Under the pieces are notes generated by a model. It worked only from the letters and a program-made list of their open reading frames with translations. It was not told the origin of the DNA and did not search any database. Shown piece after piece: positions 1-46,166 of a stretch of DNA of 46,166 bases. The stretch lies in the NCBI GenBank assembly GCA_017760785.1, contig GCA_017760785.1_4320.1. One strand, given 5' to 3'. Both the position numbers and the translations under genes were made by a program. Every line of letters begins with the position of its first letter. Positions within the stretch are counted from its first letter, which is position 1. The stretch comes from a phage.

Positions 1-38
1 AAAAAAAAGGATGTACCGATTATGGCACATCCAATTCT

Positions 39-512
39 TTACTCTTTAGCTTTTAGTGCTGCTTCGTTAGCGGCCTTAATCTTGCGCCATGATCGACACT
101 CTGGCTTGGTTGCCAATTCTGCCTCCGTGACAACGCGAAGCATATGACGCTTCTTACACCGTAGTGTAAGAGGCTTTCCGTTACCGTCGAATTGCAGGTC
201 TGGTCGGCAGAATGTGGCGCGAAAACCTTCTCCAGTTCGTTTGTAGTAGTTGTGCGATAGCTGGGCTCCACGTGCGGAAATCATACCACGATTAAACCAC
301 TCCTCTACAGCCTGGGGCGTCACCTTTAGCTGTTTTGCGATATTCGCCTTTGTGCCGAAGAAGTCAAGGAGCATCTCAAGCCGTGCGCGCAACCCAGCTC
401 TTACCTCATCTTTTAAAACGTAGTAGCCTGAGGGTCGTTTTCGTTTCTTTTTGTCTTCAGTCCGGACTGTTCCGTTATTTCCGTTAAGAGTACGCTTATC
501 AACTGCATTCAT
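39..512 (-). CDS. hypothetical Lys/Arg-rich protein, possibly nucleic-acid binding
   Basis: 157-aa ORF; ATG at 512 preceded by GAGGT; divergent from helicase gene. Confidence 0.5.
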   Translation of the reverse strand: MNAVDKRTLNGNNGTVRTEDKKKRKRPSGYYVLKDEVRAGLRARLEMLLDFFGTKANIAKQLKVTPQAVEEWFNRGMISARGAQLSHNYYKRTGEGFRATFCRPDLQFDGNGKPLTLRCKKRHMLRVVTEAELATKPECRSWRKIKAANEAALKAKE

Positions 513-613
513 TTCATTACCTCAATAGCATTTTTTGTTAAAAGTCATTCCGATTTGATGGTAGTATTGTACTCAATTAAACGCTACAAGACAATTTTTA
601 TAGGAATTTAGAT

Positions 614-2608
614 ATGTTGCCTATCGAGAAGCTGGTTGCAAACTTCGATAAAGAAAGAATCAAACAGATTCAGAAAGATTATCAGTTTGGTGAGATAACT
701 CCTTACGAATTCCAGTGCGTAACATTTGATGCAATCGGAAAGGCTATTGGGAAGTATGAGTCTCCATTTATCGCTGACCTTTCCGTATCGGCTGGTAAGA
801 CAATCATTCTTGCTATGATAGGAAAGCGCATGGAGCAGCTTGGTCTTCCTTATATGGTTTTATCTCGCCAGTCAGAGATAATCAGCCAGAACTCAGAAGA
901 GCTTCGAAACTTCGGCATCCGTAATAGCGTCTATTGCGCTGGCCTTAACGTTAAATCAGTTTACTATCCAACCATAGTGGCTAGCGAAGGTACGGCAGCC
1001 AACGGCTTATTTAAGGGGCTTGGTGACTATGTTCCGGCGGTTATCGCTATCGATGAATGTCACATGGTGGATCACATGGATATCGTGGAAGCCGAAGAGA
1101 ATGAAGAAACATTTGAGCAAATGAGCACAAAGAAAGGTGAGATGGTATTTAAGGATGGCATAAATACCGGATTGCTTGGCACTGGTCGTGCGCAGTATAC
1201 GCTAATCATTACTGAAATGAAACGCCGTTGTCGTGAGAAGTACGGTCGCGAGCTTAGGATTTTTGGACTAACTGGAAGCCCGTATCGTAACAACGATCAC
1301 ATAGTGGTTAGCAATCCAAATGTTCGTGGATTCTGGCGCAAAACTGTAATACAAGTACCAACCAATTACCTGGTTGATTTGGGATTCGTGGTACCAACTG
1401 TTTACGGTGAAGTTGGCGATTTGGGTTACGACCTTAGCGAATTTGCGCCAGACGGTAGTGATGGTGTTAAAGACTTCAGCAAGAAAGAAATGGATGCGAT
1501 GCAGGAAAAAATTCATCAAAACCAGTCCATGACTCAAAAGATTATACAGTTCGCAGCCAAGTTTATGGAAACTCGTAACGCAGCACTAGTAACTTGCTCA
1601 GGCAAGCGGCATTGCGAGGAAGCAGCCGCGTCGCTTCCTGAGGGTGTAACCTGGGCTATAGTAACTGACTCTACTGGTGAGAAAAAGCGTCGTGAGATTC
1701 TTTCTGACGCAGCTGAAGGTAAGTATAAATTCATCTTTCAGATTGGTTGCCTCACAACCGGCGTGAACGTTCCGCCATGGGACACGTCAATAATTCTTCG
1801 CAAGGTTGGTAGCATCACGTTACTGATTCAGCTTTTGGGGCGAGGTATGCGAATTCTTAAGAAGAAGCATAAGGAAATGGGAATGGTTAAGGATGATCAC
1901 GTGGTGCTGGACTTCGCTGGTACTCTTGATGACATTGCGGAATTGTACTTTGACCCAATCATAGAGGAAGTGCAGGACCAGAAATTTAAGTCTTCACGCA
2001 AAGGCGGCGATAAGCCAAGAATATGTCAGGCCTGTAGTTACGAGAACTCTCCTTTTGCTCGTCGTTGCAATAACGTAATTGACGGGAAGCGTTGTGAGCA
2101 TTTTTTTACATTTCGCTTATGTGAAGATATAGAGGACCCGCAGACAAAAGTTACTATTAAGAAGGGTTGTGGTGAAAAGAATGATATCGCCGCTAAAAAC
2201 TGCCGATGCTGCGGAGAGATGCTTATTGACCCCAACGCTAATCTGACTGGAAAGATGTATCGCCGTGGTGATTACCTTCGCGTTTATGACTTCCAGATTG
2301 GATTGAGTAAGAATCAAACCGGAATTGTTGTTAAGTACAATATCATGGCTCATAACGGAGAGCGGTTTAATGCTTGGGAGTTCTTTAACCCCGAGTCTGA
2401 CCATCGAGTTTGTGGCGTGCTGTGGAAAAACTTTTGCCTTGCTCATATTGAGAATCGCACAGAGGCAGCACGGATTGGTAGGCTGAAAAATGCCAGGATG
2501 ATTATGACTAACGTAGATAAGTTCCGTGCTCCTGTTCAGGTTACTCATCGCAGGAATGGCAAAGGAAAGGACGTGATCGCGTTTAAGAATTTTGGAGAAT
2601 TATTATGA
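614..2608 (+). CDS. SF2 DNA helicase with C-terminal Cys-rich zinc-ribbon region
   Basis: Walker A SAGKT, DECH box, several CxxC pairs near C-terminus; 664 aa. Confidence 0.8.
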   Translation: MLPIEKLVANFDKERIKQIQKDYQFGEITPYEFQCVTFDAIGKAIGKYESPFIADLSVSAGKTIILAMIGKRMEQLGLPYMVLSRQSEIISQNSEELRNFGIRNSVYCAGLNVKSVYYPTIVASEGTAANGLFKGLGDYVPAVIAIDECHMVDHMDIVEAEENEETFEQMSTKKGEMVFKDGINTGLLGTGRAQYTLIITEMKRRCREKYGRELRIFGLTGSPYRNNDHIVVSNPNVRGFWRKTVIQVPTNYLVDLGFVVPTVYGEVGDLGYDLSEFAPDGSDGVKDFSKKEMDAMQEKIHQNQSMTQKIIQFAAKFMETRNAALVTCSGKRHCEEAAASLPEGVTWAIVTDSTGEKKRREILSDAAEGKYKFIFQIGCLTTGVNVPPWDTSIILRKVGSITLLIQLLGRGMRILKKKHKEMGMVKDDHVVLDFAGTLDDIAELYFDPIIEEVQDQKFKSSRKGGDKPRICQACSYENSPFARRCNNVIDGKRCEHFFTFRLCEDIEDPQTKVTIKKGCGEKNDIAAKNCRCCGEMLIDPNANLTGKMYRRGDYLRVYDFQIGLSKNQTGIVVKYNIMAHNGERFNAWEFFNPESDHRVCGVLWKNFCLAHIENRTEAARIGRLKNARMIMTNVDKFRAPVQVTHRRNGKGKDVIAFKNFGELL

Positions 2609-3024
2609 AAATTACAGATAAAGAAGATTACATTGAGTTTTACCCTGGGCCAGTAAAGTCTTGCCCGAAAGAGGATGAAGAACAAATCTTTTGCTCTGAT
2701 TGGGTTAAGTATAACTACCCAGATATGGTATTTTTCCACTGCGTGAATGAGGGAAAGAAAACCATTGGTCAAGCAAGAAAAGACCAGGCTAAGGGTCTTC
2801 TCAAGGGCGTATCAGACTGCGTATTTATGATTCCAGAGAAATACCGTGGCAACTACTCATTTGGAGCCATAGAGCTAAAGAGGGCTGGGAAAACACAGGC
2901 CATCCCAGTTAGTGATGAACAGAAGTCCTTCCTCAAAAGCGTAAGAGAATCAGGTGGCTTCGCCGCAGTGGCCTACGGGCGGGAGGGTTTTTTATCTGCG
3001 TTTAAAGAAATGATTTCAAAATAG
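2605..3024 (+). CDS. VRR-NUC-like PD-(D/E)xK nuclease
   Basis: ATGA overlap with helicase stop; D...ELK motif; 139 aa. Confidence 0.55.
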   Translation: MKITDKEDYIEFYPGPVKSCPKEDEEQIFCSDWVKYNYPDMVFFHCVNEGKKTIGQARKDQAKGLLKGVSDCVFMIPEKYRGNYSFGAIELKRAGKTQAIPVSDEQKSFLKSVRESGGFAAVAYGREGFLSAFKEMISK

Positions 3025-3064
3025 CACTAATTGCTAAAGACGTTTCGGTGAGTTGGTGTATTAT
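3022..3064 (+). promoter_or_regulatory. motif-type promoter (TAGCACTAATTGCTA, 22 bp, TATTAT)
   Basis: palindrome plus spaced -10; CATCGAAACGA leader follows. Confidence 0.55.
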
Positions 3065-3102
3065 CTATTCATCGAAACGAAACGCACAAAGAGAGAAAGA
3101 AA

Positions 3103-3297
3103 ATGGCTACTATCTTTACTGGTAAAATCTACGAATCACGCAAAACTGGTTATGAATATGAATTAGCAATCACCGCTGAGGGTTATGTTCTTGACGATGG
3201 TGAAGGTTATGCATTCGAAGTTAGCCCAACATACAAAGACGACCTGGAAACTGTTAAAAACGCATATGGTGAAAAATTTGATGAGGTATCGGAATAA
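3103..3297 (+). CDS. hypothetical small protein
   Basis: ORF preceded by TAGCAC motif promoter and purine-rich SD. Confidence 0.5.
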   Translation: MATIFTGKIYESRKTGYEYELAITAEGYVLDDGEGYAFEVSPTYKDDLETVKNAYGEKFDEVSE

Positions 3298-3521
3298 TGG
3301 CAATTTTTACATTTGAAAATCAATGGGAAGTTTTCCAGACGATGGTTGTTGAGGAGCTCAGCAAAGCTAAGTATAACAAGGGGGATGCGTGGTATTTGGC
3401 TGCATCACTTGATATGAGTTTCGAGGAAGACTACCTGAACACCGATATTGAAACATGGCGTGACCGTATGGTTGCTGATATCGAAGAAATGAAGAAAGAT
3501 TGCCCGGAGGATTTCTTATGA
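3297..3521 (+). CDS. hypothetical small protein
   Basis: ORF; start overlaps previous stop. Confidence 0.45.
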   Translation: MAIFTFENQWEVFQTMVVEELSKAKYNKGDAWYLAASLDMSFEEDYLNTDIETWRDRMVADIEEMKKDCPEDFL

Positions 3522-3706
3522 TTGGCATCTGCGTAGAAACAAATGGCCACTTTACACTGCTTGAGGATTACGAAATTAATTTCGATTCATACTCAATAAC
3601 ATTGCTAAGCGACTTCGGGTGTTATTGGTTCATTTATGATCAAGGTGATGGTTACTACGGTTGCGTAGATGCAAACGGAAAAGAAGTTAGTTTTTTGGTT
3701 GAATAG
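3518..3706 (+). CDS. hypothetical small protein
   Basis: ATGA overlap with previous stop; ends in TAG of next motif. Confidence 0.4.
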   Translation: MIGICVETNGHFTLLEDYEINFDSYSITLLSDFGCYWFIYDQGDGYYGCVDANGKEVSFLVE

Positions 3707-3748
3707 CACCCTTATTTGTCATTGGTGCAGCATGTAAATTTATATAAT
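3704..3748 (+). promoter_or_regulatory. variant motif promoter (TAGCAC half-site, TATAAT)
   Basis: half motif plus -10 before 3763 ORF. Confidence 0.4.
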
Positions 3749-3762
3749 TAGGAGTATACAAC

Positions 3763-3891
3763 ATGAATAAGGCAAAAATTATCGCTGATATGCTTAAGAT
3801 TGCCGACCGTCTGAATAAAATCGTTGCGGAGATGGAGATCAGAAAGCAAGACATGATCACCAAATCCAAACGACAAACCTCCACTCTTTGA
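3763..3891 (+). CDS. hypothetical 42-aa protein
   Basis: hand-translated ORF below track cutoff; own motif promoter and AGGAG SD. Confidence 0.4.
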   Translation: MNKAKIIADMLKIADRLNKIVAEMEIRKQDMITKSKRQTSTL

Positions 3892-3896
3892 ATAGA

Positions 3897-3939
3897 TAGC
3901 ACTTTTTGTTAAAACTAAAATCCACGGATGGATTATATT
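3897..3939 (+). promoter_or_regulatory. motif-type promoter (TAGCACTTTTTGTTAA, TATATT)
   Basis: motif plus -10 at standard spacing. Confidence 0.5.
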
Positions 3940-3971
3940 AAACACATCAGCAACGAAGAGGATTTTGAATA

Positions 3972-4097
3972 ATGAAAATTGTAGACAAAGAGATTTTCGA
4001 GATTGCGAAGATTTATGCAAAACAAGCAGTTAGGGATAATGACAATTATTGCTGGATGTTCGCTAAAGAATACCTGAAAATGGCTTACGGATTATGA
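3972..4097 (+). CDS. hypothetical 41-aa protein
   Basis: hand-translated ORF below track cutoff; motif promoter at 3897. Confidence 0.4.
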   Translation: MKIVDKEIFEIAKIYAKQAVRDNDNYCWMFAKEYLKMAYGL

Positions 4098-4342
4098 TAG
4101 TTGAAACCGGACGCGCCGCTGTATGGGCGCATTGTGGAGAGGCTGGCTTGCAAGATGACATTAAGCATATATCCAGCTTCTTTTACATAAAAGACATTAG
4201 TGTCGTGTTCAATGGCAAATTCTCTTACATGAATGAGCGCCCAAGAAAATACGTAAGAGTTAAGCCAGGTGTTAGAATTGATGTTAACGAGTTCCTTAAA
4301 TCTGAGGGATTCAAGTTTAAGATAACGAAGCCCAAGGGTTGA
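4094..4342 (+). CDS. hypothetical small protein
   Basis: ORF; start overlaps previous stop. Confidence 0.4.
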   Translation: MIVETGRAAVWAHCGEAGLQDDIKHISSFFYIKDISVVFNGKFSYMNERPRKYVRVKPGVRIDVNEFLKSEGFKFKITKPKG

Positions 4343-4344
4343 TC

Positions 4345-4491
4345 ATGAAGCCGCACGAATATTCAGCGTTAGTTAATGGGTTGCTTGAGGTTGCTATAAA
4401 ATTCAAGGATACGCAGCAGTTAAGAGAGCAGCTATCACGAGAATTTTCAAGGCATGGTATTAGACCGAACCATAAGATGAAAAAGGATTGA
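4345..4491 (+). CDS. hypothetical 48-aa protein
   Basis: hand-translated ORF between track ORFs. Confidence 0.35.
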   Translation: MKPHEYSALVNGLLEVAIKFKDTQQLREQLSREFSRHGIRPNHKMKKD

Positions 4492-4493
4492 GT

Positions 4494-4745
4494 ATGTTGG
4501 GTTTAGATTTTCAGCCAGAGCATTACGATTTAGTGCATGGGCAAAGTGGTGCGAAGTTTAGAGCGATACCTATTACTGATTGGTTCCCTCCGGACTATGT
4601 GGACGTGAACGCAAAAACTAAAGAATGTAAGTTGGTCCAGATTTATTATTCTCCAGCGTGTGGAAACCTTTGCATGACTGACCTTGAACAGAAGCTAACA
4701 ATTAGTGCTGATTTGATTGACTACTGGTTAAAAGAAGTTGAATGA
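4494..4745 (+). CDS. hypothetical small protein
   Basis: ORF; first ATG at 4494 (track start 4488 is TTG). Confidence 0.45.
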   Translation: MLGLDFQPEHYDLVHGQSGAKFRAIPITDWFPPDYVDVNAKTKECKLVQIYYSPACGNLCMTDLEQKLTISADLIDYWLKEVE

Positions 4746-4828
4746 GAGCCCTAACACTAGTAGCATTAGTCCCACTGTTTAGCTTTACTATCTTACACTT
4801 TATCGTAATGAATTAAGGAACTTATATA

Positions 4829-5959
4829 ATGGCAACTGCAAAGATTAGCAACGGACAACTACGCGAAGAACTGGCAAATGGCATGACCAACAAGGCAATC
4901 GCAGAGAAGTACGGAATGAACATTCGCAACGTTGAATTGCGTCGCAGTAAATTGGCTAAGAGTGGAGAGTTGCACGGGAACCCAGGTATCAAGAAGTTAG
5001 TTCCTGACGGTTATTTGGTCAAAGGTACGTCAACCATGATTGATGCTGATGGAAACGAGAAGATTCGCTGGGTTAAGACCTCAATTGATAATGAGCGACT
5101 TGAGGTTTTAATGGAGCAAGCTCGAGAAGCATTCTGTTCTGAGTTGCCAAAAGCAGATGTAGTCACCCACTCAGGTAATGAAGTTAACTCAGAACTAATG
5201 ACTCTTTATCCGATTTTCGATATTCATATCGGTATGATGGCACATCGTCATGAGTCTGGTGAGAATTATGACACGAACACCGCAGAGGAATTAATGGCAT
5301 CATATTTTGACCATTCAATTTCTGTATCTCCAGCCTCAGGGAAAGCCGTGATTTTAGTTGGTGGCGACTTCCTTCACTCTGATGGACTGGAAGCGGTAAC
5401 TCCATCAAGTGGTCACTGCCTTGATCAAGATAGTCGATATGCTAAGTTAGTTTATGTGGCAATTCGCTCAATTCGCGGCGCTGTAGAGAAGATGCTTAAG
5501 AAGCACAGGGAGGTCGAGATTCAAATCATAGAGGGGAACCATGACCAAAGTGGCATGATTTGGCTTCGCGCAGCAATGGCTGCATTTTATGAAAACGAGA
5601 GTCGCGTGCTTGTTGATACCAGTCCGGCAATCATGCATAAAACACGATTTGGCTCAACATTGCTTGGTTACACTCATGGCCACACCATGAAGAAAGCCGA
5701 TGGTCGACTTGCAGCAATGGCAACTGACTACCGAAAAGACTTTGGTGAATGTGAATTTGTTTACTGCCACTCCGGCCATTTCCATCATGCCACTGTTACA
5801 GAGTGCACTCTCGGGATTGATGAGGTTCATCCAGCCCTGGCTAGTAAGGACGCATATGCGGCGCGTGGAGGGTGGCGTTCATATCGACAAGCGGCTGCAA
5901 TTGTTTACCACAAGAACTTTGGCGAGGTTGGTCGACACATTTATCGACCTGGCATGTAA
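4829..5959 (+). CDS. calcineurin-like metallophosphoesterase with N-terminal HTH-like region
   Basis: motifs DIHIG, GGDFLHSDG, GNHD, GHxH; 376 aa. Confidence 0.65.
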   Translation: MATAKISNGQLREELANGMTNKAIAEKYGMNIRNVELRRSKLAKSGELHGNPGIKKLVPDGYLVKGTSTMIDADGNEKIRWVKTSIDNERLEVLMEQAREAFCSELPKADVVTHSGNEVNSELMTLYPIFDIHIGMMAHRHESGENYDTNTAEELMASYFDHSISVSPASGKAVILVGGDFLHSDGLEAVTPSSGHCLDQDSRYAKLVYVAIRSIRGAVEKMLKKHREVEIQIIEGNHDQSGMIWLRAAMAAFYENESRVLVDTSPAIMHKTRFGSTLLGYTHGHTMKKADGRLAAMATDYRKDFGECEFVYCHSGHFHHATVTECTLGIDEVHPALASKDAYAARGGWRSYRQAAAIVYHKNFGEVGRHIYRPGM

Positions 5960-5960
5960 A

Positions 5961-5976
5961 TAGCACCTTTTGTTAA
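5961..5976 (+). promoter_or_regulatory. motif copy TAGCACCTTTTGTTAA, -10 unclear
   Basis: motif after stop of 4829-5959; hairpin downstream. Confidence 0.35.
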
Positions 5977-6032
5977 TAAAGCCTCAAAGGATTGAGGCAA
6001 AATAAATAAACATTAACGAGATGAGATTTTAA

Positions 6033-6506
6033 ATGATTTACGTATTTGATATCGATGGAACAATAGCTAATAATGAGCATAGAAGTCACCTTCTACCATC
6101 TAGTAACCTTCACCTGACTTCAAGTTGGAGCAATTACAACAGGGCCTGCTGGGGTGATTCCCCAATAATTCCAATGATAAACATGATGAATACGTTAGCC
6201 GACTTATCGCCAGTTTACATCATTACCTCAAGAAGTGACGAAGTTGAATGGATGACGCTTGAGTGGCTTCAGGATAATGATATTGAGTATGATTCTATAT
6301 ACATGAGAAGTCGACATGACAACAGAAAAGATTACAAAATGAAAGAGGAATGGCTTAATGAAATCAGTGGTGGCGATAAAAGCAATGTGGTTATTTTTGA
6401 AGATAACCCACAAGTAATTAAGCACCTAAGAAGTTGCGGATACACCGTTATGGCTGTATGTGAATATGAAAAACTACCTAAAGATTGCGAATCTCACGGA
6501 GAATGA
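6033..6506 (+). CDS. HAD-family phosphatase
   Basis: N-terminal FDIDGT motif; 157 aa. Confidence 0.6.
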   Translation: MIYVFDIDGTIANNEHRSHLLPSSNLHLTSSWSNYNRACWGDSPIIPMINMMNTLADLSPVYIITSRSDEVEWMTLEWLQDNDIEYDSIYMRSRHDNRKDYKMKEEWLNEISGGDKSNVVIFEDNPQVIKHLRSCGYTVMAVCEYEKLPKDCESHGE

Positions 6507-7063
6507 AAATGACTAAATTATTTATACTTAATGGCCCAGCTGGAGTTGGTAAGGACACTATAGCGGATATCATGGTTGAGACCGGTGTAGCCAAAGAAAA
6601 GGTATCATTCAAGTCACCAATGTTTAACGTTGCAAAAGGAATGCTATCAAGCGATGAATTTGATGGATTCATCAAGAATTACGACAATAGAGACTATAAG
6701 GAATCACCTCATGGATTTCTTGTCGGTATGACAGTTCGTGAATTTATGATTTGGATTAGCGAGTCTGTAATGAAGCCAGTCTTTGGTGATGATGTTTTCG
6801 GTAAAAGGCTAGCCCAGTCACTTGGTGATGGTTGCTACATTTGCGCTGACGGTGGATTTGCTAGCGAGATTAAGCCACTGATCGACTCTGGTGTTGAGGT
6901 CACGTTAATCAGATTGCATAGGTCAGAGTACACATTTGATGGCGATAGTCGCTCATACATTCACGGTGTGTGCGCAAGAGAAATTGATGTTCGTGTTATT
7001 AGTGGTGATATTGATGGAACATCAGCATTGGTAAGGCACGTAATAAATAGCACTAATTGCTAA
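6503..7063 (+). CDS. P-loop nucleotide/polynucleotide kinase-like protein
   Basis: Walker A GPAGVGKDT; ATGA overlap with phosphatase stop. Confidence 0.55.
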   Translation: MKMTKLFILNGPAGVGKDTIADIMVETGVAKEKVSFKSPMFNVAKGMLSSDEFDGFIKNYDNRDYKESPHGFLVGMTVREFMIWISESVMKPVFGDDVFGKRLAQSLGDGCYICADGGFASEIKPLIDSGVEVTLIRLHRSEYTFDGDSRSYIHGVCAREIDVRVISGDIDGTSALVRHVINSTNC

Positions 7064-7090
7064 GAATTATAAATATCAATGCGGCACAAT
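7048..7090 (+). promoter_or_regulatory. motif-type promoter (TAGCACTAATTGCTAA, weak -10 CACAAT)
   Basis: motif then CATCGAAAAC leader before 7122. Confidence 0.45.
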
Positions 7091-7121
7091 TACCACATCG
7101 AAAACAACAGAGGGTTCAAAA

Positions 7122-7295
7122 ATGACTAAATTATACTGCGTTAAAAACAACTACAAGACGCTGCCATTTACCGTTAACCATCCTTACAATGCGGAGTACC
7201 AGGGTGATGGATATTACAAGATTTACGGCGACGATATGACGCACATCTTAGCGCCAATTGATGGTTCTTTGGTTGAATTTATTATCGCAGACTAG
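7122..7295 (+). CDS. hypothetical 57-aa protein
   Basis: hand-translated ORF; motif promoter upstream, terminator downstream. Confidence 0.45.
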   Translation: MTKLYCVKNNYKTLPFTVNHPYNAEYQGDGYYKIYGDDMTHILAPIDGSLVEFIIAD

Positions 7296-7318
7296 CGCAT
7301 CTAAAACATAGCTTTACA

Positions 7319-7347
7319 AGCGGGGGGCCTTTTGGCCCCCCTTTTTA
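7319..7347 (+). terminator. rho-independent terminator
   Basis: GGGGGGCC/GGCCCCCC stem, TTTT loop, T-run. Confidence 0.7.
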
Positions 7348-7413
7348 TGCTTCTTTTCCGAGCAGTGCTAATGTATCATTCTTTTACTAACTTAAACATT
7401 GACAAATACATAA

Positions 7414-7641
7414 ATGGAGGATCACATGAGGGAAGTAATCAATGCTGCTACGGCGTCAACTGGAGGGGCAGCGGTAACTGGTGCGGCAACTGGTCAGATG
7501 ACCATAGCGATAATCAGCCTTATCGCTTTAATCATTTTTGGTGCCTGGGGCGCTTACTGGAAGTTCAAAGATAGCCAGGCGATTCGAAGAGCGCTTGAAT
7601 CGGGAGACTTGAAAACAGCAATCAATATAAGGAGCAAATAA
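7414..7641 (+). CDS. holin, pinholin-like, possible dual start
   Basis: two Met three codons apart (7414, 7426); weak Gly/Ala-rich TMD1 plus hydrophobic TMD2; directly precedes endolysin. Confidence 0.6.
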   Translation: MEDHMREVINAATASTGGAAVTGAATGQMTIAIISLIALIIFGAWGAYWKFKDSQAIRRALESGDLKTAINIRSK

Positions 7642-8127
7642 ATGAAGCAGAAGCTGCTAATTAGCGCGGCTACGGCTGCGGCAATATACATCGCAGCTCC
7701 GCTTATTGAGCTCGTTGAGGGTGTGGAGAACAAGCCTTACATGGACATTGCCGGAATCCCTACAGTTTGTTCCGGTATTACCGGTCCAGATGTGGTCTGG
7801 GGTAAAACGTACAGCAACAGGGAATGCCGGAACCTGCTGGAGAAGCACATCAAGATTCATGCTAAGTATGTTCAGGATGCTGTAACCTACCCAATTGCAC
7901 CGCAGACAAGGGCGGCGTTAATCAGCTTTAGCTACAATGTTGGTGGTTCAGCGATGAGGAAATCAACTGCCGTTAAGTTAATTAACCAGGGTAAGATTGA
8001 GCGGGGTTGCAAGGCTCTCGGTATGTGGACAAAGGCTACAGTTAATGGCAGGAAGGTTGTCGTTAAGGGTTTAGTAAATCGCAGGAATGAGGAGATTAAG
8101 TTATGTTTAAGCGGATTGCAGCGTTAG
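7642..8127 (+). CDS. SAR endolysin, T4-lysozyme family
   Basis: N-terminal Ala/Gly-rich signal-anchor; catalytic E-x8-D-x5-T spacing. Confidence 0.75.
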   Translation: MKQKLLISAATAAAIYIAAPLIELVEGVENKPYMDIAGIPTVCSGITGPDVVWGKTYSNRECRNLLEKHIKIHAKYVQDAVTYPIAPQTRAALISFSYNVGGSAMRKSTAVKLINQGKIERGCKALGMWTKATVNGRKVVVKGLVNRRNEEIKLCLSGLQR

Positions 8128-8492
8128 TAATGTGCGTAGCTTTGTCTGGATGCTCAGCAACATCCGCACTGACCGGATTAATTGGCAGTAAGCCAGAGGT
8201 TAGCGCCCAGGCTGGCGCCGAGAACAATAAGGTTGGTGTTGGGTTAACGAACAAGTTTGACTCCAGCAACTCCAGTGAAGCCACGGTTAAAGATTCTAAG
8301 GTTGGGTCACTGGATAGCTCGAGCGGAAAAAAGACTGCTGACAACTCGATTAAGGCCTCAAGAATCACTGCCGAAAAGATTGAAATTACCAATAACGAAT
8401 CATCCGCGCTTCCGTGGGTTGGAACGGGAGCTATGGGGTTGCTGGTTTTAATTCTCATGGCATTAATCTTAAGACGTAAAAAAGCCTCCTAA
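8103..8492 (+). CDS. unimolecular spanin-like lipoprotein
   Basis: N-terminal lipobox LSGC plus C-terminal TMD and basic tail; overlaps endolysin end. Confidence 0.6.
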   Translation: MFKRIAALVMCVALSGCSATSALTGLIGSKPEVSAQAGAENNKVGVGLTNKFDSSNSSEATVKDSKVGSLDSSSGKKTADNSIKASRITAEKIEITNNESSALPWVGTGAMGLLVLILMALILRRKKAS

Positions 8493-8510
8493 TGGAGGCT
8501 ATATTTTTAG
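8480..8510. terminator. bidirectional terminator between spanin and minus-strand block
   Basis: AGCCTCC-TAAT-GGAGGCT with A-run before and T-run after. Confidence 0.65.
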
Positions 8511-8842
8511 CTAAATAACTCGTCGTCAGTCATTCCTCCTATATTCATCATCTCTTTTATGTACTTGCTTTGATACCCGTTAAGTGACTCAAAGCTAAAC
8601 TCAAATGGCCTCTTCAAGCTCCCCTTGCTAACAAACTCGCCGCACTTACCATCAATATATCCTGCAGTAAGCATCTTCGCGCAAAACTCCTTTGATGCAG
8701 CGCTGCAAAACTCTCTATGCGATAACCCTGCAGCTTTGCTGAATCTCTGAGAATCCTTGTGTTGGTAGATGAATCGCGCCAAATGCTGGCGCCTAAAGTA
8801 ACTAAAACTTTCACAGAACTTAAATATATCGAGCAGGAACAT
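8507..8842 (-). CDS. hypothetical protein
   Basis: 111-aa ORF downstream of ATPase gene on same strand. Confidence 0.45.
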   Translation of the reverse strand: MFLLDIFKFCESFSYFRRQHLARFIYQHKDSQRFSKAAGLSHREFCSAASKEFCAKMLTAGYIDGKCGEFVSKGSLKRPFEFSFESLNGYQSKYIKEMMNIGGMTDDELFS

Positions 8843-8845
8843 TCG

Positions 8846-10429
8846 TCACCCCAGCAATCGTGGATTAATGTAAACCTTATCACCAATCAGGCACGTATAG
8901 TTTTTCTCATCAAGCATTGGCAGTAAGTGATCTTTAATCTTCGTCATTACTCCAGCTTGGGCCTCGAATGGCTTAACTTTACGAGCAGCTTCATATAATG
9001 AACGAATGCCAACTACTCCCTTCCCATTTTTTCCTTGCTTGATCAGAATATCAATCAGCTTATTCATCTCGGCATTGTCTCCAGCGTGACCGGCGGCGTT
9101 AGCGGATGACAAATAAGTCTTACTCAGTTCCTGGAACATAATTACAGCTTCTTGCATGGTGTCGAGCTCAATCTCTCTGGATTTCTGTGGGCTCCCACCG
9201 TTATGGTTGAACCAGTTACGAACAGTATGAAGTACCGCCGCAATCCTGATGGCCTGCTTATCGAACTTACCCAGAGCGCCGCGCAACATTGTGTGTGAAT
9301 ACTTACCTCCGTCAGCAAGGTGCGGTTCCATTTCCTGGCGTGCTCTGTTGAGGTATTTCATTGCTGAGCTGCTGACTGTCAACTTTACTTCTTGCTCATT
9401 CATTATCTCATGAACTAATCGGAAGTAATCAGCCTTCAGCCCTCCGTCGATAGGCTCGTAAGTTGAATCTCCATTCTCGTCAACGAATACACGCTCGCCC
9501 AGGAATGACTTTTCACGTACAAGCAGGAAACGTTCCGATACACCGATACCTCGCGCACCAGCATTCATGATCGCATTGATTGTCTCATCCTGCGCAATTA
9601 CAGATATACAGCCCATGGCAACGAAACTCATGTTGTTTTCAGCGTTGGCGCGCGCGATAGATACGTTACCCGCATCCCATGCCTTGAGCACGAGCTCGCT
9701 GTTGGTCTTCTTCGAGCCGTCACCGTAAGTCATTCCCAATAGTGAGTTGACGCTCGTTGCCTCATCCGAGATAACCGCAAAGTTGCCCTGGCGGTTGTTT
9801 ATTCGCGCAAGACCTTCAGGTGTGGTATCTGACACTGGAAATACGATATCGCAAAGTTTCTCTAGCTTTTCCTCAAGTTCCTCTTTCTCCTCGAATAGGG
9901 AGGCCATCTCTGACGGAGATTTTTCCTGCTTCATCTCTTTGGATAATGCAGATAGCTTAGCCATAATCTTTTTTCGCTCACGCTTTCGCACTTCATTCAG
10001 CCGCTCAGTCTCGGCAATCATTGGAGCAATGGAGAGTGAGTTAATTGCTGATTTACCAGTCGATGGTGGCTGACTGGTCACGACGTACAAAGAGGTTGGC
10101 TGCTGGGTCCCGTGATACTCAACAGTAAAGCGGCCCAGCATTGCAGCGGAAACACACCCCAGGAAGTGCATGTATGCGGATGACTCAGGAAACTGAACTG
10201 AACGAGCAATGTTGGCTGACAGTTTTCCAACAACATCAATATCATTGCCGAGTGAGATTACAGGATATTTGTCATTTGCAGCATCAATCTCTACTGGCGC
10301 TTTCCAGAATGATTGAGACTGACGATAGCCATTAGCATTAATAGCGACGCGCAAAGGTGGGAGGTTGTCTGCGGAAGCGATTGCCATAACCTGTTCAATA
10401 GATAGTTTATCTTCGTTGAAATCGAACAT
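8846..10429 (-). CDS. P-loop NTPase, DUF3987-like (assignment uncertain)
   Basis: Walker A-like PPSTGKS; GGAGA SD before ATG 10429; own motif promoter; 527 aa. Confidence 0.6.
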   Translation of the reverse strand: MFDFNEDKLSIEQVMAIASADNLPPLRVAINANGYRQSQSFWKAPVEIDAANDKYPVISLGNDIDVVGKLSANIARSVQFPESSAYMHFLGCVSAAMLGRFTVEYHGTQQPTSLYVVTSQPPSTGKSAINSLSIAPMIAETERLNEVRKRERKKIMAKLSALSKEMKQEKSPSEMASLFEEKEELEEKLEKLCDIVFPVSDTTPEGLARINNRQGNFAVISDEATSVNSLLGMTYGDGSKKTNSELVLKAWDAGNVSIARANAENNMSFVAMGCISVIAQDETINAIMNAGARGIGVSERFLLVREKSFLGERVFVDENGDSTYEPIDGGLKADYFRLVHEIMNEQEVKLTVSSSAMKYLNRARQEMEPHLADGGKYSHTMLRGALGKFDKQAIRIAAVLHTVRNWFNHNGGSPQKSREIELDTMQEAVIMFQELSKTYLSSANAAGHAGDNAEMNKLIDILIKQGKNGKGVVGIRSLYEAARKVKPFEAQAGVMTKIKDHLLPMLDEKNYTCLIGDKVYINPRLLG

Positions 10430-10459
10430 TACTTCTCTCCGTATTGTTTCTGAGCGGCC

Positions 10460-10502
10460 ATTATATCAACGACCGCTTATAATACATTATCAATTTGTGC
10501 TA
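10460..10502 (-). promoter_or_regulatory. motif-type promoter (TAGCACAAATTGATAA, 21 bp, TATAAT)
   Basis: minus strand; drives 8846-10429 ATPase gene. Confidence 0.5.
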
Positions 10503-10503
10503 T

Positions 10504-10857
10504 TTACAGGTATTGCGCTTCGAAATGGTACGTATGGCAAAGAGTGTAGAAACCAACATCATCGCTACGGTATAGCTGCCAGGCATTTCCATCCTCATCG
10601 TAAATGTAGCCGGCAGACTGACCAAGCCCCGCATGAAGATTTACTTGGTAACGCTTATTCTCTTTAAAGTCTTTTTTAACTCCTGACTTGTGGTTAACTT
10701 TAGTGCAATAAAGCGTCTTGGTCTTGATATATTTACCACGCTCTTCCAGGCTAACCCATTTGCCATCTTTCTTGATTTGCTCTACACCATCTTTAACGCG
10801 AGCTTTGCATAGTACGTTTTCGTTGCTAATGAAGTTTTTAGTCAGTGTAGTAGTCAT
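10504..10857 (-). CDS. hypothetical protein
   Basis: ORF; first ATG at 10857 (track start is GTG). Confidence 0.45.
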   Translation of the reverse strand: MTTTLTKNFISNENVLCKARVKDGVEQIKKDGKWVSLEERGKYIKTKTLYCTKVNHKSGVKKDFKENKRYQVNLHAGLGQSAGYIYDEDGNAWQLYRSDDVGFYTLCHTYHFEAQYL

Positions 10858-11018
10858 TTTGTTACTCTCTTCGTTGTCCACATGAATTTGTTTGGTACTG
10901 ATTTGCGCACGATGCACACCACAATCTTATCAACCTTCTGAACTAAACCGTAAATCTTTCCGTCTAGCGACGCCCTGAAAACCGTCCACTCCATTTCGTT
11001 GTGAAAGTTATCGAACAT
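10854..11018 (-). CDS. hypothetical 54-aa protein
   Basis: hand-translated ORF directly after motif promoter; stop overlaps next start. Confidence 0.3.
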   Translation of the reverse strand: MFDNFHNEMEWTVFRASLDGKIYGLVQKVDKIVVCIVRKSVPNKFMWTTKRVTK

Positions 11019-11050
11019 GCTTGCTTACTCTCTTTCGTTTCGATGAGGTA

Positions 11051-11093
11051 ACTATACAACAAAAGCACCGAAGGGCTTTAGCAATTAGTGCTA
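11051..11093 (-). promoter_or_regulatory. motif-type promoter (TAGCACTAATTGCTAA, 21 bp, TATAGT)
   Basis: minus strand; CATCGAAACGA leader follows. Confidence 0.55.
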
Positions 11094-11471
11094 TACGCCA
11101 TAATCTATCTTAACCAGTTTCCCTTTGTAGTATCCAAAGTTCTTTGGAAAAGCGTCGTACTCAAAGAAATCACGGTCAAGCGTTCTATATTCATCATTAT
11201 CAACGTCATCATATAGCTTTTGCAGGTCGGATTTAAAAAGCTCCTCATTATCAACTGGCTCAGCCTTATGCATCACAACCATTAGGCCGAACCTGTTTGA
11301 GTATGCTATTGGGCACAGGTTCTTGTTATCAACCCCCTTCCATTGGCCCTCAGTCATGTTGCTGAGCATCCCCTGCACAAAGGCCTTCCAGGAATTAAAT
11401 CTCGGGAACTTAATCGCATACTTTTTTGTGATTAGTACAAGCCTGGTCCCACCACTTCTATTTAGTTTCAT
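11091..11471 (-). CDS. hypothetical protein
   Basis: 126-aa ORF with AAGGA SD; stop lies in TAGCAC motif. Confidence 0.5.
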   Translation of the reverse strand: MKLNRSGGTRLVLITKKYAIKFPRFNSWKAFVQGMLSNMTEGQWKGVDNKNLCPIAYSNRFGLMVVMHKAEPVDNEELFKSDLQKLYDDVDNDEYRTLDRDFFEYDAFPKNFGYYKGKLVKIDYGV

Positions 11472-11616
11472 TCCTTGCCTTCTCTATCGCCTTCAGCATA
11501 ATCTCGTGAGACTCAAGCAAGTCTTCGCGGAACCAGTCACCGCATGGCCAGCCTTTTCCGCTGTAGGCGCTTACTACCTCAAGGTCGAAGTAATTTATCT
11601 CAGATGGTAGTAGCAT
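11458..11616 (-). CDS. hypothetical 52-aa protein
   Basis: hand-translated ORF filling a gap between minus-strand genes. Confidence 0.3.
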   Translation of the reverse strand: MLLPSEINYFDLEVVSAYSGKGWPCGDWFREDLLESHEIMLKAIEKARNETK

Positions 11617-11619
11617 CTT

Positions 11620-11811
11620 TTACGCCTCCATAATGTATTCAAACTCGGATGTAAACAATGGAAGATCCCTTCCGGCAGGAGTCTTGATACTAACCTCGCC
11701 CGACTCATACTGGTGAATAACTTCGTAAACTCCCCCGATCTCCACCCCGTAGAATTCTCTCTCGTATTTACCGTGTTTTGTTTGAAAGTTGATTAATTTA
11801 ATCTTCATCAT
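11620..11811 (-). CDS. small protein, paralogue of 12227-12421
   Basis: shares YG-x3-GGVYEV-x3-YE core with 12227-12421 product. Confidence 0.45.
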   Translation of the reverse strand: MMKIKLINFQTKHGKYEREFYGVEIGGVYEVIHQYESGEVSIKTPAGRDLPLFTSEFEYIMEA

Positions 11812-12047
11812 TTCACCTCATCAAAAGTTGCTATTCCAGGAATAAACATACCAACCTTCCAGCCAGTAATGGCAATCCAACCAGAATCGTGCTTGTGCGG
11901 TCGCTCAGCGCCATTAATCAACCATTCGTTAGGGATTACCTTCCCCTTAATGATTAGCGGCTCAGCGTCGTATACAGAGCCTTTAACGAATGGTGTTAAG
12001 GCTTTCTTGTCAGTGCTGGTAATGCAGTTAGTGCAGCGAATTTTCAT
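11808..12047 (-). CDS. hypothetical small protein
   Basis: ORF; overlap with neighbouring gene. Confidence 0.45.
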   Translation of the reverse strand: MKIRCTNCITSTDKKALTPFVKGSVYDAEPLIIKGKVIPNEWLINGAERPHKHDSGWIAITGWKVGMFIPGIATFDEVK

Positions 12048-12057
12048 ATCTCAATCC

Positions 12058-12237
12058 TCAAATAAATGGTAGGCACTCTTCGCACCCAAGCCCATCACAG
12101 CACAGGAATTCATTCCCTGACTGGAATTTCTTAGCCAGGTCAATATCCAATTTTCCGCGCAACACAAGGTCAGTGTAATCTTCATTAAGCCCAATCAGTG
12201 TGCACTCGCGACGTAATTCATCTTTATCAATCTTCAT
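12058..12237 (-). CDS. hypothetical Cys-rich small protein
   Basis: C-terminal CCDGLGCEEC; start at internal ATG with GAGG SD. Confidence 0.4.
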   Translation of the reverse strand: MKIDKDELRRECTLIGLNEDYTDLVLRGKLDIDLAKKFQSGNEFLCCDGLGCEECLPFI

Positions 12238-12421
12238 AGATTTCAACCTCTCTATTGTAGAGCATAACATTACGGCCATACTTGTTAACCACTACAATTG
12301 CCTCAAGTTCAGCATAAGTAGTTACCACTTCATACACGCCGCCTTGATTGATGCCATAGTACTCATACACTTCATCATAAATATCACCACAGAAATCAAG
12401 CTCAATAACCTTTACTTTCAT
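12227..12421 (-). CDS. small protein, paralogue of 11620-11811
   Basis: first gene after minus-strand motif promoter at 12449-12492. Confidence 0.5.
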   Translation of the reverse strand: MKVKVIELDFCGDIYDEVYEYYGINQGGVYEVVTTYAELEAIVVVNKYGRNVMLYNREVEIYED

Positions 12422-12448
12422 ATCTATGTCCTCGTTGCTGATGAGCTA

Positions 12449-12492
12449 ACTATAGCGTCACCACATTAACATGTCTTTAGCAAAAAGTGCCA
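12449..12492 (-). promoter_or_regulatory. variant motif promoter (TGGCACTTTTTGCTAA, TATAGT)
   Basis: minus strand; drives 12227-12421. Confidence 0.5.
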
Positions 12493-12720
12493 TTCGTTAG
12501 ATTTATGGATTGTTGCAGATATTGAAATGATTAACATGATTATTGCACATATAGTAATATTGCTTCCGATGCAATGATTTTTTTGATTGTTGCGAAAAGT
12601 GAAATAAAGTGGTGAGTGAGTGAATGAAAGATGGATGGACTACCATACAAGTTGATTTTGATTCTGTCCGAGCCGCTTTGCGTATACGCGTTATGAAAGT
12701 TATGCCGTGTAGATAAACCT

Positions 12721-13020
12721 TTCCGCGGAAATTCATCCACGCCGTACCACGCCAGGTTACGCCATAGTTACACTATAATATCTATATATAACAACCTCTT
12801 AGTATTATTATTATTATTATAAATATTACTATGTATATCATGTAACCAATATGCCGGAGGGGGTCGATAGTTTTTTCTATGAAAATGACAATTTCTATAT
12901 ATATAAGGATAGGTGTATACCCTCCGCGTTTTCCGCGGAAATTCATCTACAGGCAAATTACACGAGCTATAGCTGGGCTGGCACGCCAAAAAACGTAACC
13001 AGCGCCAATATAAACACAAG
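12721..13020. repeat. AT-rich divergent control element, copy 1
   Basis: 17-bp direct repeat TTCCGCGGAAATTCATC at 12721 and 12931; (TAT)6 at 12803-12820; ~70 percent identical to 39790-40110. Confidence 0.7.
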
Positions 13021-13096
13021 ATAACACTTGATAACGTGTAGACGTGTGTTATTATGGGTTCACCTTAACGAATGGGAACCAATCAGGAGTAATAAA

Positions 13097-13615
13097 ATGT
13101 CAGAACATAAAGAAGCAGTAAGTCTCGGTGAAGTGGTTCGCTACATGGCTAAGCAAGCACTCAAATCCCCTACAAAATCTTACACCGTCCCGCTGCGTAT
13201 GATTGCTCGACAGGTGTACGGGCTTAGCAAGGAGGAATTTAGCAAGATTTATGAAGAAGATCTTAAGCCTGGCGGTAAGTACAACCTCAATAAGCTAAAG
13301 GCTTCATACGTTTCAAACACAGTAAGCCGAATGCCTGAAATTAAAGCGGCCAATGTTCGCTCAAAGTTTTCTATACATGATGTGGAGATTAATTTTGATG
13401 ATGTTCGTTGTGCGGTAATCTCACTTGTCCCAGGGGCTATAAATGGTGGGTCACGAAGCAAGGCTAAAGAAGAAAAGGAAGCAGCAACCATTGAGAAGTT
13501 CAAGAAACGACTACTGGCAGTCACTCCGAGTGTTATCCACCTGAGCGGGGAAAAGCTCGATGGCGCACTTTTAGCACTGTCCGCTTACCAGGAACTTATC
13601 AAGGAGGCAAAATAA
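13097..13615 (+). CDS. hypothetical protein
   Basis: ATG at 13097 with AGGAGT SD (track start 13028 is TTG). Confidence 0.5.
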   Translation: MSEHKEAVSLGEVVRYMAKQALKSPTKSYTVPLRMIARQVYGLSKEEFSKIYEEDLKPGGKYNLNKLKASYVSNTVSRMPEIKAANVRSKFSIHDVEINFDDVRCAVISLVPGAINGGSRSKAKEEKEAATIEKFKKRLLAVTPSVIHLSGEKLDGALLALSAYQELIKEAK

Positions 13616-13947
13616 TGGGGATGTTTGATTTCAATGATGGGAAGCTAAATGATAATGATATTGCAAGCATTGCGCAGCGAGATGGTTACACAATTCTTCG
13701 CGTAGCAATCAGCAACAACGGCTATCGGCAATCTCAGAAGTTCTGGGGCCAACCTAACGCTTCATCAATCTACGATGGTGACGTGCTATGTATTGTTGTC
13801 AACCGAATAAGAAAAATGGCAGCCGGAGCAAAAGGAGTGATTGAACTCCGTTCTTTGTATAACGATATTCGAAAGATTAAAAGGTTTAATGGTGGAAACG
13901 CTAGATTAATAGCACGACTTAGAGAGGAGATTATCCCGCAACTTTAG
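13615..13947 (+). CDS. internally deleted paralogue of the 8846-10429 ATPase, ended by in-frame TAG at 13945
   Basis: N-terminal ~45 aa and C-terminal ~60 aa align to the 527-aa protein; AAGGAGG SD. Confidence 0.5.
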   Translation: MGMFDFNDGKLNDNDIASIAQRDGYTILRVAISNNGYRQSQKFWGQPNASSIYDGDVLCIVVNRIRKMAAGAKGVIELRSLYNDIRKIKRFNGGNARLIARLREEIIPQL

Positions 13948-14145
13948 AAGATGAAACTCGCTTGCCTCGTTAGGGATAATGTTTATGTCAACCCGGCAAT
14001 CCTGGAGGAAGATTGGGAACCTAACTTCAAAGCCTACGAAGGTGAGCATCCTAGTAGACTACCATACCACTTAATGTACAGTGAGGACTAGGTGGGGATG
14101 GCGATTGAGCTCTACCGGAAAGCTAAATCAATCCTTAGCGGTGAA

Positions 14146-14188
14146 TAGCATGAATTGGTAAATCTTCCGCGAGTCCATTTGCTATAGT
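14146..14188 (+). promoter_or_regulatory. variant motif promoter (TAGCATGAATTGGTAA, 21 bp, TATAGT)
   Basis: same geometry before 14216 ORF. Confidence 0.45.
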
Positions 14189-14215
14189 GGACTCATTGAA
14201 GCGAAACAACAAATC

Positions 14216-14497
14216 ATGATGTTATATATGGAAACTACAGTAGAGTGCATCAAAGATTATCACGGCGAAGAGGCTGAGGTGAAGGTTATTAAGATTGAAT
14301 TTAGCGATAGTGATCTGCATCTCGTAAACATTGATTTTAACCCTGATGACGAATCCTATCCGTCAACATACATGCTGTACACTCCAGATCAGGCGCGCCA
14401 GTTAGCGGTGTATCTGATGGAAGCTGCCAACCGAGCTGATAAGGGGATTCATCCTGACGGGTATAACCAACAAATAAACCACAAGAATGGAAGTTAA
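14216..14497 (+). CDS. hypothetical protein
   Basis: ORF downstream of variant motif promoter. Confidence 0.4.
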   Translation: MMLYMETTVECIKDYHGEEAEVKVIKIEFSDSDLHLVNIDFNPDDESYPSTYMLYTPDQARQLAVYLMEAANRADKGIHPDGYNQQINHKNGS

Positions 14498-14619
14498 GTG
14501 ATCATATACGAACATAAATTAAGCAGCAGGGGTATTGATATGCTCCTGCACTATGTAGACGAAAAATACGCAAAGCTCATGCTTAAGACGCATGGCGGCA
14601 CAATAACGAGGATTAATAT

Positions 14620-14880
14620 ATGAGCAAGTACGATCGTGAGATTATTGGCATTGATGGCACGGTAACAACAATAGATGTTTATCGTGTCCTTGATGCTTTT
14701 TGCGTATCTGACCCAGCAACGCAACACGCGATAAAGAAGATGCTTTGCATGGGCTTGCGTGGTCACAAGGATTACCTTACAGATCTTAATGACTCGATTG
14801 ATTCACTACATAAGGCTAAAGAGCTTTACGGGCAGAAGATGATTCATGAATCAGATAAATCAGTTCTGAGTGGCAAATAG
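14620..14880 (+). CDS. hypothetical protein
   Basis: 86-aa ORF; stop TAG is first triplet of next motif. Confidence 0.45.
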   Translation: MSKYDREIIGIDGTVTTIDVYRVLDAFCVSDPATQHAIKKMLCMGLRGHKDYLTDLNDSIDSLHKAKELYGQKMIHESDKSVLSGK

Positions 14881-14920
14881 CACGAATTGCTAAACGCGAT
14901 CAGGAGGGTTTTGTTATAGT
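14878..14920 (+). promoter_or_regulatory. motif-type promoter (TAGCACGAATTGCTAA, 21 bp, TGtTATAGT)
   Basis: archetype copy; TG-extended -10. Confidence 0.6.
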
Positions 14921-14950
14921 TAGTTCACACCAAACGAGAGGGGATTAAAA

Positions 14951-15181
14951 ATGTCAAGGTTTGAAATTGTTCAGGCCGGTGATAGGAGCAGAAATAAAGC
15001 AGCGATAATGATTGAGCGCAGGCTATTTGGAATAGTCAAAGTTGTGTGGTTGAAGATCTACAGTAATCATCCAGATTTTGACAAGTGGAACAATACGTCA
15101 AGAAGAGATTGTTACGGATATGCAACCATGACAATGAGACATATTGAAGCAGCTTACCTAAGTTTGCTATCAGAGGTTTGA
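14951..15181 (+). CDS. hypothetical protein
   Basis: ORF after motif promoter at 14878. Confidence 0.45.
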   Translation: MSRFEIVQAGDRSRNKAAIMIERRLFGIVKVVWLKIYSNHPDFDKWNNTSRRDCYGYATMTMRHIEAAYLSLLSEV

Positions 15182-15214
15182 TTGTGCACTACAACGTTAA
15201 TAAAGGAGAATAAG

Positions 15215-15445
15215 ATGATTACAATTAACCTGTCAGAAAAGCAAGCCGCAGAACTTAAAGAGGCAATGTCTATAAAAAACATTAGATACGGCCAGTTCGA
15301 GCGACCAGAAGTTATGATAGAGGTAATTAAACAGATCAACAACCAGCAGTTCGACGTTAGTGACTTCGAGAGCTCTCGACAATACGAGGTTCTTAGCGTT
15401 AATGCTGCATACCTCGAAAACTGGGATAGGGCGACTGAGAAATGA
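15215..15445 (+). CDS. hypothetical protein
   Basis: ATG 15215 with AAGGAG SD. Confidence 0.45.
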   Translation: MITINLSEKQAAELKEAMSIKNIRYGQFERPEVMIEVIKQINNQQFDVSDFESSRQYEVLSVNAAYLENWDRATEK

Positions 15446-15615
15446 ATCTTGACAAAGAGGTATTAAGAGGTAATTTCATAGCTCACGGAATTGATGATAA
15501 AGAGTTCCTGGATTGGTTCCTTGATAAAAAAGTTGATGAGCTTGGTTTGTACTGGTTCTCAACTGGTGCGACAATGTACGAGGCATGGATGGCAGCAATG
15601 GAGACTAAGAAATGA
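15442..15615 (+). CDS. hypothetical 57-aa protein
   Basis: hand-translated; ATGA overlap with previous stop. Confidence 0.35.
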   Translation: MNLDKEVLRGNFIAHGIDDKEFLDWFLDKKVDELGLYWFSTGATMYEAWMAAMETKK

Positions 15616-15754
15616 TTTACATTCACACATACTACACAGGCAAGTTCAACAGCGTTAGCATGTTCGGCTACATGAGAAGAAGAGCGATGCGATTAAGCAA
15701 TATGAGGTTCTTGGAGGTGTAGTTATTGAGGCAATGAAAACACAAAACATTAAA

Positions 15755-15797
15755 TAGCGCGAATTGCTAAAACAGAATCGGGGTAATTTGGTATAGT
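15755..15797 (+). promoter_or_regulatory. motif-type promoter (TAGCGCGAATTGCTAA, TGgTATAGT)
   Basis: CCATCGAAACGAA leader follows. Confidence 0.6.
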
Positions 15798-15827
15798 TAC
15801 CCCATCGAAACGAACGAGGAATCAGAA

Positions 15828-16040
15828 ATGAAAATTGAAATTATCGACGTGGACTACAGACCAGAGGTAGACGTACTGACTCTTGGTGAGTGTGGATTTG
15901 AAGTTGGCGACGTAGTTGAAGTGTCCGGTCACTACGTTGATGGCAACCTTTTAATCCAGGCTATCCGTGGTAATGAGTTCGTGAGTGTAGGAAATGAAGT
16001 AAGCGCAAGCGAGCATGAATATAAGGTGGTTGAGGAATGA
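15828..16040 (+). CDS. hypothetical protein
   Basis: ORF after motif promoter at 15755. Confidence 0.45.
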   Translation: MKIEIIDVDYRPEVDVLTLGECGFEVGDVVEVSGHYVDGNLLIQAIRGNEFVSVGNEVSASEHEYKVVEE

Positions 16041-16216
16041 GATTTAGACAAAGCGAGCCTAAGCTACAGGCCAATCACTTCGACGGCTACGCAACATTCA
16101 TCATTGCCCAGGCCTGCGGAATGCGTGATGAGCCACAGGTTCACACCGTCCACTTAACCGAAGAGCAGGCCAGGGAGCTGGCTTACGAAATTCTAGAGCA
16201 ATTGAACCGAATTTAA
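16037..16216 (+). CDS. hypothetical 59-aa protein
   Basis: hand-translated; ATGA overlap with previous stop. Confidence 0.35.
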   Translation: MRFRQSEPKLQANHFDGYATFIIAQACGMRDEPQVHTVHLTEEQARELAYEILEQLNRI

Positions 16217-16267
16217 CGCGCATAAAACGCATTTTGACGAACGATAATTTAAGTAAGGTGATTCATC

Positions 16268-16393
16268 ATGGAAGCACAAGAAAGCCCTGTAGAGTGGTGC
16301 AAGAGAATGCAGGACGAAGCCAAAACTGGCGAAGAGGCCATGTCTTACTACGAGCTAGCGCAAATGTGGATGGAACGGGAGAGGAAACAATGA
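16268..16393 (+). CDS. hypothetical 41-aa protein
   Basis: hand-translated; AAGGTG SD. Confidence 0.35.
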   Translation: MEAQESPVEWCKRMQDEAKTGEEAMSYYELAQMWMERERKQ

Positions 16394-16533
16394 GCTTCAC
16401 TGAATACGTGATCGCATGTGAACGACTGGTCTTTGATATGAAGGCTTTTCACTGGTTCATCATTAAGGATTTAATCAAGCCGTACAAGCAAGGCGTGACA
16501 CCTGAGGCTTTTGTTAAGTCATTCTATAAATAG
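16390..16533 (+). CDS. hypothetical 47-aa protein
   Basis: ATGA overlap with previous ORF; ends in TAG of motif at 16531. Confidence 0.35.
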   Translation: MSFTEYVIACERLVFDMKAFHWFIIKDLIKPYKQGVTPEAFVKSFYK

Positions 16534-16573
16534 CACTAATTGCTAAACGTAGTTGCCACGGATGGCATATAAT
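16531..16573 (+). promoter_or_regulatory. motif-type promoter (TAGCACTAATTGCTAA, TATAAT)
   Basis: standard spacing before 16604 ORF. Confidence 0.55.
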
Positions 16574-16603
16574 TACCCTATCAACACAGCGAGAGATTGA
16601 TAA

Positions 16604-16798
16604 ATGAAAAACTATTTTATATTCGTTAATTACTACCTATCAAACAACTCTTCACCTATTGAATGCGACAGTATACTGCTGACTGATTACAGAGACTGCG
16701 TAGGCGCCTGGGAAACCGCGACATTTTGTTTTGGTCGACATAAAGAGAAGTGTGGATATGCGTCTTTCGTAATAACTGAATTCAAGGAGATTAAATAA
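16604..16798 (+). CDS. hypothetical protein
   Basis: ORF after motif promoter at 16531. Confidence 0.45.
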   Translation: MKNYFIFVNYYLSNNSSPIECDSILLTDYRDCVGAWETATFCFGRHKEKCGYASFVITEFKEIK

Positions 16799-17037
16799 TG
16801 TTCGGACTAGAAGATTCATACTTCAACGCAGTAAAGCACCAGGCTGACAAGCTTAACGATGAGTACGGAAAGCTTAGTTCCAAGCAGCGAAAAGACAATC
16901 ATGTTGTTGCTGCTCTAATCACGAAAGTCTGGGGTCCCGTATCAATGCTCATTAGTCGTGACAAATTCACTTGGATTGCAGGGTACAGGCGAGGCCTGGT
17001 TGGTCATGACGAGAATGGGAATAGCCTTTATGAGTGA
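16798..17037 (+). CDS. hypothetical protein
   Basis: 79-aa ORF; start overlaps previous stop. Confidence 0.45.
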   Translation: MFGLEDSYFNAVKHQADKLNDEYGKLSSKQRKDNHVVAALITKVWGPVSMLISRDKFTWIAGYRRGLVGHDENGNSLYE

Positions 17038-17330
17038 GTTAACAATCTGGTTTATCGCAGGGCTGATTGCTTGTGCTTACTTCCTAATCGTTTAGATGGG
17101 GATTGCTAAAAAGAGCTTGCATCACTGACTGGAATTATCTAATATTAACCACGTAGACAAACGAGGCCACTAAGTGGCAACGGCGCACGGAGCGCACTAC
17201 ACGGTAAGTCCGTAGCTCATTAAGTAGCGTATGCGGCACACCCTTACGGGACTTGCAAGACCTAGCGCAAATAGGCAGATTAATCGGCTGTATCAGGCAG
17301 CCCCGGAGCCGTAACCGGGACTAATTCAAA

Positions 17331-17408
17331 GCTCCGCTAGCTCAATGGGATAGCAGCAACGACCTTCTAAGTCGTAGGTTGCTGGTTCGAATCCAGTGCG
17401 GAGCGCCA
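17331..17408 (+). tRNA. tRNA-Arg (anticodon TCT)
   Basis: acceptor stem GCTCCGC/GCGGAGC, anticodon stem ACGAC/GTCGT with loop CTTCTAA, T-loop TTCGAAT, 3' GCCA; D-arm atypical. Confidence 0.7.
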
Positions 17409-17508
17409 AAAAACGCCAGATTAGCTATCTGGAAGTCTTCGAGTGCAAGCCGCTGGTTATCCTTGTGGTAATTATGCTTGCAGCGGAGCGCAAATAAAGG
17501 AGTTCATT

Positions 17509-17691
17509 ATGTGGGATGTGAAGTTGTCCATTCGCTTAATGGGCAGAAGTTGCAAAAGTTGCACTCAAGATTACATCGCGTCAGTTGCCGCAATCAGCGC
17601 TGAGGATGCGGTAGCGAAAGTAAAGAGTATGTCTGGCGCTGACCCTGATACTCACAAATTCCTGGTAGCTTACGTTCGTGAGCTAAAGTAA
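17509..17691 (+). CDS. hypothetical small protein
   Basis: ATG 17509 with AAGGAG SD; terminator follows. Confidence 0.4.
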   Translation: MWDVKLSIRLMGRSCKSCTQDYIASVAAISAEDAVAKVKSMSGADPDTHKFLVAYVRELK

Positions 17692-17734
17692 AAAGGGTTA
17701 TACCCTCGTTAAGTTTCGTTTCTCTCGTTGTTTT

Positions 17735-17758
17735 AGCCCTCGCTTGAGGGCTTTTTTT
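17735..17758 (+). terminator. rho-independent terminator before terminase genes
   Basis: AGCCCTC-GCTT-GAGGGCT then TTTTTTT. Confidence 0.7.
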
Positions 17759-17769
17759 CGTCTGCAATA

Positions 17770-17778
17770 TGGTATAAT
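17770..17778 (+). promoter_or_regulatory. TG-extended -10 (TGgTATAAT) without upstream palindrome
   Basis: directly after terminator; before terminase small gene. Confidence 0.4.
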
Positions 17779-17801
17779 CTGACCTCAACAAAGGAGGATT
17801 T

Positions 17802-18308
17802 ATGAGCAAAGCAGCATTAAAGATGGGTGAGGGAAATTTCAAGGCGCTCTACAACAAGAAGTATGGCGATATTGCAATGGTGGCAATCAACCGCAAGTAC
17901 ACGCCGGAAGAAGTGTTTGACTTCGCAGTTAGATACTTCTCCTGGGCAGAGAGTGCAGCAATCAAAGCATCCGAGACAGCGTCATTCCAGGGCGTAGTAA
18001 CTGAACACCTCATACACAAGCCGCGCGTGTTCACATTAACCGGGCTGGCGCTCTTCATGGGTGTTAACATCAATAGATTTGCTCGCTGGCGTAATGAGGC
18101 TGGATACTCTGATGTCATGGAGTTCATTGATAACGTAATCTATGAGCAAAAATATCAGCTTGCCGTTACAGGTATGATAAACTCAACCATCGTTGGTAAA
18201 GAGCTTGGTATTGATAAGCCGCAGGAGATTACCATCAGCAATAACTCTACAGCTAACGACGTTGAAAGCATGAAGGAAGCGCTTGAGTCCGTGATTAGCA
18301 AGCTATAA
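17802..18308 (+). CDS. terminase small subunit (positional)
   Basis: 168-aa ORF directly upstream of large terminase; after terminator and TG-extended -10. Confidence 0.5.
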   Translation: MSKAALKMGEGNFKALYNKKYGDIAMVAINRKYTPEEVFDFAVRYFSWAESAAIKASETASFQGVVTEHLIHKPRVFTLTGLALFMGVNINRFARWRNEAGYSDVMEFIDNVIYEQKYQLAVTGMINSTIVGKELGIDKPQEITISNNSTANDVESMKEALESVISKL

Positions 18309-18326
18309 CAATAAGAGGGTATAACA

Positions 18327-19901
18327 ATGAGTGACGTTTTGGTTTGGGAGGAACTGTCCCAATTAGAGAAGAAAGCCATCAAACTTCTGTCTACGCATAA
18401 CTTCGAGACATTCCTTCGGGTATGGTTCAGCTTGACTCAGGGTCAGAAGTACATAATGAACTGGCATCATAGATACCTATGCCGAATAGTTGACGAAATT
18501 ATAAGCGGGGAGAGAAAGGATACAATCATTAACGTATCGCCAGGCGCCGGTAAAACCGAGATCACATCCATCCACTTTCCAGTTTATAGCTATCTAAAGC
18601 TACCAAAGGTTCGCAACCTTAGCCTGTCATTCTCTGATAGTCTGGTTAAGCGAAACTCTAAGAGAGTGCGTGATCTAATTAAGTGTCAGGAATTTCAGGA
18701 ACTATTCCCAAGCAAGTTTGGTACGTGTAAGGATGATGAGATTCAGGTTCTTGATGATTTAGGTAAGGTCAGGTTTGAATCGATATCAAAAGCTGTTGGA
18801 GGCCAGATTACGGGCTCACGCGGTGGATACATTACCGACACTTACAGTGGCTGCCTGATGCTAGATGACGTAGATAAAGTTGATGATATGCTTAGCAAGG
18901 TTCGCCGAGAGTCGGTACACATGCTACTGAAGAACACCATTCGCTCCCGTAGAGCCAGCTCAGTAAAGGGAAAGGCCACGCCAATCATTTCTATACAGCA
19001 GCGATTGCATGTTAACGATAGCTCCTGGTTCATGGCTGAATCTGGTGGCATGGGGATAGACTTCGATGTGGTGAAGATTCCGGCGATAGTAACCGAGGAT
19101 TACATGGATACGCTTCCTGACTGGTTAAAACCACACTTCGAGGCTGACGTTCTATCTAGCGAGTACATCGAGCGAGATGGGGTTAAATACTACAGTTACT
19201 ACCCGCAGAAGGAATCAATTCACGATTTAATGGCCATGCAGGATGCCGACCCTTATACGTTCGCAAGCCAGTACATGCAAAGCCCTATAGCTCTCGGCGG
19301 CAACATGGTGGATACGGATTGGTTTATCCGTTACGGTGGGGATTTTCGAGCGCCATTGAAGTATGATTACCGATTCATCACCGCTGATACTGCACTTACC
19401 ACGAAGTCATACAGTGACTTTAGCGTATTCCAGTTGTGGGGCGCAAAAGACAGAAAGCTATACCTTCTTGATATGGTTAGGGGTAAGTATGAAGCACCCG
19501 AGCTTGAGGAGACGCTATTGGATTTTGAAGCAAAAGCAAGAGCCACAAGTCGAGAGGAGGGTATTCTTCGGAAGGTAATCATCGAGAAGAAAGCGTCTGG
19601 TATCGGTCTGATTCAATCTGCGAGCAGGGTTATGCGCACGCCTATTGAGCCATTCATACCAGATACAGACAAGGTTACGCGAGTGCTATCGGCGATGCCT
19701 CAGATTAAGGCTGGCAATGTCATGATTCCAGAATCAGCGCCGTGGATGAGCGCATTCATCTCTGAGTTTTCAGCATTTACAGCAGACATGAGTCACCGCC
19801 ACGACGATATAGTGGATACGACAACTATGGCAATCAACTGCGAACTAAACCTTGCAGACGACCCTAAATCAAGGATGTTACGCCTCGCAGGAATTAAATA
19901 A
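18327..19901 (+). CDS. terminase large subunit
   Basis: 524 aa; ATPase then nuclease-like acidic motifs; position before portal. Confidence 0.8.
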   Translation: MSDVLVWEELSQLEKKAIKLLSTHNFETFLRVWFSLTQGQKYIMNWHHRYLCRIVDEIISGERKDTIINVSPGAGKTEITSIHFPVYSYLKLPKVRNLSLSFSDSLVKRNSKRVRDLIKCQEFQELFPSKFGTCKDDEIQVLDDLGKVRFESISKAVGGQITGSRGGYITDTYSGCLMLDDVDKVDDMLSKVRRESVHMLLKNTIRSRRASSVKGKATPIISIQQRLHVNDSSWFMAESGGMGIDFDVVKIPAIVTEDYMDTLPDWLKPHFEADVLSSEYIERDGVKYYSYYPQKESIHDLMAMQDADPYTFASQYMQSPIALGGNMVDTDWFIRYGGDFRAPLKYDYRFITADTALTTKSYSDFSVFQLWGAKDRKLYLLDMVRGKYEAPELEETLLDFEAKARATSREEGILRKVIIEKKASGIGLIQSASRVMRTPIEPFIPDTDKVTRVLSAMPQIKAGNVMIPESAPWMSAFISEFSAFTADMSHRHDDIVDTTTMAINCELNLADDPKSRMLRLAGIK

Positions 19902-19913
19902 GCGTGATAAACT

Positions 19914-19937
19914 AGCCCCTACATGGGGCTTTTTATT
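19914..19937 (+). terminator. hairpin with U-tract between terminase large and portal genes
   Basis: AGCCCC-TACAT-GGGGCT then TTTTTATT. Confidence 0.55.
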
Positions 19938-19947
19938 GGAGAAAAAC

Positions 19948-21201
19948 ATGGTCAAGAAAGACAGCTACGCCAATATCTTTCTAGGCGGCAGTGATGGTAG
20001 TGAGATTTACGGGAGCTTGCAGAGCCAAGCCCCTACAATTCTGGCTTCGCTTTATGCGGATAATGCGCTGGTGCGTCGAATCATTGATACAATCCCAGAA
20101 ACGGCATTGGCGGCAGGTTTTCACATTGACGGAATTGATGACGAGCCAGAATTCTGGTCTCGCTGGGACTACCTCGAACTAACAAAGCACATCAATGAAG
20201 CCTGGTCGTGGGCTAGATTGTTCGGGGGTTCTGCAATTGTTGCTATCGTTAAGGACAATAGGGCATTAACAAGTCCAGTCAGGGAAGGTGCTGAACTTGA
20301 AACTGTACGCGTTTACGACCGTACACAAGTAAAAGTCCAAACTCGCGAGGAGAATCCACGCAACGCACGTTTTGGCAAGCCTCTGACCTATCGCATCACC
20401 ACTAATGAGAACGATATGTTCTACGATGTGCATTATAGCCGCATTCACATCATCGACGGGGAGCGAGTTCCTAACGCAATGCGTCGGCAGAATGAAGGCT
20501 GGGGCCGCAGCGTTCTATCAAGTGACATTCTTGACTCAATCAAGGATTACACCAACTGCGAGCGGCTGGCGACTCAGTTACTCAAGCGTAAGCAACAGGC
20601 AGTATGGAAGGCTAAAGGGTTGGCTGAGCTGTGTGATGACAGCGAAGGATTTGGCGCTGCTCGATTACGACTCGCTCAGGTTGATAACAATAGCGGCGTT
20701 GGTCAGGCTATTGGGATTGACGCGGAATCGGAAGAATACAGTGTTCTTAACTCTGATATTGGCGGGATTGATGCGTTCCTGGATAAGAAGTTCGATAGAA
20801 TCGTTGCACTGAGCGGTATCCATGAAATTATCCTGAAGAACAAGAACGTTGGCGGCGTATCTTCAAGCCAGAATACAGCGCTCGAGACATTCCATAAGCT
20901 AGTCGATAGGAAGCGTAACGCTGAACTACTGCCGATTCTCGGGTTTCTGATTCCGTTCATTTCAGACGAGCAAGAATGGTCAGTTGAGTTTAATCCATTA
21001 GCCCAGGAGTCGAGCAAGGATAAAGCTGAGATCCTTGAGAAGAACGTAAACAGCATTGCGACACTAATTGCATCTGGCGCTATGGATACTAACGAGGCGC
21101 GTGATACACTACGAACTATCGCACCAGAGATTAAGATTGGGGATGGTGGTATTGAGGCCGCACAACAAGAACCAGCAGAGGAGGTTGTAATTAATGAGTA
21201 A
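19948..21201 (+). CDS. portal protein
   Basis: size and position; ATG 19948 after hairpin (track start lies in TerL tail). Confidence 0.75.
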   Translation: MVKKDSYANIFLGGSDGSEIYGSLQSQAPTILASLYADNALVRRIIDTIPETALAAGFHIDGIDDEPEFWSRWDYLELTKHINEAWSWARLFGGSAIVAIVKDNRALTSPVREGAELETVRVYDRTQVKVQTREENPRNARFGKPLTYRITTNENDMFYDVHYSRIHIIDGERVPNAMRRQNEGWGRSVLSSDILDSIKDYTNCERLATQLLKRKQQAVWKAKGLAELCDDSEGFGAARLRLAQVDNNSGVGQAIGIDAESEEYSVLNSDIGGIDAFLDKKFDRIVALSGIHEIILKNKNVGGVSSSQNTALETFHKLVDRKRNAELLPILGFLIPFISDEQEWSVEFNPLAQESSKDKAEILEKNVNSIATLIASGAMDTNEARDTLRTIAPEIKIGDGGIEAAQQEPAEEVVINE

Positions 21202-22282
21202 AATCCGCTATGACAGCGCAAAGGTGAAAGCTAGATTTGATGAAAACGGCTTTCTGGTTGATACCCCTATTGTTGCACGCGTCGGGGTGCAAAACTACTA
21301 CCTTCCAGATGGCACAGAACGAAGAGAATTTAGACCAGCCTCAGAGGTCTTTAAGCCTGATTCTCTGGCTAGTTATCAGGGCAAGCCAATTACATTAGGT
21401 CATGTGTTTGTTAACTCAGATAATGCCAAAGAAGTCGTTGTAGGTGCAGTATCTGGCTCGGCTATGCGTGAAGATTCAAATGTGATTGTTCCACTAACTG
21501 TTTACGACAAGGAATCAATTGAGAAGGCCAAAAATGGCATTGCTGGTGAGTTGTCAGTAGGCTACACCACTATTGATGTTGAGTCTAAGGGCTGGGGTAG
21601 TAACGAAACTGGTGAGTATAAGCTGGATGGTGAGTATCAATCACAGGATGAAATTCCCTCTGACTGGGTTAGATTCGATGCGTTGCAAACTGAAATTAAA
21701 GTAAACCATGTCGCGCTGGTATACAAAGGAAGGGCTCAAGTAGCAAAGTTAAATTTTGACGCTCAACAGGAAAACCCGTATACTACTGACGTTGATATCA
21801 ATAAAGAGGATAAACAGGAAATGATTAAGATTAAACTCGACGGCGCACAGGAATTCGAAGTCGCTCCGGAAATCGCTTCACACATCGAAGCACTGAACGC
21901 AAAGGCCGACACCGCAATCGCTGAGCGCGACTCACTGAAAGCTAAAGTAGATGCAATGCCTGCTGAAATCGAGGCTGCTGTGGCTAAAGCGAAAGCTGAT
22001 GCTGATGCCCTGGCTGCTCTGGTAGCTGTCGCTGCTGAAGCTGGTGTCAAGGCTGACGGTCTGGATGCTAAAGGTATTAAAGTTGCCTACGTTAAAGAAA
22101 TCTCCGGCCTTGATGTTAGTGAGAAATCTGACGCGTACATCGACGCGGCGTTCGACATTGCCAAAGAATCTGATAAAATGGCTGAAGTACGTAAAGCAAC
22201 TACCGCTTCCGACAAATCTGACAGCGCCGATGAGCCCAAGAAATTAGACCCGCGTGCTCGTTTAGCTAAAATTAAGAAATAA
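21194..22282 (+). CDS. prohead scaffold/protease-like protein
   Basis: position; C-terminal Ala/Lys-rich coiled-coil region. Confidence 0.6.
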   Translation: MSKIRYDSAKVKARFDENGFLVDTPIVARVGVQNYYLPDGTERREFRPASEVFKPDSLASYQGKPITLGHVFVNSDNAKEVVVGAVSGSAMREDSNVIVPLTVYDKESIEKAKNGIAGELSVGYTTIDVESKGWGSNETGEYKLDGEYQSQDEIPSDWVRFDALQTEIKVNHVALVYKGRAQVAKLNFDAQQENPYTTDVDINKEDKQEMIKIKLDGAQEFEVAPEIASHIEALNAKADTAIAERDSLKAKVDAMPAEIEAAVAKAKADADALAALVAVAAEAGVKADGLDAKGIKVAYVKEISGLDVSEKSDAYIDAAFDIAKESDKMAEVRKATTASDKSDSADEPKKLDPRARLAKIKK

Positions 22283-22294
22283 GGAGTTATAAAC

Positions 22295-22804
22295 ATGGCA
22301 ATTCGTTCCGTAGCACTGGCTGGTATGGTTTCTGATACTTCTCTGTATAACATCGACGGCGCTTGCGTGGTTGGCGGCAGCGATGCAATTCCGGTTGGTA
22401 CTGTTGTTGGCGTAACAGCCGCTCAGCCTGTAGATGGTCACAAGGTTGTTGGCCTTCCTGCCATAACTGGCACGGCAGTTAAACCTTATGGTGTTGTAGT
22501 TAAGTCTCATTACGAGACCCCAGATGGCACCGCTCGCGTAAATGAAGCAGTTAACGTAATGACTCATGGTCGCATCTGGGTGCGCACAACTCTATCAGAT
22601 GCGCCAGTTTTTGGTAGCAAGGTTTTCGTAAACGCAAGCGGCGTCGTTGTCGGAAAAGCGGCAGGCACTACTTGGGATACTGGTTTTACATTTGCTGGTG
22701 GTTACATCGCAAACACTGGCACAGACCCACAAAACCTGAGCGTTGATGGCGCACTGGTTGAAGTCCAGCTTATTCAATCCGCAGACTCAACTGTTGCAGC
22801 TTAA
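22295..22804 (+). CDS. putative capsid-associated (decoration-like) protein
   Basis: 169-aa Gly/Val-rich ORF between scaffold and major capsid genes; terminator follows. Confidence 0.4.
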   Translation: MAIRSVALAGMVSDTSLYNIDGACVVGGSDAIPVGTVVGVTAAQPVDGHKVVGLPAITGTAVKPYGVVVKSHYETPDGTARVNEAVNVMTHGRIWVRTTLSDAPVFGSKVFVNASGVVVGKAAGTTWDTGFTFAGGYIANTGTDPQNLSVDGALVEVQLIQSADSTVAA

Positions 22805-22820
22805 TAATTAAGACATATAA

Positions 22821-22844
22821 AGCCTCCTTCGGGAGGTTTTTTAT
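22821..22844 (+). terminator. rho-independent terminator
   Basis: CCTCC-TTCG-GGAGG then TTTTTT. Confidence 0.7.
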
Positions 22845-22882
22845 TGCCCGCCATCCCACCATTGCGCGGGCCAAAAACTCGT

Positions 22883-22888
22883 GTATAA
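22883..22888 (+). promoter_or_regulatory. -10 hexamer TATAAT before major capsid gene
   Basis: between terminator 22821-22844 and capsid ATG. Confidence 0.35.
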
Positions 22889-22927
22889 TGAACCCGTATA
22901 CACCTAACTGAAAAGGAACAATAAAGA

Positions 22928-23872
22928 ATGGCCATTAAATTTGATGCAGAACAAGCAAAAATCACTGCTCACCTCGAGCAAATGGGCGTAGAGAAAGCAG
23001 ATGCCGCTGGTATCTGGACCGTTAAGCAACTTACAGCTACTCTTAATCGTGCTTACGAAAAAGAATATGCAGACAACTCTGTTGTTAATATCTTCCCTGT
23101 AACCAATGAAATCCCTGGCCACGCGAAGTATTTCGAATATCCAGAGTTTGATGGCGTTGGCATTGCGCAGATTATCGCTGATTACTCTGACGACTTGCCG
23201 CTGGTTGATGCTTTTATGACAGAAAAACAAGGTAAAGTGTTCCGTTTCGGTAACGCATTCCTGATCTCTACTGATGAAATCAAAGCAGGCGCAGCAACTG
23301 GCCAGTCACTGTCAACTCGCAAACAGGAACTTGCTTTCGAAGCGCACGACAACCTGTTGGACAAGCTGGTTTGGTCTGGCTCCGCTCCGCACGGTATTGT
23401 AAGCGTATTCGACCAGCCGAACATCAACAACGTTGTTGCAACTCCAAACTGGAGTTTGCCGCAGAACGCAATTAATGACGTCACTGCGATGATCGATGCA
23501 GTTGAGACTTCAACTCAGGGCTTCCATCATGTGACTGACATTCTGCTTCCGGCTTCTGCTCGTCGAGTGATGCAGCAACTGGTTCCGCAGACAAACCTGA
23601 GTTACGGTGAACTGTTCACTCGTAACAACCCAGGTCTGACTATTCGTTTCTTGCAGTTCCTGGACAACTACGACGGCGCAGGTGGCAAGGCCGCTCTGGC
23701 GTTCGAGAAAAATCCACTGAACGCAAGTATCGAGATTCCAGAAGCTACTAACGTTCTTCCGGGCCAAGTGAAGGATTTACATATCAAATACCCCGTAACT
23801 TCCAAATCGACAGGCTTGGTAATTTACAGACCTTTAACATTTGCAGTTATCAAAGGCATCACATTCCAGTAA
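22928..23872 (+). CDS. major capsid protein
   Basis: 314 aa; own -10 and flanking terminators; position. Confidence 0.75.
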   Translation: MAIKFDAEQAKITAHLEQMGVEKADAAGIWTVKQLTATLNRAYEKEYADNSVVNIFPVTNEIPGHAKYFEYPEFDGVGIAQIIADYSDDLPLVDAFMTEKQGKVFRFGNAFLISTDEIKAGAATGQSLSTRKQELAFEAHDNLLDKLVWSGSAPHGIVSVFDQPNINNVVATPNWSLPQNAINDVTAMIDAVETSTQGFHHVTDILLPASARRVMQQLVPQTNLSYGELFTRNNPGLTIRFLQFLDNYDGAGGKAALAFEKNPLNASIEIPEATNVLPGQVKDLHIKYPVTSKSTGLVIYRPLTFAVIKGITFQ

Positions 23873-23878
23873 TAAACC

Positions 23879-23900
23879 GCCCTCTTAGGAGGGCTTTTTT
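23879..23900 (+). terminator. rho-independent terminator after major capsid gene
   Basis: GCCCTC-TTAG-GAGGGC then TTTTTT. Confidence 0.75.
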
Positions 23901-23964
23901 ACGTCTGTACCAAATGGATTTGTTGAGTTATAATCACTCAATCAGATAAACAAAGGAGACAAAA

Positions 23965-24210
23965 ATGATTCGCTTAGAACACACTGGCGCTTGCCTTATC
24001 GTTTACAAAGGTGAGAAATATTTACCTGGTGACACTTTCGAGGTTGATGTAATTTGCGACGGCCTTAAGCGCTTAATCGCAGAAGGTAAGCTCGCTATTG
24101 AGGGTGACTTCAAAGCAACCAAGCAAATCGCGCAAGAAGTTGTTAGTAAGAAAAAGCGCAAAGAACCGAAAACCATCTCCGAAGCTGAGACTGGTAACGA
24201 GTACAAATAA
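23965..24210 (+). CDS. hypothetical protein, insulated transcription unit
   Basis: 81-aa ORF bracketed by terminators with own -10. Confidence 0.4.
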   Translation: MIRLEHTGACLIVYKGEKYLPGDTFEVDVICDGLKRLIAEGKLAIEGDFKATKQIAQEVVSKKKRKEPKTISEAETGNEYK

Positions 24211-24213
24211 CAA

Positions 24214-24238
24214 ATAGGGCGCTTCGGCGTCCTTTATT
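24214..24238 (+). terminator. probable terminator
   Basis: AGGGCGC-TTCG-GCGTCCT (one G-U) then TTTATT. Confidence 0.5.
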
Positions 24239-24251
24239 GTATGGAGCTAAT

Positions 24252-24359
24252 ATGTTGTTATTTTTAGCAGTTATGTCACTACTACTATTCATCCCGCTAT
24301 CATTGGTTGGTCTGATTCTTCTCATTGGATTCATTAAAGGCGGGGATTACTGGAGGTAA
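24252..24359 (+). CDS. 35-aa single-TM hydrophobic peptide
   Basis: hand-translated MLLFLAVMSLLLFIPLSLVGLILLIGFIKGGDYWR; GGAG SD. Confidence 0.3.
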   Translation: MLLFLAVMSLLLFIPLSLVGLILLIGFIKGGDYWR

Positions 24360-24360
24360 T

Positions 24361-24762
24361 ATGAATGATGCAATTTTGGCGTTTATGCGCTCGCTTGTTC
24401 CTGCTCTCAAAGTAGTGGATGACGAATCAATTAATGTATGGATTGATTTGGCACGTCTATACGTATGCGAAAGCAAGTTTGGCGCAGACAAAGATAAGGC
24501 TGTTGGCCTTTATGCACTACACCTGATGCTTGCTGATGGCGCATTTAAGGGAGAGAGTGAAGGGCTTGAAACATACAGTCGTAGAATGGCGAGTTATGCA
24601 CTGAGCGGTGAGTTCTCTATCACCTATGATAACCAATCAGCAATCCAGGGTGATTTGCCATCTTCCTCCTGGGGCCGTATGTATAAGGCACTTCTCCGCA
24701 AGAAAGGTGGCGGCTTCGGTTTAATTACTTCCGCCGGTGGCGGTGGGTGTGGTTGCCGATGA
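24361..24762 (+). CDS. head-tail connector/head completion protein (positional)
   Basis: ATG 24361 with GGAGGT SD; position. Confidence 0.5.
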   Translation: MNDAILAFMRSLVPALKVVDDESINVWIDLARLYVCESKFGADKDKAVGLYALHLMLADGAFKGESEGLETYSRRMASYALSGEFSITYDNQSAIQGDLPSSSWGRMYKALLRKKGGGFGLITSAGGGGCGCR

Positions 24763-25130
24763 ACTACAACGAAATAGAATCAATCACTCGCGCTGGCATT
24801 AATTTCTTTAGTGATGCCAATGGCGTTTACGAGATGAGCACTGGCGCTGGATATGTTGAAATCGTTAACGGCGTTGAGGTTGAAGTGCCAGCACAAACAT
24901 TCCAGCTAAAAGGCTTGGTGCGAGAAATAAAGACGCGAGATATCGATGGCGAGTTTATCCAGTTTGGCGATAAGCGTGGAATCTTCACGGCACAGGTAGA
25001 AATCAAGCAGGGTTATCAGATTAAAGTTGATGGCGAGACCTTCGTTGTTGTTGACCCGCAACCTGTTAAACCAACTGGTACAGTTGTTGGATATAGACCA
25101 ATTCTTCGTAGGGTGGCTACTTATGGCTAG
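24747..25130 (+). CDS. head-tail joining protein (positional)
   Basis: 127-aa ORF overlapping neighbours. Confidence 0.5.
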   Translation: MWLPMNYNEIESITRAGINFFSDANGVYEMSTGAGYVEIVNGVEVEVPAQTFQLKGLVREIKTRDIDGEFIQFGDKRGIFTAQVEIKQGYQIKVDGETFVVVDPQPVKPTGTVVGYRPILRRVATYG

Positions 25131-25560
25131 AAATATTGGAAGTGTTGCTACTTTTGAGAAATCCATTGCTGACTGGATTGATAGAGCGGATAAGGGCTTT
25201 GAAATTGTAGTGGCAAATACGGTAACTAAAGCAGCCAACGCAATTGTTGACCTTTCTCCTGTCGACACTGGTAGGTTCAAAGCTAACTGGCAAATCACCG
25301 CAAATTCACCAGCCCAACAATCACTGAACGAATACGATCAGACTGGTGGGCAGACGAAAACATATCTCGCCAGGCAGGCCAGGGCAGTTGCTAATTCAAA
25401 GGCCACTAGTGTTATTTATATCACTAACAGACTTGATTACGCAGCAGACCTTGAGTACGGGGCTTCAAATCAGGCTCCAGCTGGCGTTTTAGGCGTTGTT
25501 CAGGCAAGGTTGGGTAGGTATTTCCAGGAAGCGGTAGAGGGGGCTCGTCGTGCAATATGA
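25123..25560 (+). CDS. neck/tail completion protein (positional)
   Basis: ATG 25123 overlapping previous stop. Confidence 0.5.
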   Translation: MARNIGSVATFEKSIADWIDRADKGFEIVVANTVTKAANAIVDLSPVDTGRFKANWQITANSPAQQSLNEYDQTGGQTKTYLARQARAVANSKATSVIYITNRLDYAADLEYGASNQAPAGVLGVVQARLGRYFQEAVEGARRAI

Positions 25561-25951
25561 ATTATCATTAGCAGCAAGGAAATTCGTCAACGATTTGTTG
25601 GTGAATGAATTCCCGGTAAGATATCCAGTTGCGTGGGAGAACGCTAAGTTTACTCCTCCGGTCGATGGAACAATCTGGCTTAAGTACGACTATACTGAGG
25701 TTGATACTGTAACCTACGGATTAAGCAGGAAGTGCAAATACTACGTAGGCATGGTGCAGATCTCTGTTTTCTTCAGCCCTGGAACTGGAATTGACAGACC
25801 CAGACAAATCGCTAATAAATTGGCAGAATCTATCGTTGATGGTACAATGCTTGACAGCGGGACCATTTATGAGTCTGGAGTTGTTAACCCCGTTATCAAA
25901 TCCAAGTCTGGGTGGTTTATCCCGGTTCGTTTTTATATTCGTCTAGACTAA
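25550..25951 (+). CDS. tail terminator-like protein (positional)
   Basis: 133-aa ORF immediately before major tail gene. Confidence 0.5.
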   Translation: MQYELSLAARKFVNDLLVNEFPVRYPVAWENAKFTPPVDGTIWLKYDYTEVDTVTYGLSRKCKYYVGMVQISVFFSPGTGIDRPRQIANKLAESIVDGTMLDSGTIYESGVVNPVIKSKSGWFIPVRFYIRLD

Positions 25952-25966
25952 CAAAAGGAAAAATAC

Positions 25967-26617
25967 ATGGCTCACTTATCAAACGGCACCCAGGTGTTCG
26001 TAGAAGGCTCTCGCGGAGACGCAATTGACGTAACTGCAATTTCCAACGCAGCTAACCCAGTTTTAACTGTATCCGACGCGTCTGATTTGGCTGTAGGTGA
26101 TTACCTGCTCTTCACCTCCTCATCCTCTACGTTCCTGGTTGACAAGCAGGTCAGAATTACTGCGCTTACTGGTACGGCGGCTACTGTTGAGGGTATCGAC
26201 ACCTCCAACGCCACTAAGTTCCCATCTAGTTTAACTGGTGAGGTCGTTAAGATCACGTCCTGGTTCGAGATTCCATGTGTTCAGGACGTATCTACGGACG
26301 GCGGCGAGCAGCAATTCGTTAGCCTCCAGTGTCTTTCAGATGACCGCGAGCAGCAGATTCCAACTTATAAATCTGCCGTAACAAATACATTCACCTTTGC
26401 TCACGAGTACACTAACCCGGTCTATCCTGTTCTGCGTAACTACGATGAATCTGGCCGGGTTGTTGCGATTCGTCTGTTCGTACCTCGCGCTCAGGAAATG
26501 CGTTTACAGTCCGGCACTATCTCTTTCAACGACACCCCTACCATTGGTGTTAACGAAATCGAAACAGTATCCATCGCGGTATCTATTCGCGGCCGACTGT
26601 CCTCTGTGGCAGCTTAA
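25967..26617 (+). CDS. major tail protein
   Basis: 216 aa; position before chaperone genes; terminator follows. Confidence 0.6.
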   Translation: MAHLSNGTQVFVEGSRGDAIDVTAISNAANPVLTVSDASDLAVGDYLLFTSSSSTFLVDKQVRITALTGTAATVEGIDTSNATKFPSSLTGEVVKITSWFEIPCVQDVSTDGGEQQFVSLQCLSDDREQQIPTYKSAVTNTFTFAHEYTNPVYPVLRNYDESGRVVAIRLFVPRAQEMRLQSGTISFNDTPTIGVNEIETVSIAVSIRGRLSSVAA

Positions 26618-26629
26618 GTTTAAAGCACA

Positions 26630-26652
26630 AACCCTCTTCGGAGGGTTTTTTA
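26630..26652 (+). terminator. rho-independent terminator after major tail gene
   Basis: CCCTC-TTCG-GAGGG then TTTTTTATT. Confidence 0.75.
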
Positions 26653-26657
26653 TTGCG

Positions 26658-26700
26658 TAGCACTTTTTGATAAATCACTTATTCAACTTTGATGTATAGT
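26658..26700 (+). promoter_or_regulatory. motif-type promoter (TAGCACTTTTTGATAA, TATAGT)
   Basis: drives moron 26734-26982; CATCGAAACGAAA leader. Confidence 0.55.
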
Positions 26701-26733
26701 TAACTCATCGAAACGAAATGAGAGATTAAAGAA

Positions 26734-26982
26734 ATGAATAACGCTAAAAAAATCATCAAGCTCGCTGCGGTTCTGGTTGCTTTTTATGCGGTAGTTCAGA
26801 TTGTCAACCCAACTTGCGAGGCTGATGCAAACAGCAAGGCAAACAAATATAATTTTGAATTTGCTAAGGCTGAGCGAGCATGTCAGGATCTTGTAGGTGG
26901 TAAAGTTGACCAAATCATGAAATATGGCAAAGAGGTTTGTAAGGACTCGGCTGCTAAGATTGCAAAAGAAAACACTAAGTAA
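26734..26982 (+). CDS. small secreted protein (moron)
   Basis: N-terminal signal peptide; own motif promoter 26658-26700; between terminator and chaperone gene. Confidence 0.5.
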   Translation: MNNAKKIIKLAAVLVAFYAVVQIVNPTCEADANSKANKYNFEFAKAERACQDLVGGKVDQIMKYGKEVCKDSAAKIAKENTK

Positions 26983-27020
26983 TAGAATACATACTCACAA
27001 ACAATAAGAGGATTAACAAA

Positions 27021-27335
27021 ATGGCAAAGTTCAAACTTTCACTGGCGGCGATTCCTGATTTTAAGCTGCCTGTAAAATTCAAGCTGGCTAACGACCAGGA
27101 TGTAGAGGTTATCTTTACAGTCAAGCATAAGAAAACATCTGAGCTGCAGGAACTGCTTAGCAAGGAAGACTTGAGCACCAAAGAGCTTATTATGGCAATT
27201 GCTTCTGATTGGGATCTGGAAGAGGAGTACAACGAAGATAACGTTAATGAGTTCTCAGACCTTTTCCCAGCCTCAACCGTTGCACTGACTACCGCTTATA
27301 TGCAGGCTTTGGCGGGCCAGCGAGTAAAAAACTAA
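27021..27335 (+). CDS. tail assembly chaperone, lambda G-like
   Basis: 104-aa acidic ORF before tape measure; slippery site at 3' end. Confidence 0.65.
   Translation: MAKFKLSLAAIPDFKLPVKFKLANDQDVEVIFTVKHKKTSELQELLSKEDLSTKELIMAIASDWDLEEEYNEDNVNEFSDLFPASTVALTTAYMQALAGQRVKN
27326..27332 (+). promoter_or_regulatory. -1 programmed frameshift slippery heptamer A_AAA_AAC
   Basis: last codons of G ORF; -1 frame stays open to 27655. Confidence 0.6.
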
Positions 27336-27343
27336 AAAAGGCG

Positions 27344-27655
27344 GTGTATCTACAGTACCAGTCAGATCCAACAGATGCCGAACTGGAAGCTATTGGGATG
27401 CGCCGCTCTGATTACGAAGATGAAGAGCCTGAAGTTTTACACTTCGACGACAACATGATGAAGGCGTGGGACATTTATTGTTCAATGGCTACACAGTGGA
27501 GATTCGGAGCCAATGGAGCTACAGGCCTAGATTACAACGTGCTAAACTTCCTCTTTAGAGTGTATAATGTTTCTGAAGAAGAATTGGTGCTCAGCGATTT
27601 ACGCATCCTTGAAGCTAAGGCTCTCGAGATGATGGATAACCTGAGAAAAAAATAA
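27344..27655 (+). CDS. T-frame extension of G-T fusion chaperone (-1 frameshift from 27326-27332)
   Basis: -1 frame open from slippery heptamer A_AAA_AAC through 27655. Confidence 0.55.
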   Translation: MYLQYQSDPTDAELEAIGMRRSDYEDEEPEVLHFDDNMMKAWDIYCSMATQWRFGANGATGLDYNVLNFLFRVYNVSEEELVLSDLRILEAKALEMMDNLRKK

Positions 27656-27678
27656 CCCGCTTCGGCGGGTTTTCTATT
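27655..27678 (+). terminator. hairpin with U-tract before tape measure gene
   Basis: CCCGC-TTCG-GCGGG then TTTTCTATT. Confidence 0.55.
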
Positions 27679-27690
27679 ATGGAGGCTTAG

Positions 27691-30669
27691 ATGGCAACAA
27701 ATGAATTAGCCGGAATCACACTAGCCGTAGATGTATCGCAAGTAGACAGGGGTACACAATCCCTACAGAAGTTCAGGCAGGCAAACCAACAGGCTGCTTC
27801 TGGTATTAGTGAGTTCGTTAATGCCGAGCAGGTTGCTAAAAACCAGGCTAGAGATACAGCGCGCGCACTTGCTGAGCAAAAGGCATCTTTGGCTAAATTG
27901 CAAACTGCCATTGATCCAACTGCGGCAAAGTTCCGTAAACTCCAGGAGGCAGCGGTAGGTCTTGATAAGGCTTTCGCGGCTGGCGTAGTTCCTGATGAGG
28001 AGTTTTTCCGGTTAGGTGAGGCACTTGAAACGCAGAACGCAAAACTTGCTCGCTCACGTGCGGCGCTAACTGAAGAAGGAAGAGCGGCGGCACAGTCTGC
28101 TAAGGATAAGGCAAAAGCAAAGGCTGAAGCGGATAGATTCATTGCATCACTTGAGCGACAGGCTCAGGCTGCAACATTGACGCGTGAGGAGTACTTAAAG
28201 TTACAAGCGGCTCAGCTTGGCGTTAGTTCCCAGGCTGCACCCATCATTGACAGAATCGCCGACGCATCACAGAAGGCAAACACCCAGTTAATTGCTCAGA
28301 GTAAGGCTTTTCAGAAATCAGGATTAAGCGCGGGGCAATACAAGAACGCGATTTCTCAGCTGCCAGCGCAGATTACTGATATAGGTACCTCTCTCGCTGG
28401 TGGCATTCCGATTTGGCTTATTGCAATTCAGCAAGGTGGGCAAATTAAGGATGCTTTTGGTGGTATTGGTAACACCTTTAGATTCGCGCTTGCAGCCTTA
28501 AACCCATTCAATGTAGCTGTTGGTGTTTTGGGTGGGGTACTTGTAGCTCTTGGTGTTGGTGCGGCTCAGGCTGAAAGTGAATTCAGAGCATTAAACTCCG
28601 CAATTGCGTTCTCCAACAACTCTACAATCGCATCAATCTCGCAGGTTAGAGAGTTGGTTAGCTCTGTTTCTGATGCAACAGGTGCCACTAGGGGACTTGT
28701 GACTAGTATCGCAACAATCCTTATTGAGCAGGGGAATCTTACGCTAACGCAGATTGACAAGATTACCAAATCAACCGCCAGATGGGCGCAGCTTACCGGA
28801 AAGGATGCAAAGGAGATTACTGGTTACTATAACCAGATTGCAAGCGACCCAATCCAGGGTTTAGTTGATTTGGATAAGCGCTTTAACTTCCTCACGCAGG
28901 GGCAGTTGACGACAATCGAAAACCTGAGAAAGACAAAGGGAGATGTTGAGGCCGTTACCGCCGCAATTGACATTTTCAGCAAGTCGCAGGAAGCCAACCT
29001 TAACGACATAGCAGCGCAGTTAACTCCACTTGAGTTGGCATGGAATGATTTTAGGAAGTACATCTCTGATATCTGGGATGCAATTAGCCGCAGAACGGTA
29101 GGCGCTTTAAACTTGTTTGTTGATGTAATCGCCGGAACAATTGAGCAAATCAAGGTCTTCATTAACCAGGGCGACGTGCTGATTGGTGAATTTGTAGTTA
29201 GCGCAACCCGGGCATTGCAGAACATTCCTGGTCTTGATGGCGTTGGTGATGATGTTATCAAGGGTCAGCAAAAGATTATCGATGCGGCTAAGAAACAAAA
29301 CCTTGAGCTAGAAAAGTCTATCAGGGAGCGAGATTCAAGAATCAGGGAAGGAGAGCTTGGTTACATTACTCGCAGAGAAAATCAGAATACCAATGAGCAG
29401 TCAGGGACTGATGAGGAGTTCTCAAAAAGGAAGAAGGCACTTCAGGATGAGCTTGATGCGATCAAGAAGAACAGGAAAGAAGAAAATGGTAGAGTTAAGG
29501 AGCAAAGAGACCTTACAATTGGTTACGAATCTGGCGTGTTGGCGCTCCAGGCTCAGCTCAAGGTTATTCAGGAAAACAGGGATATCGGCGCAGTAATAAG
29601 CAATGAGCGCAAGCAGTACCTTCAGGAAGAGGCTAAATTCAGGATCCTTGAGCAAAGGCAAATTGATGGCTCAATTACCAAAGAGCAAGCAAGACTTCTC
29701 ATTGAAAAGGATAAAGTTCTTGAGTTAGCTAGACAGAAAGCTGAGCTAGGTGATCAGATTGTTTTGCAGGAGCGCGCCAATAAGCTGGCTGAAGATAACC
29801 GCAAGAAGATTCTTCAGATTAACAACGAAGCAAGTAACATAGATTTGGGTGCTGGCCTGTCTTCTCGGGAACAGCAAAGAGCTAAAGAGATTCAGGCTCT
29901 TCAGTCCAATCAGATTAATGCTGGTGGTTCTGTTGGTGATGTTGATTTTAAGCAGTTGCTGGAGGCAAGGAAGGAGTACTACAAGCAGGAGGATAATCTT
30001 AGGTCTGATTGGCAATCCGGTGTAACATCCACTCTCGCTGACTTGACTGAGAAGTACACTGACTACAACCAGATTGCTAAGGATTTAACTGTTGCAGCAT
30101 TCGACGGGATTACAGACCAGATCACGAATCTTGTGACCACTGGTGAGACTAATTTCAGAGATTTCACAGCAAGCATCCTCAAAATGATTGCGAAGATTGC
30201 AACTCAGTTACTTTTGGTTAAGGCTATAGAATCAACATTAACTAGTTTTGGTGGTGGAGGAGGTAACGCATTTGGCTCTTTTGCGTCTGCTATAGGTTTT
30301 GCTGGCGGTGGCTACACTGGTGATGGCGGCAAGTATCAGCCAGCAGGAACGGTTCATCGTGGAGAGTTTGTATTCACAAAGGAAGCAACAAGCCGAATTG
30401 GTGTTAAGAACCTATACGCACTAATGAAGGGTTATGCAAACGGCGGCGCTGTTGGTGGTCCATCTGGTTATGCAAATGGCGGCTTTGTTTCTGGTGGTAC
30501 AGATGTTAATGTTAGCGGCATCACCGTTAACGTTAATGGTGGCGTTGGTAGCGACCCAGAACAAGCCAAGGCACTGCAAAGCGGAGTCAAGGCAATCGTA
30601 GCGGAAGAGATTGCGCAGTCTTTCCAGCAGGGTGGAAGGGCTTATGCTTACTTGAGAGGTTTTAACTAA
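27691..30669 (+). CDS. tail tape measure protein
   Basis: 992 aa, coiled-coil rich, Gly-rich C-terminus. Confidence 0.85.
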   Translation: MATNELAGITLAVDVSQVDRGTQSLQKFRQANQQAASGISEFVNAEQVAKNQARDTARALAEQKASLAKLQTAIDPTAAKFRKLQEAAVGLDKAFAAGVVPDEEFFRLGEALETQNAKLARSRAALTEEGRAAAQSAKDKAKAKAEADRFIASLERQAQAATLTREEYLKLQAAQLGVSSQAAPIIDRIADASQKANTQLIAQSKAFQKSGLSAGQYKNAISQLPAQITDIGTSLAGGIPIWLIAIQQGGQIKDAFGGIGNTFRFALAALNPFNVAVGVLGGVLVALGVGAAQAESEFRALNSAIAFSNNSTIASISQVRELVSSVSDATGATRGLVTSIATILIEQGNLTLTQIDKITKSTARWAQLTGKDAKEITGYYNQIASDPIQGLVDLDKRFNFLTQGQLTTIENLRKTKGDVEAVTAAIDIFSKSQEANLNDIAAQLTPLELAWNDFRKYISDIWDAISRRTVGALNLFVDVIAGTIEQIKVFINQGDVLIGEFVVSATRALQNIPGLDGVGDDVIKGQQKIIDAAKKQNLELEKSIRERDSRIREGELGYITRRENQNTNEQSGTDEEFSKRKKALQDELDAIKKNRKEENGRVKEQRDLTIGYESGVLALQAQLKVIQENRDIGAVISNERKQYLQEEAKFRILEQRQIDGSITKEQARLLIEKDKVLELARQKAELGDQIVLQERANKLAEDNRKKILQINNEASNIDLGAGLSSREQQRAKEIQALQSNQINAGGSVGDVDFKQLLEARKEYYKQEDNLRSDWQSGVTSTLADLTEKYTDYNQIAKDLTVAAFDGITDQITNLVTTGETNFRDFTASILKMIAKIATQLLLVKAIESTLTSFGGGGGNAFGSFASAIGFAGGGYTGDGGKYQPAGTVHRGEFVFTKEATSRIGVKNLYALMKGYANGGAVGGPSGYANGGFVSGGTDVNVSGITVNVNGGVGSDPEQAKALQSGVKAIVAEEIAQSFQQGGRAYAYLRGFN

Positions 30670-30712
30670 TAGCACAAAATGGTAAAGCCAAAAGGATTTG
30701 GCTTGCTATAAT
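30670..30712 (+). promoter_or_regulatory. motif-like promoter (TAGCACAAAATGGTAA, TATAAT)
   Basis: immediately after tape-measure stop; drives HNH gene. Confidence 0.45.
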
Positions 30713-30740
30713 CAACTCATTAAAATCATGAGGTGATAAA

Positions 30741-31229
30741 ATGAACTGGAATGATATTTTTGATTATAGAGATGGCGTTCTTTATTGGAAGATAAAGCCA
30801 GGAAAGAACATGCTGCTTGGATCGAGGGCCGGAACAATTAGAAAGAATGGTTATCTTTCTGTTGGTTTTGACAGAAGTGAATTTTACATTCACAGGATAG
30901 TTTGGGAGATGCATAATGGCTCAATACCAGATCTAATGCAGATAGATCATATAGACCAGATAAGGACAAACAATAAGATTGAAAACTTGAGACTTGTAAC
31001 TAGCGCAGAAAATAACAGAAATCAAACAATGCAGTATAATAACACTAGCGGATACACTGGAGTTACATGGAGGAAGGATAGATGCAAATGGTCTGCAAGA
31101 ATCGAGTTTGAAGGCAAGGTTAGATATCTTGGTAACTTTTCAAAATTCGATGAAGCAGTGGCAGCAAGAAAATTAGCAGAGGATATGTTTGGATTTCACG
31201 AAAATCATGGCAAGAGGAAAATAAAATGA
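30741..31229 (+). CDS. HNH homing endonuclease with AP2-like domain
   Basis: N-terminal YWKIK, HID motif, C-terminal GYTGV...W AP2-like; own promoter. Confidence 0.75.
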   Translation: MNWNDIFDYRDGVLYWKIKPGKNMLLGSRAGTIRKNGYLSVGFDRSEFYIHRIVWEMHNGSIPDLMQIDHIDQIRTNNKIENLRLVTSAENNRNQTMQYNNTSGYTGVTWRKDRCKWSARIEFEGKVRYLGNFSKFDEAVAARKLAEDMFGFHENHGKRKIK

Positions 31230-31573
31230 TTGAAAGTTTTAATTGGTGCACACAGGTTCAAAATGGCGGAGGATCATTTACTAACTCTAGTAACGTAAGA
31301 ATTGTTTCATTCGGTAATAGTTATCGGCAAATTGGAGTCGGGGGGTATAACACAAACGTTAGAACATACTCAATGACCTACACAAACAAGGATTGGCGGG
31401 AGGTGATGGAGTTTTGTTTTAACCACATCATTACCCCATTCTTCTGGACTACGCCGCAAGGTGATACATCGATGTTTGTAATCCAGCAGGATAGCATTAG
31501 CGTAACTCCGCTCAGCAATGAAGTTCAGACTGTAAACATGCAATTCGTGGAAGTATTTAGCTCAATGCGTTAA
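31226..31573 (+). CDS. minor tail protein, lambda gpM-like
   Basis: 115 aa; position after tape measure. Confidence 0.65.
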   Translation: MIESFNWCTQVQNGGGSFTNSSNVRIVSFGNSYRQIGVGGYNTNVRTYSMTYTNKDWREVMEFCFNHIITPFFWTTPQGDTSMFVIQQDSISVTPLSNEVQTVNMQFVEVFSSMR

Positions 31574-31577
31574 ACTA

Positions 31578-31600
31578 AGCCCCTGTGAGGGGCTTTTTTA
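31578..31600 (+). terminator. rho-independent terminator after gpM-like gene
   Basis: AGCCCC-TGTGA-GGGGCT then TTTTTTATT. Confidence 0.7.
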
Positions 31601-31612
31601 TTGGAGAAATAT

Positions 31613-32368
31613 ATGTTAAGTCCAAAGTTTGAAAATCAGTTGCAAAGCCTTTTCCCAGGCGAGATTGTGACTCTAATTCAGGTTGACGGAACGTCGTTTG
31701 GTTCTCGCGTTTACAATTTCCACAATGAGAACATTTCATACACACCTGAAGAAATCATGCTAGCACAAATGAATGGCGAGCCACTACCAGAGAAAACCAT
31801 CACCTTCCGTGGTGAAGAGTACGGCCCAAGACCGTTCGGAATCTCTGGCATAAATATGACTTCTGACGGCAAAGCCAACAAAGTGACGCTAACAGTATCA
31901 AACGTAGACCAGCGAATTAGCGCATTGATTCGAACATACAACGGACTTGTTAAAGCTAAGGTTACCATCTGGATTACTACGCGAGATAACATCAATGAAG
32001 ACGGAAGCATTGCTGATGGGGATTATCGCAGATTCGTTTACTTCATTGAGCGGCCGAAGCAGGTTGATTATAAAACAGCGTCATTTGAGCTAAGCTCACC
32101 TATGGATATGGACGGCATTTATATTCCAGCGAGACTTGTTCAGTCTGTTTGCTATTTCGCCTCCAGGGGCTGGTATCGCAGCGGCAATGGCTGCACCTAT
32201 GCTGGAAATCGATACTTCGATAAAGATGATAACCAGGTAGATGACCCTTCATTAGACTTCTGTGCCGGAACGGTCAACAGTTGCAAGATTAGGTTTGGTG
32301 AGAATAATCAGTTAGATTTTGGCGGCTGTGCGGCAGCTAGCCTTCAGGCTAAAGCAAATCAATCATAG
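31613..32368 (+). CDS. minor tail protein, lambda gpL-like
   Basis: C-terminal Cys cluster; ATG 31613 with GGAGA SD. Confidence 0.7.
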   Translation: MLSPKFENQLQSLFPGEIVTLIQVDGTSFGSRVYNFHNENISYTPEEIMLAQMNGEPLPEKTITFRGEEYGPRPFGISGINMTSDGKANKVTLTVSNVDQRISALIRTYNGLVKAKVTIWITTRDNINEDGSIADGDYRRFVYFIERPKQVDYKTASFELSSPMDMDGIYIPARLVQSVCYFASRGWYRSGNGCTYAGNRYFDKDDNQVDDPSLDFCAGTVNSCKIRFGENNQLDFGGCAAASLQAKANQS

Positions 32369-32413
32369 CACTTTTTGTTAAGAGGACGGACCAGATTTGG
32401 GCTATTCTATAAT
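32366..32413 (+). promoter_or_regulatory. motif-like promoter (TAGCACTTTTTGTTAA, TATAAT, spacer +5)
   Basis: drives second HNH gene. Confidence 0.4.
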
Positions 32414-32436
32414 CTCTTAAATTTGGGGGTTAAAAT

Positions 32437-32919
32437 ATGAATTGTCATGATTACTTTAGGTATGAAGATGGTAAAATCTACTGGAAGATAAAACCAAAAA
32501 GAAAGCCTTTCCTTTTTGGTTGCGAAGCTGGTAGCGGTAATCCTGGTGAGTATAAGACCGTTAAGATTGATGGATACAGATACAGGTGTCACAGGGTAAT
32601 ATATGAGATGTTTAATGGCAGTATTAAAGATGGCATGGTTATTGATCACATAAATGGCCTGAAAGATGACAATCGAATTGAAAATCTAAGATGTGTAACT
32701 GTCTCAATTAACGCAAAGAATCAAAAAGTTAATGCTAAAAACAATTCTGGAATTAATGGTGTAAGACTTTACAAGAGGACTGGTAAGTGGATTGCTTACA
32801 GCAAGTCTTTCGGTAAGTGCGTTCATCTTGGATATTTTTATTCTATTGAATCCGCAATTGACGCGAGGGACTTATATAATTCAACAAATGGTTTCACAGA
32901 GAGGCATGGGAAATGTTAA
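32437..32919 (+). CDS. HNH homing endonuclease with AP2-like domain
   Basis: paralogue of 30741-31229; own promoter. Confidence 0.75.
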   Translation: MNCHDYFRYEDGKIYWKIKPKRKPFLFGCEAGSGNPGEYKTVKIDGYRYRCHRVIYEMFNGSIKDGMVIDHINGLKDDNRIENLRCVTVSINAKNQKVNAKNNSGINGVRLYKRTGKWIAYSKSFGKCVHLGYFYSIESAIDARDLYNSTNGFTERHGKC

Positions 32920-33671
32920 CACCAAAAGTTAAACTGGAAATCTTACAGCACGCAAAAGAGGTTTACCCGCATGAGTGTTGTGGGGTTGTCACGCAGAAAG
33001 GTCGCGCGCAGAAATACCACAGAATCAAGAACGCCAGCAAAGACCCAGAGAATGAATTCATCCTTGATTCAAATGAGTATTCTGATATTGCATTTGGATT
33101 ATCCGATAACGAGTCTATTGTTTACGTAGTTCACTCCCACACTGGTGATGGAGCGACAACAAGACCTAGCCCTGCGGATATCTGTAGTTGCAACGAGTGC
33201 GAGATTCCTTACGTTATCGTAAGCATACCAGAAGGAGACATGAGAATCCTTGAACCTTCAACCATGCCGCTGATTGGTCGACCGTGGGGTCTTGGTAGCT
33301 TTGATTGCTGGGAGTTAGTGATGAGTTTTCACAAGAAATACGGTGTCAAACTGAATGACTACCGCGTTAATTACCCTTGGTGGGAGAAACGGTACAATGA
33401 AAATATATATGATGACAATTGGATTAAGGAAGGTTTTCAGCTAGTAAAAACTTCGGATATTCCCATTGGATCAATGATTATGATGCAGGTGCAAAGTGAG
33501 GTGACAAACCACGCCGGAATCTACATTGGCAATAACAGATTCATCCACCATCTCTATGGTAAAATGAGTTCTATTGATATCTACTCCGATTACTGGCGTG
33601 AGCGCACAGTGCGAATCGTTCGCCATAAGGATTTACCAGAGGATGTAATTTATGACCCAGAAACTGATTGA
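32913..33671 (+). CDS. tail assembly protein, lambda gpK-like (MPN plus NlpC/P60)
   Basis: HxH...D metalloprotease-like motif then Cys/His NlpC-like region. Confidence 0.7.
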   Translation: MLTPKVKLEILQHAKEVYPHECCGVVTQKGRAQKYHRIKNASKDPENEFILDSNEYSDIAFGLSDNESIVYVVHSHTGDGATTRPSPADICSCNECEIPYVIVSIPEGDMRILEPSTMPLIGRPWGLGSFDCWELVMSFHKKYGVKLNDYRVNYPWWEKRYNENIYDDNWIKEGFQLVKTSDIPIGSMIMMQVQSEVTNHAGIYIGNNRFIHHLYGKMSSIDIYSDYWRERTVRIVRHKDLPEDVIYDPETD

Positions 33672-34224
33672 TATTAAGTTAGGCCTGTCTCTAGGTAGAA
33701 AGTTTGGCAAGATTTACCAAATGGCAGTAAGTAGCGTGCCCGAGGCAATGCGAGCGCTTTGCTCTCAGGTTCCAGCCTTCAAGGAGTTCATGAACAGTCA
33801 TGTTGGTCAAAACACAAGGTACGCAGTATTTGTCGATGGCAAGAATGTTAACGAACATAGAATTGCTGATTTTAGTGCCGTTCAGGAGATACGTATCCTC
33901 CCGATTCCACAAGGACGCAAGTCTGGCGGTTTGTTTCAGACGATTCTAGGTGCCGCGCTTATCACGGTTGGTATCTTCACTGGCCAGATTTATCTTGTTG
34001 GTGCTGGTGTTTCTCTGGCTGCTGGTGGTATTGCTCAGTTACTTTCACCGCAAGCAACTGGATTAAAGACCCAGAACAACCAAACAAGCAACCGCGCATC
34101 ATATGCATTCGGCTCCGCAGTAAACACGGTTGCCGCTGGATATCCAGTCTGCCTTCCATATGGTTACAGGACGGTTGGCGGCTCGGTATTTTCTGCCGGC
34201 TCGTATAGTGAAGACATTGCTTAA
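33652..34224 (+). CDS. tail assembly protein, lambda gpI-like
   Basis: 190 aa; Gly-rich hydrophobic C-terminal half; position. Confidence 0.6.
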   Translation: MTQKLIDIKLGLSLGRKFGKIYQMAVSSVPEAMRALCSQVPAFKEFMNSHVGQNTRYAVFVDGKNVNEHRIADFSAVQEIRILPIPQGRKSGGLFQTILGAALITVGIFTGQIYLVGAGVSLAAGGIAQLLSPQATGLKTQNNQTSNRASYAFGSAVNTVAAGYPVCLPYGYRTVGGSVFSAGSYSEDIA

Positions 34225-34231
34225 ATATCAT

Positions 34232-34255
34232 ACCCGCCTAGTGCGGGTTTTTTAT
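34232..34255 (+). terminator. rho-independent terminator after gpI-like gene
   Basis: CCCGC-CTAGT-GCGGG then TTTTTTATTT. Confidence 0.7.
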
Positions 34256-34265
34256 TTAGTGTAGA

Positions 34266-37200
34266 ATGGCACAGATGATCAAAACAAACATGGGGCTTTG
34301 TGATATGGCTGAAGAGATTAAGATTTATGGTGCCAAGGGTGGTAGCCAGAAGCAGCGTCAACCAGTGGAGCAGGAAGATAACCTAATTTCACTTAACAAG
34401 GTTAAGGTGTTGCTAGCTGTTGCTGATGGAGAGGTGGATCCAAACTTCTCAATGAAGGATTTATACCTTGCTGACGTTCCAGTGCAAAATCAGAATGGTA
34501 CCTACAACTACGAAGGTGTTCGCGCTGAGTTCCGTGCTGGTACGCAGTATCAGGACTACATCGCTGGCCTTGATGGTGCAAACTCAGAAATACAGGCTTC
34601 CAGAGAAATCACTAACGATACCCCGTATATCATCGCGGTTAATAATACTCAGCTATCAGCAATTCGTGTAAAGCTATATTGGCCTCGACTAGTTAAGCAA
34701 GAAAGCAATGGCGACCTGAACGGAACGACTTGCGAGTACGCAATTGACCTGTCTGTTAATGGCGGGGCATATCAGGAATACACTAGCGGAGTTGCTAACG
34801 GGAAGACAACTACAGGTTACGACCGCAGCATTCGCGTGAACCTTCCGGCAGAGTTCGATAGCGCCCTGGTTCGCATCCGTAAGATTACAGCAGATTCAAC
34901 AAGTAGCACCCTTGTTAACGGTATGCAGATTACAACCTATCAGGAAGTAATCGACGCTAAATTCCGCTACCCGCTTACGGCTCTTGTTTATGTTGAATTT
35001 GGCTCTGACCTTTTCCCTAACGGAATCCCGACAATCTCAATTAAAAAGAGATGGAAGTTGATTCAGGTACCGACAAACTACAATACGGAGACAAGAACTT
35101 ACAGCGGCACATGGAATGGCCTGTTCAAAATGGCGTGGTCAAACAACCCGGCATGGGTTCTTTATGACTTGGTTACAAACCGCCGTTACGGACTTGACCA
35201 GCGGGAACTAGGTGTAGAGATTGATAAATGGGGGCTGTACGAAGCTGCGCAATTCTGTGACCAGATGGTTCCTGATGGTAAGGGTGGAATGGAGCCGCGT
35301 TATCTTTGTGATATGGTAGTGCAAAACAAGGTTGAGGCTTACACGCTAATTCGTGATATCTGCTCAATATTCCGTGGCTTGACTTTCTATGATGGCGAAA
35401 AGATTGGTATCGTTGTTGATAAGCCACGCAATCCATCATACATCTTCACGAATGATAACATTGTAAACGGATTGTTCAGCCGCACCTTTGCCAGTGATAA
35501 GAGCCTTTACACCACAGCAAACGTTCAGTTTGATGATGTTGAGAACAACTATCAGCAGGATGTTGAGCCAGTTTTTGAACTCGAGGCTACTCGTCGATTT
35601 GGATTCAATCCTGTCGACCTCACGGCAATTGGATGTACGCGAAGAAGCGAAGCAAATAGACGCGGCAGATGGCTCCTGAAAACAAACCTGAGAAGCGAAA
35701 CTATTAGCTTCACTACCGGGTTAGAGGGCATGATTCCGATGATTGGCGAGGTTATTGCGGTCAATGATGCCGCATGGTCTAGCAACTATCAGCTAAACCT
35801 TTCCGGTCGTATTGAATCAGTTCAGGGATTGCAGGTTTTTACCCCATTTAAAGTTGACGCAGTGCCTGGTGACAGGATTCTTCTGAACAAGCCTGACGGA
35901 ATCCCAGAGGCGAGAACTATTGCAAGCGTTTCGGAAGATGGTAGAACTATCAACCTGAATACTGCATTTAGTTTTGTAGCTCAGCCTGATACTGTGTTCG
36001 CAATTGATAAGGATAATCTCGCGCTTCAACAGTATGTTGTGACAGGGATTCAAAAGGCAGATTCTGATGGTTCTGATTCATTTCAGTATACGATTACAGC
36101 GGTAGAGTATGACCCGAACAAGTATGACGAGATTGACTATGGCGTTAACATTGTTGATCGCCCGACTTCAATCGTTGAGCCTGACAGATTATCGCCACCA
36201 GAAAACCTAACCGTATCAAGCTATAGCAAGGTTGTTCAGGGCTTGTCAGTTGAGACGATGGTAATTGGTTGGGACAAGGCACCATACGCTAAAACCTACA
36301 ATGTTCAGTGGAGGAAAGAGAATGGTAACTGGATTAACGTACCCAGAACGGCAAGTACAGAGGTTGATATCGAAGGTATTTACGCAGGAATATATGACGT
36401 TAGGGTTCGCAGCGTATCAGATACTGAAAACGTGTCTGCCTGGTCTGGTGTTGTAACCAAAAGCCTAACCGGAAAAATTGGTAAGCCACCAAAGCTAAAG
36501 GTTATAACGGCAAGTGATGACGAAGTTTTCGGTATTAGAGTTAAGTGGGGCTTTGCTGATGGATCTGGTGATACTTCTTACACTGAGCTTCAGCAAGTAA
36601 CTGACAATGGTGACGGTACATACAACCCAGATAATGCTAGCCTATTAACTTTGGTCCCATACCCTCAGTATGAATACTGGCACGCGCCGATTCAACCAGG
36701 AAATGTTATCTGGTATCGCGCAAGGATTATAGATAGGATTGGTAATACATCTGATTGGACGGATTTCGTCAGAGGAATGAGTACTGATGATGCTCAGAAG
36801 ATCGCCGAATATATCAAGGTTGATATCGAGCAGTCTGAGGGCTTTAAATACCTAGAGCAGAATGCGATTAAGAAGAACCAGGAAATTCAGAATCAGGCAG
36901 AGTCAATTCTTGAGAACGCATTGGCAAATGATGGTGATGTTCGCAGGATGACAAAGGAGAATGGGAAGCGTAAGGCTGAATATGTTCAGGCAGTTAATCT
37001 TATAGCCGATGAAACTCAGGCGCGCGTAGAGGCTCTTACTCAGCTTAAAGCGCAGATTGATAATGAGATTGTTGGTCAGATTACAACAATTGAAACAGCG
37101 CTAGCTACAGAGACCGAGGCCAGAGCAACCGCAGATACGGCTTTGAGCGCAAGGCTTGGTCAGAACGAGGCAGCGCTAAACCAGAAGCTAGACGCATTCT

Positions 37201-37691
37201 CCAATGCAACATCCACTGGCGTGCAGTACGGAATTAGTCTTGGACTGAAATACAACGGCCGGACTTACTCTTCAGGTATGAGCATGGAGCTTGTTGGCAC
37301 TGGTGGCAATGTTCGCAGTCAGTTCATCTTTGACGCAAATAGATTCGCTATCAGTAACGGTATTGGTTCTGGTTCCGGTCAGTGGCAACTCCCCTTCGTT
37401 GTCGAGAACGGAGACGTAATCATCCAGAGCGCCGTGATCAAGGATGGATCAATCAGTAACGCGAAGATTGGTAACTTTATTCAGTCAAACAACTACGTTG
37501 CAGGAAGTACAGGCTGGAGGATTGATAAATCAGGAAGTGCAGAGCTAAGCAACGCCACTGTAAGGGGTAATCTTTACGCTAACAATGGTAACTTCGCTTT
37601 CAATGGAACCAATAACACGGTTCAGATTAACGGGAATGGAATCACGGTAAACCTACCAAATGGTGGTCGTGTTGTTGTAGGTACGTTCTAA
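34266..37691 (+). CDS. tail tip/host specificity protein, lambda gpJ-like
   Basis: 1141 aa; position after K and I. Confidence 0.85.
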   Translation: MAQMIKTNMGLCDMAEEIKIYGAKGGSQKQRQPVEQEDNLISLNKVKVLLAVADGEVDPNFSMKDLYLADVPVQNQNGTYNYEGVRAEFRAGTQYQDYIAGLDGANSEIQASREITNDTPYIIAVNNTQLSAIRVKLYWPRLVKQESNGDLNGTTCEYAIDLSVNGGAYQEYTSGVANGKTTTGYDRSIRVNLPAEFDSALVRIRKITADSTSSTLVNGMQITTYQEVIDAKFRYPLTALVYVEFGSDLFPNGIPTISIKKRWKLIQVPTNYNTETRTYSGTWNGLFKMAWSNNPAWVLYDLVTNRRYGLDQRELGVEIDKWGLYEAAQFCDQMVPDGKGGMEPRYLCDMVVQNKVEAYTLIRDICSIFRGLTFYDGEKIGIVVDKPRNPSYIFTNDNIVNGLFSRTFASDKSLYTTANVQFDDVENNYQQDVEPVFELEATRRFGFNPVDLTAIGCTRRSEANRRGRWLLKTNLRSETISFTTGLEGMIPMIGEVIAVNDAAWSSNYQLNLSGRIESVQGLQVFTPFKVDAVPGDRILLNKPDGIPEARTIASVSEDGRTINLNTAFSFVAQPDTVFAIDKDNLALQQYVVTGIQKADSDGSDSFQYTITAVEYDPNKYDEIDYGVNIVDRPTSIVEPDRLSPPENLTVSSYSKVVQGLSVETMVIGWDKAPYAKTYNVQWRKENGNWINVPRTASTEVDIEGIYAGIYDVRVRSVSDTENVSAWSGVVTKSLTGKIGKPPKLKVITASDDEVFGIRVKWGFADGSGDTSYTELQQVTDNGDGTYNPDNASLLTLVPYPQYEYWHAPIQPGNVIWYRARIIDRIGNTSDWTDFVRGMSTDDAQKIAEYIKVDIEQSEGFKYLEQNAIKKNQEIQNQAESILENALANDGDVRRMTKENGKRKAEYVQAVNLIADETQARVEALTQLKAQIDNEIVGQITTIETALATETEARATADTALSARLGQNEAALNQKLDAFSNATSTGVQYGISLGLKYNGRTYSSGMSMELVGTGGNVRSQFIFDANRFAISNGIGSGSGQWQLPFVVENGDVIIQSAVIKDGSISNAKIGNFIQSNNYVAGSTGWRIDKSGSAELSNATVRGNLYANNGNFAFNGTNNTVQINGNGITVNLPNGGRVVVGTF

Positions 37692-37722
37692 AATAAAAGC
37701 CCCGAAAGGGGCTTTATCTTTA
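37690..37722. terminator. bidirectional terminator between gpJ-like gene and minus-strand cassette
   Basis: GCCCC-GAAA-GGGGC flanked by A-run and T-run. Confidence 0.7.
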
Positions 37723-38679
37723 TTAGTACATGTTTGGTATGTATGGCAGCTGCATTGATATGTTTGTATTAAATGGAAATTGTGCGCCAGTCTGTGTTGA
37801 ATAGTTTCCAATTACACTACCAAGCTCCGACCTGACAGATCCATTAGACATTACGACACCTTTGTATCTAAGGTTGTTATATCCGCCAGTTACGCGAGTG
37901 TAAGCGCCAGTCCTAAGTATCGGGAAGTATCCATTACCTATCGACTGAAATGAGTTTGATATCTGAATGAATCCACCCAACACAAAAGGCCTTTTAACAG
38001 TAGAGAATACAACCTGGCCGGCCGGGTTTACTATTGTTATGCCTGGCCCGCCAACTGGTGCGGTGTTGTTGAATATAACCAAATCAACGACAACTGATGC
38101 CGAAACGTTATCTATGCCGCCGTATGTGTTATCCCTGCACAGAAGCCTGGTTCCATCAAACTCGAGCGTAACATTTGGATTACTCCATCTACCAAAAGGG
38201 ATTCCAGTTATTGGTAGTGTATAGCTGCCGTTTACAGTAACCCTTCCAACAAACTGTGCTGTCATCAGCCTTGAATTTGTCGTTATAGATACAAAGTCAG
38301 TTGAGTTAGCAACCAGTATACCTTGCCCAGTCGATGCTCCAGTTATCTCGAAGCAGTTGCCAGAGAAGTTTATCAGCCTTCCATTTGCGCCGTTAAAGTT
38401 GCTAATGTTTATTCTTCCCTGCGTATTTGATACCCTCTGGAATCCATTCATATAATAAACTTCCGGTATAACATCGAAATCGATAACTTCAACCGCCTTT
38501 ATTGGTAAAGCGAATGCTGTTGATCCATTAGTTTGGTTAAGCCCAAATGTCAACCCCCCAGATTCAGAAGCAAATTTTGTAGTTGGAATAGAACCGGTCA
38601 CATTAGGTGCTCTTAATCCAGCTGTTATATGCATTGCAGGTCTACCATCATTTAGATCGATTAAAATACCCTGAGGCAT
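37723..38679 (-). CDS. hypothetical Asn/Gly/Thr-rich protein, coupled to Cor-like gene
   Basis: 318 aa from ATG 38679 (TAATG overlap with upstream stop). Confidence 0.5.
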   Translation of the reverse strand: MPQGILIDLNDGRPAMHITAGLRAPNVTGSIPTTKFASESGGLTFGLNQTNGSTAFALPIKAVEVIDFDVIPEVYYMNGFQRVSNTQGRINISNFNGANGRLINFSGNCFEITGASTGQGILVANSTDFVSITTNSRLMTAQFVGRVTVNGSYTLPITGIPFGRWSNPNVTLEFDGTRLLCRDNTYGGIDNVSASVVVDLVIFNNTAPVGGPGITIVNPAGQVVFSTVKRPFVLGGFIQISNSFQSIGNGYFPILRTGAYTRVTGGYNNLRYKGVVMSNGSVRSELGSVIGNYSTQTGAQFPFNTNISMQLPYIPNMY

Positions 38680-38921
38680 TATTTCCACTCCTTAGAACCA
38701 TGGTCTTTAACTGAGCCACCGTAACCGCCACCAGTAGCCTTAATTCCATCGTAGCGCACGTCAACTTCTCCAGCCGGTACAACCACACCACTTTTCCATT
38801 TAGCCACGCACACGCCATTTGCTTGCGTTGCACACCAGCCATCCGTACGTGGACCAGAAGAGCAACCTACCATCATGATTGCTGCTGCGGCGATGATTGC
38901 TGATTTGATGAAGTTAGTCAT
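38679..38921 (-). CDS. small lipoprotein, Cor-like superinfection-exclusion candidate
   Basis: 80 aa from ATG 38921 (GAGGTA SD); signal peptide with MVGC lipobox-like site. Confidence 0.5.
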
Positions 38922-38960
38922 TTTATATACCTCATTAAGTTTTTTCGTTTCGATGGAGTA

Positions 38961-39003
38961 ATAGTACCGCATCCTTGCGGATTGTCTTTAGCAAACCGTG
39001 CTA
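38961..39003 (-). promoter_or_regulatory. motif-type promoter (TAGCACGGTTTGCTAA, 21 bp, TACTAT)
   Basis: minus strand; CCATCGAAACGAAAAA leader before Cor-like gene. Confidence 0.5.
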
Positions 39004-39677
39004 TTCGCAATAAATACAGCTCTTGCAAATCCACGAGGTGTAAGGCTGCGAATTACCTTTGTTTTCTTGCTCTTGCCTCCCAGCTTCTTGTATTGTTCAG
39101 AGAATCCATCGTCAACGACCACATTGATCGCCTCAGGCCAATTAAAGCCATTACCTGACCAGATGCATGTCTTCTTAGGATATGCGTCGCGAGGCTTTAT
39201 TAGGTCGCTAAAAAACGGGTGTAAATCATCTTCAGGCAAGTATCCACCAAACTCGTAAGGGTGGAGTGTATTGTCAGGTTTTCGCCAAAGAGATGAAAGC
39301 ACGCTAATTGGGTTCTCAATCATATAAGGTACGCCGTACTTCTCAGCCAGGTTAAAAGCAACCTTGCAAGTCTCTGCCGCCTCAATTTGAAAATTAGGAT
39401 TGGCCAGGCGCTTGCGATCAAAGTGTCTTGACCCACTCACGGCTAAATCAGTGCATGGGGGGAATGCCATGATAAAATCAGGCTTCACATCAAAATAAAA
39501 ATTGGCATCTATCCATGCGTTAACGTAGGTGATGTTCTCATGCTCAAATTTTGCATTTAAGTCACCATAGCTCCCGTGGTCAGACTCATCAAAGTTGAAG
39601 CAGTAGCAAGTATGTCCGGCTTCAGCCCAATCCTTTACAGCCAGACCAGAACCATCAAATAAAGACCAGATAACCAT
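38988..39677 (-). CDS. compact DNA C5-cytosine methyltransferase-like protein
   Basis: FDGSG, FPPCT, ENP motifs at C5-MTase-like spacing; ATG 39677 (alternative TTG 39710 lies inside the -10). Confidence 0.5.
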   Translation of the reverse strand: MVIWSLFDGSGLAVKDWAEAGHTCYCFNFDESDHGSYGDLNAKFEHENITYVNAWIDANFYFDVKPDFIMAFPPCTDLAVSGSRHFDRKRLANPNFQIEAAETCKVAFNLAEKYGVPYMIENPISVLSSLWRKPDNTLHPYEFGGYLPEDDLHPFFSDLIKPRDAYPKKTCIWSGNGFNWPEAINVVVDDGFSEQYKKLGGKSKKTKVIRSLTPRGFARAVFIANSTVC

Positions 39678-39711
39678 TTTTAAATCCTCTATCGTTGCTT
39701 GTGTGACCAAC

Positions 39712-39751
39712 TATACCAGGTTTTGCGGATTAGTTTTAGCTATTCGTGCCA
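39712..39751 (-). promoter_or_regulatory. variant motif promoter (TGGCACGAATAGCTAA, 20 bp, TGgTATAGT)
   Basis: minus strand; spacer shares AATCCGCAA with 38961-39003 promoter. Confidence 0.5.
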
Positions 39752-39789
39752 TTGCATACACGTAACCGTTGTAACTAGATGTATACAAT

Positions 39790-40110
39790 CTCATCCGCGG
39801 AAAATGATATACGCGATATTACGCCAATTTACGCATTGGTTACATTAAAATATCTATATATATCAACACTTTACTCTTATTATTATTATTATATATATTA
39901 CTGTGTATATCATGTAACTACTTCTATAGAGTGTTCCGGTTATAATTTTCTAATATGTACATTTATACAGTATCTAGCGACAAGCATACCAATGCACCAA
40001 CCCCCGCGAGAAATGGTATACACTATATACACACTGGTTACATTGAGCTATGCCTCGGATGGGATGCCAAAAAGCGTAACTAACGCCAATATCTACACAT
40101 AATTACAATG
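39790..40110. repeat. AT-rich divergent control element, copy 2
   Basis: shares ATATCTATATATA, (TAT)5 at 39878-39892, TATTACTGTGTATATCATGTAAC and GCCAAAAAGCGTAAC...CGCCAATAT blocks with copy 1. Confidence 0.7.
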
Positions 40111-40135
40111 ATTCACACGTAAGTCTGAATCAACG

Positions 40136-40179
40136 ATTGGATAAACCAATTGGACTGTCTATGGTGCTGAATATATAGT
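40136..40179 (+). promoter_or_regulatory. alternative palindrome ATTGGATAAACCAAT upstream of TATAGT
   Basis: perfect 5-N5-5 inverted repeat at same distance from -10 as TAGCA palindromes. Confidence 0.45.
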
Positions 40180-40218
40180 TAACCCATCGAAAGCAAACAA
40201 CCACAGAGAGATACAGAA

Positions 40219-40413
40219 ATGACCTACTACATTATCAAAGAGAAAAACAACGCACTGTTCTGCGACTGCTACTTTGGTGGCCCAGCCGGATACACCACAG
40301 ATAAGAACGAGGCTGACAGATTCGAGACAAAAGAAAGAGCCAGAGATTTTCTGACTGGTTACCTCACTGAGGAAGATTTAAAGTCGGTTAAAGTAGTTAA
40401 GGTTAAGGGGTGA
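40219..40413 (+). CDS. hypothetical protein
   Basis: 64-aa ORF after ATTGG palindrome promoter. Confidence 0.45.
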   Translation: MTYYIIKEKNNALFCDCYFGGPAGYTTDKNEADRFETKERARDFLTGYLTEEDLKSVKVVKVKG

Positions 40414-40416
40414 AAC

Positions 40417-40578
40417 ATGAAGATAAAGGTGTTTATAACTGAAGAAGAGATGCAGCAGCTAGGCGCTAATACGGACGTTGATGTTGCTAAAATCATAACG
40501 TATGATCTTAAAAACAGTGATTGCTATGATGAGTTTCCATATCCTGACTTTCGAGTTATTGTTAACATAGAGGATTGA
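40417..40578 (+). CDS. hypothetical 53-aa protein
   Basis: hand-translated ORF between track ORFs. Confidence 0.35.
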   Translation: MKIKVFITEEEMQQLGANTDVDVAKIITYDLKNSDCYDEFPYPDFRVIVNIED

Positions 40579-40581
40579 TAT

Positions 40582-41547
40582 ATGTCTTTTAAAGTCTACA
40601 CGCGAGAAGAGTTAAGCAACGAGGATTACCACTCAGAGCAAGACCACATCTCCGGTAGCTCGCTTGTTGAGATTATCCAGGGCTCACCAGCTAAGTGGAA
40701 ATTTAAACAGCGCAATAGCGATAGCAAGGCTCTTAAGTTTGGCACGCTGAGTCACATGTATATCCTCGAAGGTGACATGTTTGATAAAGAGTATCTTAGA
40801 GCAACAGACCTTGATGCGATTGAGGGCTTAATTACAAGCCAGGCTGGATTATCGGCAGCGCTTAAAAAAGTTGGTGTAGCCGGCACATCCGGGAAGGGCT
40901 ATAGCGAGCTAGTAGAGATGATGTATCGCTCTGGTGAGGATTGGGATGTTAAATGGCTAATTGAGCAGCAGGAAAGCGCTCAGGCTCTTGTAGAGGGTAA
41001 GGAGCTGGTTAGCGCAGCAGACTATGACAAGGTTGTAGCTATGCGTGAAGTTCTTTGCAATATCCCGGCATATAATGCAATCGTGAACAGTGAGACGGCT
41101 CAGAAAGAGTTATCGATCTTCGGTGAGATTCTAGGTGTTGGGGTTAAGATCCGAATCGACCATGTTGATGTTATTGATGGCGTTGTCAGGATCACAGATT
41201 ACAAAACGACCGCAGATGCAAGCCCTGAAGGATTTGGTAAGTCAGCATTCAATCACGGATATCTTGCAAAAATGGCACTTCAGCGCGATCTGTTTGTGAA
41301 GGCATTCAACGAGAAACGAAAGGTTGTTGTAGGATTACTGGCGCAGGAGAAGGTAGAGCCATATTTACCAATGCTGTACACCTTGACGGACGAACAGCTA
41401 CGAATTGGCCGCTTGCAGTATCTTGAGGCGCTTGCCACATACAAGAAGTGTAAGGAGCTAGATATCTGGCCTGGATATTCGAACGGCATTGCAGAGCAAG
41501 AGCTATTAGTTCCTGAGTGGGCGATTAAACAATATAGAGAGATATAA
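40582..41547 (+). CDS. PD-(D/E)xK recombination exonuclease
   Basis: RIDHVDVIDG...ITDYKT motif; adjacent to erf and ssb. Confidence 0.6.
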   Translation: MSFKVYTREELSNEDYHSEQDHISGSSLVEIIQGSPAKWKFKQRNSDSKALKFGTLSHMYILEGDMFDKEYLRATDLDAIEGLITSQAGLSAALKKVGVAGTSGKGYSELVEMMYRSGEDWDVKWLIEQQESAQALVEGKELVSAADYDKVVAMREVLCNIPAYNAIVNSETAQKELSIFGEILGVGVKIRIDHVDVIDGVVRITDYKTTADASPEGFGKSAFNHGYLAKMALQRDLFVKAFNEKRKVVVGLLAQEKVEPYLPMLYTLTDEQLRIGRLQYLEALATYKKCKELDIWPGYSNGIAEQELLVPEWAIKQYREI

Positions 41548-41548
41548 A

Positions 41549-42013
41549 ATGAACAAAGATTGCTGGCAGACTCCTTTAGAGTTATTCAAACAACTAGATG
41601 ATAAATACAACTTCGAGGTTGACGTATGCGCCAGCCAAGAAAACGCGCTTTGTGAATGTTTTTGGGCTGTAGATGATGACTGCCTGCAACAGGATTGGGG
41701 AGAAGGCAAAGGTTTTGTCTGGTGTAATCCACCATATAGCAATCCATTGCCATTTGTCGAAAAGTGCCAACAATACGGCTATGCAGTCATGCTGTTGAAT
41801 CAGGACACATCAACAAAATGGGCCAAGATAGTATTTGAAAAAGCGTCAAATGTTATACTTTTATCAGACAGGGTTAGGTTTATAAATCCAGTAACACTGG
41901 AGGTTGGTAAGTCAAATCCTAAATGCCAGATGATTGTGGTTTTCGACAAGAGTAGTAATTCTGGTGTTGATATAAGATGGTGCCCAATAAAAGAAATTCA
42001 TAAGCACATCTAA
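41549..42013 (+). CDS. dam: DNA N6-adenine methyltransferase (Dam-like)
   Basis: NPPY motif and N-terminal WQTP; 154 aa. Confidence 0.8.
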   Translation: MNKDCWQTPLELFKQLDDKYNFEVDVCASQENALCECFWAVDDDCLQQDWGEGKGFVWCNPPYSNPLPFVEKCQQYGYAVMLLNQDTSTKWAKIVFEKASNVILLSDRVRFINPVTLEVGKSNPKCQMIVVFDKSSNSGVDIRWCPIKEIHKHI

Positions 42014-42014
42014 A

Positions 42015-42057
42015 TAGCACGAATCGCTAAAGACAAAATTAAAAGGTGGGGTATGAT
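42015..42057 (+). promoter_or_regulatory. motif-type promoter (TAGCACGAATCGCTAA, TATGAT)
   Basis: after dam stop; precedes erf region. Confidence 0.5.
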
Positions 42058-42088
42058 AACCATATCAACAACAAACGAGGTTAAAGTT

Positions 42089-42163
42089 ATGAATCTTCAC
42101 CCACTTACATATATCCACATTATCGCCTGGATCGTTTTATTCATTTACTTATTCAATCGATAA
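42089..42163 (+). CDS. 24-aa hydrophobic peptide (speculative)
   Basis: hand-translated MNLHPLTYIHIIAWIVLFIYLFNR; GAGGTT SD. Confidence 0.25.
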   Translation: MNLHPLTYIHIIAWIVLFIYLFNR

Positions 42164-42174
42164 GGATTTTAAAA

Positions 42175-42825
42175 ATGCAAATTTCAGAATCGTGCAAGTC
42201 AATTTTAAGCGCACTACACACTGCTAAATCGCTATTTGCGAAGGCTGAAAAGTCTAAGCAGAACTCTCACTTAAAGAATAATTACGCAACCTTAGAAGAC
42301 GTATTGGCCGCTGTTGAGCCTGGCTTGGACGAGTGTGGCTTGGTTATGTTCCAGAGCGTGCTTGATGATGAACAAACGAATCGTTTGAAGGTTGAGACAA
42401 AGCTATTTCACGCAGAATCTGGAGAGTGGGTTAGCTTCTTAATGATTGTCCCAATTAGTAAGAATGACGCGCAAGGTTACGGCTCAGCTTTAACATACGC
42501 TCGACGCTACGGAATCACGGCGGCATTGGGACTTAGCCAGGCAGATGATGATGGCAATCTCGCCGCTAAGGGTGTTAAGGATTTCAAGCGAGAGTTGGAG
42601 AAATGCAATACTCTTGATGAACTTCGTAACGTTTGGAAGGATGCCAAGCAATCACTCGACGCGGCAGGATGGAAGGTTTTTGAACCTCACATTATCGAGC
42701 GAAAGGCAGAGATTGAGGCAAATGCAGCAATTGGCTTCAACCCAGCAACACCAAAGAGAGTCACAGAAAAAAGTAGTCATAAAGAAAAGATTGAAGTAGA
42801 ATCACAACAAATTGACACATTCTAA
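42175..42825 (+). CDS. erf: Erf-family single-strand annealing protein
   Basis: GSALTYARRYG motif; neighbours exonuclease and SSB. Confidence 0.75.
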   Translation: MQISESCKSILSALHTAKSLFAKAEKSKQNSHLKNNYATLEDVLAAVEPGLDECGLVMFQSVLDDEQTNRLKVETKLFHAESGEWVSFLMIVPISKNDAQGYGSALTYARRYGITAALGLSQADDDGNLAAKGVKDFKRELEKCNTLDELRNVWKDAKQSLDAAGWKVFEPHIIERKAEIEANAAIGFNPATPKRVTEKSSHKEKIEVESQQIDTF

Positions 42826-42866
42826 ATTTAACGGGGCTTCGGCCCCAGCAATAGAGAGATAAAAAC

Positions 42867-43292
42867 ATGCACGTAATTACTGGTCAGATTCGCCGCGCTC
42901 CATTCACTAAAGAAGGTCAGAATGCTAATGGTGCCTGGAAAATGTTTGCGGTTGATTTGAGTGAGCGATACAAAGATAAAGATGGTCAGACTCAGTATAG
43001 TAACTATCGCGCCGTCTTCTTCGCTAAAGAGTCAATGCTAGATTGGTACAATGAAGCATTTCAAGAGGGTAAAGTTGTTAGCGTTATCGCGGAGACTCTT
43101 TCTGTTGATGTTAGGGATAAGGATGGCAAGACTTACGTTACTATCAATATGAACAATCCTCGACTTGAATTTAGTCATCGAGGTTACTCGGCACCACAAC
43201 AGCAGCAGCAAGGACAGCAACAGCAACCTCAACCTCAACAGCAGAGACATCCACAACCACAGCAGCAGTTTGATTCGGATATTCCATTCTGA
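42867..43292 (+). CDS. ssb: single-stranded DNA-binding protein
   Basis: Q/P-rich linker and C-terminal DSDIPF tail. Confidence 0.8.
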   Translation: MHVITGQIRRAPFTKEGQNANGAWKMFAVDLSERYKDKDGQTQYSNYRAVFFAKESMLDWYNEAFQEGKVVSVIAETLSVDVRDKDGKTYVTINMNNPRLEFSHRGYSAPQQQQQGQQQQPQPQQQRHPQPQQQFDSDIPF

Positions 43293-43304
43293 TTGGTGAA
43301 CAAA

Positions 43305-43332
43305 TAAGGAGCCTTGTGGCTCCTTTTTTTAT
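43305..43332. terminator. bidirectional terminator between ssb and tail fibre gene
   Basis: AGGAGCC-TTGT-GGCTCCT flanked by A-rich and T-run. Confidence 0.7.
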
Positions 43333-44663
43333 TTGTTATCAATCAAACTATTAATCAATAATTTAAGTTCACCAACCTCAACCTCAAGATTTTCAATTCT
43401 TTTCTTTGCTTCTTCGCTTTCACTTATTGTCACCTTTAGTGCACAAATGGCATCTAAAAGAAGCGCGTTCTGATCAAGAACCAGCCTCTCTCTGAACTCA
43501 GAACTACCAATTTTAACTCCATCATCATCTAAGATATCATTGCCTAATGGCTCAAATGTGTGCTTCACATACTGAGGGTCTATTTTTTCTATCTGTTGAG
43601 CTATAACGCCACGCCTCTCTCTTTTCTTTTCATCATCCTTAAACTTGAATGTAACAAGTTCCATTTTTTTAATGTTATAGACAGATTGCAATCCATCATA
43701 ATTAGATATATCAGTTTTGTAGTTAATGTCAGAAGTTCCTTGCAGCGCCAAGGTTCCTCCTGATGTTGGGAAGTTTATGATATATTGCCCATTATTGTTA
43801 TCAAGATTTCTCGTTGCAAGGTAAAACCCACCAGTTGGTGATATCTCAAAAACCCTTCTAGAACCAACGACATTTGACCCCGATGATGTTAGTGTAATGT
43901 TTGTGTATTCATTACTTATACAGAAAACATTATTACATGAAACTCTACCAGTAGTTGAGACCCCTCTGAATTCAACGTTATCAGTTGTAGACAACTGTAA
44001 GTTAGACCTTGCGGCTGCTTTATCCGGTATGTCCTGGAGATTCTTATCTTTAGCCAGAAAGAGGTCTGGATTAATGCTGTCAGCGTAACCTTTTGCGTTC
44101 GTTTCTGATGTTTTAGCTGCGTTCTGAGATGCAAGTGCCGCCGATGCTGAGTTAGCAGCGGCAGTCTGTGAAGCAGATGCGGCATTCTTACTTGCAAGAG
44201 CTGCCGCCGCAGAACCAGCTGCCGCCGTAGCAGAATCAGCTGCCGCATTTTTGCTTGCGTCTGCCGCCGCAGCGTCAGCCGTGACTTTTTCAGTCGTTAA
44301 TTTAAATTGCTCCCAATCAAATGTTTTGAAAAAATCAATTGCTTCCGCAACCTCAGTTTCTTTTCCCTGGTAGTATCGCAGTGTTTCAGCCACATCCTGG
44401 GCCAGCCCGTCAACCGTGATTGAATCGTGAAGAAGAATGACGTACTGAGATCCGGCGGGAACTACAGCGCCGTTTGTTGTCATTACCCGCAACTCCGTAT
44501 CACTAACTATTTCAGAGATCGTACCAATGGCCCCAACGACCGTAGGAAACATGATTGTTGCGCCAGCGCGGATCAGAGACAGCCTGTTTTGCCACTTAGT
44601 TCCTACGCCAATAGCAACGCCGTTTGAAGACAGTGATGCCGTCCCAGTTCTGTAAATTGCCAT
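43329..44663 (-). CDS. tail fibre protein, possible C-terminal chaperone domain
   Basis: ATG 44663 (track start 44711 lies inside palindrome); Ala-rich repeat region; C-terminal coiled coil. Confidence 0.65.
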   Translation of the reverse strand: MAIYRTGTASLSSNGVAIGVGTKWQNRLSLIRAGATIMFPTVVGAIGTISEIVSDTELRVMTTNGAVVPAGSQYVILLHDSITVDGLAQDVAETLRYYQGKETEVAEAIDFFKTFDWEQFKLTTEKVTADAAAADASKNAAADSATAAAGSAAAALASKNAASASQTAAANSASAALASQNAAKTSETNAKGYADSINPDLFLAKDKNLQDIPDKAAARSNLQLSTTDNVEFRGVSTTGRVSCNNVFCISNEYTNITLTSSGSNVVGSRRVFEISPTGGFYLATRNLDNNNGQYIINFPTSGGTLALQGTSDINYKTDISNYDGLQSVYNIKKMELVTFKFKDDEKKRERRGVIAQQIEKIDPQYVKHTFEPLGNDILDDDGVKIGSSEFRERLVLDQNALLLDAICALKVTISESEEAKKRIENLEVEVGELKLLINSLIDNK

Positions 44664-44688
44664 AATGTAAACCCCATATTTTGATTTA

Positions 44689-44704
44689 TAGCACGAATTG
44701 CTAA
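44689..44704 (-). promoter_or_regulatory. palindrome copy TAGCACGAATTGCTAA, 25 nt from tail-fibre ATG
   Basis: no room for standard -10 plus leader; may indicate leaderless start or other role. Confidence 0.35.
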
Positions 44705-44730
44705 AATTCATTCTACCATCTTCCAGGCAA

Positions 44731-44752
44731 TAAAAAACCTCCCTAGGGAGGT
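44731..44752 (-). terminator. minus-strand terminator after primase gene
   Basis: CCTCCC/GGGAGG palindrome with A-run on plus strand. Confidence 0.55.
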
Positions 44753-45675
44753 TAGTTTAGCAAGTCTTTGGCTTTGTACACTTTCTTGCGTATTCCTGTT
44801 TTAAATGACTTCCCGTCATTAGGTATCACCACATCAACATTGCGATCATCAGCGGCAATAAGTATATCAGTATCACAATAACGGCAAGCAACCCTAAACT
44901 TCCTAGACTTGTCTCTGTGCATAACCATTTCCATATTGTAACAGGAGAAAGCCACAAACACCTCGCGACCGCCAGTAGCCAGATGAATACGTACGCCATC
45001 AATAAAATTATCAACAACATAAGTGTAACCATCAACCTGCCTAGAGCCAATGACAGCAACAGAATCACGAGTGTAATCACCAGCAAGGAACTTAACATTT
45101 GAATCTCCATCAATAAACATTAAGTTGCAGAAATCATCACCAAGCCCATCCTCGTAAACCATCGAGCACGGTACGGCATGAATCATTGAGCCATCCTTAG
45201 CTATGCCAACATCGAATCCATCATCAAGATAAATACCCTCGTATGTTGTGAGTGGGCTTGATTCAACTCTCTCGGTACGCTGCATGACCTCAAGCACTTT
45301 TTCATGATCTACCTGGGCGCCCATTTTGTAACGCTGAGTTCTTGATGCCTGCTTGTTTGCCTTAACTATAACCTCAATTGGTGTTAAGTTCAGCCAGTCA
45401 CCAAGCAAATTTACTGAATCGGCGAAGGACAATCCAGTGCACTTCATGACCCATCCTATACCGGAGTCACTTCCGCATTTCGAACAAACTGCCGCGCCAT
45501 TTCCTTTTTCACTGCCTATTTCGTCGGTAAACCTGAATCTGTCAGTGCCAAAGCAGTATGGGCATGGTCCGTGCTTCTTACTTAGGTGTCTATCATTCCA
45601 ACCAAGTTCCTTTGCATAAAATGATTTCCACAATCCGGCCATCTTAGGTATAACTTCATTCTTATCGTAATTCAT
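44752..45675 (-). CDS. DNA primase-like protein with zinc-binding motif
   Basis: CPYC...CSKC zinc-ribbon-like motif followed by acidic core; 307 aa. Confidence 0.55.
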   Translation of the reverse strand: MNYDKNEVIPKMAGLWKSFYAKELGWNDRHLSKKHGPCPYCFGTDRFRFTDEIGSEKGNGAAVCSKCGSDSGIGWVMKCTGLSFADSVNLLGDWLNLTPIEVIVKANKQASRTQRYKMGAQVDHEKVLEVMQRTERVESSPLTTYEGIYLDDGFDVGIAKDGSMIHAVPCSMVYEDGLGDDFCNLMFIDGDSNVKFLAGDYTRDSVAVIGSRQVDGYTYVVDNFIDGVRIHLATGGREVFVAFSCYNMEMVMHRDKSRKFRVACRYCDTDILIAADDRNVDVVIPNDGKSFKTGIRKKVYKAKDLLN

Positions 45676-46151
45676 TTGCTTAACCCGTGATTTTCGTGAA
45701 AGTTGTATTTTCTCTCTGCTTCAATTCTTACTTTATACGCCTGCTCTGGAGTATCGAAGTTCCCAAGGTGTAGCTGCTTACCGTCAACCTTGATGTGAGC
45801 CTTAAATTTTCCGTGATTTAGCTTTGTCACTCCACAATAACCAGTTGTTGATAAAACGCTAAGCTTGCAATTTCTTGAGTTACCTTGATTTGTTGTTACT
45901 CTTAGGTTTTCTATTCTGTTATCTAATTTGTTATGGTTTATATGATCAATGTAGTCGCCATTTTGAAGTTCTCCATTAAACATCTCCCACACAACTCTAT
46001 GTACATAAGTCCTAAAGCCATTAACAGACACTTTGTAATAGCCAGATGTAGATAGTGAGTTGCACTCATCGCCAACCTTAACACGTCTTGCAGTGCTAAT
46101 CTTCCAATGCAATTTGCCATCTACATAGTAAAAATAATCATGCCAGTTCAT
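45672..46151 (-). CDS. HNH homing endonuclease with AP2-like domain
   Basis: third paralogue (YWKI, HINH, GYCGV motifs); overlaps primase start. Confidence 0.7.
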   Translation of the reverse strand: MNWHDYFYYVDGKLHWKISTARRVKVGDECNSLSTSGYYKVSVNGFRTYVHRVVWEMFNGELQNGDYIDHINHNKLDNRIENLRVTTNQGNSRNCKLSVLSTTGYCGVTKLNHGKFKAHIKVDGKQLHLGNFDTPEQAYKVRIEAERKYNFHENHGLSK

Positions 46152-46166
46152 TTTCTTCTCTCCAAT

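What the first reader, a model, noticed from the sequence alone, without database searches (positions are those of the whole stretch)
11620..12421. Duplicated small-protein family within the leftward block
The 63-aa product of 11620-11811 and the 64-aa product of 12227-12421 share a core (...REFYGVEIGGVYEVIHQYESGE... vs ...EYYGINQGGVYEVVTTYAELE...) and similar length, so they are paralogues about 600 bp apart. The copy at 12227 is the first gene after a motif promoter. Tandemly diversified small proteins in phage early regions are often host-interaction factors.
Basis: seen in the sequence. Interest (0 to 1): 0.4.

Follow-up and report, generated by a model that had tools for sequence, protein, structure and literature searches.

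The report
Paralogous acidic SH3-like phage miniproteins
Two small genes about 600 bp apart in this T1-like E. coli phage are real, anciently diverged copies of one rare family of tiny acidic barrel-shaped proteins that related phages carry in 0 to 3 copies; their function is untested, and a role in binding host proteins is only my best guess.

Summary
Observation confirmed. The 63-aa (11620-11811, -) and 64-aa (12227-12421, -) ORFs are homologous along their whole length: BLASTP 35% identity, E=2e-9; shuffle z=10.8; the parts outside the core each reach p~0.01. Both match PHROG 14327 (unknown function).

The window is a Braunvirinae (Drexlerviridae, T1-like) coliphage. Both genes sit in one leftward six-gene operon. 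It starts 72 nt after a copy of the published Drexlerviridae repeat ATAGCACnnnTTGnTAAAA. They are not tandem: two unrelated genes lie between them.

The family is tiny, with 7 small-protein clusters among 1.84 billion representatives. All members are acidic (pI 4.1-5.2) and the predicted fold is an SH3-like beta-barrel. It is accessory: about 20 phage records carry it, against 137 that carry the neighbouring 79-aa gene. Seven of 19 surveyed operons hold 2-3 copies.

Three clades each keep a fixed slot around the 79-aa gene. Copy A is under purifying selection (dN/dS ~0.11). Copy B shows dN/dS ~0.84 inside an unusually conserved DNA block.

A 70-aa ORF (15828-16040, +) is a probable remote third member. 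"Early" timing and host interaction remain untested. This is an ordinary, modestly interesting accessory family.

The parts
11620..11811 (-). Copy A (A-clade): 63 aa from the first ATG, 62 aa from ATG 11808. Acidic (pI 5.2) SH3-like miniprotein. Its start overlaps the stop of the 79-aa gene (ATGA).
12227..12421 (-). Copy B (B-clade): 64 aa, very acidic (net -8, pI 4.2). First gene of the operon.
   Evidence: ORF. phrog_14327 E=9.5e-19. Homologues 76-89% identical in metagenomes. The B'-type BFVD model of phage AHS24 superposes on the copy A model, TM 0.78. dN/dS ~0.84 at dS 0.03-0.15.
12449..12493 (-). Promoter-like region ahead of copy B: Drexlerviridae repeat ATGGCACTTTTTGCTAAAG (12493-12475), AAGACA-17-TATAGT (-10-like hexamer at 12454-12449), then a leader and GAGGA before ATG 12421.
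   Evidence: The repeat is published for TLS, T1, Rtp and Rogue1; its function is unresolved (PMC11447400).
12058..12237 (-). Intervening gene 1: 59-aa acidic protein with a Cys-rich C-terminus (CCDGLGCEEC), phrog_9053. Its start overlaps the end of copy B by 11 nt. Not a family member.
11808..12047 (-). Intervening gene 2: conserved basic 79-aa protein (pI 9.0), phrog_4448. It is the positional anchor of the family and is not homologous to it.
   Evidence: hhalign probability 0.5%. Present in 137 phage records. pI.
11091..11616 (-). Rest of the operon: a 52-aa gene (11458-11616, phrog_4548) and a 126-aa gene (11091-11471, phrog_4301). The operon ends at the next repeat motif (11094-11076).
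15828..16040 (+). Probable remote third family member: 70 aa, very acidic (net -12), phrog_5684. Also the first gene after a repeat motif (15754-15772).
   Evidence: hmmsearch within the window E=0.009. hhalign profile-profile probability 92%, E=5.6e-7, aligned end to end. The AF2 model is five-stranded but only pLDDT 72. Its BFVD search did not retrieve phrog_14327 members, so the structural test is inconclusive.

Best explanation
SHOWN. The two ORFs are anciently diverged paralogues of a small, Drexlerviridae-restricted accessory family (PHROG 14327). Its members are ~57-64 aa, acidic, single-domain SH3-like beta-barrel proteins.

Both genes are co-oriented in one leftward six-gene block (B, 59 aa, 79 aa, A, 52 aa, 126 aa). 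The block is bounded by two copies of the Drexlerviridae repeat motif and lies between the large divergent intergenic region and the DUF3987 helicase module. That it is a single transcript is inferred from this layout.

The family has three clades, each with a fixed slot:
- The B-clade is the first gene.
- The C/D/F-clade lies immediately upstream of the conserved 79-aa gene.
- The A-clade lies immediately downstream of it, with overlapping stop and start codons.

Different phages carry different combinations, from 0 to 3 copies.

INFERRED MECHANISM. Each paralogue is a stand-alone binding module that attaches stoichiometrically to a different host protein. The most probable targets are variable, nucleic-acid-binding defence or restriction proteins, which an acidic surface could occupy. 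The slot-specific paralogues would give a phage a combinatorial counter-defence set.

Copy A looks like a stable, constrained member. Copy B looks like a recently exchanged member that is changing at the amino-acid level.
For: - Paralogy.
- Rarity: only 7 small-protein clusters among 1.84e9 representatives.
- Accessory status: about 20 phage records carry a member, against 137 with the adjacent 79-aa gene.
- Copy number: 7 of 19 surveyed operons have 2-3 members, in different combinations.
- Slots: three clades tied to three slots.
- Charge: all members are acidic, pI 4.05-5.24. This argues against nucleic-acid binding and for protein binding or mimicry.
- Selection on A: median dN/dS 0.11, so it is a real constrained protein.
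- Selection on B: median dN/dS 0.84, with a minimum of 24 nonsynonymous and 7 synonymous changes. The neighbouring 79-aa gene shows 19 and 43 in the same contigs (Fisher p=2e-5).
- Where B varies: by my own mapping onto the secondary structure, about two thirds of the variable positions fall in inter-strand loops, which in SH3 domains form the ligand site.
- Precedent: phage phi47 Orf65 (TifA) is a small, very acidic, rapidly evolving protein with an SH3-like domain. It binds and inactivates type IV restriction enzymes (PMC11322646).
Against: - No functional datum exists for any member.
- There is no hit in Pfam, NCBIfam or PDB sequences.
- The SH3-like barrel is a generic fold that carries no specific function.
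- Expression timing is unknown.
- Copy B's dN/dS near 1 fits relaxed constraint as well as diversifying selection. It rests on few, phylogenetically non-independent substitutions in a 64-codon gene.
- The tight positional coupling to the conserved basic 79-aa gene could instead point to a phage-internal partnership.
Confidence: 0.4

Rival explanations
1. Host-takeover factors. The proteins bind and inhibit conserved housekeeping host proteins (transcription, replication, division or nuclease control) rather than defence systems, and would be toxic when expressed alone.
For: They have the same properties as known small acidic phage inhibitors: they are small, acidic, stand-alone domains placed first after promoter-like motifs. 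T1-type phages degrade host DNA by gene products that are still unidentified (PMC11447400).
Against: About 85% of phages that share this operon lack any detectable member. A core takeover function would be expected to be conserved. Diversified paralogues with presence/absence mosaicism fit variable targets better.
Confidence: 0.2
2. Phage-internal role. The acidic miniproteins are partners, chaperones or antagonists of the conserved basic 79-aa protein (phrog_4448), or of the adjacent replication and helicase module.
For: The A-clade always directly follows the 79-aa gene with an ATGA overlap, and the C/D/F-clade always directly precedes it. The charges are complementary, pI 9.0 against 4-5.
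Against: The 79-aa gene occurs in 137 records, most of them without any family member, so it does not need them. The B-clade is not adjacent to it. Gene adjacency in phage operons is weak evidence of interaction.
Confidence: 0.15
3. Copy B is a decaying or functionless ORF. The B block is conserved for a DNA-level reason (a promoter-proximal, regulatory or packaging-related sequence) and the reading frame is drifting neutrally.
For: - Within the B-type clade, dN/dS is 0.6-1.2 in all six frames, so no frame looks coding.
- dS is only 0.03-0.15, while the neighbours in the same contigs show 0.4-0.6.
- Copy B plus about 250 nt upstream forms a block of 90-100% nucleotide identity. The first 50 nt of the gene are 96-100% identical.
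Against: - The ORF is intact, at 64-65 aa, in all 7 loci and 11 clusters.
- The only length change within the gene is an in-frame 4-aa duplication; the 75-aa CDS annotated in 2725-N35 is a C-terminal read-through extension.
- At greater depth (B against B' at 56%, B against A at 35%) the family-invariant residues and the predicted fold are kept while synonymous sites are saturated.
- There is no Rfam match.
- The antisense ORF 12200-12469 is broken in relatives.
Confidence: 0.1
4. Nucleic-acid-binding barrels (KOW, Sm or Tudor-like) that act on phage RNA or DNA, for example in antitermination or RNA chaperoning.
Against: All members are strongly acidic, with net charge from -3 to -8 (-12 for the putative 70-aa remote member) and few basic residues. 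There is no sequence match to KOW or Sm families.
Confidence: 0.05

Closest known systems
PHROG 14327 (phage orthologous group, function unknown)
   Same: Both window proteins match the profile over its full length (63 positions) with significant E-values. So do the C-type relatives.
   Different: The PHROG entry has no function, no structure and no note of paralogy. Here the family resolves into three slot-specific clades, multi-copy operons and contrasting selection regimes.
SH3-like small beta-barrel folds (eukaryotic SH3, KOW, integrase C-terminal domain; UniProt labels the 2725-N35 C-type protein 'PRC-barrel domain-containing')
   Different: No sequence membership in any Pfam SH3, PRC or KOW family, nor in DUF4314. 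Identity to the structural hits is 2-17%. A short helix replaces the RT-loop region. These are stand-alone proteins rather than domains of larger proteins.
TifA / Orf65 of Enterococcus phage phi47 (inhibitor of type IV restriction enzymes)
   Same: A small phage accessory protein with an SH3-like domain and an unusually acidic surface (21% D+E, against 16-23% here). It evolves rapidly and acts by directly binding a defence nuclease (PMC11322646).
   Different: Orf65 has two domains and comes from an unrelated Gram-positive phage. I did not test sequence relationship. Nothing shows that the window proteins bind restriction enzymes. This is an analogy of mechanism only.
PHROG 5684 (70-aa Drexlerviridae protein, here 15828-16040)
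   Same: Remote homology to the family by profile-profile comparison (probability 92%, E=5.6e-7, end to end). It shares the N-terminal MK(I/V)x(I/V)I start, is acidic and is the first gene after a repeat motif.
   Different: It is much more widespread (85 clusters), lies in the rightward block and has a longer distal region. Its structural similarity could not be confirmed.

Membership tests
PHROG 14327 | Significant full-length match to the family profile HMM | tested here: met
   Copy A: E=2.2e-9, residues 2-59 against profile positions 1-60 of 63. Copy B: E=9.5e-19, residues 1-64 against 1-63 of 63.
PHROG 14327 | The two window proteins are homologous to each other beyond a short motif | tested here: met
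   BLASTP E=2e-9 over 60 aa. Shuffle z=10.8. The flanks outside the core each reach p~0.01.
SH3-like small beta-barrel (fold level) | Five-stranded, partly open barrel of about 60 residues that superposes on solved SH3-type domains | tested here: met
Canonical SH3 domain families (Pfam SH3_1, SH3_2 and others), PRC-barrel (PF05239), DUF4314 | Sequence match to the Pfam model at or near the gathering score | tested here: not met
   No Pfam hit for either protein at E<=1. None of 13 family members hits these families at E<=10. The PDB sequence profile search gives only E=0.088 or worse.
Phage anti-defence proteins (functional class) | Accessory, patchy distribution with diversified variants among close relatives | tested here: met
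   About 20 records against 137 that share the operon. Copy number runs from 0 to 3 in different combinations.
Phage anti-defence proteins (functional class) | Evidence of diversifying selection | tested here: inconclusive
   Copy B has median dN/dS 0.84, against 0.11-0.18 for its neighbours. The substitutions are few and non-independent, and relaxed constraint is not excluded. Copy A has dN/dS 0.11.
Phage anti-defence proteins (functional class) | Binds or inactivates a defined host defence system; rescues phage plating | not testable with these tools
   Needs deletion mutants, defence-strain panels and pull-down assays.
TifA (phi47 Orf65) family | Sequence or structural homology to Orf65 | not tested
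   I had no Orf65 sequence or model available. The resemblance rests on the paper's description only.
Early phage genes | Transcription in the first minutes of infection | not testable with these tools
   The repeat motif precedes both accessory and structural operons. I found no Drexlerviridae time-course data.

The most novel reading that the evidence does not exclude
The three slot-specific clades (B; C/D/F; A), plus the remote 70-aa relative, form a previously unrecognised combinatorial arsenal of SH3-like miniprotein inhibitors in T1-like phages. Each would block a different host defence protein by acidic surface mimicry. Copy B would currently be under diversifying selection in the loops that form the SH3 ligand site, and would be spreading between phages by recombination together with its promoter block.
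Probability: 0.2. Interest if true: 0.6.

Novelty: new member of a known kind. Interest (0 to 1): 0.3.

Why it matters
Drexlerviridae (T1-like) phages are common laboratory and industrial contaminants and are also therapy candidates. Almost none of their small accessory genes has a known function.

This family is a compact and testable candidate for host or defence interaction:
- The proteins are about 60 aa and have a confident predicted fold.
- Natural 0-3-copy variants exist among otherwise similar phages, including members of the BASEL collection: JulesPiccard (Bas03) carries A only and JeanPiccard (Bas02) carries C only.
- The contrast between a constrained paralogue (A) and a fast-changing one (B) gives a built-in comparison.

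If the proteins prove to be defence inhibitors, they would add an SH3-like class to the anti-defence repertoire of coliphages. If not, the finding remains a routine annotation of a paralogous pair of unknown function.

Tried and rejected
- **Pfam, NCBIfam and PDB sequence searches** found no informative match.
- **IMG/VR scans** with copies A and B returned one locus, which is IME542 again, and none.
- **The afdb50 fold library** was unavailable.
- **The word-indexed protein search** found only close relatives. The exhaustive profile search added five more divergent small-protein clusters (P0023-P0027) and four long proteins. I inspected only one of the long proteins, P0031; it has three tandem copies of the domain and sits in an unrelated phage-like contig.
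- **Homology of the intervening 79-aa gene to the family** was rejected (hhalign probability 0.5%).
- **The antisense 89-aa ORF (12200-12469, +) covering copy B** was rejected as an explanation for B's low dS. It is interrupted in L018, Rogue1 and L017, and no frame looks coding-like.
- **A known RNA element in the conserved B block** was not found (Rfam, E<=1).
- **Structural confirmation of the 70-aa remote relative** was inconclusive. The model has pLDDT 72, and its BFVD search did not return phrog_14327 members.
- **Literature searches** for Drexlerviridae early transcription or for any function of these genes found nothing relevant.
- **A role as the binder of the palindromic repeat motif** was considered and rejected. 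The motif is family-wide, while these proteins are present in only a minority of phages and are acidic.

Full report
**What is there.** Copy A has two adjacent ATGs. The first (11811) overlaps the TGA of the upstream 79-aa gene. The second (11808) is the start used by most public gene calls, giving 62 aa. Copy B is preceded by GAGGA seven bases before its ATG.

**Is the similarity real?** Yes.
- BLASTP aligns residues 2-58 of A with 1-60 of B at 35% identity and 53% positives, E=2e-9.
- The Smith-Waterman score of 83 lies 10.8 sd above 5000 composition-preserving shuffles, whose maximum was 57.
- After removal of the 13-residue core (FYGVEIGGVYEVI / YYGINQGGVYEVV), the N-terminal and C-terminal remainders are each still significant, at 47 and 61 of 5000 shuffles.
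- Independently, both proteins match the same family profile, PHROG 14327 (function unknown), over its whole length, with E=2.2e-9 and 9.5e-19.

**Genomic setting.** The window is a T1-like siphovirus of E. coli in the Drexlerviridae, subfamily Braunvirinae. The nearest deposited genomes are IME542, JulesPiccard, 2725-N35 and Rtp, at 82-88% identity over parts of this region.

The two genes lie in one co-oriented block: B (12421-12227), a 59-aa Cys-rich gene (12237-12058, phrog_9053), a conserved basic 79-aa gene (12047-11808, phrog_4448), A, a 52-aa gene and a 126-aa gene. The block runs leftward from the roughly 560-bp divergent intergenic region towards the DUF3987-type helicase gene at 8846-10429.

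The copies are therefore not tandem. Two unrelated genes separate them, and hhalign gives the 79-aa protein a 0.5% probability of homology to the family.

**The 'motif promoter'.** The 19-nt pattern ATRGCACTnnTTGCTAAAG occurs 17 times in the window with up to 3 mismatches, against 0.41 expected, and always in the direction of the downstream genes. It is followed about 20 nt later by a TATAGT or TATAAT-like hexamer, then a conserved leader (cTCATCGAAACGAA), a Shine-Dalgarno sequence and an ATG.

One copy lies at 12493-12475, 72 nt before the ATG of B. The next leftward copy, at 11094-11076, ends the block.

The element is already published. Phage TLS has 21 copies of aaATAGCACnnnTTGnTAAAA about 76 nt upstream of start codons, and the element is also noted in T1, Rtp and Rogue1. 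Its role (UP element, enhancer or 'stoperator') is unresolved (PMC11447400).

In this window it also precedes tail-gene operons (26657, 30669, 32365), so it does not mark early genes.

**Size and spread of the family.**
- The word-indexed search of 5.8 billion proteins found only close relatives: 11 clusters for B at 76-89% identity and 9 for A at 66-100%.
- An exhaustive HMMER search of 1.84 billion cluster representatives with a profile of both types found only seven small-protein clusters (57-64 aa). It also found a 273-aa protein with three tandem copies of the domain, which lies in an unrelated phage-like metagenomic contig.
- tblastn against 50,697 phage records found the A-type in JulesPiccard, IME542 and 2725-N35.
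- It found the B-type in 2725-N35 (86%) and in the Rogue1 group (56%).
- It found a 57-aa C-type in 2725-N35, BEK2, BEK3, A110b and JeanPiccard, and a divergent copy in G8.
- That makes about 20 records (roughly 15 distinct phages), against 137 records that carry the adjacent 79-aa gene. The figure is a lower bound, because 60-aa queries miss divergent members.

**Copy number and slots.** I scanned 18 related operons plus the window with the family HMM in six frames. Seven of the 19 carry two or three members:
- the window (B + A);
- 2725-N35 (B + C + A);
- G8 (D + E);
- three metagenomic contigs (B + F);
- one contig with B' + A.

An all-against-all comparison gives three clades. The B-clade (B, B', P0022, P0024) was the first gene of the block in every operon where I saw it. 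The C/D/F-clade was always immediately upstream of the 79-aa gene. The A-clade (A, P0023, P0025) was immediately downstream of it in four of the seven A-carrying operons, where the 79-aa gene is present (window, JulesPiccard, IME542, 2725-N35); the other three (L015-L017) have a 58- or 67-aa gene there instead. Clade assignments for P0022-P0025 rest on sequence only, since I did not see their loci.

Identity between clades is 25-42%. The duplication is therefore old, and phages differ by which slots are filled.

**Fold and chemistry.** AlphaFold2 with the family alignment gives a confident model of A: pLDDT 86.9, pTM 0.72, with five strands and one short helix.

In BFVD the best matches are the A-, B'- and C-type relatives (TM 0.73-0.88). 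The C-type is labelled PRC-barrel by UniProt, and a DUF4314 protein follows.

No Pfam, NCBIfam or PDB sequence match exists. All members are acidic, with pI 4.05-5.24. B carries 20% D+E and a net charge of -8.

**Selection.**
- A-type orthologues have median dN/dS 0.11 at dS 0.3-1.8, which marks a real, constrained protein.
- B-type orthologues behave differently. dS is only 0.03-0.15 and median dN/dS is 0.84.
- In the same contigs the neighbouring 59-aa and 79-aa genes show dS of about 0.58 and 0.44, and dN/dS of 0.18 and 0.11.
- The minimal change counts are 24 nonsynonymous to 7 synonymous for B, against 19 to 43 for the 79-aa gene (Fisher p=2e-5).
- Between the window and 2725-N35, dS is 0.055 for B but 0.59 for A, only 600 bp away.
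- B and about 250 nt upstream form a block of 90-100% nucleotide identity. This suggests either recent exchange of the block between phages or DNA-level constraint.
- No alternative frame looks coding, the antisense ORF 12200-12469 is broken in relatives, and there is no Rfam match.
- At greater depth (B against B', B against A) the ORF, the invariant residues and the fold are retained.
- By my own mapping, about two thirds of the variable B positions lie in inter-strand loops.

These statistics rest on few, non-independent substitutions and cannot separate diversifying selection from relaxed constraint.

**A possible third member.** The HMM also picks up the 70-aa ORF at 15828-16040 (+), with E=0.009 among 970 window ORFs. 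This ORF belongs to phrog_5684.

Profile-profile comparison of the two family alignments gives 92% probability, E=5.6e-7, aligned end to end. The ORF is acidic (net -12) and is also the first gene after a repeat motif (15754).

Its model is five-stranded but only pLDDT 72. A BFVD search with it did not return phrog_14327 proteins. I therefore treat it as probable but unconfirmed.

**Interpretation.** The following are shown:
- paralogy of the two ORFs;
- membership of PHROG 14327;
- an SH3-like predicted fold;
- acidity of all members;
- an accessory and combinatorial distribution;
- a layout, bounded by two repeat motifs, that implies one operon;
- contrasting substitution patterns in A and B.

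The function is inferred. I think the most likely mechanism is stoichiometric binding of host proteins by stand-alone barrel modules. The preferred targets are variable nucleic-acid-binding defence proteins, with different paralogues hitting different targets (confidence about 0.4 for the whole statement).

The closest mechanistic precedent is phi47 Orf65/TifA, a small, very acidic, fast-evolving protein with an SH3-like domain that inhibits type IV restriction enzymes (PMC11322646). That is an analogy, not tested homology.

The rivals are housekeeping host takeover, a phage-internal partnership with the basic 79-aa protein, decay of copy B, and nucleic-acid binding. Each is listed with its evidence.

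'Early region' is untested. I found no Drexlerviridae time-course data.

**Verdict.** The finding is a correct observation of an ordinary kind: a paralogous pair from a catalogued but uncharacterised phage family. The added value here is the fold, the three-slot organisation, the copy-number survey and the A/B selection contrast. Interest is modest at 0.3. It would rise if a defence target were found.

Noticed in passing
window, 17 sites, e.g. 3021-3039 (+), 11076-11094 (-), 12475-12493 (-), 16530-16548 (+), 26657-26675 (+): The repeat ATAGCACnnnTTGCTAAAG occurs 17 times against 0.41 expected, always co-oriented with the downstream genes. It contains an inverted repeat, TAGCA-N5-TGCTA, which is operator-like. 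A -10-like hexamer about 20 nt downstream and a conserved leader (cTCATCGAAACGAA) follow it. The repeat itself is published for TLS, T1, Rtp and Rogue1. The passages I read of that paper mention neither the palindrome nor the conserved leader.
   Followed up: partly
window 12227-12421 with its upstream region to about 12670, compared with 11620-11811: The two paralogues evolve very differently. B has dN/dS ~0.84 with very low dS inside a block of 90-100% conserved DNA that includes its promoter region. A, only 600 bp away, has dN/dS ~0.11 with a dS about ten times higher in the same pair of genomes (window against 2725-N35).
   Followed up: yes
window 15828-16040 (+): A 70-aa very acidic ORF (phrog_5684, widespread in Drexlerviridae) is a probable remote relative of the family (hhalign probability 92%). 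It is also the first gene after a repeat motif.
   Followed up: partly
window 12058-12237 (-): A 59-aa acidic protein with a C-terminal CC-x3-GC-x2-C motif. The motif residues between the cysteines vary among relatives (CCDGLGCEEC, CCGDWGCESC, CCSGEGCNRC). A homologue in phage UDF157lw appears to be the one annotated 'Fer2_BFD domain-containing', so this may be a metal-binding miniprotein.
   Followed up: no
window 12470-13028 (divergent intergenic region): Two copies of a 21-nt repeat, TTTCCGCGGAAATTCATC(C/T)AC, lie 210 bp apart at 12720-12740 and 12930-12950, each with the palindrome TTTCCGCGGAAA. Several short blocks are conserved at 84-96% among relatives, for example around 12771-12821. 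In Rtp and Rogue1 the deposited genome ends fall in or next to this region, so it may hold packaging or replication signals.
   Followed up: no
L013 3346-3837, L015 2048-2590, L016 4159-4656 (related contigs): HNH endonuclease genes (PF13392) are inserted at different places in this operon in different relatives. This fits with the region being a recombination and insertion hotspot.
   Followed up: no
L003 (phage 2725-N35) 5729-6104: The deposited B-type CDS is 75 aa because it reads through into what looks like a frameshifted remnant of the 59-aa gene. A C-type family member takes that gene's place.
   Followed up: partly
P0008, P0009 (metagenomic B-type homologues): An in-frame 4-residue duplication (DIYD-DIYD) lies in the loop after strand 1. 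It is the only length change within the gene seen in the B-type clade.
   Followed up: no
L019 5001-5822 (JGI metagenome contig): A 273-aa protein carries three tandem copies of the domain and a C-terminal coiled-coil-like tail. It is encoded among nucleotide-metabolism genes (ThyX, dNMP kinase, MazG, an exonuclease) of an unrelated phage-like contig. The match is marginal (E=4.9e-4).
   Followed up: partly

What the first reader, a model, noticed from the sequence alone, without database searches (positions are those of the whole stretch)
12721..13020. Two diverged copies of a ~300-bp AT-rich element at both divergent-transcription junctions
12721-13020 and 39790-40110 share ordered blocks: CCGCGGAAA, ATATCTATATATA-CAAC, a (TAT)5-6 microsatellite, TATTACT-TGTATATCATGTAAC and GCCAAAAA(A/G)CGTAAC...CGCCAATAT. 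Both lie where a leftward gene block meets a rightward one (12421 vs 13097; 39677 vs 40219). Copy 1 also has a 17-bp direct repeat TTCCGCGGAAATTCATC (12721 and 12931) and an inverted GGAGGG/CCCTCC pair. AT-rich cores with iterated short repeats between divergent promoters are typical of replication origins or regulator-binding arrays, and a duplicated pair could mediate recombination or mark module boundaries.
Basis: seen in the sequence. Interest (0 to 1): 0.6.

Follow-up and report, generated by a model that had tools for sequence, protein, structure and literature searches.

The report
Paired origin-like elements in T1-like phage
The two AT-rich look-alike stretches are real, non-coding, strongly conserved copies of one element found in all T1-like phages examined. 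They are the best candidates yet for these phages' unidentified replication origins, though a purely gene-regulatory role is not excluded.

Summary
12708-13030 and 39780-40110 align colinearly (about 330 bp, 68% identity, E 6e-40). Their left 126 bp (82.5%) is the strongest internal repeat in the window.

The window is a complete Rtp-like Drexlerviridae genome. All 11 Drexlerviridae genomes examined (four subfamilies, including T1 and TLS) carry both elements at the same two junctions. In every one, the two element cores are the two least stable 80-bp duplex stretches in the genome.

Each element has helically phased (9-11 bp) arrays of a short unit (TTACGC, TTACAC, GTTACA, TATACA) in both orientations. 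These flank a TA-rich core holding a trinucleotide tract and, in this subfamily (copy 2 here), an IHF-consensus site. The unit sequence changes between lineages, but changes in both copies together.

More distant phages share the MCM-like (DUF3987) helicase. In 6 of 6 of them, one element of the same design sits beside the helicase operon.

No conserved ORF, RNA structure, Rfam family or DnaA box was found.

Best reading: replication-origin-type assembly sites that probably also influence the flanking divergent promoters. This is inferred, not shown. The main rival is a purely transcriptional control region; a packaging role fits copy 1 only.

The parts
12721..12737 (.). Copy 1, left box TTCCGCGGAAATTCATC (contains the palindrome TTCCGCGGAA). 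It is repeated exactly at 12931-12947.
   Evidence: The box is present in copy 1 only in the window and Rtp; G8, IME542 and Msk carry CCCTCCGTAGGAAT at this position.
12738..12773 (+). Copy 1, array A: four phased units CACGCC, CACGCC, TACGCC and TTACAC, starting 10, 10 and 11 bp apart.
   Evidence: GC-containing 4-mers recur at 10-11 bp 9 times, against 1.0 +/- 1.1 in shuffles (0 of 200 reach it).
12774..12831 (.). Copy 1, TA-rich core: ATATCTATATATAACAAC followed by (TAT)6 at 12803-12820.
   Evidence: The least stable 80-bp duplex window of the whole genome starts at 12764: dG -78.0, against a genome mean of -107.6, sd 5.9. Microsatellite.
12832..12846 (-). Copy 1, inverted unit pair TGTATATCATGTAAC. 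On the minus strand this reads GTTACA and TATACA, 10 bp apart.
   Evidence: Identical in copy 2; the motif occurs only twice in the window.
12931..12965 (+). Copy 1, second box (12931-12947) plus short array B (CTACAG, TTACAC).
   Evidence: It corresponds to copy 2 at 40002-40043 in the alignment.
12985..13037 (+). Copy 1, right block GCCAAAAAACGTAACCAGCGCCAATAT plus array C (AAACAC, TAACAC, TAACGT at 10-bp spacing). Array C overlaps the -35 of the rightward promoter-like site at 13028-13055.
   Evidence: Promoter-like site TTGATA-16-TATTAT with an upstream TG, 10 of 12 matches.
39761..39787 (-). Copy 2, outer-left array L (GTAAC, GTAAC, GTATAC on the + strand, i.e. units pointing left). It lies directly upstream of the leftward promoter-type module at about 39710-39760.
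   Evidence: Nearly invariant across 14 phages.
39793..39803 (.). Copy 2, box ATCCGCGGAAA.
   Evidence: Conserved in Braunvirinae and Rogunavirinae.
39810..39845 (+). Copy 2, array A: TACGCG, TACGCC, TACGCA and GTTACA, starting 10, 10 and 11 bp apart.
   Evidence: The units are invariant and the spacers vary across 14 phages.
39846..39903 (.). Copy 2, TA-rich core: ATATCTATATATATCAAC, an exact match to the IHF consensus WATCAANNNNTTR at 39861-39873, and (TTA)5 at 39877-39892.
   Evidence: Second least stable 80-bp window of the genome (starts 39840, dG -79.0). IHF consensus match. This 136-bp stretch is 95-97% identical in phages whose flanking DNA is 83-88% identical.
39904..39918 (-). Copy 2, inverted unit pair TGTATATCATGTAAC.
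   Evidence: With GGTTACA at 39838 it forms an invariant inverted repeat around the core.
40002..40043 (+). Copy 2, degenerate second box (CCCCGCGAGAA) plus array B (TATACAC, TATACAC, GGTTACA).
   Evidence: (family D9).
40066..40117 (+). Copy 2, right block GCCAAAAAGCGTAACTAACGCCAATAT plus array C (CTACAC, ATTACA, ATTCAC). Array C ends about 35 bp upstream of the rightward promoter-like site at 40151-40179.
8846..10429 (-). Gene for the DUF3987 protein, predicted to be an MCM-like AAA+ helicase with a C-terminal winged-helix domain. It is a candidate origin-acting protein and lies in the leftward operon that starts at copy 1.
39..512 (-). Gene for a Cro-like helix-turn-helix protein next to the primase gene. 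It is an alternative candidate for the protein that binds the repeats.
   Evidence: Pfam P22_Cro 8.8e-6, below the family cut-off. PHROG 'transcriptional regulator' 4e-83.

Best explanation
Each element is a non-coding site of about 330-370 bp where a large protein-DNA complex most likely assembles. I think the two are the phage's replication origins, or paired cis-acting replication sites.

Proposed mechanism:
1. A phage-encoded DNA-binding protein occupies the helically phased TTACGC / TTACAC / GTTACA / TATACA units. These lie in opposite orientations on either side of the core. Candidate binders are the winged-helix end of the MCM-like helicase (8846-10429) and the Cro-like HTH protein (39-512).
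2. The TA-rich core is the easiest DNA in the genome to melt. It carries a trinucleotide tract and, in copy 2 here and in most Braunvirinae copies, an IHF-consensus bend site.
3. The core is opened with help from negative supercoiling generated by the two divergent promoters on either side.
4. The MCM-like helicase and the P4-alpha-type primase (44752-45675) then load, and host DNA polymerase III copies the DNA.
5. The outer arrays adjoin or overlap the flanking promoters, so the same bound protein probably also tunes early transcription.

Shown: the anatomy, the conservation, the uniqueness in the genome, the duplex instability, the co-variation between the two copies, and the linkage to the helicase operon.
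Inferred: protein binding, melting, helicase loading and any initiation of replication.
For: 1. Homology, not composition: E 6e-40 between the copies, and the top internal repeat of the window.
2. Both copies are present at the same two junctions in 11 of 11 Drexlerviridae genomes from four subfamilies. The copy 2 core is 95-97% identical where flanking DNA is 83-88% identical.
3. In all 11 genomes the two least stable 80-bp windows are the two cores: dG -72 to -81.5, against a mean near -108 (sd about 5.8), with the third-ranked site at -87 to -90.
4. Arrays of 3 or more units at 9-11 bp spacing occur almost only inside the elements, with 0.1-0.35 expected per shuffled genome. Pooled autocorrelation peaks at 9-10 bp and again at 18-20 bp.
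5. In 14 phages the units are invariant while the spacers vary.
6. The two copies co-vary by lineage. The core is TCTATATATAWCAAC in both Braunvirinae copies and TCCTTATATAWWAAGG in both Jk06 copies. TLS uses GTGAACA/GGAACA-type units in both copies.
7. In 6 of 6 distant phages with a homologous helicase (35-53% identity), the least stable site of the 8-21 kb locus is an element of the same design beside the helicase operon. One of these is not at a divergent junction.
8. The phage encodes its own MCM-like helicase with a winged-helix domain and a primase homologous to the P4 alpha primase domain (1e-13).
9. The literature held here reports that no origin has been found in T1-like phages (PMC11447400, PMC7718038).
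Against: - There is no experimental evidence of initiation or protein binding, and none could be obtained here.
- The outer arrays sit where transcription activators or repressors usually bind. The elements head the operons for helicase and for RecE/Erf/SSB, so a purely regulatory role explains much of the same data.
- Two non-Drexlerviridae contigs carry the identical 19-bp core between other repeat arrays directly upstream of small-terminase genes. The same design can therefore serve DNA packaging.
- By homology, copy 1 lies about 150-250 bp from the genome ends mapped in T1 and TLS.
- The IHF consensus is missing from T1, TLS and Jk06, and the trinucleotide tract is not universal.
- Comparing candidate binding proteins across lineages did not single one out.
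Confidence: 0.45

Rival explanations
1. Purely transcriptional control regions. The phased arrays are operator or enhancer sites for a phage regulator, such as the Cro-like HTH protein. That protein switches the two divergent early operon pairs on or off. The TA-rich core supplies a bend, an UP-like element or extra promoters. The region was duplicated when an ancestral replication-recombination operon was split.
For: - Outer arrays lie directly upstream of, or overlap, the flanking promoter-like sites on both sides.
- Both elements head DNA-metabolism operons. In distant phages one element heads a single helicase-primase-exonuclease-annealase-SSB operon.
- Sigma-70-like hexamer pairs occur in the cores. 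One relative's record annotates two in-silico predicted promoters there.
- Direct repeats at 10-bp spacing are typical of winged-helix transcription factors (own knowledge).
Against: - The flanking operons already have their own promoter modules outside the element.
- Promoter-like hits in the cores are not significantly above the shuffled expectation: 6-8 found against 3-3.7 +/- 1.8.
- Indels of 1, 3 and 4 nt in the (TAT)n tract would disrupt a promoter spacer.
- About 15 units spread over 350 bp, plus the most meltable DNA in the genome, is more than typical operators need.
- In locus L033 the element follows the helicase gene's terminator-like hairpin (read by eye, not scanned) and is not at a divergent junction.
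- The third divergent junction in the window (512-614) lacks the element.
Confidence: 0.3
2. DNA-packaging recognition sites (pac-type). The arrays bind small terminase around an IHF-type bend, as in lambda cosB or P1 pac.
For: - Record position 1 of T1 (terminal repeat annotated 1-2800) and of TLS, whose ends were mapped experimentally, lies about 200 bp left of the copy 1 core. The Rtp record starts at window 12553.
- The identical 19-bp core, flanked by other repeat arrays, lies just upstream of terS genes in two unrelated contigs.
- Repeat arrays flanking an IHF site is the known design of lambda cosB and P1 pac (own knowledge).
Against: - Copy 2 is 27 kb from copy 1, is the better conserved of the two, and lies far from any mapped end.
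- TLS restriction mapping found a single submolar pac fragment (PMC11447400).
- terS is 5 kb from copy 1.
- A separate repeat motif, GATTGTTGC twice at 12508 and 12585, lies at the position homologous to the T1 end. It is absent from copy 2.
- In the distant phages the element tracks the helicase operon, with terminase genes absent or 5 kb away in two loci.
Confidence: 0.1
3. Genes for non-coding RNAs or small proteins.
For: - Copy 1 folds somewhat better than shuffled controls (z -2.9 and -3.9).
- An ORF of 94-107 codons spans copy 2 in five of eight relatives. Some records annotate hypothetical proteins there.
Against: - Copy 2, the conserved copy, shows no excess folding (z -0.9 to +1.0).
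- RNAalifold on 13 sequences gives -13 kcal/mol over 349 columns. The best-conserved helices simply pair invariant inverted units, and the few compensatory changes are scattered lineage differences.
- No Rfam match at E <= 1. No intrinsic terminators.
- The ORF is frame-broken in three relatives and absent from copy 1.
- The extra folding of copy 1 comes from its lineage-specific palindromic 17-mer pair.
Confidence: 0.03
4. Recombination substrates or module-boundary markers with no other function.
For: - Cargo genes immediately left of copy 2 vary between relatives.
- The box shared by both copies only in the window and Rtp lineage suggests exchange between the copies.
Against: - Gene order between the copies is conserved in all 11 genomes.
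- Selection acts on short phased units and on a melt-prone core, not on overall length or identity.
- Distant relatives keep a single copy.
Confidence: 0.05

Closest known systems
Satellite phage P4 ori plus crr (two cis-acting replication regions sharing the same short repeats, bound by the alpha primase-helicase)
   Same: - Two separated non-coding loci in one genome carry the same short repeat in both orientations. The P4 record annotates type-1 repeats in both ori and crr, about 4.7 kb apart.
- The window's primase is homologous to the P4 alpha primase domain (BLASTP 1e-13).
   Different: - There is no sequence similarity between the elements.
- The helicase here is MCM-like (DUF3987), not the D5-type helicase of P4 alpha, and it is a separate protein from the primase.
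- The copies are 27 kb apart.
- The repeat unit differs from P4's TGTTCACC (sequence quoted from own knowledge, not read here).
- Whether both loci are required in cis is untested.
Iteron-type origins with an AT-rich region and an IHF site (plasmids R6K gamma and pSC101; phage lambda ori) - own knowledge
   Same: - Direct repeats in helical phase lie next to an easily melted AT-rich segment.
- An exact IHF-consensus site lies inside the AT-rich part of copy 2.
   Different: - The units are much shorter (5-7 bp at 10-bp spacing, against 17-22 bp iterons).
- They lie on both sides of the core and in three or four separate arrays.
- No initiator gene of a known Rep, O or Pi family is present.
- There are no DnaA boxes.
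Lambda cosB and P1 pac (terminase-binding repeats flanking an IHF site) - own knowledge
   Same: - Repeat arrays in opposite orientation lie around an IHF-type bend.
- Copy 1 lies near the mapped genome end of relatives.
- The identical core occurs next to terS genes in two unrelated contigs.
   Different: - There are two copies per genome, and the better conserved one is far from any mapped end.
- The core is extremely melt-prone.
- The element is linked to the helicase operon in distant relatives.
Bacterial oriC basal unwinding system: DnaA boxes plus DnaA-trios (Richardson et al. 2016) - own knowledge
   Same: Double-strand recognition boxes lie beside a tract with 3-nt periodicity inside the unwinding region, in a system that uses an AAA+ protein.
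   Different: - No DnaA boxes are present.
- The tract is (TAT)n, (TAA)n, (AAC)n or (TAG)n rather than the DnaA-trio consensus.
- It is not immediately adjacent to the boxes.
- It is absent as a perfect repeat in T1 and TLS.
- This is a conceptual resemblance only.
The 21-nt intergenic repeat of T1-like phages, aaATAGCACnnnTTGnTAAAA (TLS paper, PMC11447400)
   Same: It is also a conserved intergenic repeat of unknown function in the same genomes. Copies flank both elements at 12472-12496 and about 39735-39760.
   Different: It is a different sequence, occurs as single copies at the start of many operons, and is not arrayed or AT-rich. It is not the feature studied here.

Membership tests
Iteron/DUE-type replication origin | Three or more short direct repeats in helical phase | tested here: met
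   Copy 1: units at 12738, 12748, 12758 and 12769. Copy 2: units at 39810, 39820, 39830 and 39840, plus arrays B and C. Periodicity exceeds 200 of 200 shuffles.
Iteron/DUE-type replication origin | An adjacent, easily unwound AT-rich segment | tested here: met
   The two cores are the two least stable 80-bp windows in all 11 genomes.
Iteron/DUE-type replication origin | Repeats bound by a cognate initiator protein | not testable with these tools
   Only candidates were identified: the MCM-like helicase with a winged-helix domain and the HTH protein. Cross-lineage comparison was uninformative.
Iteron/DUE-type replication origin | Replication initiates there, or the element supports autonomous or phage-dependent replication | not testable with these tools
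   No sequencing reads or experiments were available. The papers held here state that the origin of T1-like phages is unknown.
Iteron/DUE-type replication origin | Host-factor sites (DnaA boxes, IHF) | tested here: inconclusive
   No TTWTNCACA DnaA box in either element. An exact IHF consensus lies in the copy 2 core; copy 1 has one mismatch. The IHF consensus is absent from T1, TLS and Jk06.
P4-type ori/crr pair | The same repeat type occurs at two separated non-coding loci | tested here: met
   Shared enriched words in both copies, changing together between lineages. P4 annotation for comparison.
P4-type ori/crr pair | An alpha-type fused primase-helicase with an origin-binding domain | tested here: not met
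   The primase domain is homologous (1e-13). The helicase is a separate MCM-like protein with no detectable similarity to P4 alpha.
pac/cos packaging site | Coincides with the mapped packaging start, and is a single site per genome | tested here: not met
   There are two copies. Copy 2 is far from any end. The position homologous to the T1 and TLS ends is about 12500-12600, left of copy 1, and has its own repeat. The ends of this particular phage were not mapped.
Structured non-coding RNA | A known family match, excess folding energy, or covariation | tested here: not met
Protein-coding gene | An ORF conserved in frame across relatives and across both copies | tested here: not met
   Indels of 1 and 4 nt occur within the element.
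Sigma-70 promoter region | Conserved -35 and -10 hexamers at fixed spacing | tested here: inconclusive
   Weak hexamer pairs occur in the cores, 6-8 found against 3-3.7 expected. Their spacing depends on the variable microsatellite. No transcription start-site data exist.

The most novel reading that the evidence does not exclude
T1-like phages, and a wider group of phages sharing the DUF3987 MCM-like helicase, use a previously unrecognised type of origin. In it, the helicase or a partner protein reads lineage-specific 5-7-bp boxes set in helical phase. It then melts a TA-rich core whose 3-nt-periodic tract guides single-strand binding, a logic parallel to the bacterial DnaA-box plus DnaA-trio system. 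Drexlerviridae would carry two such origins, created when the ancestral replication-recombination operon was split. One of the two adjoins the packaging start.
Probability: 0.25. Interest if true: 0.75.

Novelty: new variant of a known kind. Interest (0 to 1): 0.55.

Why it matters
T1 is one of the seven classical T phages, and Drexlerviridae are common therapeutic candidates and notorious laboratory and fermentation contaminants. Their replication origin has nonetheless never been located. A 2024 re-analysis of TLS states that no iterons exist anywhere in that genome (PMC11447400).

This work gives exact coordinates for two conserved candidate sites per genome. It also gives a recognisable signature for them: the two least stable duplex sites, flanked by phased repeats. 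The same design sits beside the MCM-like helicase gene in more distant phages.

That makes the question directly testable by marker-frequency sequencing, footprinting and deletion. It also offers a handle for engineering or disabling these phages. If the elements turn out to be regulatory instead, they still define the control regions of the early DNA-metabolism operons.

Tried and rejected
- Rfam at gathering and at permissive thresholds, on the window and on five relatives: only the tRNA was found.
- Folding z-scores and RNAalifold: no conserved structure.
- Six-frame ORF conservation: none.
- DnaA boxes: none in the elements. GATC sites: none in the elements, but only about 1.3 are expected.
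- GC skew follows transcription direction, so it says nothing about replication.
- BLAST of copy 2 against plasmids and E. coli genomes: no match.
- P4 alpha against the DUF3987 protein: no similarity. Sequence search of the PDB with the DUF3987 protein: nothing significant.
- Identifying the binding protein by comparing divergence of the HTH protein, MCM-like helicase, primase, RadD-like helicase and small terminase between lineages with different repeat types: uninformative.
- The search for related loci with the flanking proteins returned few loci, so whole genomes were fetched instead.
- Literature searches for a T1-like origin or for transcript maps found nothing relevant. The Rtp genome paper and the T1 genome paper are not held, so an earlier mention of these regions cannot be excluded.
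- The LexA-box and OmpR-site resemblances I noted while reading were judged from memory only and did not hold up on alignment by eye. They are not claimed.

Full report
WHAT THE WINDOW IS

The 46,166-bp window is a complete, circularly permuted genome of an Rtp-like phage (Drexlerviridae, Braunvirinae).
- The best database matches to the two junction regions searched are vB_Ec-G8 and Rtp, at about 87-88% identity.
- Gene order matches Rtp, G8 and IME542.
- The HNH gene at the right end (45672-46151) and the regulator gene at the left end (39-512) are neighbours in IME542. The window therefore closes on itself.

CHECK OF THE OBSERVATION

The two regions align colinearly over about 330 bp at 68% identity (pairwise E 6e-40). 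The left 126 bp (12722-12846 against 39794-39918) are 82.5% identical. In a whole-window self-comparison they are by far the strongest internal repeat: E 1.6e-24, with the next at 1e-6.

Several of the shared words occur nowhere else in the genome:
- all three CCGCGG sites;
- both ATATCTATATATA copies;
- both TGTATATCATGTAAC copies;
- the only two perfect trinucleotide repeats of 4 or more units.

Both regions lie between divergent gene blocks. The similarity is homology, not shared AT-richness.

ANATOMY

Both copies sit between the promoter-type modules of the flanking operons, not on top of them.
- Leftward modules: about 12449-12496 and about 39710-39760. Each contains the family-typical ATAGCAC...TTGCTAAA repeat and a TATAGT hexamer.
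- Rightward promoter-like sites: 13028-13055 and 40151-40179.

Inside, each copy is built from a 5-7-bp unit (TACGCN, TTACAC, GTTACA, TATACA) arranged in arrays with 9-11-bp spacing. Copy 2, read left to right, contains:
- a leftward-pointing array (39761-39787);
- a palindromic box (39793-39803);
- a four-unit rightward array (39810-39845, spacing 10, 10, 11);
- a 58-bp TA-rich core (39846-39903) with ATATCTATATATATCAAC, an exact IHF-consensus match (39861-39873) and (TTA)5;
- an inverted pair of units (39904-39918);
- a variable spacer;
- a second degenerate box and a three-unit array (40002-40043);
- a conserved block with an inverted unit (40066-40092);
- a third three-unit array (40094-40117).

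Copy 1 has the same order. Its units are CACGCC, CACGCC, TACGCC and TTACAC, and its third array overlaps the -35 of the rightward promoter.

The element also contains an internal duplication about 209 bp apart (box plus array).

Arrays of three or more such units are essentially confined to the elements in every genome tested, against 0.1-0.35 expected per shuffled genome. An unbiased autocorrelation of GC-containing 4-mers peaks at 9-10 bp and again at 18-20 bp.

CONSERVATION

I fetched ten further whole Drexlerviridae genomes from four subfamilies:
- Braunvirinae: Rtp, G8, IME542, Msk, A110b, T145P1 and 12397V;
- Rogunavirinae: Jk06;
- Tunavirinae: T1;
- Tempevirinae: TLS.

All carry both elements at the same two junctions. 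One lies between the two early gene blocks, next to the genome end of the T1 and TLS records. The other lies just upstream of the recE-erf-ssb genes: between the cor/lipoprotein genes and recE in most genomes, and after the tail-fibre gene in TLS.

Copy 2 is the better conserved. Its 136-bp left part is 95-97% identical in phages whose surrounding DNA is 83-88% identical, and it was found in 112 records. None of the listed records annotates an origin there.

In a 14-phage alignment the array units are invariant while the spacers between them vary. The (TAT)n tract shows indels of 1, 3 and 4 nt. That pattern is the footprint of protein-binding sites, not of a gene.

THE MOST TELLING RESULTS

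1. In all 11 genomes, the two least stable 80-bp duplex windows in the entire genome are the two cores. Nearest-neighbour dG is -72 to -81.5 kcal/mol, against a genome mean near -108 (sd about 5.8). The third-ranked site is always far behind, at -87 to -90.

2. The two copies change together between lineages.
   - Both Braunvirinae copies have TCTATATATAWCAAC where both Jk06 copies have the palindrome TCCTTATATAWWAAGG.
   - TLS uses GTGAACA/GGAACA-type units in both copies instead of TTACRC.
   - This is what one expects if one lineage-specific protein reads both loci, although exchange between the copies would also produce it.

3. The design extends beyond the family. I searched with the DUF3987 protein (8846-10429), which lies in the leftward operon starting at copy 1, and fetched six distant phage contigs whose homologue is 35-53% identical.
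   - In 6 of 6, the least stable site of the 8-21-kb locus is in the intergenic region flanking the helicase operon.
   - Each has a TATATA-rich core flanked by lineage-specific short repeats: TTCGCCC, CCCCA or CTTACA.
   - Three have a trinucleotide microsatellite: (TAA)9, (AAC)11 and (TAG)4.
   - In one (L033) the element follows the helicase gene and is not at a divergent junction.
   - In these phages helicase, primase, second helicase, exonuclease, annealase and SSB form one operon behind a single element. In Drexlerviridae that operon is split. Two of the three pieces keep an element copy: copy 1 heads the piece with the helicase, and copy 2 heads the piece with recE, erf and ssb.

THE REPLICATION PROTEINS

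- The DUF3987 protein models confidently (mean pLDDT 89).
- The primase (44752-45675) is homologous to the primase domain of P4 alpha (1e-13).
- A Cro-like HTH protein (39-512) sits next to the primase.
- I identified no DNA polymerase gene among the products annotated in relatives.

The phage therefore brings its own initiation and unwinding machinery, which implies a phage-specific origin somewhere in the genome. The papers held here say that origin has not been found (PMC7718038, PMC11447400).

WHAT IT IS NOT

- Not a conserved ORF.
- Not a structured RNA: no Rfam match even at E <= 1, no excess folding for copy 2, and no coherent covariation.
- No DnaA boxes.
- No intrinsic terminators.
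- No relatives in plasmids or E. coli chromosomes.

BEST EXPLANATION AND ITS LIMITS

The best-supported reading is that these are origin-type assembly sites. The supporting features are:
- phased boxes on both sides of the most meltable DNA in the genome;
- a host bend site in this subfamily;
- a position between divergent promoters, which would feed negative supercoils into the core (twin-domain model, own knowledge).

The nearest precedent for two loci sharing one repeat type is P4 ori plus crr. However, the P4-type fused primase-helicase criterion is not met, so this is an analogy, not membership.

I put this reading at about 0.45, because three observations cut the other way:
- The outer arrays are exactly where transcription factors act. 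Both elements head DNA-metabolism operons, so a purely regulatory function (0.3) explains much of the data. The two roles may well coexist, as in many plasmid and phage origins.
- The identical 19-bp core occurs in two unrelated viral contigs between other repeat arrays, directly upstream of small-terminase genes. The same architecture is also that of lambda cosB and P1 pac (own knowledge).
- Copy 1 lies about 200 bp from the position homologous to the genome ends of T1 and TLS.

Packaging cannot be the shared function. Copy 2 is far from any end and is the better conserved copy. TLS shows a single pac fragment. A distinct repeat, GATTGTTGC at 12508 and 12585, marks the end-homologous region and is missing from copy 2. 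Copy 1 may nevertheless cooperate with packaging.

NOVELTY

The general kind, phased repeats plus an unwinding element, is well known. The following I could not find described:
- the paired, family-wide arrangement;
- the very short units spread over three or four arrays;
- the recurrent trinucleotide tract;
- the link to an MCM-like phage helicase.

Noticed in passing
window 12505-12600 (GATTGTTGC at 12508 and 12585): A pair of GATTGTTGC motifs 77 bp apart lies left of copy 1. Jk06 has the same pair at the same spacing. T1 has GATGTGATTGTTGC twice, and position 1 of its record (start of the annotated 2.8-kb terminal repeat) falls between them. The Rtp record starts at window 12553. This is a candidate packaging-start (pac) region, distinct from the element.
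   Followed up: partly
window 3021-3038, 7047-7064, 14145-14162, 14877-14894, 15754-15771, 16530-16547, 30669-30686, 42014-42031, 44688-44705; minus-strand copies at 11073-11097, 12472-12496, 38983-39007: This is the family of the 21-nt repeat AAATAGCACnAATTGCTAAA, which the TLS paper describes as unexplained. A TATAGT-type hexamer follows about 22 nt after TTGCTA, too far for TTGCTA to be an ordinary -35. The repeat may therefore be a separate recognition element upstream of a weak -35.
   Followed up: partly
window 3056-3082, 14180-14206, 15789-15815, 26692-26718, 40171-40197; inverted copies at 11033-11063, 38944-38968: A conserved leader, TATAGTTAnCnCATCGAAACGAAA, directly follows the -10-like hexamer of many operons (up to 94% identity between copies). 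It may be a shared 5' untranslated signal.
   Followed up: no
[not shown]
   Followed up: yes
L047 7900-8080 and L037 540-700 (IMG/VR contigs of 60.7 kb and 7.7 kb): The exact 19-mer AATATCTATATATATCAAC occurs in two apparently non-Drexlerviridae contigs. In L047 it sits between three GTGAAGACC units and three inverted copies. In L037 it sits between ACTAGGAAA repeats. In both it lies just upstream of small-terminase genes, preceded in L047 by a NusG-like gene.
   Followed up: partly
window 38988-39677 (-), and the equivalent position in relatives: The slot immediately left of copy 2 holds different cargo in different relatives. This window and JeanPiccard have a C5 cytosine methyltransferase, G8 an anti-repressor, CEB_EC3a a DNA-binding protein, and Rtp nothing. 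It looks like a hot spot for gene insertion.
   Followed up: partly
window 17331-17408 (+): A tRNA-Arg gene (anticodon TCT) lies upstream of the terminase genes, as reported for other T1-like phages.
   Followed up: no
L028 9140-9560; L029 9240-9625; L030 270-580; L033 11130-11500: The elements of the distant phages use G/C-run repeats at 10-11-bp spacing: TTCGCCC/GGGCGAA in L028 and CCCCA/GGGGT in L029, L030 and L033. The box sequence is therefore highly lineage-specific while the TATATA core is kept.
   Followed up: partly
window 512-614: The third divergent junction of the genome, between the HTH-primase operon and the RadD-like helicase operon, is only about 100 bp long. It has no AT-rich element or phased repeats, so divergent transcription alone does not predict the element.
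   Followed up: yes

What the first reader, a model, noticed from the sequence alone, without database searches (positions are those of the whole stretch)
13615..14091. Internally deleted paralogue of the ATPase, interrupted by an in-frame TAG
The 13615-13947 product (MGMFDFNDGKL...RVAISNNGYRQSQKFWGQP...) aligns to the first ~45 residues of the 527-aa ATPase (MFDFNEDKL...RVAINANGYRQSQSFWKAP) and then to its C-terminal ~60 residues (GVIELRSLYNDIRKIK vs GVVGIRSLYEAARKVK). The P-loop core is missing. The ORF stops at TAG 13945-13947, yet similarity continues in the same frame afterwards (KLACLVRDNVYVNPAIL vs YTCLIGDKVYINPRLL) up to a stop near 14091. This is therefore either a recent nonsense mutation in a mini-paralogue, or an amber codon read through in suppressor hosts. 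The copies are on opposite strands and about 65 percent identical at DNA level, so the duplication is old. A protein keeping only the terminal domains could act as a regulatory or dominant-negative partner of the full-length enzyme.
Basis: seen in the sequence. Interest (0 to 1): 0.6.

Follow-up and report, generated by a model that had tools for sequence, protein, structure and literature searches.

The report
Broken copy of a helicase-derived mini-gene
This is a dead copy, with two premature stop codons, of a small early phage gene that long ago arose from the two ends of the phage's own replicative helicase; related phages have lost the same gene many times independently, so the in-frame TAG is ordinary gene decay and not stop-codon read-through.

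Summary
The window is an Rtp-like coliphage (Drexlerviridae, Braunvirinae). The 13615-13947 product matches the first 45 residues (56% identity, E 8e-14) and the last ~70 residues (33%, E 1e-12) of the 527-aa DUF3987 helicase at 8846-10429(-), and the match runs through the TAG.

The feature is larger than reported. It is a ~175-codon gene (13615/13621-14148) of a conserved, uncharacterised family (phrog_7327). That family has at least 120 intact clusters of 168-182 aa and dN/dS of about 0.21.

The window's copy has two premature TAGs (13945 and 14089). Each corresponds to GAG in its nearest relative IME542 and in several others. The gene's natural terminator is also TAG (14146). There is no suppressor tRNA, no other gene has an in-frame TAG, and 7 of 54 conserved genes end in TAG. 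Read-through is therefore not supported.

The same gene is broken or deleted in 18 of 42 related loci, through about 19 independent lesions (TAG, TAA, TGA, frameshifts, deletions). The adjacent gene is never broken (0 of 41, p=7e-7).

Part of the similarity after the TAG comes from a conserved ~100-nt DNA block that survives even in untranslated deletion remnants.

The intact protein is a three-helix N-domain, a winged helix and a tail. Its function is unknown; a likely role is competing for the helicase's docking partners.

The parts
13615..14148 (+). Whole pseudogene: a phrog_7327 family member (helicase-terminus mini-paralogue). Start is ATG 13615 or ATG 13621; the natural stop is TAG 14146-14148.
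   Evidence: Aligns without gaps over all 175 codons to intact relatives (JeanPiccard, SU57, TR1 and others). The 110-aa part matches phrog_7327 at E 3.7e-31.
13615..13947 (+). The only ORF still open (110 aa). It covers the N-terminal three-helix domain and winged-helix helices H1-H3, and lacks the beta-hairpin wing and the tail.
   Evidence: ORF list. Secondary structure of the intact homologue model: H11-21, H25-33, H36-41, H55-69, E73-75, H76-85, H93-110, E114-117, E120-123, H155-172.
13945..13947 (+). Premature stop 1: TAG at family codon 109.
   Evidence: Relatives have GAG, GAT, GAC or CAG here; the nearest relative IME542 has GAG.
14089..14091 (+). Premature stop 2: TAG at family codon 157, where Glu is invariant in the family.
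   Evidence: GAG in 14 and GAA in 1 of 15 aligned relatives. E157 is an invariant column in the 35-sequence alignment.
13601..13607 (+). Shine-Dalgarno sequence AAGGAGG, 7 nt upstream of ATG 13615. The start overlaps the upstream gene's stop (TAATG).
   Evidence: Read directly from the sequence. The same overlapping arrangement is annotated in relatives.
13097..13615 (+). Upstream gene of the same early operon (DUF7174, 172 aa). It is always intact and served as the control gene.
   Evidence: Pfam PF23796 at E 3e-49. Unbroken in 41 of 41 loci.
8846..10429 (-). Parent-type gene: a 527-aa DUF3987 helicase with an MCM-like AAA+ fold.
14049..14155 (+). Conserved DNA block inside the 3' end of the pseudogene; its core 14-mer GACTACCATACCAC lies at 14057-14070. 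Likely a recombination junction or a cis element.
   Evidence: Synonymous-codon identity is 0.86-0.91 here against ~0.55-0.65 elsewhere. Column conservation is at least 0.83. The block is present in untranslated deletion remnants. No RNA structure was found.
13028..13055 (+). Promoter-like site (TTGATA, 16-nt spacer, TG-extended TATTAT) upstream of the DUF7174/mini-gene operon.
   Evidence: Best consensus match in the region, 10 of 12. This is a consensus match only.

Best explanation
Window 13615-14148 is a recently inactivated copy (pseudogene) of a conserved ~175-aa early gene of Braunvirinae phages (phrog_7327).

Origin of the family: it is an ancient domain-deletion paralogue of the phage's MCM-like DUF3987 replicative helicase. 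It keeps the helicase's N-terminal three-helix domain (residues ~1-45) and its C-terminal winged-helix domain (~450-527). It has lost the whole ATPase core and gained a ~50-residue tail.

State of the window's copy (shown): two G-to-T changes turned Glu codons into TAG at codons 109 and 157. At most a 110-aa fragment can be made, and it lacks the winged-helix wing (the family's most invariant motif, N-x-x-C-L-I-G-D) and the tail. Loss of this gene is recurrent across the group.

Function of the intact protein (inferred, not shown): it docks onto the same partner or partners as the helicase termini, such as the primase, a loader or origin DNA. It would thereby modulate helicase loading early in infection. 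It is dispensable or costly in many hosts, which is why null alleles keep arising.
For: Homology to both helicase termini:
- Pairwise alignments and reciprocal PHROG cross-hits.
- Identical secondary-structure elements in the two AF2 models.

The family is real and under constraint:
- At least 120 clusters at 90% identity, all 168-182 aa.
- dN/dS of 0.21 among 10 intact copies.

The window's copy is broken:
- Two premature TAGs at codons that are GAG in the nearest relative IME542 and in several others (codon 157 is GAG in 14 of 15).
- 8 deviations at 56 columns that are at least 95% conserved, against a mean of 0.97 and a maximum of 5 in 120 intact proteins.
- dN/dS of 0.24 against intact copies, implying that most divergence preceded the inactivation.

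TAG is not recoded:
- The natural stop is TAG.
- tRNA-Arg is the only phage tRNA.
- No in-frame TAG in other genes.
- 7 of 54 conserved genes end in TAG.

Recurrent loss:
- 18 of 42 loci are broken, against 0 of 41 for the adjacent gene (Fisher p=7e-7).
- Lesions: 13 nonsense events at different codons (7 TAG, 3 TAA, 3 TGA), 2 frameshifts and 4 deletions.
- About half of the 48 hits among 50%-identity representatives are short fragments.

Background: a DUF3987 protein has been shown to be a 5'-3' helicase whose N-terminal domain accompanies primase binding (PMC11724360).
Against: - No experiment or interaction prediction supports the proposed docking or competitor role. PADLOC, NCBIfam, PDB sequence searches and the literature gave nothing for the family.
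- The window's lineage is divergent (best intact relative 69% identical), so some of the 8 'deviant' residues may be lineage-specific rather than decay.
- The Shine-Dalgarno sequence and start codon are intact, so a 110-aa fragment is probably still made and could retain some activity.
- Raw reads were not examined.
Confidence: 0.85

Rival explanations
1. Programmed or suppressor-dependent amber read-through: the TAGs are decoded, for example as Gln in supE hosts, so that a full-length protein is made at a low or host-dependent level.
For: The frame and similarity are kept after both TAGs. Both premature stops are TAG, and TAG is the commonest nonsense codon among broken relatives (7 of 13).
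Against: - The gene's own terminator is TAG.
- No relative has a stop at either position.
- No suppressor tRNA is present in the phage.
- TAG ends 7 of 54 conserved genes, and no other gene has an in-frame TAG.
- Relatives carry TAA, TGA, frameshifts and whole-gene deletions in the same gene.
- The TAG excess is explained by the many GAG codons in this Glu-rich protein.
- Similarity after the stop is partly DNA-level and persists in untranslated remnants.
Confidence: 0.03
2. Sequencing or consensus error: the phage really has GAG at one or both positions, and the gene is intact.
For: Only one read set (ERR054697) underlies the sequence. Both changes are G-to-T, which is a known oxidative-damage artefact in sequencing libraries.
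Against: - Two independent assemblers give identical sequence over 6.3 kb, including both TAGs.
- Two separate errors reaching the consensus within 150 nt are improbable.
- The copy also carries seven missense changes at otherwise near-invariant sites.
- 17 other loci show that the gene is commonly broken.
Confidence: 0.03
3. Selected truncation rather than a null: the 110-aa fragment (N-domain plus a wing-less WH) is a functional new allele, for example a tail-less version with altered or dominant-negative activity.
For: - The Shine-Dalgarno sequence and start are intact.
- Across relatives, nonsense codons are non-uniformly placed: 7 of 13 lie in codons 132-157 (22% expected, p=0.012) and only 1 of 13 in codons 45-131 (45% expected, p=0.005). 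That pattern could mean tail removal is favoured.
Against: - Five lesions lie at codons 12-44, and four deletions remove nearly the whole gene, so complete nulls are tolerated.
- The window's truncation removes the family's most invariant motif.
- The positional statistics are post hoc, with n=13.
- The copy has extra substitutions at conserved sites within the retained part as well.
Confidence: 0.09

Closest known systems
phrog_7327 (PHROGs v4, 'unknown function'); for example Bas02 JeanPiccard bas02_0063, SU57_0002, IME253 gp21, ESCO41 gp02
   Same: Full-length collinear homology, the same position directly after the DUF7174 gene with overlapping stop and start, and the same TAG terminator.
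   Different: The window's copy has two premature TAGs and excess substitutions at conserved sites, so it is a pseudogene of this family. The family itself has no assigned function. Searches on DUF3987, DUF7174, Drexlerviridae escape mutants and Braunvirinae/helicase/pseudogene turned up no paper describing it or its relation to the helicase.
DUF3987 (PF13148) / phrog_2373 helicases; characterised example AgaPH, a PriCT-DUF3987 5'-3' helicase (PMC11724360); MCM-like AAA+ fold
   Same: The N-terminal three-helix domain and the C-terminal winged helix are homologous to those of the phage's own DUF3987 helicase.
   Different: It has no ATPase core, no Walker motifs and no Pfam DUF3987 match, so it cannot be a helicase. 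It carries an extra ~50-residue tail that the helicase lacks.
C-terminal winged-helix domains of MCM and ORC/Cdc6 proteins, which act as docking and regulatory modules of replicative AAA+ machines (established knowledge)
   Different: The resemblance is structural only, at 8-19% identity. No binding partner is known here, and WH is a very common fold.
Shortened forms of phage replication proteins that work alongside the full-length enzyme, for example T7 gp4B with gp4A and phiX174 A* with A (recalled from general knowledge, not tested here)
   Same: A smaller protein sharing domains with a replication enzyme of the same phage.
   Different: Those are made from internal starts in the same gene and keep the catalytic domains. 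This is a separate, diverged gene on the opposite strand that keeps only the non-catalytic termini.

Membership tests
phrog_7327 mini-protein family | Significant match to the family profile | tested here: met
   The 110-aa ORF matches phrog_7327 at E 3.7e-31, covering profile positions 1-108 of 179. The whole 175-codon frame aligns without gaps to intact members.
phrog_7327 mini-protein family | Position immediately downstream of the DUF7174 gene, with stop and start overlapping | tested here: met
   TAATG overlap at 13613-17. The same layout is found in JeanPiccard, SU57, TR1, BEK6 and others.
phrog_7327 mini-protein family | Uninterrupted ORF of ~168-182 aa | tested here: not met
   Premature TAGs at 13945 and 14089. 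All 120 database members are 168-182 aa. The window's copy is therefore a pseudogene of the family, not a functional member.
phrog_7327 mini-protein family | Invariant wing motif N112-x-x-C115-L116-I117-G118-D119 | tested here: not met
   The window has K-L-A-C-L-V-R-D, which changes N to K, I to V and G to R, and the motif lies after the first stop.
DUF3987 (PF13148) helicase | [quoted passage not shown] | tested here: not met
   No Pfam hit for the read-through product. The core (residues 81-430 of the 527-aa protein) has no counterpart.
Programmed stop-codon read-through or recoding | The stop codon is conserved at the site in relatives | tested here: not met
   Codon 109 is GAG, GAT, GAC or CAG and codon 157 is GAG or GAA in all aligned relatives.
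Programmed stop-codon read-through or recoding | A decoding agent (suppressor tRNA) or genome-wide avoidance of the codon as a terminator | tested here: not met
   Only tRNA-Arg(tct) is present. TAG terminates 7 of 54 conserved genes and this gene itself. The host's tRNAs could not be examined.
Programmed stop-codon read-through or recoding | A full-length product is detectable | not testable with these tools
   This needs mass spectrometry or ribosome profiling.
Winged-helix fold | H1-S1-H2-H3-S2-S3 topology with a structural match to solved WH domains | tested here: met

The most novel reading that the evidence does not exclude
phrog_7327 is a mimic of the docking ends of the replicative helicase and is under antagonistic selection. 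It is useful in some hosts, for example as a regulator of helicase loading or as a decoy. In other hosts it is harmful, for example because a host immune sensor recognises it. That would explain why null alleles, including this double-amber one, are repeatedly selected rather than simply drifting in. In addition, the conserved ~100-nt DNA block at the gene's 3' end would be a functional cis element or recombination anchor that outlives the gene.
Probability: 0.15. Interest if true: 0.6.

Novelty: new member of a known kind. Interest (0 to 1): 0.33.

Why it matters
For this window the result is mainly a correction. The in-frame TAG is gene decay, not recoding, so the two ORFs at 13615-13947 and 13951-14091 should be annotated as one pseudogene running to 14148.

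Two modest leads follow:
1. An unannotated family common in Braunvirinae can now be described as 'helicase N-domain plus C-terminal winged helix, without the motor'. That gives a concrete hypothesis, competition for the helicase's docking partners, which can be tested in the BASEL phages Bas01 and Bas02.
2. The gene is inactivated in ~40% of sampled genomes while its neighbour never is. Conditionally costly phage genes show this pattern, and such genes are useful entry points for finding host factors or defences that act on phage replication proteins.

The work also shows that conservation after a stop codon can come from an overlapping DNA element and is not by itself evidence of translation.

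Tried and rejected
- Amber suppression or recoding: rejected. There is no suppressor tRNA, no other in-frame TAG across 60+ genes compared with the IME542 proteome, TAG is used as an ordinary terminator, and the stop is not conserved in relatives.
- Gene conversion or concerted evolution between the mini-gene and the helicase: rejected. DNA identity is 51-55%, third positions are 38% identical, and within-genome N-terminal identity (0.52) equals between-genome identity (0.52).
- Structured RNA or a known RNA family in the conserved 3' block: rejected. There is no Rfam hit at E up to 1, and RNAalifold gives -3.85 kcal/mol with 0 compensatory pairs.
- An overlapping ORF in another frame as the cause of the synonymous conservation: rejected by inspection. 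The other frames carry stops or are not conserved in the window.
- Translated 'tail-only' mini-ORFs in G8, T145P1 and ES: rejected, because there is no in-frame start.
- Functional annotation through PADLOC, NCBIfam, PDB sequence search and BFVD: nothing beyond family members and helicase WH domains.
- Literature searches (DUF3987 with phage; DUF7174; Drexlerviridae escape mutants; Braunvirinae with helicase or pseudogene) gave no description of this family. One search failed on a term that was too short.
- Host correlation of intact versus broken alleles: no obvious pattern among K-12, BL21, E. coli C and clinical hosts. Uncultured sequences (4 of 12 broken) and isolates (14 of 30 broken) are similar, so this is not a laboratory-passage artefact. 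The comparison was made by inspection only.

Full report
**Identity of the window.**
A 1.8-kb query around the finding hits only Drexlerviridae/Braunvirinae coliphages (IME542, G8, Rtp, the Veterinaerplatzvirus group) at about 78-85% identity. The exact 110-aa product and the 527-aa protein are recorded in NCBI as third-party annotation of an E. coli assembly. They also occur on a 46,196-bp Logan contig from run ERR054697, whose 6.3-kb stretch fetched around the gene (window 10615-16947) is identical to the window. The window is therefore a lytic Rtp-like phage that was sequenced together with an E. coli isolate.

**Checking the observation.**
The ORF at 13615-13947 (110 aa) and the in-frame TAG at 13945-13947 are as described. 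With the TAG masked, the product aligns to the 527-aa protein at 8846-10429(-) in two pieces. Residues 3-47 align to 1-45 (56% identity, E 8e-14). Residues 61-130 align to 458-526 (33% identity, E 1e-12), and this piece spans the TAG. The large protein is a DUF3987 protein (Pfam E 1.6e-41, residues 81-430), while the small one has no Pfam hit. Identity is 55% for the N-terminal part and 51% for the C-terminal part, and third codon positions are 38% identical. The duplication is therefore old, and the protein similarity has been maintained by selection.

Relatives carry, at exactly this place, one intact ORF of about 175 aa. It sits directly after the DUF7174 gene with overlapping stop and start. 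Examples are JeanPiccard bas02_0063, SU57_0002 and the TR1 gene. Aligned to these, the window's frame continues past 14091. TAG 14089-14091 is a second premature stop, and homology runs on to the natural terminator, TAG 14146-14148, which is also the terminator in the intact relatives. The nearest relative, IME542, has GAG at both premature TAG positions. Codon 157 is an invariant Glu (GAG in 14 and GAA in 1 of 15 aligned relatives), while codon 109 varies among GAG, GAT, GAC and CAG.

**The family.**
- A protein search returned 326 hits, and the best 120 clusters at 90% identity are all 168-182 aa long.
- The family is phrog_7327, annotated 'unknown function'. The helicase is phrog_2373. Each cross-hits the other's profile.
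- Pairwise dN/dS among ten intact copies has a median of 0.21, which indicates purifying selection.
- A tail-specific tblastn search finds the gene in 83 phage records, essentially all of them Escherichia Braunvirinae.
- A profile search of 1.84 billion 50%-identity representatives finds only 48 hits: about nine full-length mini-protein clusters, some helicases, and many short fragments.

**Structure.**
- The AF2 model of an intact member (pLDDT 81, pTM 0.71) has an N-terminal three-helix domain (residues 11-41). It also has a winged helix (H55-69, E73-75, H76-85, H93-110, and a beta-hairpin at 114-123) and a low-confidence tail ending in helix 155-172.
- A DUF3987 protein has been shown experimentally to be a 5'-3' helicase with an N-terminal partner domain and a small C-terminal domain (PMC11724360).
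- The mini-protein is therefore the helicase's two non-catalytic ends joined together, plus a new tail.

**Is TAG read through?**
Every test says no.
- The gene's own stop is TAG.
- The phage encodes only tRNA-Arg(tct).
- A tblastn comparison of all IME542 proteins with the window finds no other in-frame TAG.
- Of 54 conserved genes, 7 end in TAG, 31 in TAA and 16 in TGA.
- No relative has a stop at either position.

**Recurrent inactivation.**
I classified 42 distinct loci, drawn from isolates, IMG/VR and metagenomes. The mini-gene is intact in 24 and broken or deleted in 18. The adjacent DUF7174 gene is unbroken in all 41 loci that contain it (Fisher p=7e-7).

The lesions are different in different lineages:
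- The window: codons 109 and 157, both TAG.
- 12210III group: codon 141, TGA.
- CEB_EC3a: codon 38, TAA.
- DTL: codon 142, TAG.
- TR3, Rao1 and CY1: a shared TAG at codon 12. Rao1 has an extra TAG at codon 44.
- phiA2-1: codon 146, TGA.
- Msk: codon 37 TAA and codon 132 TAG.
- Two metagenomic copies: TAA at codon 153 and TAG near codon 141.
- IME542: TGA at codon 34 plus a frameshift.
- One metagenomic copy: a frameshift.
- Four deletions: Rtp keeps codons 1-19. G8 and T145P1 keep only the last ~32 codons, and so does ES through a separate deletion. One metagenomic copy has an in-frame deletion of codons 25-146.

That makes about 19 independent events. Among the 13 nonsense events there are 7 TAG, 3 TAA and 3 TGA. 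The TAG excess reflects the many GAG codons in this protein.

The window's copy also deviates at 8 of 56 columns that are at least 95% conserved, against a mean of 0.97 and a maximum of 5 in intact proteins. Its dN/dS against intact copies is still 0.24. Most of its divergence therefore accrued under constraint, and the inactivation is comparatively recent. Its nearest relative, IME542, is broken by different lesions.

**Why similarity persists after the stops.**
Synonymous-codon identity along the gene is about 0.55-0.65 up to codon ~125, then rises to 0.86-0.91 over codons 136-160. At the nucleotide level, a block at window ~14049-14155 is at least 83% conserved in all loci. The block's core 14-mer, GACTACCATACCAC, lies at 14057-14070 and occurs once in each of 39 of the fetched loci. 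The block is equally conserved in the untranslated remnants of G8, T145P1, ES and mgL051. The 3' breakpoints of those deletions all lie within ~15 nt of its left edge.

There is no Rfam match and no covariation-supported RNA fold. Immediately downstream, the sequence switches among at least four unrelated module types that do not follow the mini-gene's phylogeny. The best reading is a recombination junction or homology anchor, or possibly a protein-binding cis element. Either way, conservation after the TAG is not evidence of translation.

**Mechanism.**
Shown: the window's copy can encode at most a 110-aa fragment that ends at the last WH helix. It lacks the wing motif (N-x-x-C-L-I-G-D, the most invariant stretch of the family) and the tail.

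Inferred: the intact protein shares the helicase's two docking-type domains, and it is expressed from the first operon next to the pac site (TR1 paper, PMC10450929). It is therefore most simply a competitor or adaptor for whatever binds the helicase termini, such as the primase, a loader or origin DNA. Whether the repeated losses are neutral or selected cannot be decided here. The non-uniform placement of nonsense codons is suggestive only. Seven of 13 lie in codons 132-157 (p=0.012) and 1 of 13 lies in codons 45-131 (p=0.005), but the test is post hoc and the sample is small.

**Verdict.**
- The nonsense-mutation reading is right and the read-through reading is not supported.
- The feature is a pseudogene of a catalogued but uncharacterised family.
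- It is ordinary as a recoding candidate.
- The family offers two modest leads: its helicase-termini architecture and its recurrent loss.

Noticed in passing
window 14049-14155 (core 14-mer 14057-14070): A DNA block of about 100 nt inside the 3' end of the pseudogene has synonymous-site identity of 0.86-0.91, against ~0.6 elsewhere in the gene. It is retained in untranslated deletion remnants of other phages and is followed by at least four unrelated downstream module types. It has no RNA structure and no Rfam hit. It is probably a recombination junction or a cis element.
   Followed up: partly
window 12720-12737 and 12930-12947: An exact 18-nt direct repeat, TTTCCGCGGAAATTCATC, containing the palindrome TTTCCGCGGAAA. 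It occurs twice, 210 nt apart, in the divergent intergenic (pac-proximal) region, with 0 matches expected by chance. It could be an operator, or a pac- or ori-related site.
   Followed up: partly
window 13097-13612: The always-intact upstream DUF7174 protein gives a weak, long-range sequence match to ribosomal protein S4 (6v39_d, E 0.007, over ~130 residues; a second S4 entry at E 0.57). The match is marginal. If real, it would mean an S4-like RNA-binding protein is encoded as the first early gene.
   Followed up: no
window 40061-40380: The homologue of IME542 QAU04438 (115 aa) is disrupted in the window. Its N-terminal half (about 40061-40216) has three in-frame stops and a frame change, while its C-terminal half, starting MTYYIIKEK, is open. 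This is either a second decayed gene or an over-extended annotation in IME542.
   Followed up: partly
window 14171-14194: The inverted repeat GAGTCCA (14171-14177) / TGGACTC (14188-14194) brackets a TG-extended -10-like TATAGT (14183-14188), just downstream of the pseudogene and upstream of the next gene (14216-14497). Relatives have different sequences at this site, but they often contain inverted repeats as well.
   Followed up: no
L051 1501-1656 (metagenome Ga0079226_10013624); representative protein P0273: An in-frame deletion fuses codons 1-24 to codons 147-175 of the mini-gene, giving a ~52-aa ORF. A 51-aa representative cluster with the same two-stretch match exists in the protein library. 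This particular remnant therefore recurs or persists.
   Followed up: no
relatives, family codons 132-157: Premature stops in the mini-gene cluster in the tail region and avoid the winged-helix region more than mutational opportunity predicts (p about 0.01 and 0.005; n=13; tested post hoc).
   Followed up: partly
BFVD hits: Jk06 JK_55P (166 aa), phiKP26 M4QF30 (139 aa), Salmonella phage 36 A0A0N7CFM1 (116 aa): Other T1-like phages outside Braunvirinae encode small proteins whose models match the same helicase-type winged helix at 27-36% identity. Stand-alone copies of the helicase WH may therefore have arisen more than once.
   Followed up: no
window 17331-17408: A single phage-encoded tRNA-Arg(tct), which reads the rare AGA codon. 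It is unrelated to the finding.
   Followed up: no

What the first reader, a model, noticed from the sequence alone, without database searches (positions are those of the whole stretch)
24252..24359. 35-codon single-TM peptide ORF inside the head-tail gene block
Between terminator 24214-24238 and the connector gene lies an ORF below the track cutoff, encoding MLLFLAVMSLLLFIPLSLVGLILLIGFIKGGDYWR: one hydrophobic helix then a short polar tail. It has a GGAG ribosome-binding site and its stop is one nucleotide before the next ATG. Small membrane peptides are easily missed and can modulate lysis or host membrane proteins. A similar 24-codon ORF sits at 42089-42163.
Basis: seen in the sequence. Interest (0 to 1): 0.35.

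Follow-up and report, generated by a model that had tools for sequence, protein, structure and literature searches.

The report
Unannotated membrane micro-gene cassette in phage
A 35-codon gene for a one-helix membrane peptide sits on a 109-base cassette inserted between a virion gene's ribosome-binding site and its start codon; it looks like a real but dispensable accessory gene found in only a few related phages, and its function is unknown.

Summary
ORF 24252-24359 encodes MLLFLAVMSLLLFIPLSLVGLILLIGFIKGGDYWR, with a GGAG Shine-Dalgarno (SD) site 5 nt upstream, a terminator hairpin before it, and a stop 1 nt before the next ATG.

The window is an Rtp-like coliphage (Drexlerviridae, Braunvirinae). 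The ORF fills a 109-nt segment (24252-24360) bounded by a 13-nt repeat, TGGAG[C/G]TAATATG. About 105 of 109 related phage records lack the segment exactly. In those, the same SD and ATG start the gp45-like head-tail gene directly. Only Rtp (unannotated), ETEP102 (wrong frame annotated) and CY1 (unannotated) carry it.

Where present, the frame is intact and dN/dS is 0.11-0.50, against roughly 0.8-4 in the other frames. The ORF is less diverged than its flanking genes. Carriers are not each other's closest relatives.

No homolog or family was found anywhere searched, and no RNA alternative has support.

Verdict: a genuine, almost certainly translated, late-expressed accessory micro-gene of the moron type, but without its own promoter or terminator. 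It acts on or in the inner membrane. Lysis timing and injection exclusion are guesses only. A second small ORF at 42089-42163 has the same insertion architecture. Interest is modest.

The parts
23965..24210 (+). Upstream resident gene (T1 gp46 / rtp28 homolog, DUF7444, phrog_2716), 81 aa
24216..24243 (+). Intrinsic-terminator-like hairpin (24216-24233, 7 bp, 5 GC pairs, loop TTCG) plus T-rich tail. Conserved in carriers and non-carriers across Drexlerviridae. Probably attenuates transcription into the head-completion and tail genes.
24242..24254 (+). Left copy of the 13-nt junction repeat TGGAGCTAATATG. This is the resident SD (GGAG 24243-24246) plus ATG. In non-carriers it initiates the gp45-like gene; here it initiates the small ORF.
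24252..24360 (+). The 109-nt presence/absence cassette (ORF plus 1 nt). 37.6% GC and 40% T, against 43.9% GC for the genome.
24252..24359 (+). Small ORF, 35 aa: one roughly 27-residue hydrophobic helix (with P15, G20, G26), then the tail KGGDYWR. Predicted N-out/C-in by the positive-inside rule (inference).
24351..24363 (+). Right copy of the repeat, TGGAGGTAATATG. The ORF's last codons (TGG AGG TAA) form a replacement SD (GGAGG 24352-24356) for the gp45-like gene, whose ATG is at 24361.
24361..24762 (+). Downstream resident gene (T1 gp45 / rtp29 homolog, DUF4054, phrog_302 virion structural protein; head-to-tail connector/adaptor in some annotations)

Best explanation
This is a real, translated, non-essential accessory gene on a minimal 109-nt cassette.

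Shown: the cassette lies exactly between the Shine-Dalgarno (SD) sequence and the start codon of the gp45-like head-tail gene. The small ORF takes over the resident SD and ATG context. Its last two sense codons (TGG AGG) recreate an SD for the displaced gene, whose ATG follows the stop by 1 nt. The cassette has no promoter or terminator of its own and sits just downstream of the hairpin that ends the capsid/gp46-like transcript.

Inferred: it is transcribed by read-through of the late structural operon, made late in infection, and translationally coupled to the downstream gene. The product is a 35-aa single-pass peptide with its short positively charged C-tail in the cytoplasm. It inserts into the host inner membrane and acts there.

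Shown: the cassette comes and goes as a unit. Either recombination between the 13-nt SD-ATG repeats removes it precisely, or ordinary recombination in the flanks between co-infecting relatives transfers it.

Biochemical role is guessed, not shown. My leading guess is a modulator of late membrane events. Rough absolute probabilities: about 0.2 for holin or proton-motive-force-dependent lysis timing, about 0.15 for HK97-gp15-like blocking of incoming phage DNA, and the remainder for some other membrane target.
For: (1) ORF, SD, stop and start geometry are as described.

(2) In ACG-M12, SU57, JeanPiccard, CEB_EC3a, DTL, IME253, 12210I and metagenomic relatives, the identical sequence ...GTATGGAGCTAAT-ATG starts the gp45-like gene directly. 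The SD and ATG used by the small ORF are therefore a proven initiation site.

(3) Of 109 matching phage records, only Rtp (2 records), ETEP102 and CY1 carry the segment. More distant Drexlerviridae all have hairpin-SD-ATG with no ORF.

(4) The frame is intact, with no indel, in all four lineages.

(5) dN/dS in the ORF frame is 0.11-0.50, against about 0.8-4 in the other two frames. Third-position enrichment has p about 0.03. The synonymous excess gives Fisher p = 0.0004-0.001 for pairs involving ETEP102.

(6) Between distant carriers the ORF is far less diverged than its neighbours. Window versus ETEP102: ORF dS 0.41 and dN 0.046, against flank dS 1.3-2.9 and dN 0.31-0.33. Similarity forms an island of 82-93% over the terminator plus ORF.

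(7) Carriers are not each other's nearest relatives. The cassette is the only segment of the genome shared by all carriers and absent from four complete non-carriers.

(8) It behaves like ten other clean short inserts in this genome, most of which hold one complete 42-126-aa ORF.

(9) There is no support for an RNA element.
Against: - Only four sequences of 35 codons are available. Statistical power is low: window versus Rtp and ETEP102 versus CY1 are not individually significant.
- The C-terminal tail varies (GGDYWR, GGASWR, GGPSWR, GDLFRRFYE). In CY1 the stop is lost and the ORF runs 3 codons into the next gene.
- Rarity, about 4% of relatives, shows the gene is dispensable.
- T-rich DNA encodes hydrophobic peptides by default.
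- The similarity island is only about the 90th percentile genome-wide against ETEP102, and only moderately above the median against CY1. Horizontal transfer is therefore suggested, not proven.
- No homolog exists in any library or database, so nothing anchors a function.
- The holin is equally conserved in carriers and non-carriers.
- There is no expression data.
Confidence: 0.65

Rival explanations
1. Translated but unselected 'proto-gene'. A T-rich 109-nt insertion happened to land behind a strong SD with an open frame. It is tolerated because it restores an SD for the downstream gene, and the peptide has no selected function.
For: - It is rare and dispensable.
- It has no homolog anywhere.
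- It is GC-poor and T-rich.
- A 36-codon open frame in random sequence is not improbable (roughly 0.1-0.2, my estimate).
- The C-tail is variable and CY1 has lost the stop.
- Some pairwise dN/dS tests are not significant.
Against: - The frame and TM core are kept with no indel at ORF dS up to 0.69.
- dN/dS is as low as 0.11-0.13.
- Window versus ETEP102 dN is 7-fold lower than in the flanking essential genes.
- The cassette persists in four lineages whose flanks are saturated at synonymous sites, even though a 13-nt repeat makes precise loss easy.
Confidence: 0.2
2. Translational-coupling device. The point is the act of translating a short upstream ORF, which tunes or membrane-localises expression of the gp45-like head-tail gene. 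The peptide itself is incidental.
For: The stop is 1 nt before the downstream ATG, with an SD embedded in the last codons. In CY1 the ORF overlaps the downstream start. The cassette follows an attenuating terminator, a place where expression levels are being set.
Against: About 100 relatives express the same gene from a plain SD, so no leader is needed. Selection acts on the amino-acid sequence of the TM core, not merely on keeping the frame open. The replacement SD (GGAGG, 4-nt spacer) would function on its own.
Confidence: 0.1
3. A non-coding element (sRNA, terminator extension, mobile-element scar), or the gene is really the antisense ORF 24334-24143.
For: - An antisense frame is open across the segment in Rtp, ETEP102 and CY1.
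- A 19-nt imperfect inverted repeat brackets the terminator.
Against: - No Rfam match lies in the segment.
- The fold is no better than shuffles, z = -0.9.
- The substitution pattern is codon-like in the sense frame. In the antisense frame it would place most changes at first codon positions.
- The antisense ORF varies from 50 to 132 aa, has no SD by my reading of the sequence, runs through the hairpin and lies antisense to a structural gene.
- There are no terminal inverted repeats typical of mobile elements.
Confidence: 0.03

Closest known systems
Moron elements, in particular HK97 gene 15 (gp15, YebO-like inner-membrane superinfection-exclusion protein in the tail operon) (PMC3594210)
   Same: Both are extra DNA between two structural-operon genes that are adjacent in relatives. 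Both have deviating base composition and a sporadic, horizontally patterned distribution. Both encode a small inner-membrane protein that is not a virion part.
   Different: This cassette has no promoter or terminator of its own. It borrows the resident SD and donates a new one. The phage is virulent, so there is no prophage expression. The peptide is much smaller at 35 aa. Pfam and NCBIfam scans returned no family at all for the peptide, so no YebO similarity was detected. Exclusion activity is untested.
Holins and antiholins of the T1/Rtp lysis cassette (window 7414-7641, phrog_2877)
   Same: Both have a single TMD followed by a positively charged juxtamembrane segment, and late expression is expected for both. 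There is a weak local similarity, LSLVGLILLIGFIKGGDYWR against IAIISLIALIIFGAWGAYWK.
   Different: The ORF lies 17 kb from the lysis genes. It has no significant family match. The similarity is compositional: it is lost in the CY1 variant, and the terminal WR is forced by the SD. The holin does not covary with cassette presence. The 8-aa tail is far shorter than a holin C-terminal domain.
Bacterial small hydrophobic peptides: type I toxins (Hok, Ldr, TisB, Ibs) and small membrane regulators (AcrZ, KdpF, MgrB). Named from general knowledge, not tested by alignment.
   Same: Both are 20-50 aa with one TMD and a short charged or aromatic tail, are routinely missed by annotation, and act by binding larger membrane proteins or perturbing the membrane.
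   Different: There is no sequence relationship. No matching DNA exists in 5,426 E. coli genomes or 72,556 plasmids. No antisense-RNA partner is evident.
Single-gene cassette mosaicism at gene boundaries in tailed phages
   Same: Ten other clean inserts in this same genome behave in the same way, and some are bounded by 10-16-nt repeats covering translation signals.
   Different: This is the only such insert inside the structural block in this comparison. It and the 42086-42168 insert are the smallest and the only ones encoding TM peptides.

Membership tests
Protein-coding gene (generic criteria) | SD at proper spacing, plus a start codon | tested here: met
   GGAG lies 5 nt before ATG 24252. 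The same site starts the gp45-like gene in non-carriers.
Protein-coding gene (generic criteria) | Reading frame preserved in relatives that have the sequence | tested here: met
   Four lineages have no indel and peptides of 35-38 aa.
Protein-coding gene (generic criteria) | Purifying selection (dN/dS below 1, third-position bias) | tested here: met
   dN/dS is 0.11-0.50 against about 0.8-4 in the other frames. Binomial p is about 0.03. Fisher p is 0.0004-0.04 in 3 of 5 pairs tested. Power is low because only 4 sequences exist.
Protein-coding gene (generic criteria) | Detected product or ribosome occupancy | not testable with these tools
   No expression data are available. No exact product is on record in public gene calls.
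Moron (as defined in PMC3594210) | Extra DNA between genes that are adjacent in related phages | tested here: met
   The 109 nt are absent from about 105 of 109 records with an exact junction.
Moron (as defined in PMC3594210) | Own promoter | tested here: not met
   No sigma-70-like site lies in or just before the cassette. The 109 nt are entirely ORF plus SD.
Moron (as defined in PMC3594210) | Own terminator | tested here: not met
   The only hairpin (24216-24233) is upstream and is resident in all relatives. None follows the ORF.
Moron (as defined in PMC3594210) | Base composition different from the surroundings | tested here: met
   The cassette is 37.6% GC, against 43.5-47.8% in the flanks and 43.9% for the genome. 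A TM-coding sequence is expected to be T-rich in any case.
Moron (as defined in PMC3594210) | Expressed from a repressed prophage to benefit the host | not testable with these tools
   Drexlerviridae are described as virulent in the papers listed. I did not look for lysogeny genes in the window.
Holin / antiholin | At least one TMD and a charged C-terminal cytoplasmic domain | tested here: inconclusive
   One TMD is present, but the tail is only 8 aa with net charge +1 to +2.
Holin / antiholin | Encoded in the lysis cassette next to the endolysin or spanin | tested here: not met
   The lysis cassette is at 7414-8492. The ORF is at 24252.
Holin / antiholin | Sequence membership of a holin family | tested here: not met
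   PHROGs and Pfam give nothing significant. The echo to the resident holin TMD is not robust.
HK97 gp15 / YebO-type exclusion protein | Sequence similarity to the YebO family | tested here: not met
   The peptide gave no Pfam or NCBIfam hit.
HK97 gp15 / YebO-type exclusion protein | Blocks DNA entry of superinfecting phage | not testable with these tools
   This needs efficiency-of-plating assays with the peptide expressed in trans.
Type I toxin peptide | Small hydrophobic single-TMD peptide | tested here: met
Type I toxin peptide | Paired antisense RNA antitoxin, or family homology | tested here: not met
   There is no minus-strand promoter-like site, no Rfam hit and no family hit.

The most novel reading that the evidence does not exclude
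The 109-nt unit, and its analogue at 42086-42168, represent a class of minimal mobile genes in virulent phages that could be called 'SD-swapping micro-cassettes'. Each captures a resident ribosome-binding site, pays back a new one, spreads between divergent lineages by recombination at translation-initiation repeats, and delivers a single-helix membrane effector. The 35-aa peptide would be a late-acting regulator, for example an antiholin-like lysis timer or an inner-membrane injection blocker. That would make it about the smallest functional moron known.
Probability: 0.2. Interest if true: 0.55.

Novelty: new member of a known kind. Interest (0 to 1): 0.3.

Why it matters
If the peptide is functional, the long-studied phage Rtp and its relatives carry a missed gene. 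It is absent from the Rtp and CY1 annotations, and the wrong frame is annotated in ETEP102. More generally, annotation pipelines overlook a layer of 20-40-aa membrane effectors in phages.

The cassette also shows how a gene can be inserted into a tightly packed essential operon without disturbing it, by borrowing one ribosome-binding site and supplying another.

Natural isogenic-like pairs exist, since carriers and non-carriers are more than 90% identical in the flanks. A precise 109-nt deletion would reproduce the junction type seen in non-carriers. The function is therefore unusually easy to test.

If the peptide turns out to have no selected function, it is still a tidy example of a translated proto-gene.

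Tried and rejected
- tblastn of the peptide against 50,697 phage records found no match. The low-complexity filter masks it, so this is uninformative.
- The word-indexed search of 5.8 billion proteins found no candidate.
- The exhaustive phmmer search of 1.84 billion representatives gave one hit, P0001. It is an artefact: a 1,406-aa protein with about 25 tandem copies of SLLLATPLSLPGL, so a chance match is summed over the repeats.
- Back-translated DNA patterns found only Rtp itself in IMG/VR. They found nothing in two metagenome scans and two genome scans.
- The exact-product look-up found nothing.
- PHROGs, Pfam, NCBIfam, PADLOC and PDB sequences gave nothing significant.
- A search for source DNA in E. 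coli genomes and plasmids found nothing.
- A search for a paralog inside the window found none.
- Holin-derived origin or a holin partner: the alignment beats 4,997 of 5,000 shuffles, but shuffling destroys the TMD-then-tail layout. The CY1 variant scores near background, WR is dictated by the SD, and the holin does not covary. I rejected this as evidence and kept it as a lead.
- RNA element: rejected.
- Strong claim of recent horizontal transfer: toned down after the genome-wide control placed the island at only about the 90th percentile.
- Structure prediction was not attempted. It would say nothing beyond 'helix' for a 35-aa TMD.

Full report
**1. What is in the sequence**

The ORF is real. 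ATG is at 24252 and TAA at 24357-24359, giving 35 codons that translate to MLLFLAVMSLLLFIPLSLVGLILLIGFIKGGDYWR. GGAG (24243-24246) lies 5 nt upstream. A terminator-like hairpin (24216-24233: 7 bp, 5 GC pairs, TTCG loop, T-rich tail) precedes it. The next gene's ATG (24361) follows the stop by one base.

The first 28 residues average Kyte-Doolittle 2.79, and the 8-residue tail is net positive. Among 90 small ATG-ORFs (25-60 aa) on the + strand, it is the only one with a TM-grade stretch. Longer versions starting at a TTG (window) or an ATG (Rtp) begin inside the hairpin and are not conserved.

**2. Context**

The window is a complete or near-complete Rtp-like coliphage genome (Drexlerviridae, Braunvirinae). 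Its best relatives are about 87% identical over about 70% of the genome, so it is its own species-level lineage.

The ORF lies between the homolog of T1 gp46/rtp28 (DUF7444) and the homolog of T1 gp45/rtp29. The latter is DUF4054 / phrog_302 'virion structural protein' and is called a head-to-tail connector or adaptor in some records. The lysis cassette (holin 7414-7641, endolysin, spanin) is 17 kb away.

**3. The ORF is a presence/absence cassette**

Aligning the window, Rtp and ACG-M12 shows a clean 109-nt indel (24252-24360). It is bounded by a 13-nt near-repeat: TGGAGCTAATATG at 24242 and TGGAGGTAATATG at 24351. This pair is the only occurrence in the genome, against 0.09 expected by chance.

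In non-carriers the left copy's SD and ATG start the gp45-like gene directly. In carriers they start the small ORF. The ORF's last codons, TGG AGG TAA, rebuild an SD for the displaced gene.

Of 109 phage records matching this intergenic region, only Rtp (two records), ETEP102 and CY1 cover the segment. Other Braunvirinae and more distant Drexlerviridae from IMG/VR all show stop-hairpin-SD-ATG with a gap of roughly 40-50 nt. That simpler layout is therefore the widespread, probably ancestral, state.

The ORF is unannotated in Rtp, although that record annotates ORFs of 19 and 30 aa. It is also unannotated in CY1. In ETEP102 the depositors annotated a different frame that starts in the hairpin.

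**4. Is it coding?**

The four versions keep the frame with no indel:

| Phage | Peptide |
|---|---|
| window | ...LLLFIPLSLVGLILLIGFIKGGDYWR |
| Rtp | ...LLISIPLAFVGLILLIGFIKGGASWR |
| ETEP102 | ...LLLFIPLSLVGLILLIGFIKGGPSWR |
| CY1 | MSLFLAVMSVLLFIPMSLVGLILIAAFINGDLFRRFYE |

- Pairwise dN/dS in this frame is 0.11-0.50, against about 0.8-4 in the two other sense frames.
- Variable columns fall 9, 8 and 17 by codon position (p about 0.03).
- The synonymous excess is significant for pairs with ETEP102 (Fisher p = 0.0004 and 0.001). It is marginal or not significant for the others.
- The in-register antisense frame is open in three phages, but it would carry most changes at first codon positions. 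It has no SD by my reading of the sequence and varies from 50 to 132 aa.
- No Rfam family matches the segment. The fold is no more stable than shuffles (z = -0.9), apart from the resident hairpin.

I conclude that it is a protein-coding gene under purifying selection. The caveat is that four 35-codon sequences give limited power.

**5. Evolutionary behaviour**

Carriers are not each other's closest relatives. The window's flanking genes are 91-96% identical to non-carriers such as CEB_EC3a and ACG-M12, but only 67-79% identical to ETEP102 and CY1.

Yet the ORF is 77-90% identical among carriers. Its dS (0.21-0.69) is well below that of the flanking genes for distant pairs (1.3 to saturated). 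Window versus ETEP102 dN is 0.046, against 0.31-0.33 in the flanks.

A sliding comparison shows an island of 82-93% over the hairpin plus ORF, against 45-80% in the flanks. Rtp and ETEP102 also share a variant of the hairpin's left flank.

A genome-wide control tempers this. The island is about the 90th percentile of alignable windows against ETEP102, and only moderately above the median against CY1. So horizontal exchange of the cassette, strong constraint on it, or both are indicated, but not proven.

The non-carrier DTL has GGAGG, the right-copy spelling, at its junction. This is compatible with loss by recombination between the repeats, but it is a single base.

The cassette is the only segment of the whole genome shared by all carriers and absent from four complete non-carriers. 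It therefore has no co-inherited partner gene.

**6. It fits a general pattern**

Comparing the window with five complete relatives reveals twelve clean short inserts. Most of the other ten contain one complete 42-126-aa ORF and lie at gene borders in the early or non-structural regions. Some are flanked by 10-16-nt repeats that include translation signals.

The 109-nt cassette is the only one inside the structural block.

- In CEB_EC3a the SD GAGGTTAAAG is followed directly by the ATG of the Erf-like gene.
- In the window and in AugustePiccard that SD starts the small hydrophobic ORF, and the insert ends with a new SD (TAAGGATTTTAAAAATG).

This ORF shares no sequence with the first. Its coding evidence is weaker: by my count from the alignment, one comparison shows 3 nonsynonymous and 2 synonymous codon changes.

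**7. Function**

Nothing anchors a function. There is no hit in PHROGs, Pfam, NCBIfam, PADLOC or PDB sequences. There is no hit in the 5.8-billion-protein index, and only a repeat artefact in the exhaustive 1.84-billion search. Metagenome, genome, E. coli and plasmid DNA searches found nothing.

What can be inferred is the following:

- Late transcription by read-through of the attenuating hairpin.
- Efficient initiation at a proven SD.
- Coupling to the downstream gene.
- Membrane insertion with the positive tail inside.

A weak resemblance to the resident holin's TMD and juxtamembrane YWK does not survive scrutiny. The holin does not covary with the cassette.

By analogy with HK97 gp15, a small inner-membrane exclusion protein encoded by a moron in a tail operon (PMC3594210), and with holin/antiholin systems, the two most plausible roles are lysis timing and injection exclusion. 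Both are guesses.

**8. Comparison and novelty**

It works like a moron, being added accessory DNA in a structural operon that encodes a membrane protein. It fails two defining features: it has no promoter and no terminator of its own. It is not a member of any holin, YebO or toxin family by sequence.

It is best filed as a new ORFan family of a known kind: a small accessory membrane protein carried on a single-gene cassette. The SD-borrowing and SD-replacing design is neat, but it follows from inserting a gene at a start codon.

**9. Verdict**

| Question | Answer |
|---|---|
| Observation | Confirmed |
| Interpretation | Partly supported: the gene is real, the function is unproven |
| Confidence that it is a genuine, selected, translated membrane micro-gene | About 0.65 |
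| Interest | 0.3. Worth an annotation fix and a simple deletion experiment, but not surprising to a phage specialist |

Noticed in passing
window 42086-42168 (ORF 42089-42163); L027 (AugustePiccard MZ501051, about 28190-28264): A second micro-cassette has the same design. The resident SD of the Erf-like recombinase gene (42175) is captured by a 24-aa hydrophobic ORF, and the insert supplies a new SD. Only AugustePiccard, of 92 matching records, shares it. It is unannotated there. It has no sequence similarity to the 35-aa peptide.
   Followed up: partly
window 3710-3895, 4341-4482, 10864-11030, 11095-11469, 11618-11805, 12238-12416, 15446-15603, 15840-16035, 40409-40587: Nine further clean short inserts relative to five complete relatives. 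Most hold one whole 42-126-aa ORF at gene borders, and several are bounded by 8-13-nt direct repeats. Accessory-gene turnover in this phage group proceeds by single-gene cassettes.
   Followed up: partly
window 17410-17485, next to tRNA-Arg(TCT) at 17331-17408: A 76-nt insert lies immediately 3' of a phage tRNA-Arg gene. It is flanked by GCGGAGCGCCAAAAAA / GCGGAGCGCAAATAAA, so the tRNA 3' end appears to be partly duplicated. The meaning is unknown.
   Followed up: no
L004 599-721 (ETEP102_31, OR979723 15496-15618); L005 727 (CY1_00053 start): Probable annotation errors in relatives. ETEP102_31 is called in a frame that begins inside the terminator hairpin, rather than the conserved TM-peptide frame (621/636-743). 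CY1_00053 (gp45-like) is extended upstream into the small-ORF region instead of starting at the conserved MNEQ... ATG.
   Followed up: yes
window 7414-7641 versus 24297-24356: The T1-type holin (phrog_2877) TMD plus 'GAYWK' weakly echoes the peptide's TMD plus 'GDYWR'. The score of 42 is reached by 3 of 5,000 shuffles. This is probably compositional.
   Followed up: yes
window 24195-24213 / 24255-24273: A 19-nt, 79%-complementary inverted repeat brackets the terminator hairpin, pairing the end of the gp46-like gene with the first codons of the small ORF. It could extend the hairpin in carriers only. Not evaluated.
   Followed up: no
L014 (DTL), junction upstream of the gp45-like ATG: The non-carrier DTL spells its SD as GGAGGTAAT, the right-hand repeat version found in carriers, rather than GGAGCTAAT. 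This is compatible with secondary loss of the cassette by repeat recombination, or with a simple SNP.
   Followed up: no
phage records MG065688 (Campylobacter phage A110b), PP134917 (Pseudomonas phage PsgS01F): Records labelled with Campylobacter or Pseudomonas hosts are about 90% identical to these E. coli Rtp-like phages over the structural region. The host labels look doubtful, for example through contaminating coliphage.
   Followed up: no
L034 33051-33659 (CY1_00051): CY1 carries an extra 609-nt gene ('DNA-binding protein') between the major capsid gene and the gp46-like gene. This is another accessory insertion in the structural block of a carrier.
   Followed up: no

What the first reader, a model, noticed from the sequence alone, without database searches (positions are those of the whole stretch)
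26658..26982. Independently transcribed secreted-protein gene between major tail and chaperone genes
After the major-tail terminator (26630-26652) comes a complete motif promoter with leader (26658-26715) and an 82-aa ORF with an N-terminal signal peptide (MNNAKKIIKLAAVLVAFYAVVQIVNPTCEA...) and four Cys. The chaperone gene begins only after that. A secreted small protein with an early-type promoter inside the late structural operon is a moron, likely acting on the host envelope or in superinfection exclusion.
Basis: partly seen in the sequence, partly recalled or inferred. Interest (0 to 1): 0.45.

Follow-up and report, generated by a model that had tools for sequence, protein, structure and literature searches.

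The report
Swappable exported-protein gene in phage tail operon
Between the tail-tube and tail-chaperone genes of this T1-like coliphage sits a real but uncharacterised small gene for an exported protein, in a slot where related phages carry other envelope proteins or nothing; it is a fairly ordinary phage accessory gene, and the claim that it is an independently transcribed "early" gene is not supported.

Summary
A strong terminator lies at 26629-26654. A recurrent promoter-like motif with its leader lies at 26658-26718. An 82-codon ORF at 26734-26982 has a Sec-type N-terminus and lies before the chaperone gene at 27021. The protein has three Cys, not four, and only Cys50 and Cys69 are conserved.

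The window is an Rtp-like Drexlerviridae (Braunvirinae) coliphage. The ORF is under purifying selection (dN/dS about 0.14-0.3). It is an orphan family (phrog_22925) found at this position in 82 phage records. T1, Rogue1, Klebsiella and Warwickvirus relatives have no gene here.

In four Rtp-type phages the same terminator, promoter and near-identical leader drive an unrelated lipoprotein, rtp34. CY1-type phages add a 46-aa hydrophobic mini-ORF. The site is therefore an exchangeable slot for envelope-targeted cargo.

The promoter motif is the T1-family "direct repeat" element, already described, with 18 copies in the window. It also heads the lysis, receptor-binding and tail-fibre genes, so "early-type" is unsupported. 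No terminator separates the ORF from the chaperone, so it is not a self-contained moron.

The phage already has an Rtp45-type receptor-blocking lipoprotein, and carriers of the ORF use different receptors. My best guess is receptor-independent exclusion after adsorption (about 0.3, inferred). Interest is modest.

The parts
25967..26617 (+). Major tail (tube) protein gene, the upstream neighbour
   Evidence: PF08813 Phage_tail_3 E=5.8e-65, phrog_584; homologous to T1 gp41 by the OzMSK annotation
26629..26654 (+). Intrinsic terminator after the tube gene (stem 26629-26648, then a T-run)
   Evidence: Terminator scan; RNA fold -14.1 kcal/mol, z=-2.8; conserved in all relatives, and annotated with ARNold in CEB_EC3a
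26658..26674 (+). T1-family 'direct repeat' box TAGCACTTTTTGATAAA (imperfect palindrome of the TAGCA-N5-TGCTA type), centred about 42 nt upstream of the -10-like hexamer
   Evidence: 18 copies in the window against 0.15 expected; consensus aaATAGCACnnnTTGnTAAAA described for TLS, T1, Rtp and Rogue1 (PMC11447400); present at this locus in all Braunvirinae sampled, with a 1-nt spacer deletion in OzMSK
26695..26700 (+). -10-like hexamer TATAGT, 20 nt downstream of the box
   Evidence: Same arrangement at the other copies of the motif; not validated experimentally
26706..26733 (+). Conserved A/C-rich leader CATCGAAACGAAA followed by the RBS (GAGAG) and spacer
   Evidence: Exact copies at 3070+, 11045-, 38955-, and near-exact copies at 15803+ and 40185+; near-identical leader and identical RBS in Rtp in front of a different gene; no Rfam family
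26734..26982 (+). 82-aa ORF: predicted Sec signal peptide (residues 1-30, cleavage predicted after Ala30) plus a 52-aa basic, helical mature domain with conserved Cys50 and Cys69
   Evidence: phrog_22925, unknown function, E=1.6e-50; 82 phage records, all at this position; dN/dS 0.14-0.3; alignments A1 and A2; AF2 predicts all-helical
27021..27655 (+). Tail assembly chaperone genes (G-like 27021..27335; T-like part 27344..27655), immediately downstream with no intervening terminator
   Evidence: PF08748 E=1.6e-32 and DUF1799 E=1.2e-15; frameshift product annotated in OzMSK and T1; no terminator found between 26982 and 27021
27691..30669 (+). Tape measure protein gene, the distal member of the same putative transcription unit
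   Evidence: PF06791 and PF09718

Best explanation
The 82-codon ORF is a genuine accessory gene. It occupies an exchangeable cargo slot at the head of the chaperone/tape-measure transcription unit of Rtp-like (Braunvirinae) T1-family phages.

Expression. Transcription that reads through, or restarts after, the tube-gene terminator produces an mRNA that starts near 26706. It would start at the family-specific promoter (TAGCAC-N3-TTGNTAAA box, 20 nt, TATAGT) and carry the conserved A/C-rich leader. The ORF is translated first, and the transcript then continues into the chaperone genes.

Product. The protein is exported by the Sec pathway. Signal peptidase I probably cuts after Ala30. This would release a 52-residue, 5.8-kDa, basic, helical periplasmic protein in which Cys50 and Cys69 can be oxidised.

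Function. It acts on the envelope of the infected cell, independently of which outer-membrane receptor the phage uses. The most likely role is to block a step after adsorption for superinfecting phages: tail penetration or DNA ejection across the periplasm and inner membrane. This would complement the receptor-blocking Rtp45-type lipoprotein that the phage also encodes.

What is shown and what is inferred.
- Shown by sequence and comparison: coding status, slot exchange, signal-peptide features, receptor independence, promoter-motif recurrence, and absence of its own terminator.
- Inferred: export and cleavage (about 0.8), promoter activity (about 0.6), and exclusion as the function (about 0.3).

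The confidence given (0.4) is for the statement as a whole. The 'accessory exported envelope protein in an exchangeable slot' part alone would rate about 0.8.
For: - Real gene: dN/dS 0.14-0.3 in six comparisons. 82 phage records and 37 metagenomic clusters conserve it.
- Accessory slot: every Braunvirinae locus with tube-protein identity >=82% has box + leader + cargo. Loci at 49-63% identity have a 69-113 nt gap with no ORF (annotations).
- Cargo exchange: Rtp has the same terminator and box and a near-identical leader with identical RBS, but encodes rtp34, a 128-aa protein with lipobox LLAGC and no similarity to the 82-aa ORF (BLASTP E=5). rtp34 fills the slot in Rtp, RobRod40, MM01 and AugustePiccard.
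- Further cargo: CY1, TR2, TR3 and Rao1 add a 46-aa hydrophobic ORF in the slot. All cargoes are envelope-targeted.
- Export signal: a Lys-rich n-region, a 15-residue h-region, invariant Asn25-Pro26, and small residues at -3 and -1. These are kept even in the 52%-identical subfamily.
- Cys pair: two invariant Cys in the mature part, consistent with an oxidising compartment.
- Receptor independence: IME253 and JulesPiccard keep the gene at about 90% identity but have different post-gpJ recognition modules with a Cor-type lipoprotein. BASEL reports LptD for JeanPiccard and cites FepA for IME253 (PMC8594841).
- Receptor blocking is already provided by 38679..38921(-), PF24052 E=2e-37. Its mechanism was solved for Rtp45 (bioRxiv 10.1101/2025.07.07.663478).
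- The mature domain diverges faster than the N-terminus (44% against 70-74% identity), as expected for a protein in an interaction arms race.
- Precedents: HK97 gp15, a small membrane protein encoded beside the chaperone and tape-measure genes, blocks DNA entry without touching receptors (PMC3594210). T4 Spackle is a small, helical, disulfide-bonded periplasmic exclusion protein of a virulent phage (PMC7677548).
Against: - There is no functional or homology evidence for exclusion. No Pfam, NCBIfam, PADLOC or PDB match was found. An exhaustive HMMER search of 1.84 billion representatives found only the family's own cluster.
- Cargo type does not co-vary with the chaperone or tape measure. ACG-M12 has a 98.6% identical tape-measure N-terminus but a divergent cargo, and Rtp has a 93% identical chaperone but a lipoprotein. 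This argues against a lock-and-key relation with the phage's own ejection machinery.
- No lysozyme-type target is evident in the tail. The only such domain is NlpC/P60 in the gpK homologue.
- The N-terminal hydrophobic segment is more conserved than signal peptides usually are, including a Tyr and a Gln. It could instead be an uncleaved membrane anchor.
- Structure models are of low information content: pLDDT 58 for the full length, and a single helix for the mature part.
- Promoter activity and timing are untested, and a sigma-70 scan does not detect the element.
Confidence: 0.4

Rival explanations
1. One reading: a self-contained moron with an early promoter, transcribed independently of the late tail operon, whose secreted product excludes superinfecting phages or remodels the envelope early in infection.
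For: - A promoter-like motif lies directly upstream and a terminator directly before it.
- Within the 20-kb structural block the motif occurs only in front of inserted genes: this ORF and two HNH endonucleases.
- Most other copies head replication and small-gene clusters.
- Known exclusion proteins of virulent phages, such as T4 Spackle, are early (PMC7677548).
Against: - The same motif heads the lysis region, the exclusion-lipoprotein/receptor-binding operon and the lateral-fibre gene.
- No terminator follows the ORF.
- Relatives that lack the ORF still have a promoter-like sequence, or an inverted copy of the box, in the same gap.
- No timing data exist for this phage group.
Confidence: 0.2
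2. An envelope factor related to lysis. The exported or membrane-anchored protein would tune lysis timing or completeness, for example as an antiholin-like partner of the pinholin, or as a modulator of the SAR endolysin or the unimolecular spanin. Being expressed with the tail genes, it would accumulate late.
For: - The architecture (N-terminal hydrophobic segment plus a short helical periplasmic domain with Cys) resembles periplasmic lysis regulators and i-spanin periplasmic domains (general knowledge of T4 RI and lambda Rz, from memory).
- Co-transcription with late tail genes is plausible.
- The phage uses a pinholin, SAR endolysin and u-spanin system, by homology with the OzMSK annotation.
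Against: - It is not linked to the lysis cassette at 7.3-8.5 kb.
- T1, Rogue1 and other phages with the same type of lysis cassette lack it.
- It is replaceable by an unrelated lipoprotein.
- It has no sequence similarity to any lysis protein family.
Confidence: 0.15
3. Host takeover or counter-defence in the envelope. The periplasmic protein would inhibit a host periplasmic or membrane function, such as a protease, an envelope-stress sensor, outer-membrane vesicle formation or a membrane-associated defence system, and would not act on incoming phages.
For: - It is an accessory gene with a rapidly diverging mature domain.
- It is independent of receptor type.
- Cargo is exchanged between lineages.
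- The slot holds diverse envelope proteins.
Against: - No similarity to any known anti-defence or inhibitor family was found.
- Most known defence systems act in the cytoplasm.
- There is no host-range correlation to support this reading.
Confidence: 0.15
4. A structural or assembly role. The hydrophobic N-terminus would be an uncleaved membrane anchor or a virion-internal segment, and the protein would assist tape-measure or tail-tip assembly, or be ejected with the DNA.
For: - It sits among tail genes and is co-transcribed with the chaperone and tape measure.
- The N-terminal segment is unusually well conserved.
- It is universal among close relatives.
Against: - Absent from T1, Rogue1, Webervirus and Warwickvirus, which have homologous tails.
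- Replaced by a lipoprotein in Rtp-type phages whose chaperone is 93% identical.
- The signal-peptide layout, with a conserved small-x-small site, points to export.
Confidence: 0.08
5. A spurious ORF in a long regulatory spacer.
For: The ORF is small, has no known domain, and is annotated only as 'hypothetical'.
Against: - dN/dS 0.14-0.3 with many synonymous changes.
- Length and frame are conserved in 82 genomes and in a 52%-identical subfamily.
- It has a good RBS.
- It has its own PHROG family.
Confidence: 0.02

Closest known systems
HK97 gp15 moron (Cumby et al. 2012; reviewed in PMC3594210)
   Same: A small gene for an envelope-inserted protein, placed inside a siphophage tail operon next to the chaperone and tape-measure genes. 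It is absent from related phages and differs in GC from its neighbours. Its product blocks superinfection without touching the outer-membrane receptor.
   Different: - HK97 is temperate, and gp15 is expressed from the prophage with its own promoter and terminator. Here the phage is virulent and no terminator follows the ORF.
- gp15 lies between the chaperone and the tape measure; this ORF lies between the tube and the chaperone.
- gp15 is described as inserting into the inner membrane (PMC3594210), whereas this protein looks like a cleaved secreted protein.
- No sequence relationship: from memory gp15 is YebO-like, and no YebO hit appeared in the Pfam scan at E<=1.
- Function is not demonstrated here.
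T4 Spackle (gp61.3), PMC7677548
   Same: A product of a virulent phage: a cleaved periplasmic localisation signal, a small alpha-helical mature protein with one disulfide, acting in the periplasm of the infected cell.
   Different: - The mature Spackle is 75 aa and folds as a helical bundle that inhibits the gp5 tail lysozyme. Here the mature part is 52 aa, and no tail lysozyme exists in the phage, only an NlpC/P60 domain in the gpK homologue.
- No sequence similarity to any PDB chain.
- Spackle is a demonstrated early gene; timing here is unknown.
Rtp45 / Cor / Llp receptor-blocking exclusion lipoproteins
   Same: Small exported proteins of T1-like and T5-like phages with an intramolecular disulfide, acting from the periplasmic side. 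In this window the Rtp45-type gene is expressed behind the same type of promoter and leader (38955-).
   Different: - Those proteins are lipoproteins with a lipobox and are encoded next to the receptor-binding gene, with which they co-vary.
- The 82-aa protein has no lipobox (NPTC or NPTG), does not match PF24052, is encoded in the tail-tube/chaperone gap, and is kept across phages with different receptors.
rtp34 of phage Rtp (uncharacterised lipoprotein)
   Same: Occupies exactly the same slot, behind the same terminator and box and a near-identical leader with identical RBS, and is also envelope-targeted.
   Different: It is an unrelated sequence of 128 aa, is lipidated (LLAGC), and is present in only four phages. 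Its function is likewise unknown.
T1-family 'direct repeat' regulatory element (PMC11447400; from memory, also the inverted repeats assigned to regulator Rtp52 in Wietzorrek et al. 2006, J Bacteriol 188:1419)
   Same: The box at 26658-26674 fits the published consensus aaATAGCACnnnTTGnTAAAA. [quoted passage not shown]
   Different: Its published role is undecided (stoperator, enhancer or UP-like). This analysis adds that the box is followed 19-20 nt later by a TATAGT-like hexamer and a conserved A/C-rich leader, and that T1 and atuna carry it inverted at this same locus.

Membership tests
Moron (Hendrix/Juhala sense: an independent inserted transcription unit) | Present at a position where related genomes have nothing | tested here: met
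   Gap of 69-113 nt without an ORF in Rogue1, T1, Sweeny, atuna and 19 further loci, against about 400 nt with the ORF in all Braunvirinae
Moron (Hendrix/Juhala sense: an independent inserted transcription unit) | Own promoter | tested here: inconclusive
   A family-specific promoter-like motif lies directly upstream and recurs 18 times. It is not detected by the sigma-70 scan and has never been tested. Relatives without the ORF have promoter-like sequence in the same gap, so it may belong to the chaperone unit.
Moron (Hendrix/Juhala sense: an independent inserted transcription unit) | Own terminator downstream of the gene | tested here: not met
   No terminator-like hairpin between 26982 and 27021. 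The next one is at 27654-27671, after the chaperone genes.
Moron (Hendrix/Juhala sense: an independent inserted transcription unit) | Base composition differing from the flanking genes | tested here: met
   GC 40.2% against 50.1% for the tube gene, 44.4% for the chaperone and 43.9% for the genome. The difference is modest.
Sec-exported protein with a signal peptidase I site | Positively charged n-region, a hydrophobic h-region of 7-15 residues, and small neutral residues at -3 and -1 | tested here: met
   K5, K6, K9; L10-V24; P26; C(G)-E-A before D31. Conserved as G-G-A, G-S-A or S-G-A in subfamily B. Rule-based reading only; SignalP is not available here.
Sec-exported protein with a signal peptidase I site | Demonstrated export and cleavage | not testable with these tools
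   Needs PhoA fusion, fractionation, or N-terminal sequencing
Phage exclusion lipoproteins (Rtp45 / PF24052, Cor, Llp) | Lipobox [LVI][ASTVI][GAS]C at the end of the signal peptide | tested here: not met
   The sequence is V-N-P-T-C in the window and N-P-T-G in relatives. The window's true member, 38679..38921(-), has M-V-G-C.
Phage exclusion lipoproteins (Rtp45 / PF24052, Cor, Llp) | Profile match, and linkage to the receptor-binding gene | tested here: not met
   No PF24052 hit for the 82-aa protein at E<=1, against E=2e-37 for 38679..38921(-). The gene lies 11 kb from the receptor-binding gene and is independent of its type.
T4 Spackle-like periplasmic lysozyme inhibitor | Sequence or structure similarity to Spackle, and a tail lysozyme target in the phage | tested here: not met
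   A profile search of PDB sequences gives no hit better than E=1.3, to an unrelated protein. No lysozyme domain in the tail proteins. A fold comparison was not meaningful because the model is a single helix.
HK97 gp15 / YebO-like inner-membrane exclusion proteins | Sequence relationship to gp15 / YebO | tested here: not met
   No YebO-family or other Pfam hit at E<=1. A direct pairwise comparison with the gp15 sequence was not done.
HK97 gp15 / YebO-like inner-membrane exclusion proteins | Blocks DNA entry depending on the incoming tail, not on the receptor | not testable with these tools
   Requires plating-efficiency and DNA-entry assays
T1-family direct-repeat regulatory element (PMC11447400) | Match to aaATAGCACnnnTTGnTAAAA, intergenic, oriented with transcription, about 76 nt before the start codon | tested here: met
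   26658-26674 has 0 mismatches to the core, is on the + strand, and starts 76 nt before the ATG at 26734 (consensus)

The most novel reading that the evidence does not exclude
The tube/chaperone gap of Rtp-like phages is a dedicated, promoter-equipped 'envelope cargo' slot. Unrelated exported proteins are swapped through it: the 82-aa secreted family in two divergent subfamilies, the rtp34 lipoprotein, and a 46-aa membrane mini-protein. The 82-aa family would be a new, receptor-independent periplasmic exclusion factor of virulent siphophages that blocks tail penetration or DNA ejection, forming a second layer beside the Rtp45/Cor receptor blockers.
Probability: 0.25. Interest if true: 0.5.

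Novelty: new member of a known kind. Interest (0 to 1): 0.3.

Why it matters
If the product is a post-adsorption exclusion factor, it would add a small, tractable protein to the few known periplasmic or inner-membrane blockers of siphophage DNA entry. It could then be used to probe how lambda-like tails of T1-family phages cross the periplasm, which is still poorly understood.

The slot itself has the same promoter and near-identical leader in front of interchangeable cargo. That makes it a convenient natural site for engineering these phages, which are common laboratory and fermentation contaminants and also therapy candidates.

The analysis also refines the description of the T1-family 'direct repeat': box, 19-20 nt, TATAGT, then a conserved leader. 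This makes its role as a promoter or operator directly testable.

None of this overturns current understanding. Accessory envelope genes inside tail operons are a familiar theme.

Tried and rejected
- Sigma-54 promoter. The box resembles TGGCAC-N5-TTGC, but the GG-to-GC spacing is 2 nt too short and most copies have AG. Rejected from the sequence.
- The box as a -35 element. TTGNTA lies 22 nt from TATAGT, too far for sigma-70, and no conserved -35 sits at 16-18 nt.
- Lipoprotein reading of the window-specific Cys28. There is no lipobox, and relatives have Gly at that position.
- Distant homologues. The word-indexed search found only proteins of at least 82% identity. The exhaustive profile search found a single cluster. 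PDB, Pfam, NCBIfam and PADLOC gave nothing.
- Structure. The full-length AF2 model had pLDDT 58. The mature domain alone came out as one long helix at pLDDT 77. No fold search was run, because a single helix gives meaningless matches.
- Co-variation of cargo with the chaperone or tape measure, as a sign of a specific ejection-machinery target. Not found.
- A known RNA element in the conserved leader. No Rfam match near significance.
- Literature. No transcriptome, virion proteomics or functional study of this gene or of rtp34 was found. The Rtp genome paper is not held, so its statement about Rtp52 and the inverted repeats is cited from memory only.
- The antisense ORF 26683..26913(-). Treated as spurious, because the substitution pattern fits the + frame.
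Full report
**What the window is.** The 1.8 kb around the finding is 88-92% identical to Drexlerviridae coliphages of the subfamily Braunvirinae: Veterinaerplatzvirus T145P1, UALMA_PCEc3, Msk/OzMSK, Guelphvirus CEB_EC3a, IME253 and JeanPiccard. Gene order matches the fully annotated OzMSK genome. The flanking genes are the major tail tube protein (25967..26617, PF08813), the two tail-assembly chaperone reading frames (27021..27335, PF08748; 27344..27655, DUF1799) and the tape measure (27691..30669).

**Checking the observation.**
- An 8-bp GC-rich hairpin at 26629-26648 is followed by a T-run. It folds at -14.1 kcal/mol, z = -2.8.
- Next come TAGCACTTTTTGATAAA (26658-26674), 20 nt, TATAGT (26695-26700), 5 nt, CATCGAAACGAAA (26706-26718), an RBS, and the ATG at 26734.
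- This is not a chance resemblance. The upstream box occurs 18 times in the window at one mismatch or fewer, against 0.15 expected.
- The TATAGT-plus-leader segment occurs four times at three mismatches or fewer, against none expected.
- The leader core occurs nine times at two mismatches or fewer, against 1.6 expected.
- A generic sigma-70 consensus scan does not report a promoter here.
- The ORF is 82 codons. It has three cysteines (28, 50, 69), not four.
- In all but the window's own copy, position 28 is Gly or Ser, or Arg in ACG-M12. Only Cys50 and Cys69 are invariant.

**The ORF is a real gene.**
- It is annotated as a hypothetical protein at the same place in every relative examined.
- It forms its own PHROG, phrog_22925, of unknown function.
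- It is found in 82 phage records and in 37 unnamed clusters on phage-sized contigs.
- Pairwise dN/dS is 0.14-0.3, with plentiful synonymous change.
- A second subfamily about 52% identical (CY1, ES, IMM-001, TR2/TR3) and an N-terminally variant form in ACG-M12 keep the length, the hydrophobic N-terminus, the Asn-Pro-Thr motif and the two cysteines.
- An exhaustive HMMER search of 1.84 billion representatives finds only the family's own cluster.
- Pfam, NCBIfam, PADLOC and PDB sequence searches are empty. It is an orphan family confined to this phage clade.

**The product looks exported.**
- The N-terminus has three lysines (5, 6, 9), a 15-residue hydrophobic core (10-24), invariant Asn25-Pro26, and small residues at -3 and -1 before Asp31 (C/G-E-A). 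The divergent subfamily has G-G-A, G-S-A or S-G-A instead.
- This is the classical signal peptidase I layout. It is not a lipobox.
- The predicted mature protein is 52 residues, 5.8 kDa, with pI about 9.
- AlphaFold predicts only helices: three helices including the signal peptide at pLDDT 58, and a single long helix at pLDDT 77 for the mature part alone. I did not run fold searches on such models.
- One caveat: between subfamilies the first 27 residues are more conserved (70-74%) than the rest (44%), with lower synonymous divergence as well. This could reflect recombination within the gene, or a functional membrane segment, so an uncleaved anchor is not excluded.

**The slot.** This is the most informative result. 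I compared the tube-to-chaperone interval in 40 loci.
- Every phage whose tube protein is at least 82% identical has the terminator, the box in forward orientation, the -10-like hexamer, the leader and a cargo gene.
- Phages at 54-63% identity (Rogue1-like, and metagenomic contigs at 54-57% identity; the Klebsiella phage Sweeny at 49% is similar) have a bare 69-76 nt gap. It holds a terminator and, in Rogue1, an annotated extended -10 promoter with an A/C-rich leader directly before the chaperone.
- T1, atuna and three viral contigs have a gap of about 100 nt with no ORF. They carry the same T-type box in inverted orientation, just before the chaperone RBS.
- In Rtp the upstream sequence matches the window closely, and the leader from CGAAACGAAA through the RBS to the ATG is identical, but the gene is rtp34. 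That is a 128-aa protein with the lipobox LLAG-C and no similarity to the 82-aa protein.
- rtp34 fills the slot in Rtp, RobRod40, MM01 and AugustePiccard.
- CY1, TR2, TR3 and Rao1 carry an additional 46-codon, strongly hydrophobic ORF between the leader and their 82-aa gene. It is unannotated in three of the four records. The same mini-ORF sits elsewhere in phiA2-1.

So the site is a fixed expression platform through which unrelated envelope-targeted genes have been exchanged. The ORF's GC content is 40%, against 50% for the tube gene.

**The promoter claim.**
- The box is the element described for phage TLS, with consensus aaATAGCACnnnTTGnTAAAA. TLS has 21 copies, oriented with transcription and about 76 nt before start codons. 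The element is also present in T1, Rtp and Rogue1. The authors leave its role open between stoperator, enhancer and UP-like element (PMC11447400).
- From memory, the Rtp genome paper (Wietzorrek et al. 2006) assigned such inverted repeats to the putative regulator Rtp52. That paper is not in the library.
- The window encodes the homologous Cro-like regulator at 39..512 on the minus strand (phrog_2856).
- In the window the box is an imperfect palindrome (TAGCA-N5-TGCTA) centred about 42 nt upstream of the TATAGT hexamer. The TTGNTA part is 22 nt from the hexamer, too far to serve as a -35.
- The 18 copies head a wide range of units:
  - the helicase;
  - several clusters of small genes;
  - the phosphatase genes;
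  - the region leading into the lysis cassette;
  - the ERF recombinase gene in the recombination cluster;
  - the exclusion-lipoprotein/receptor-binding operon;
  - the lateral-fibre gene;
  - two HNH endonuclease genes inserted in the tail operon.
- The motif therefore marks phage transcription units of every functional class and cannot be called early.
- Within the 20-kb structural block it occurs only in front of inserted genes, which does associate it with accessory cargo.
- No terminator lies between the ORF's stop and the chaperone start 38 nt later. Relatives lacking the ORF have regulatory sequence at the same place. The simplest reading is that the ORF is the first cistron of the chaperone/tape-measure unit, not a self-contained moron.
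- I found no transcriptomic or proteomic data for this phage group.

**What it probably does.**
- Receptor-blocking exclusion is already encoded elsewhere. ORF 38679..38921 (minus strand) is a lipoprotein (MVG-C) of the Rtp45 family (PF24052, E = 2e-37), directly upstream of the DUF6453 receptor-binding protein. A cryo-EM structure shows how Rtp45 blocks LptD (bioRxiv 10.1101/2025.07.07.663478).
- The 82-aa gene is retained at about 90% identity in IME253 and JulesPiccard, whose recognition modules behind gpJ are entirely different and include a Cor-type lipoprotein. BASEL reports LptD for JeanPiccard and cites FepA for IME253 (PMC8594841).
- Many phages with the LptD-type receptor-binding protein lack the gene. 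The function is therefore independent of the receptor.
- The cargo type does not track the chaperone or tape-measure alleles.
- The tail is lambda-like (H-M-L-K-I-J) with no lysozyme; it has only an NlpC/P60 domain in the K homologue.
- The closest functional precedents are HK97 gp15 and T4 Spackle. HK97 gp15 is a small membrane protein encoded next to the chaperone and tape-measure genes, and it blocks DNA entry without affecting receptors (PMC3594210). T4 Spackle is a small, helical, disulfide-bonded periplasmic exclusion protein of a virulent phage (PMC7677548).
- On this basis I favour a post-adsorption, receptor-independent exclusion or protection role, at roughly 0.3 probability. Lysis-related (0.15), host-takeover (0.15) and structural (0.08) roles are the alternatives. 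The spurious-ORF reading is excluded by the substitution pattern.

**Verdict.** The gene is a new, uncharacterised member of a familiar class: accessory envelope genes lodged in siphophage tail operons. The added value of this analysis is the exchangeable-cargo slot and the sharper description of the T1-family promoter/operator element. Interest is modest (0.3).

Noticed in passing
window 30741..31229 (+), 32437..32919 (+), 45672..46151 (-): Three HNH_3 homing-endonuclease genes (PF13392, E=1e-18 to 1e-21). The first two are inserted in the tail operon, after the tape measure and between the gpL and gpK homologues. Each sits behind its own copy of the direct-repeat promoter (30670, 32366). Neither insertion is present in OzMSK.
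   Followed up: partly
window, 18 sites (526, 3022, 3897, 5961, 7048, 10502-, 11093-, 12492-, 14146, 14878, 15755, 16531, 26658, 30670, 32366, 39003-, 42015, 44689): A genome-wide regulon-like motif: palindromic box TAGCA-N5-TGCTA, 19-20 nt, a TATAGT-like hexamer, then an A/C-rich leader. The Cro-like regulator gene (39..512, minus strand; T1 gp23 / Rtp52 homologue) lies next to copy 526 and is the obvious candidate binder. The geometry (centre near -42, no -35) would fit a class II-type activator site or an operator.
   Followed up: partly
L010 (T1) 2473-2585; L012 (atuna) 2467-2565; L032, L035, L036: In T1, atuna and three viral contigs the same T-type box (TAGCACTTTTTGTTAAA) lies in inverted orientation in the tube/chaperone gap, immediately before the chaperone RBS, with no cargo gene. 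This suggests the box at this locus predates the cargo, or was inverted when the cargo was gained or lost.
   Followed up: no
window 38679..38921 (-) and 37723..38688 (-): An Rtp45-family superinfection-exclusion lipoprotein (PF24052) is co-oriented with and upstream of the DUF6453 (LptD-type) receptor-binding protein. It is driven by a promoter and leader of exactly the same subtype as the 82-aa ORF (CATCGAAACGAAA).
   Followed up: partly
L005 (CY1) 2342..2482; also TR2, TR3, Rao1; phiA2-1 at 32135..32272: A 46-codon ORF that is unannotated in three of the four slot records (MILIGMLTAFFYYATGLTFWVSLGAAIGTYFVSALLALIVRALRNR; phrog_16572), with two hydrophobic stretches. It is inserted between the leader and the 82-aa homologue, and the same mini-gene sits at a different genomic position in phiA2-1.
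   Followed up: partly
L002 (OzMSK) about 2255-2275: The OzMSK/Msk copy of the box at this locus has a 1-nt deletion in its spacer (TAGCACTTTTGCTAAA). It is a natural variant that could show whether half-site spacing matters.
   Followed up: no
window 26960..26988: A sigma-70-like TTGCAA-17-TAGAAT (9 of 12) lies inside the 3' end of the ORF, just upstream of the chaperone gene. The equivalent place is annotated 'promoter (phiSITE)' in CEB_EC3a. The scan as a whole found no more sites than chance (7 against 9.9 expected).
   Followed up: no
phage records PP134917.1 (Pseudomonas phage PsgS01F), MG065688.1 (Campylobacter phage A110b); protein P0036: Records attributed to Pseudomonas syringae and Campylobacter jejuni phages, and a protein attributed to Nitratidesulfovibrio liaohensis on a 46.7-kb contig, are about 90% identical to these coliphages. 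PsgS01F has the same length as the coliphage UALMA_PCEc3. These are probably contaminants or mislabelled hosts.
   Followed up: no
window 17331..17408 (+): A tRNA-Arg (anticodon TCT) lies between the small-gene cluster and the small terminase gene. It is also annotated in OzMSK.
   Followed up: no
window 26815-26817 (codon 28): The window's protein has a private Gly28-to-Cys change at position -3 of the predicted cleavage site. Other sequences aligned have Gly, Ser or (in ACG-M12) Arg. It is compatible with cleavage but adds a third cysteine to the precursor.
   Followed up: partly
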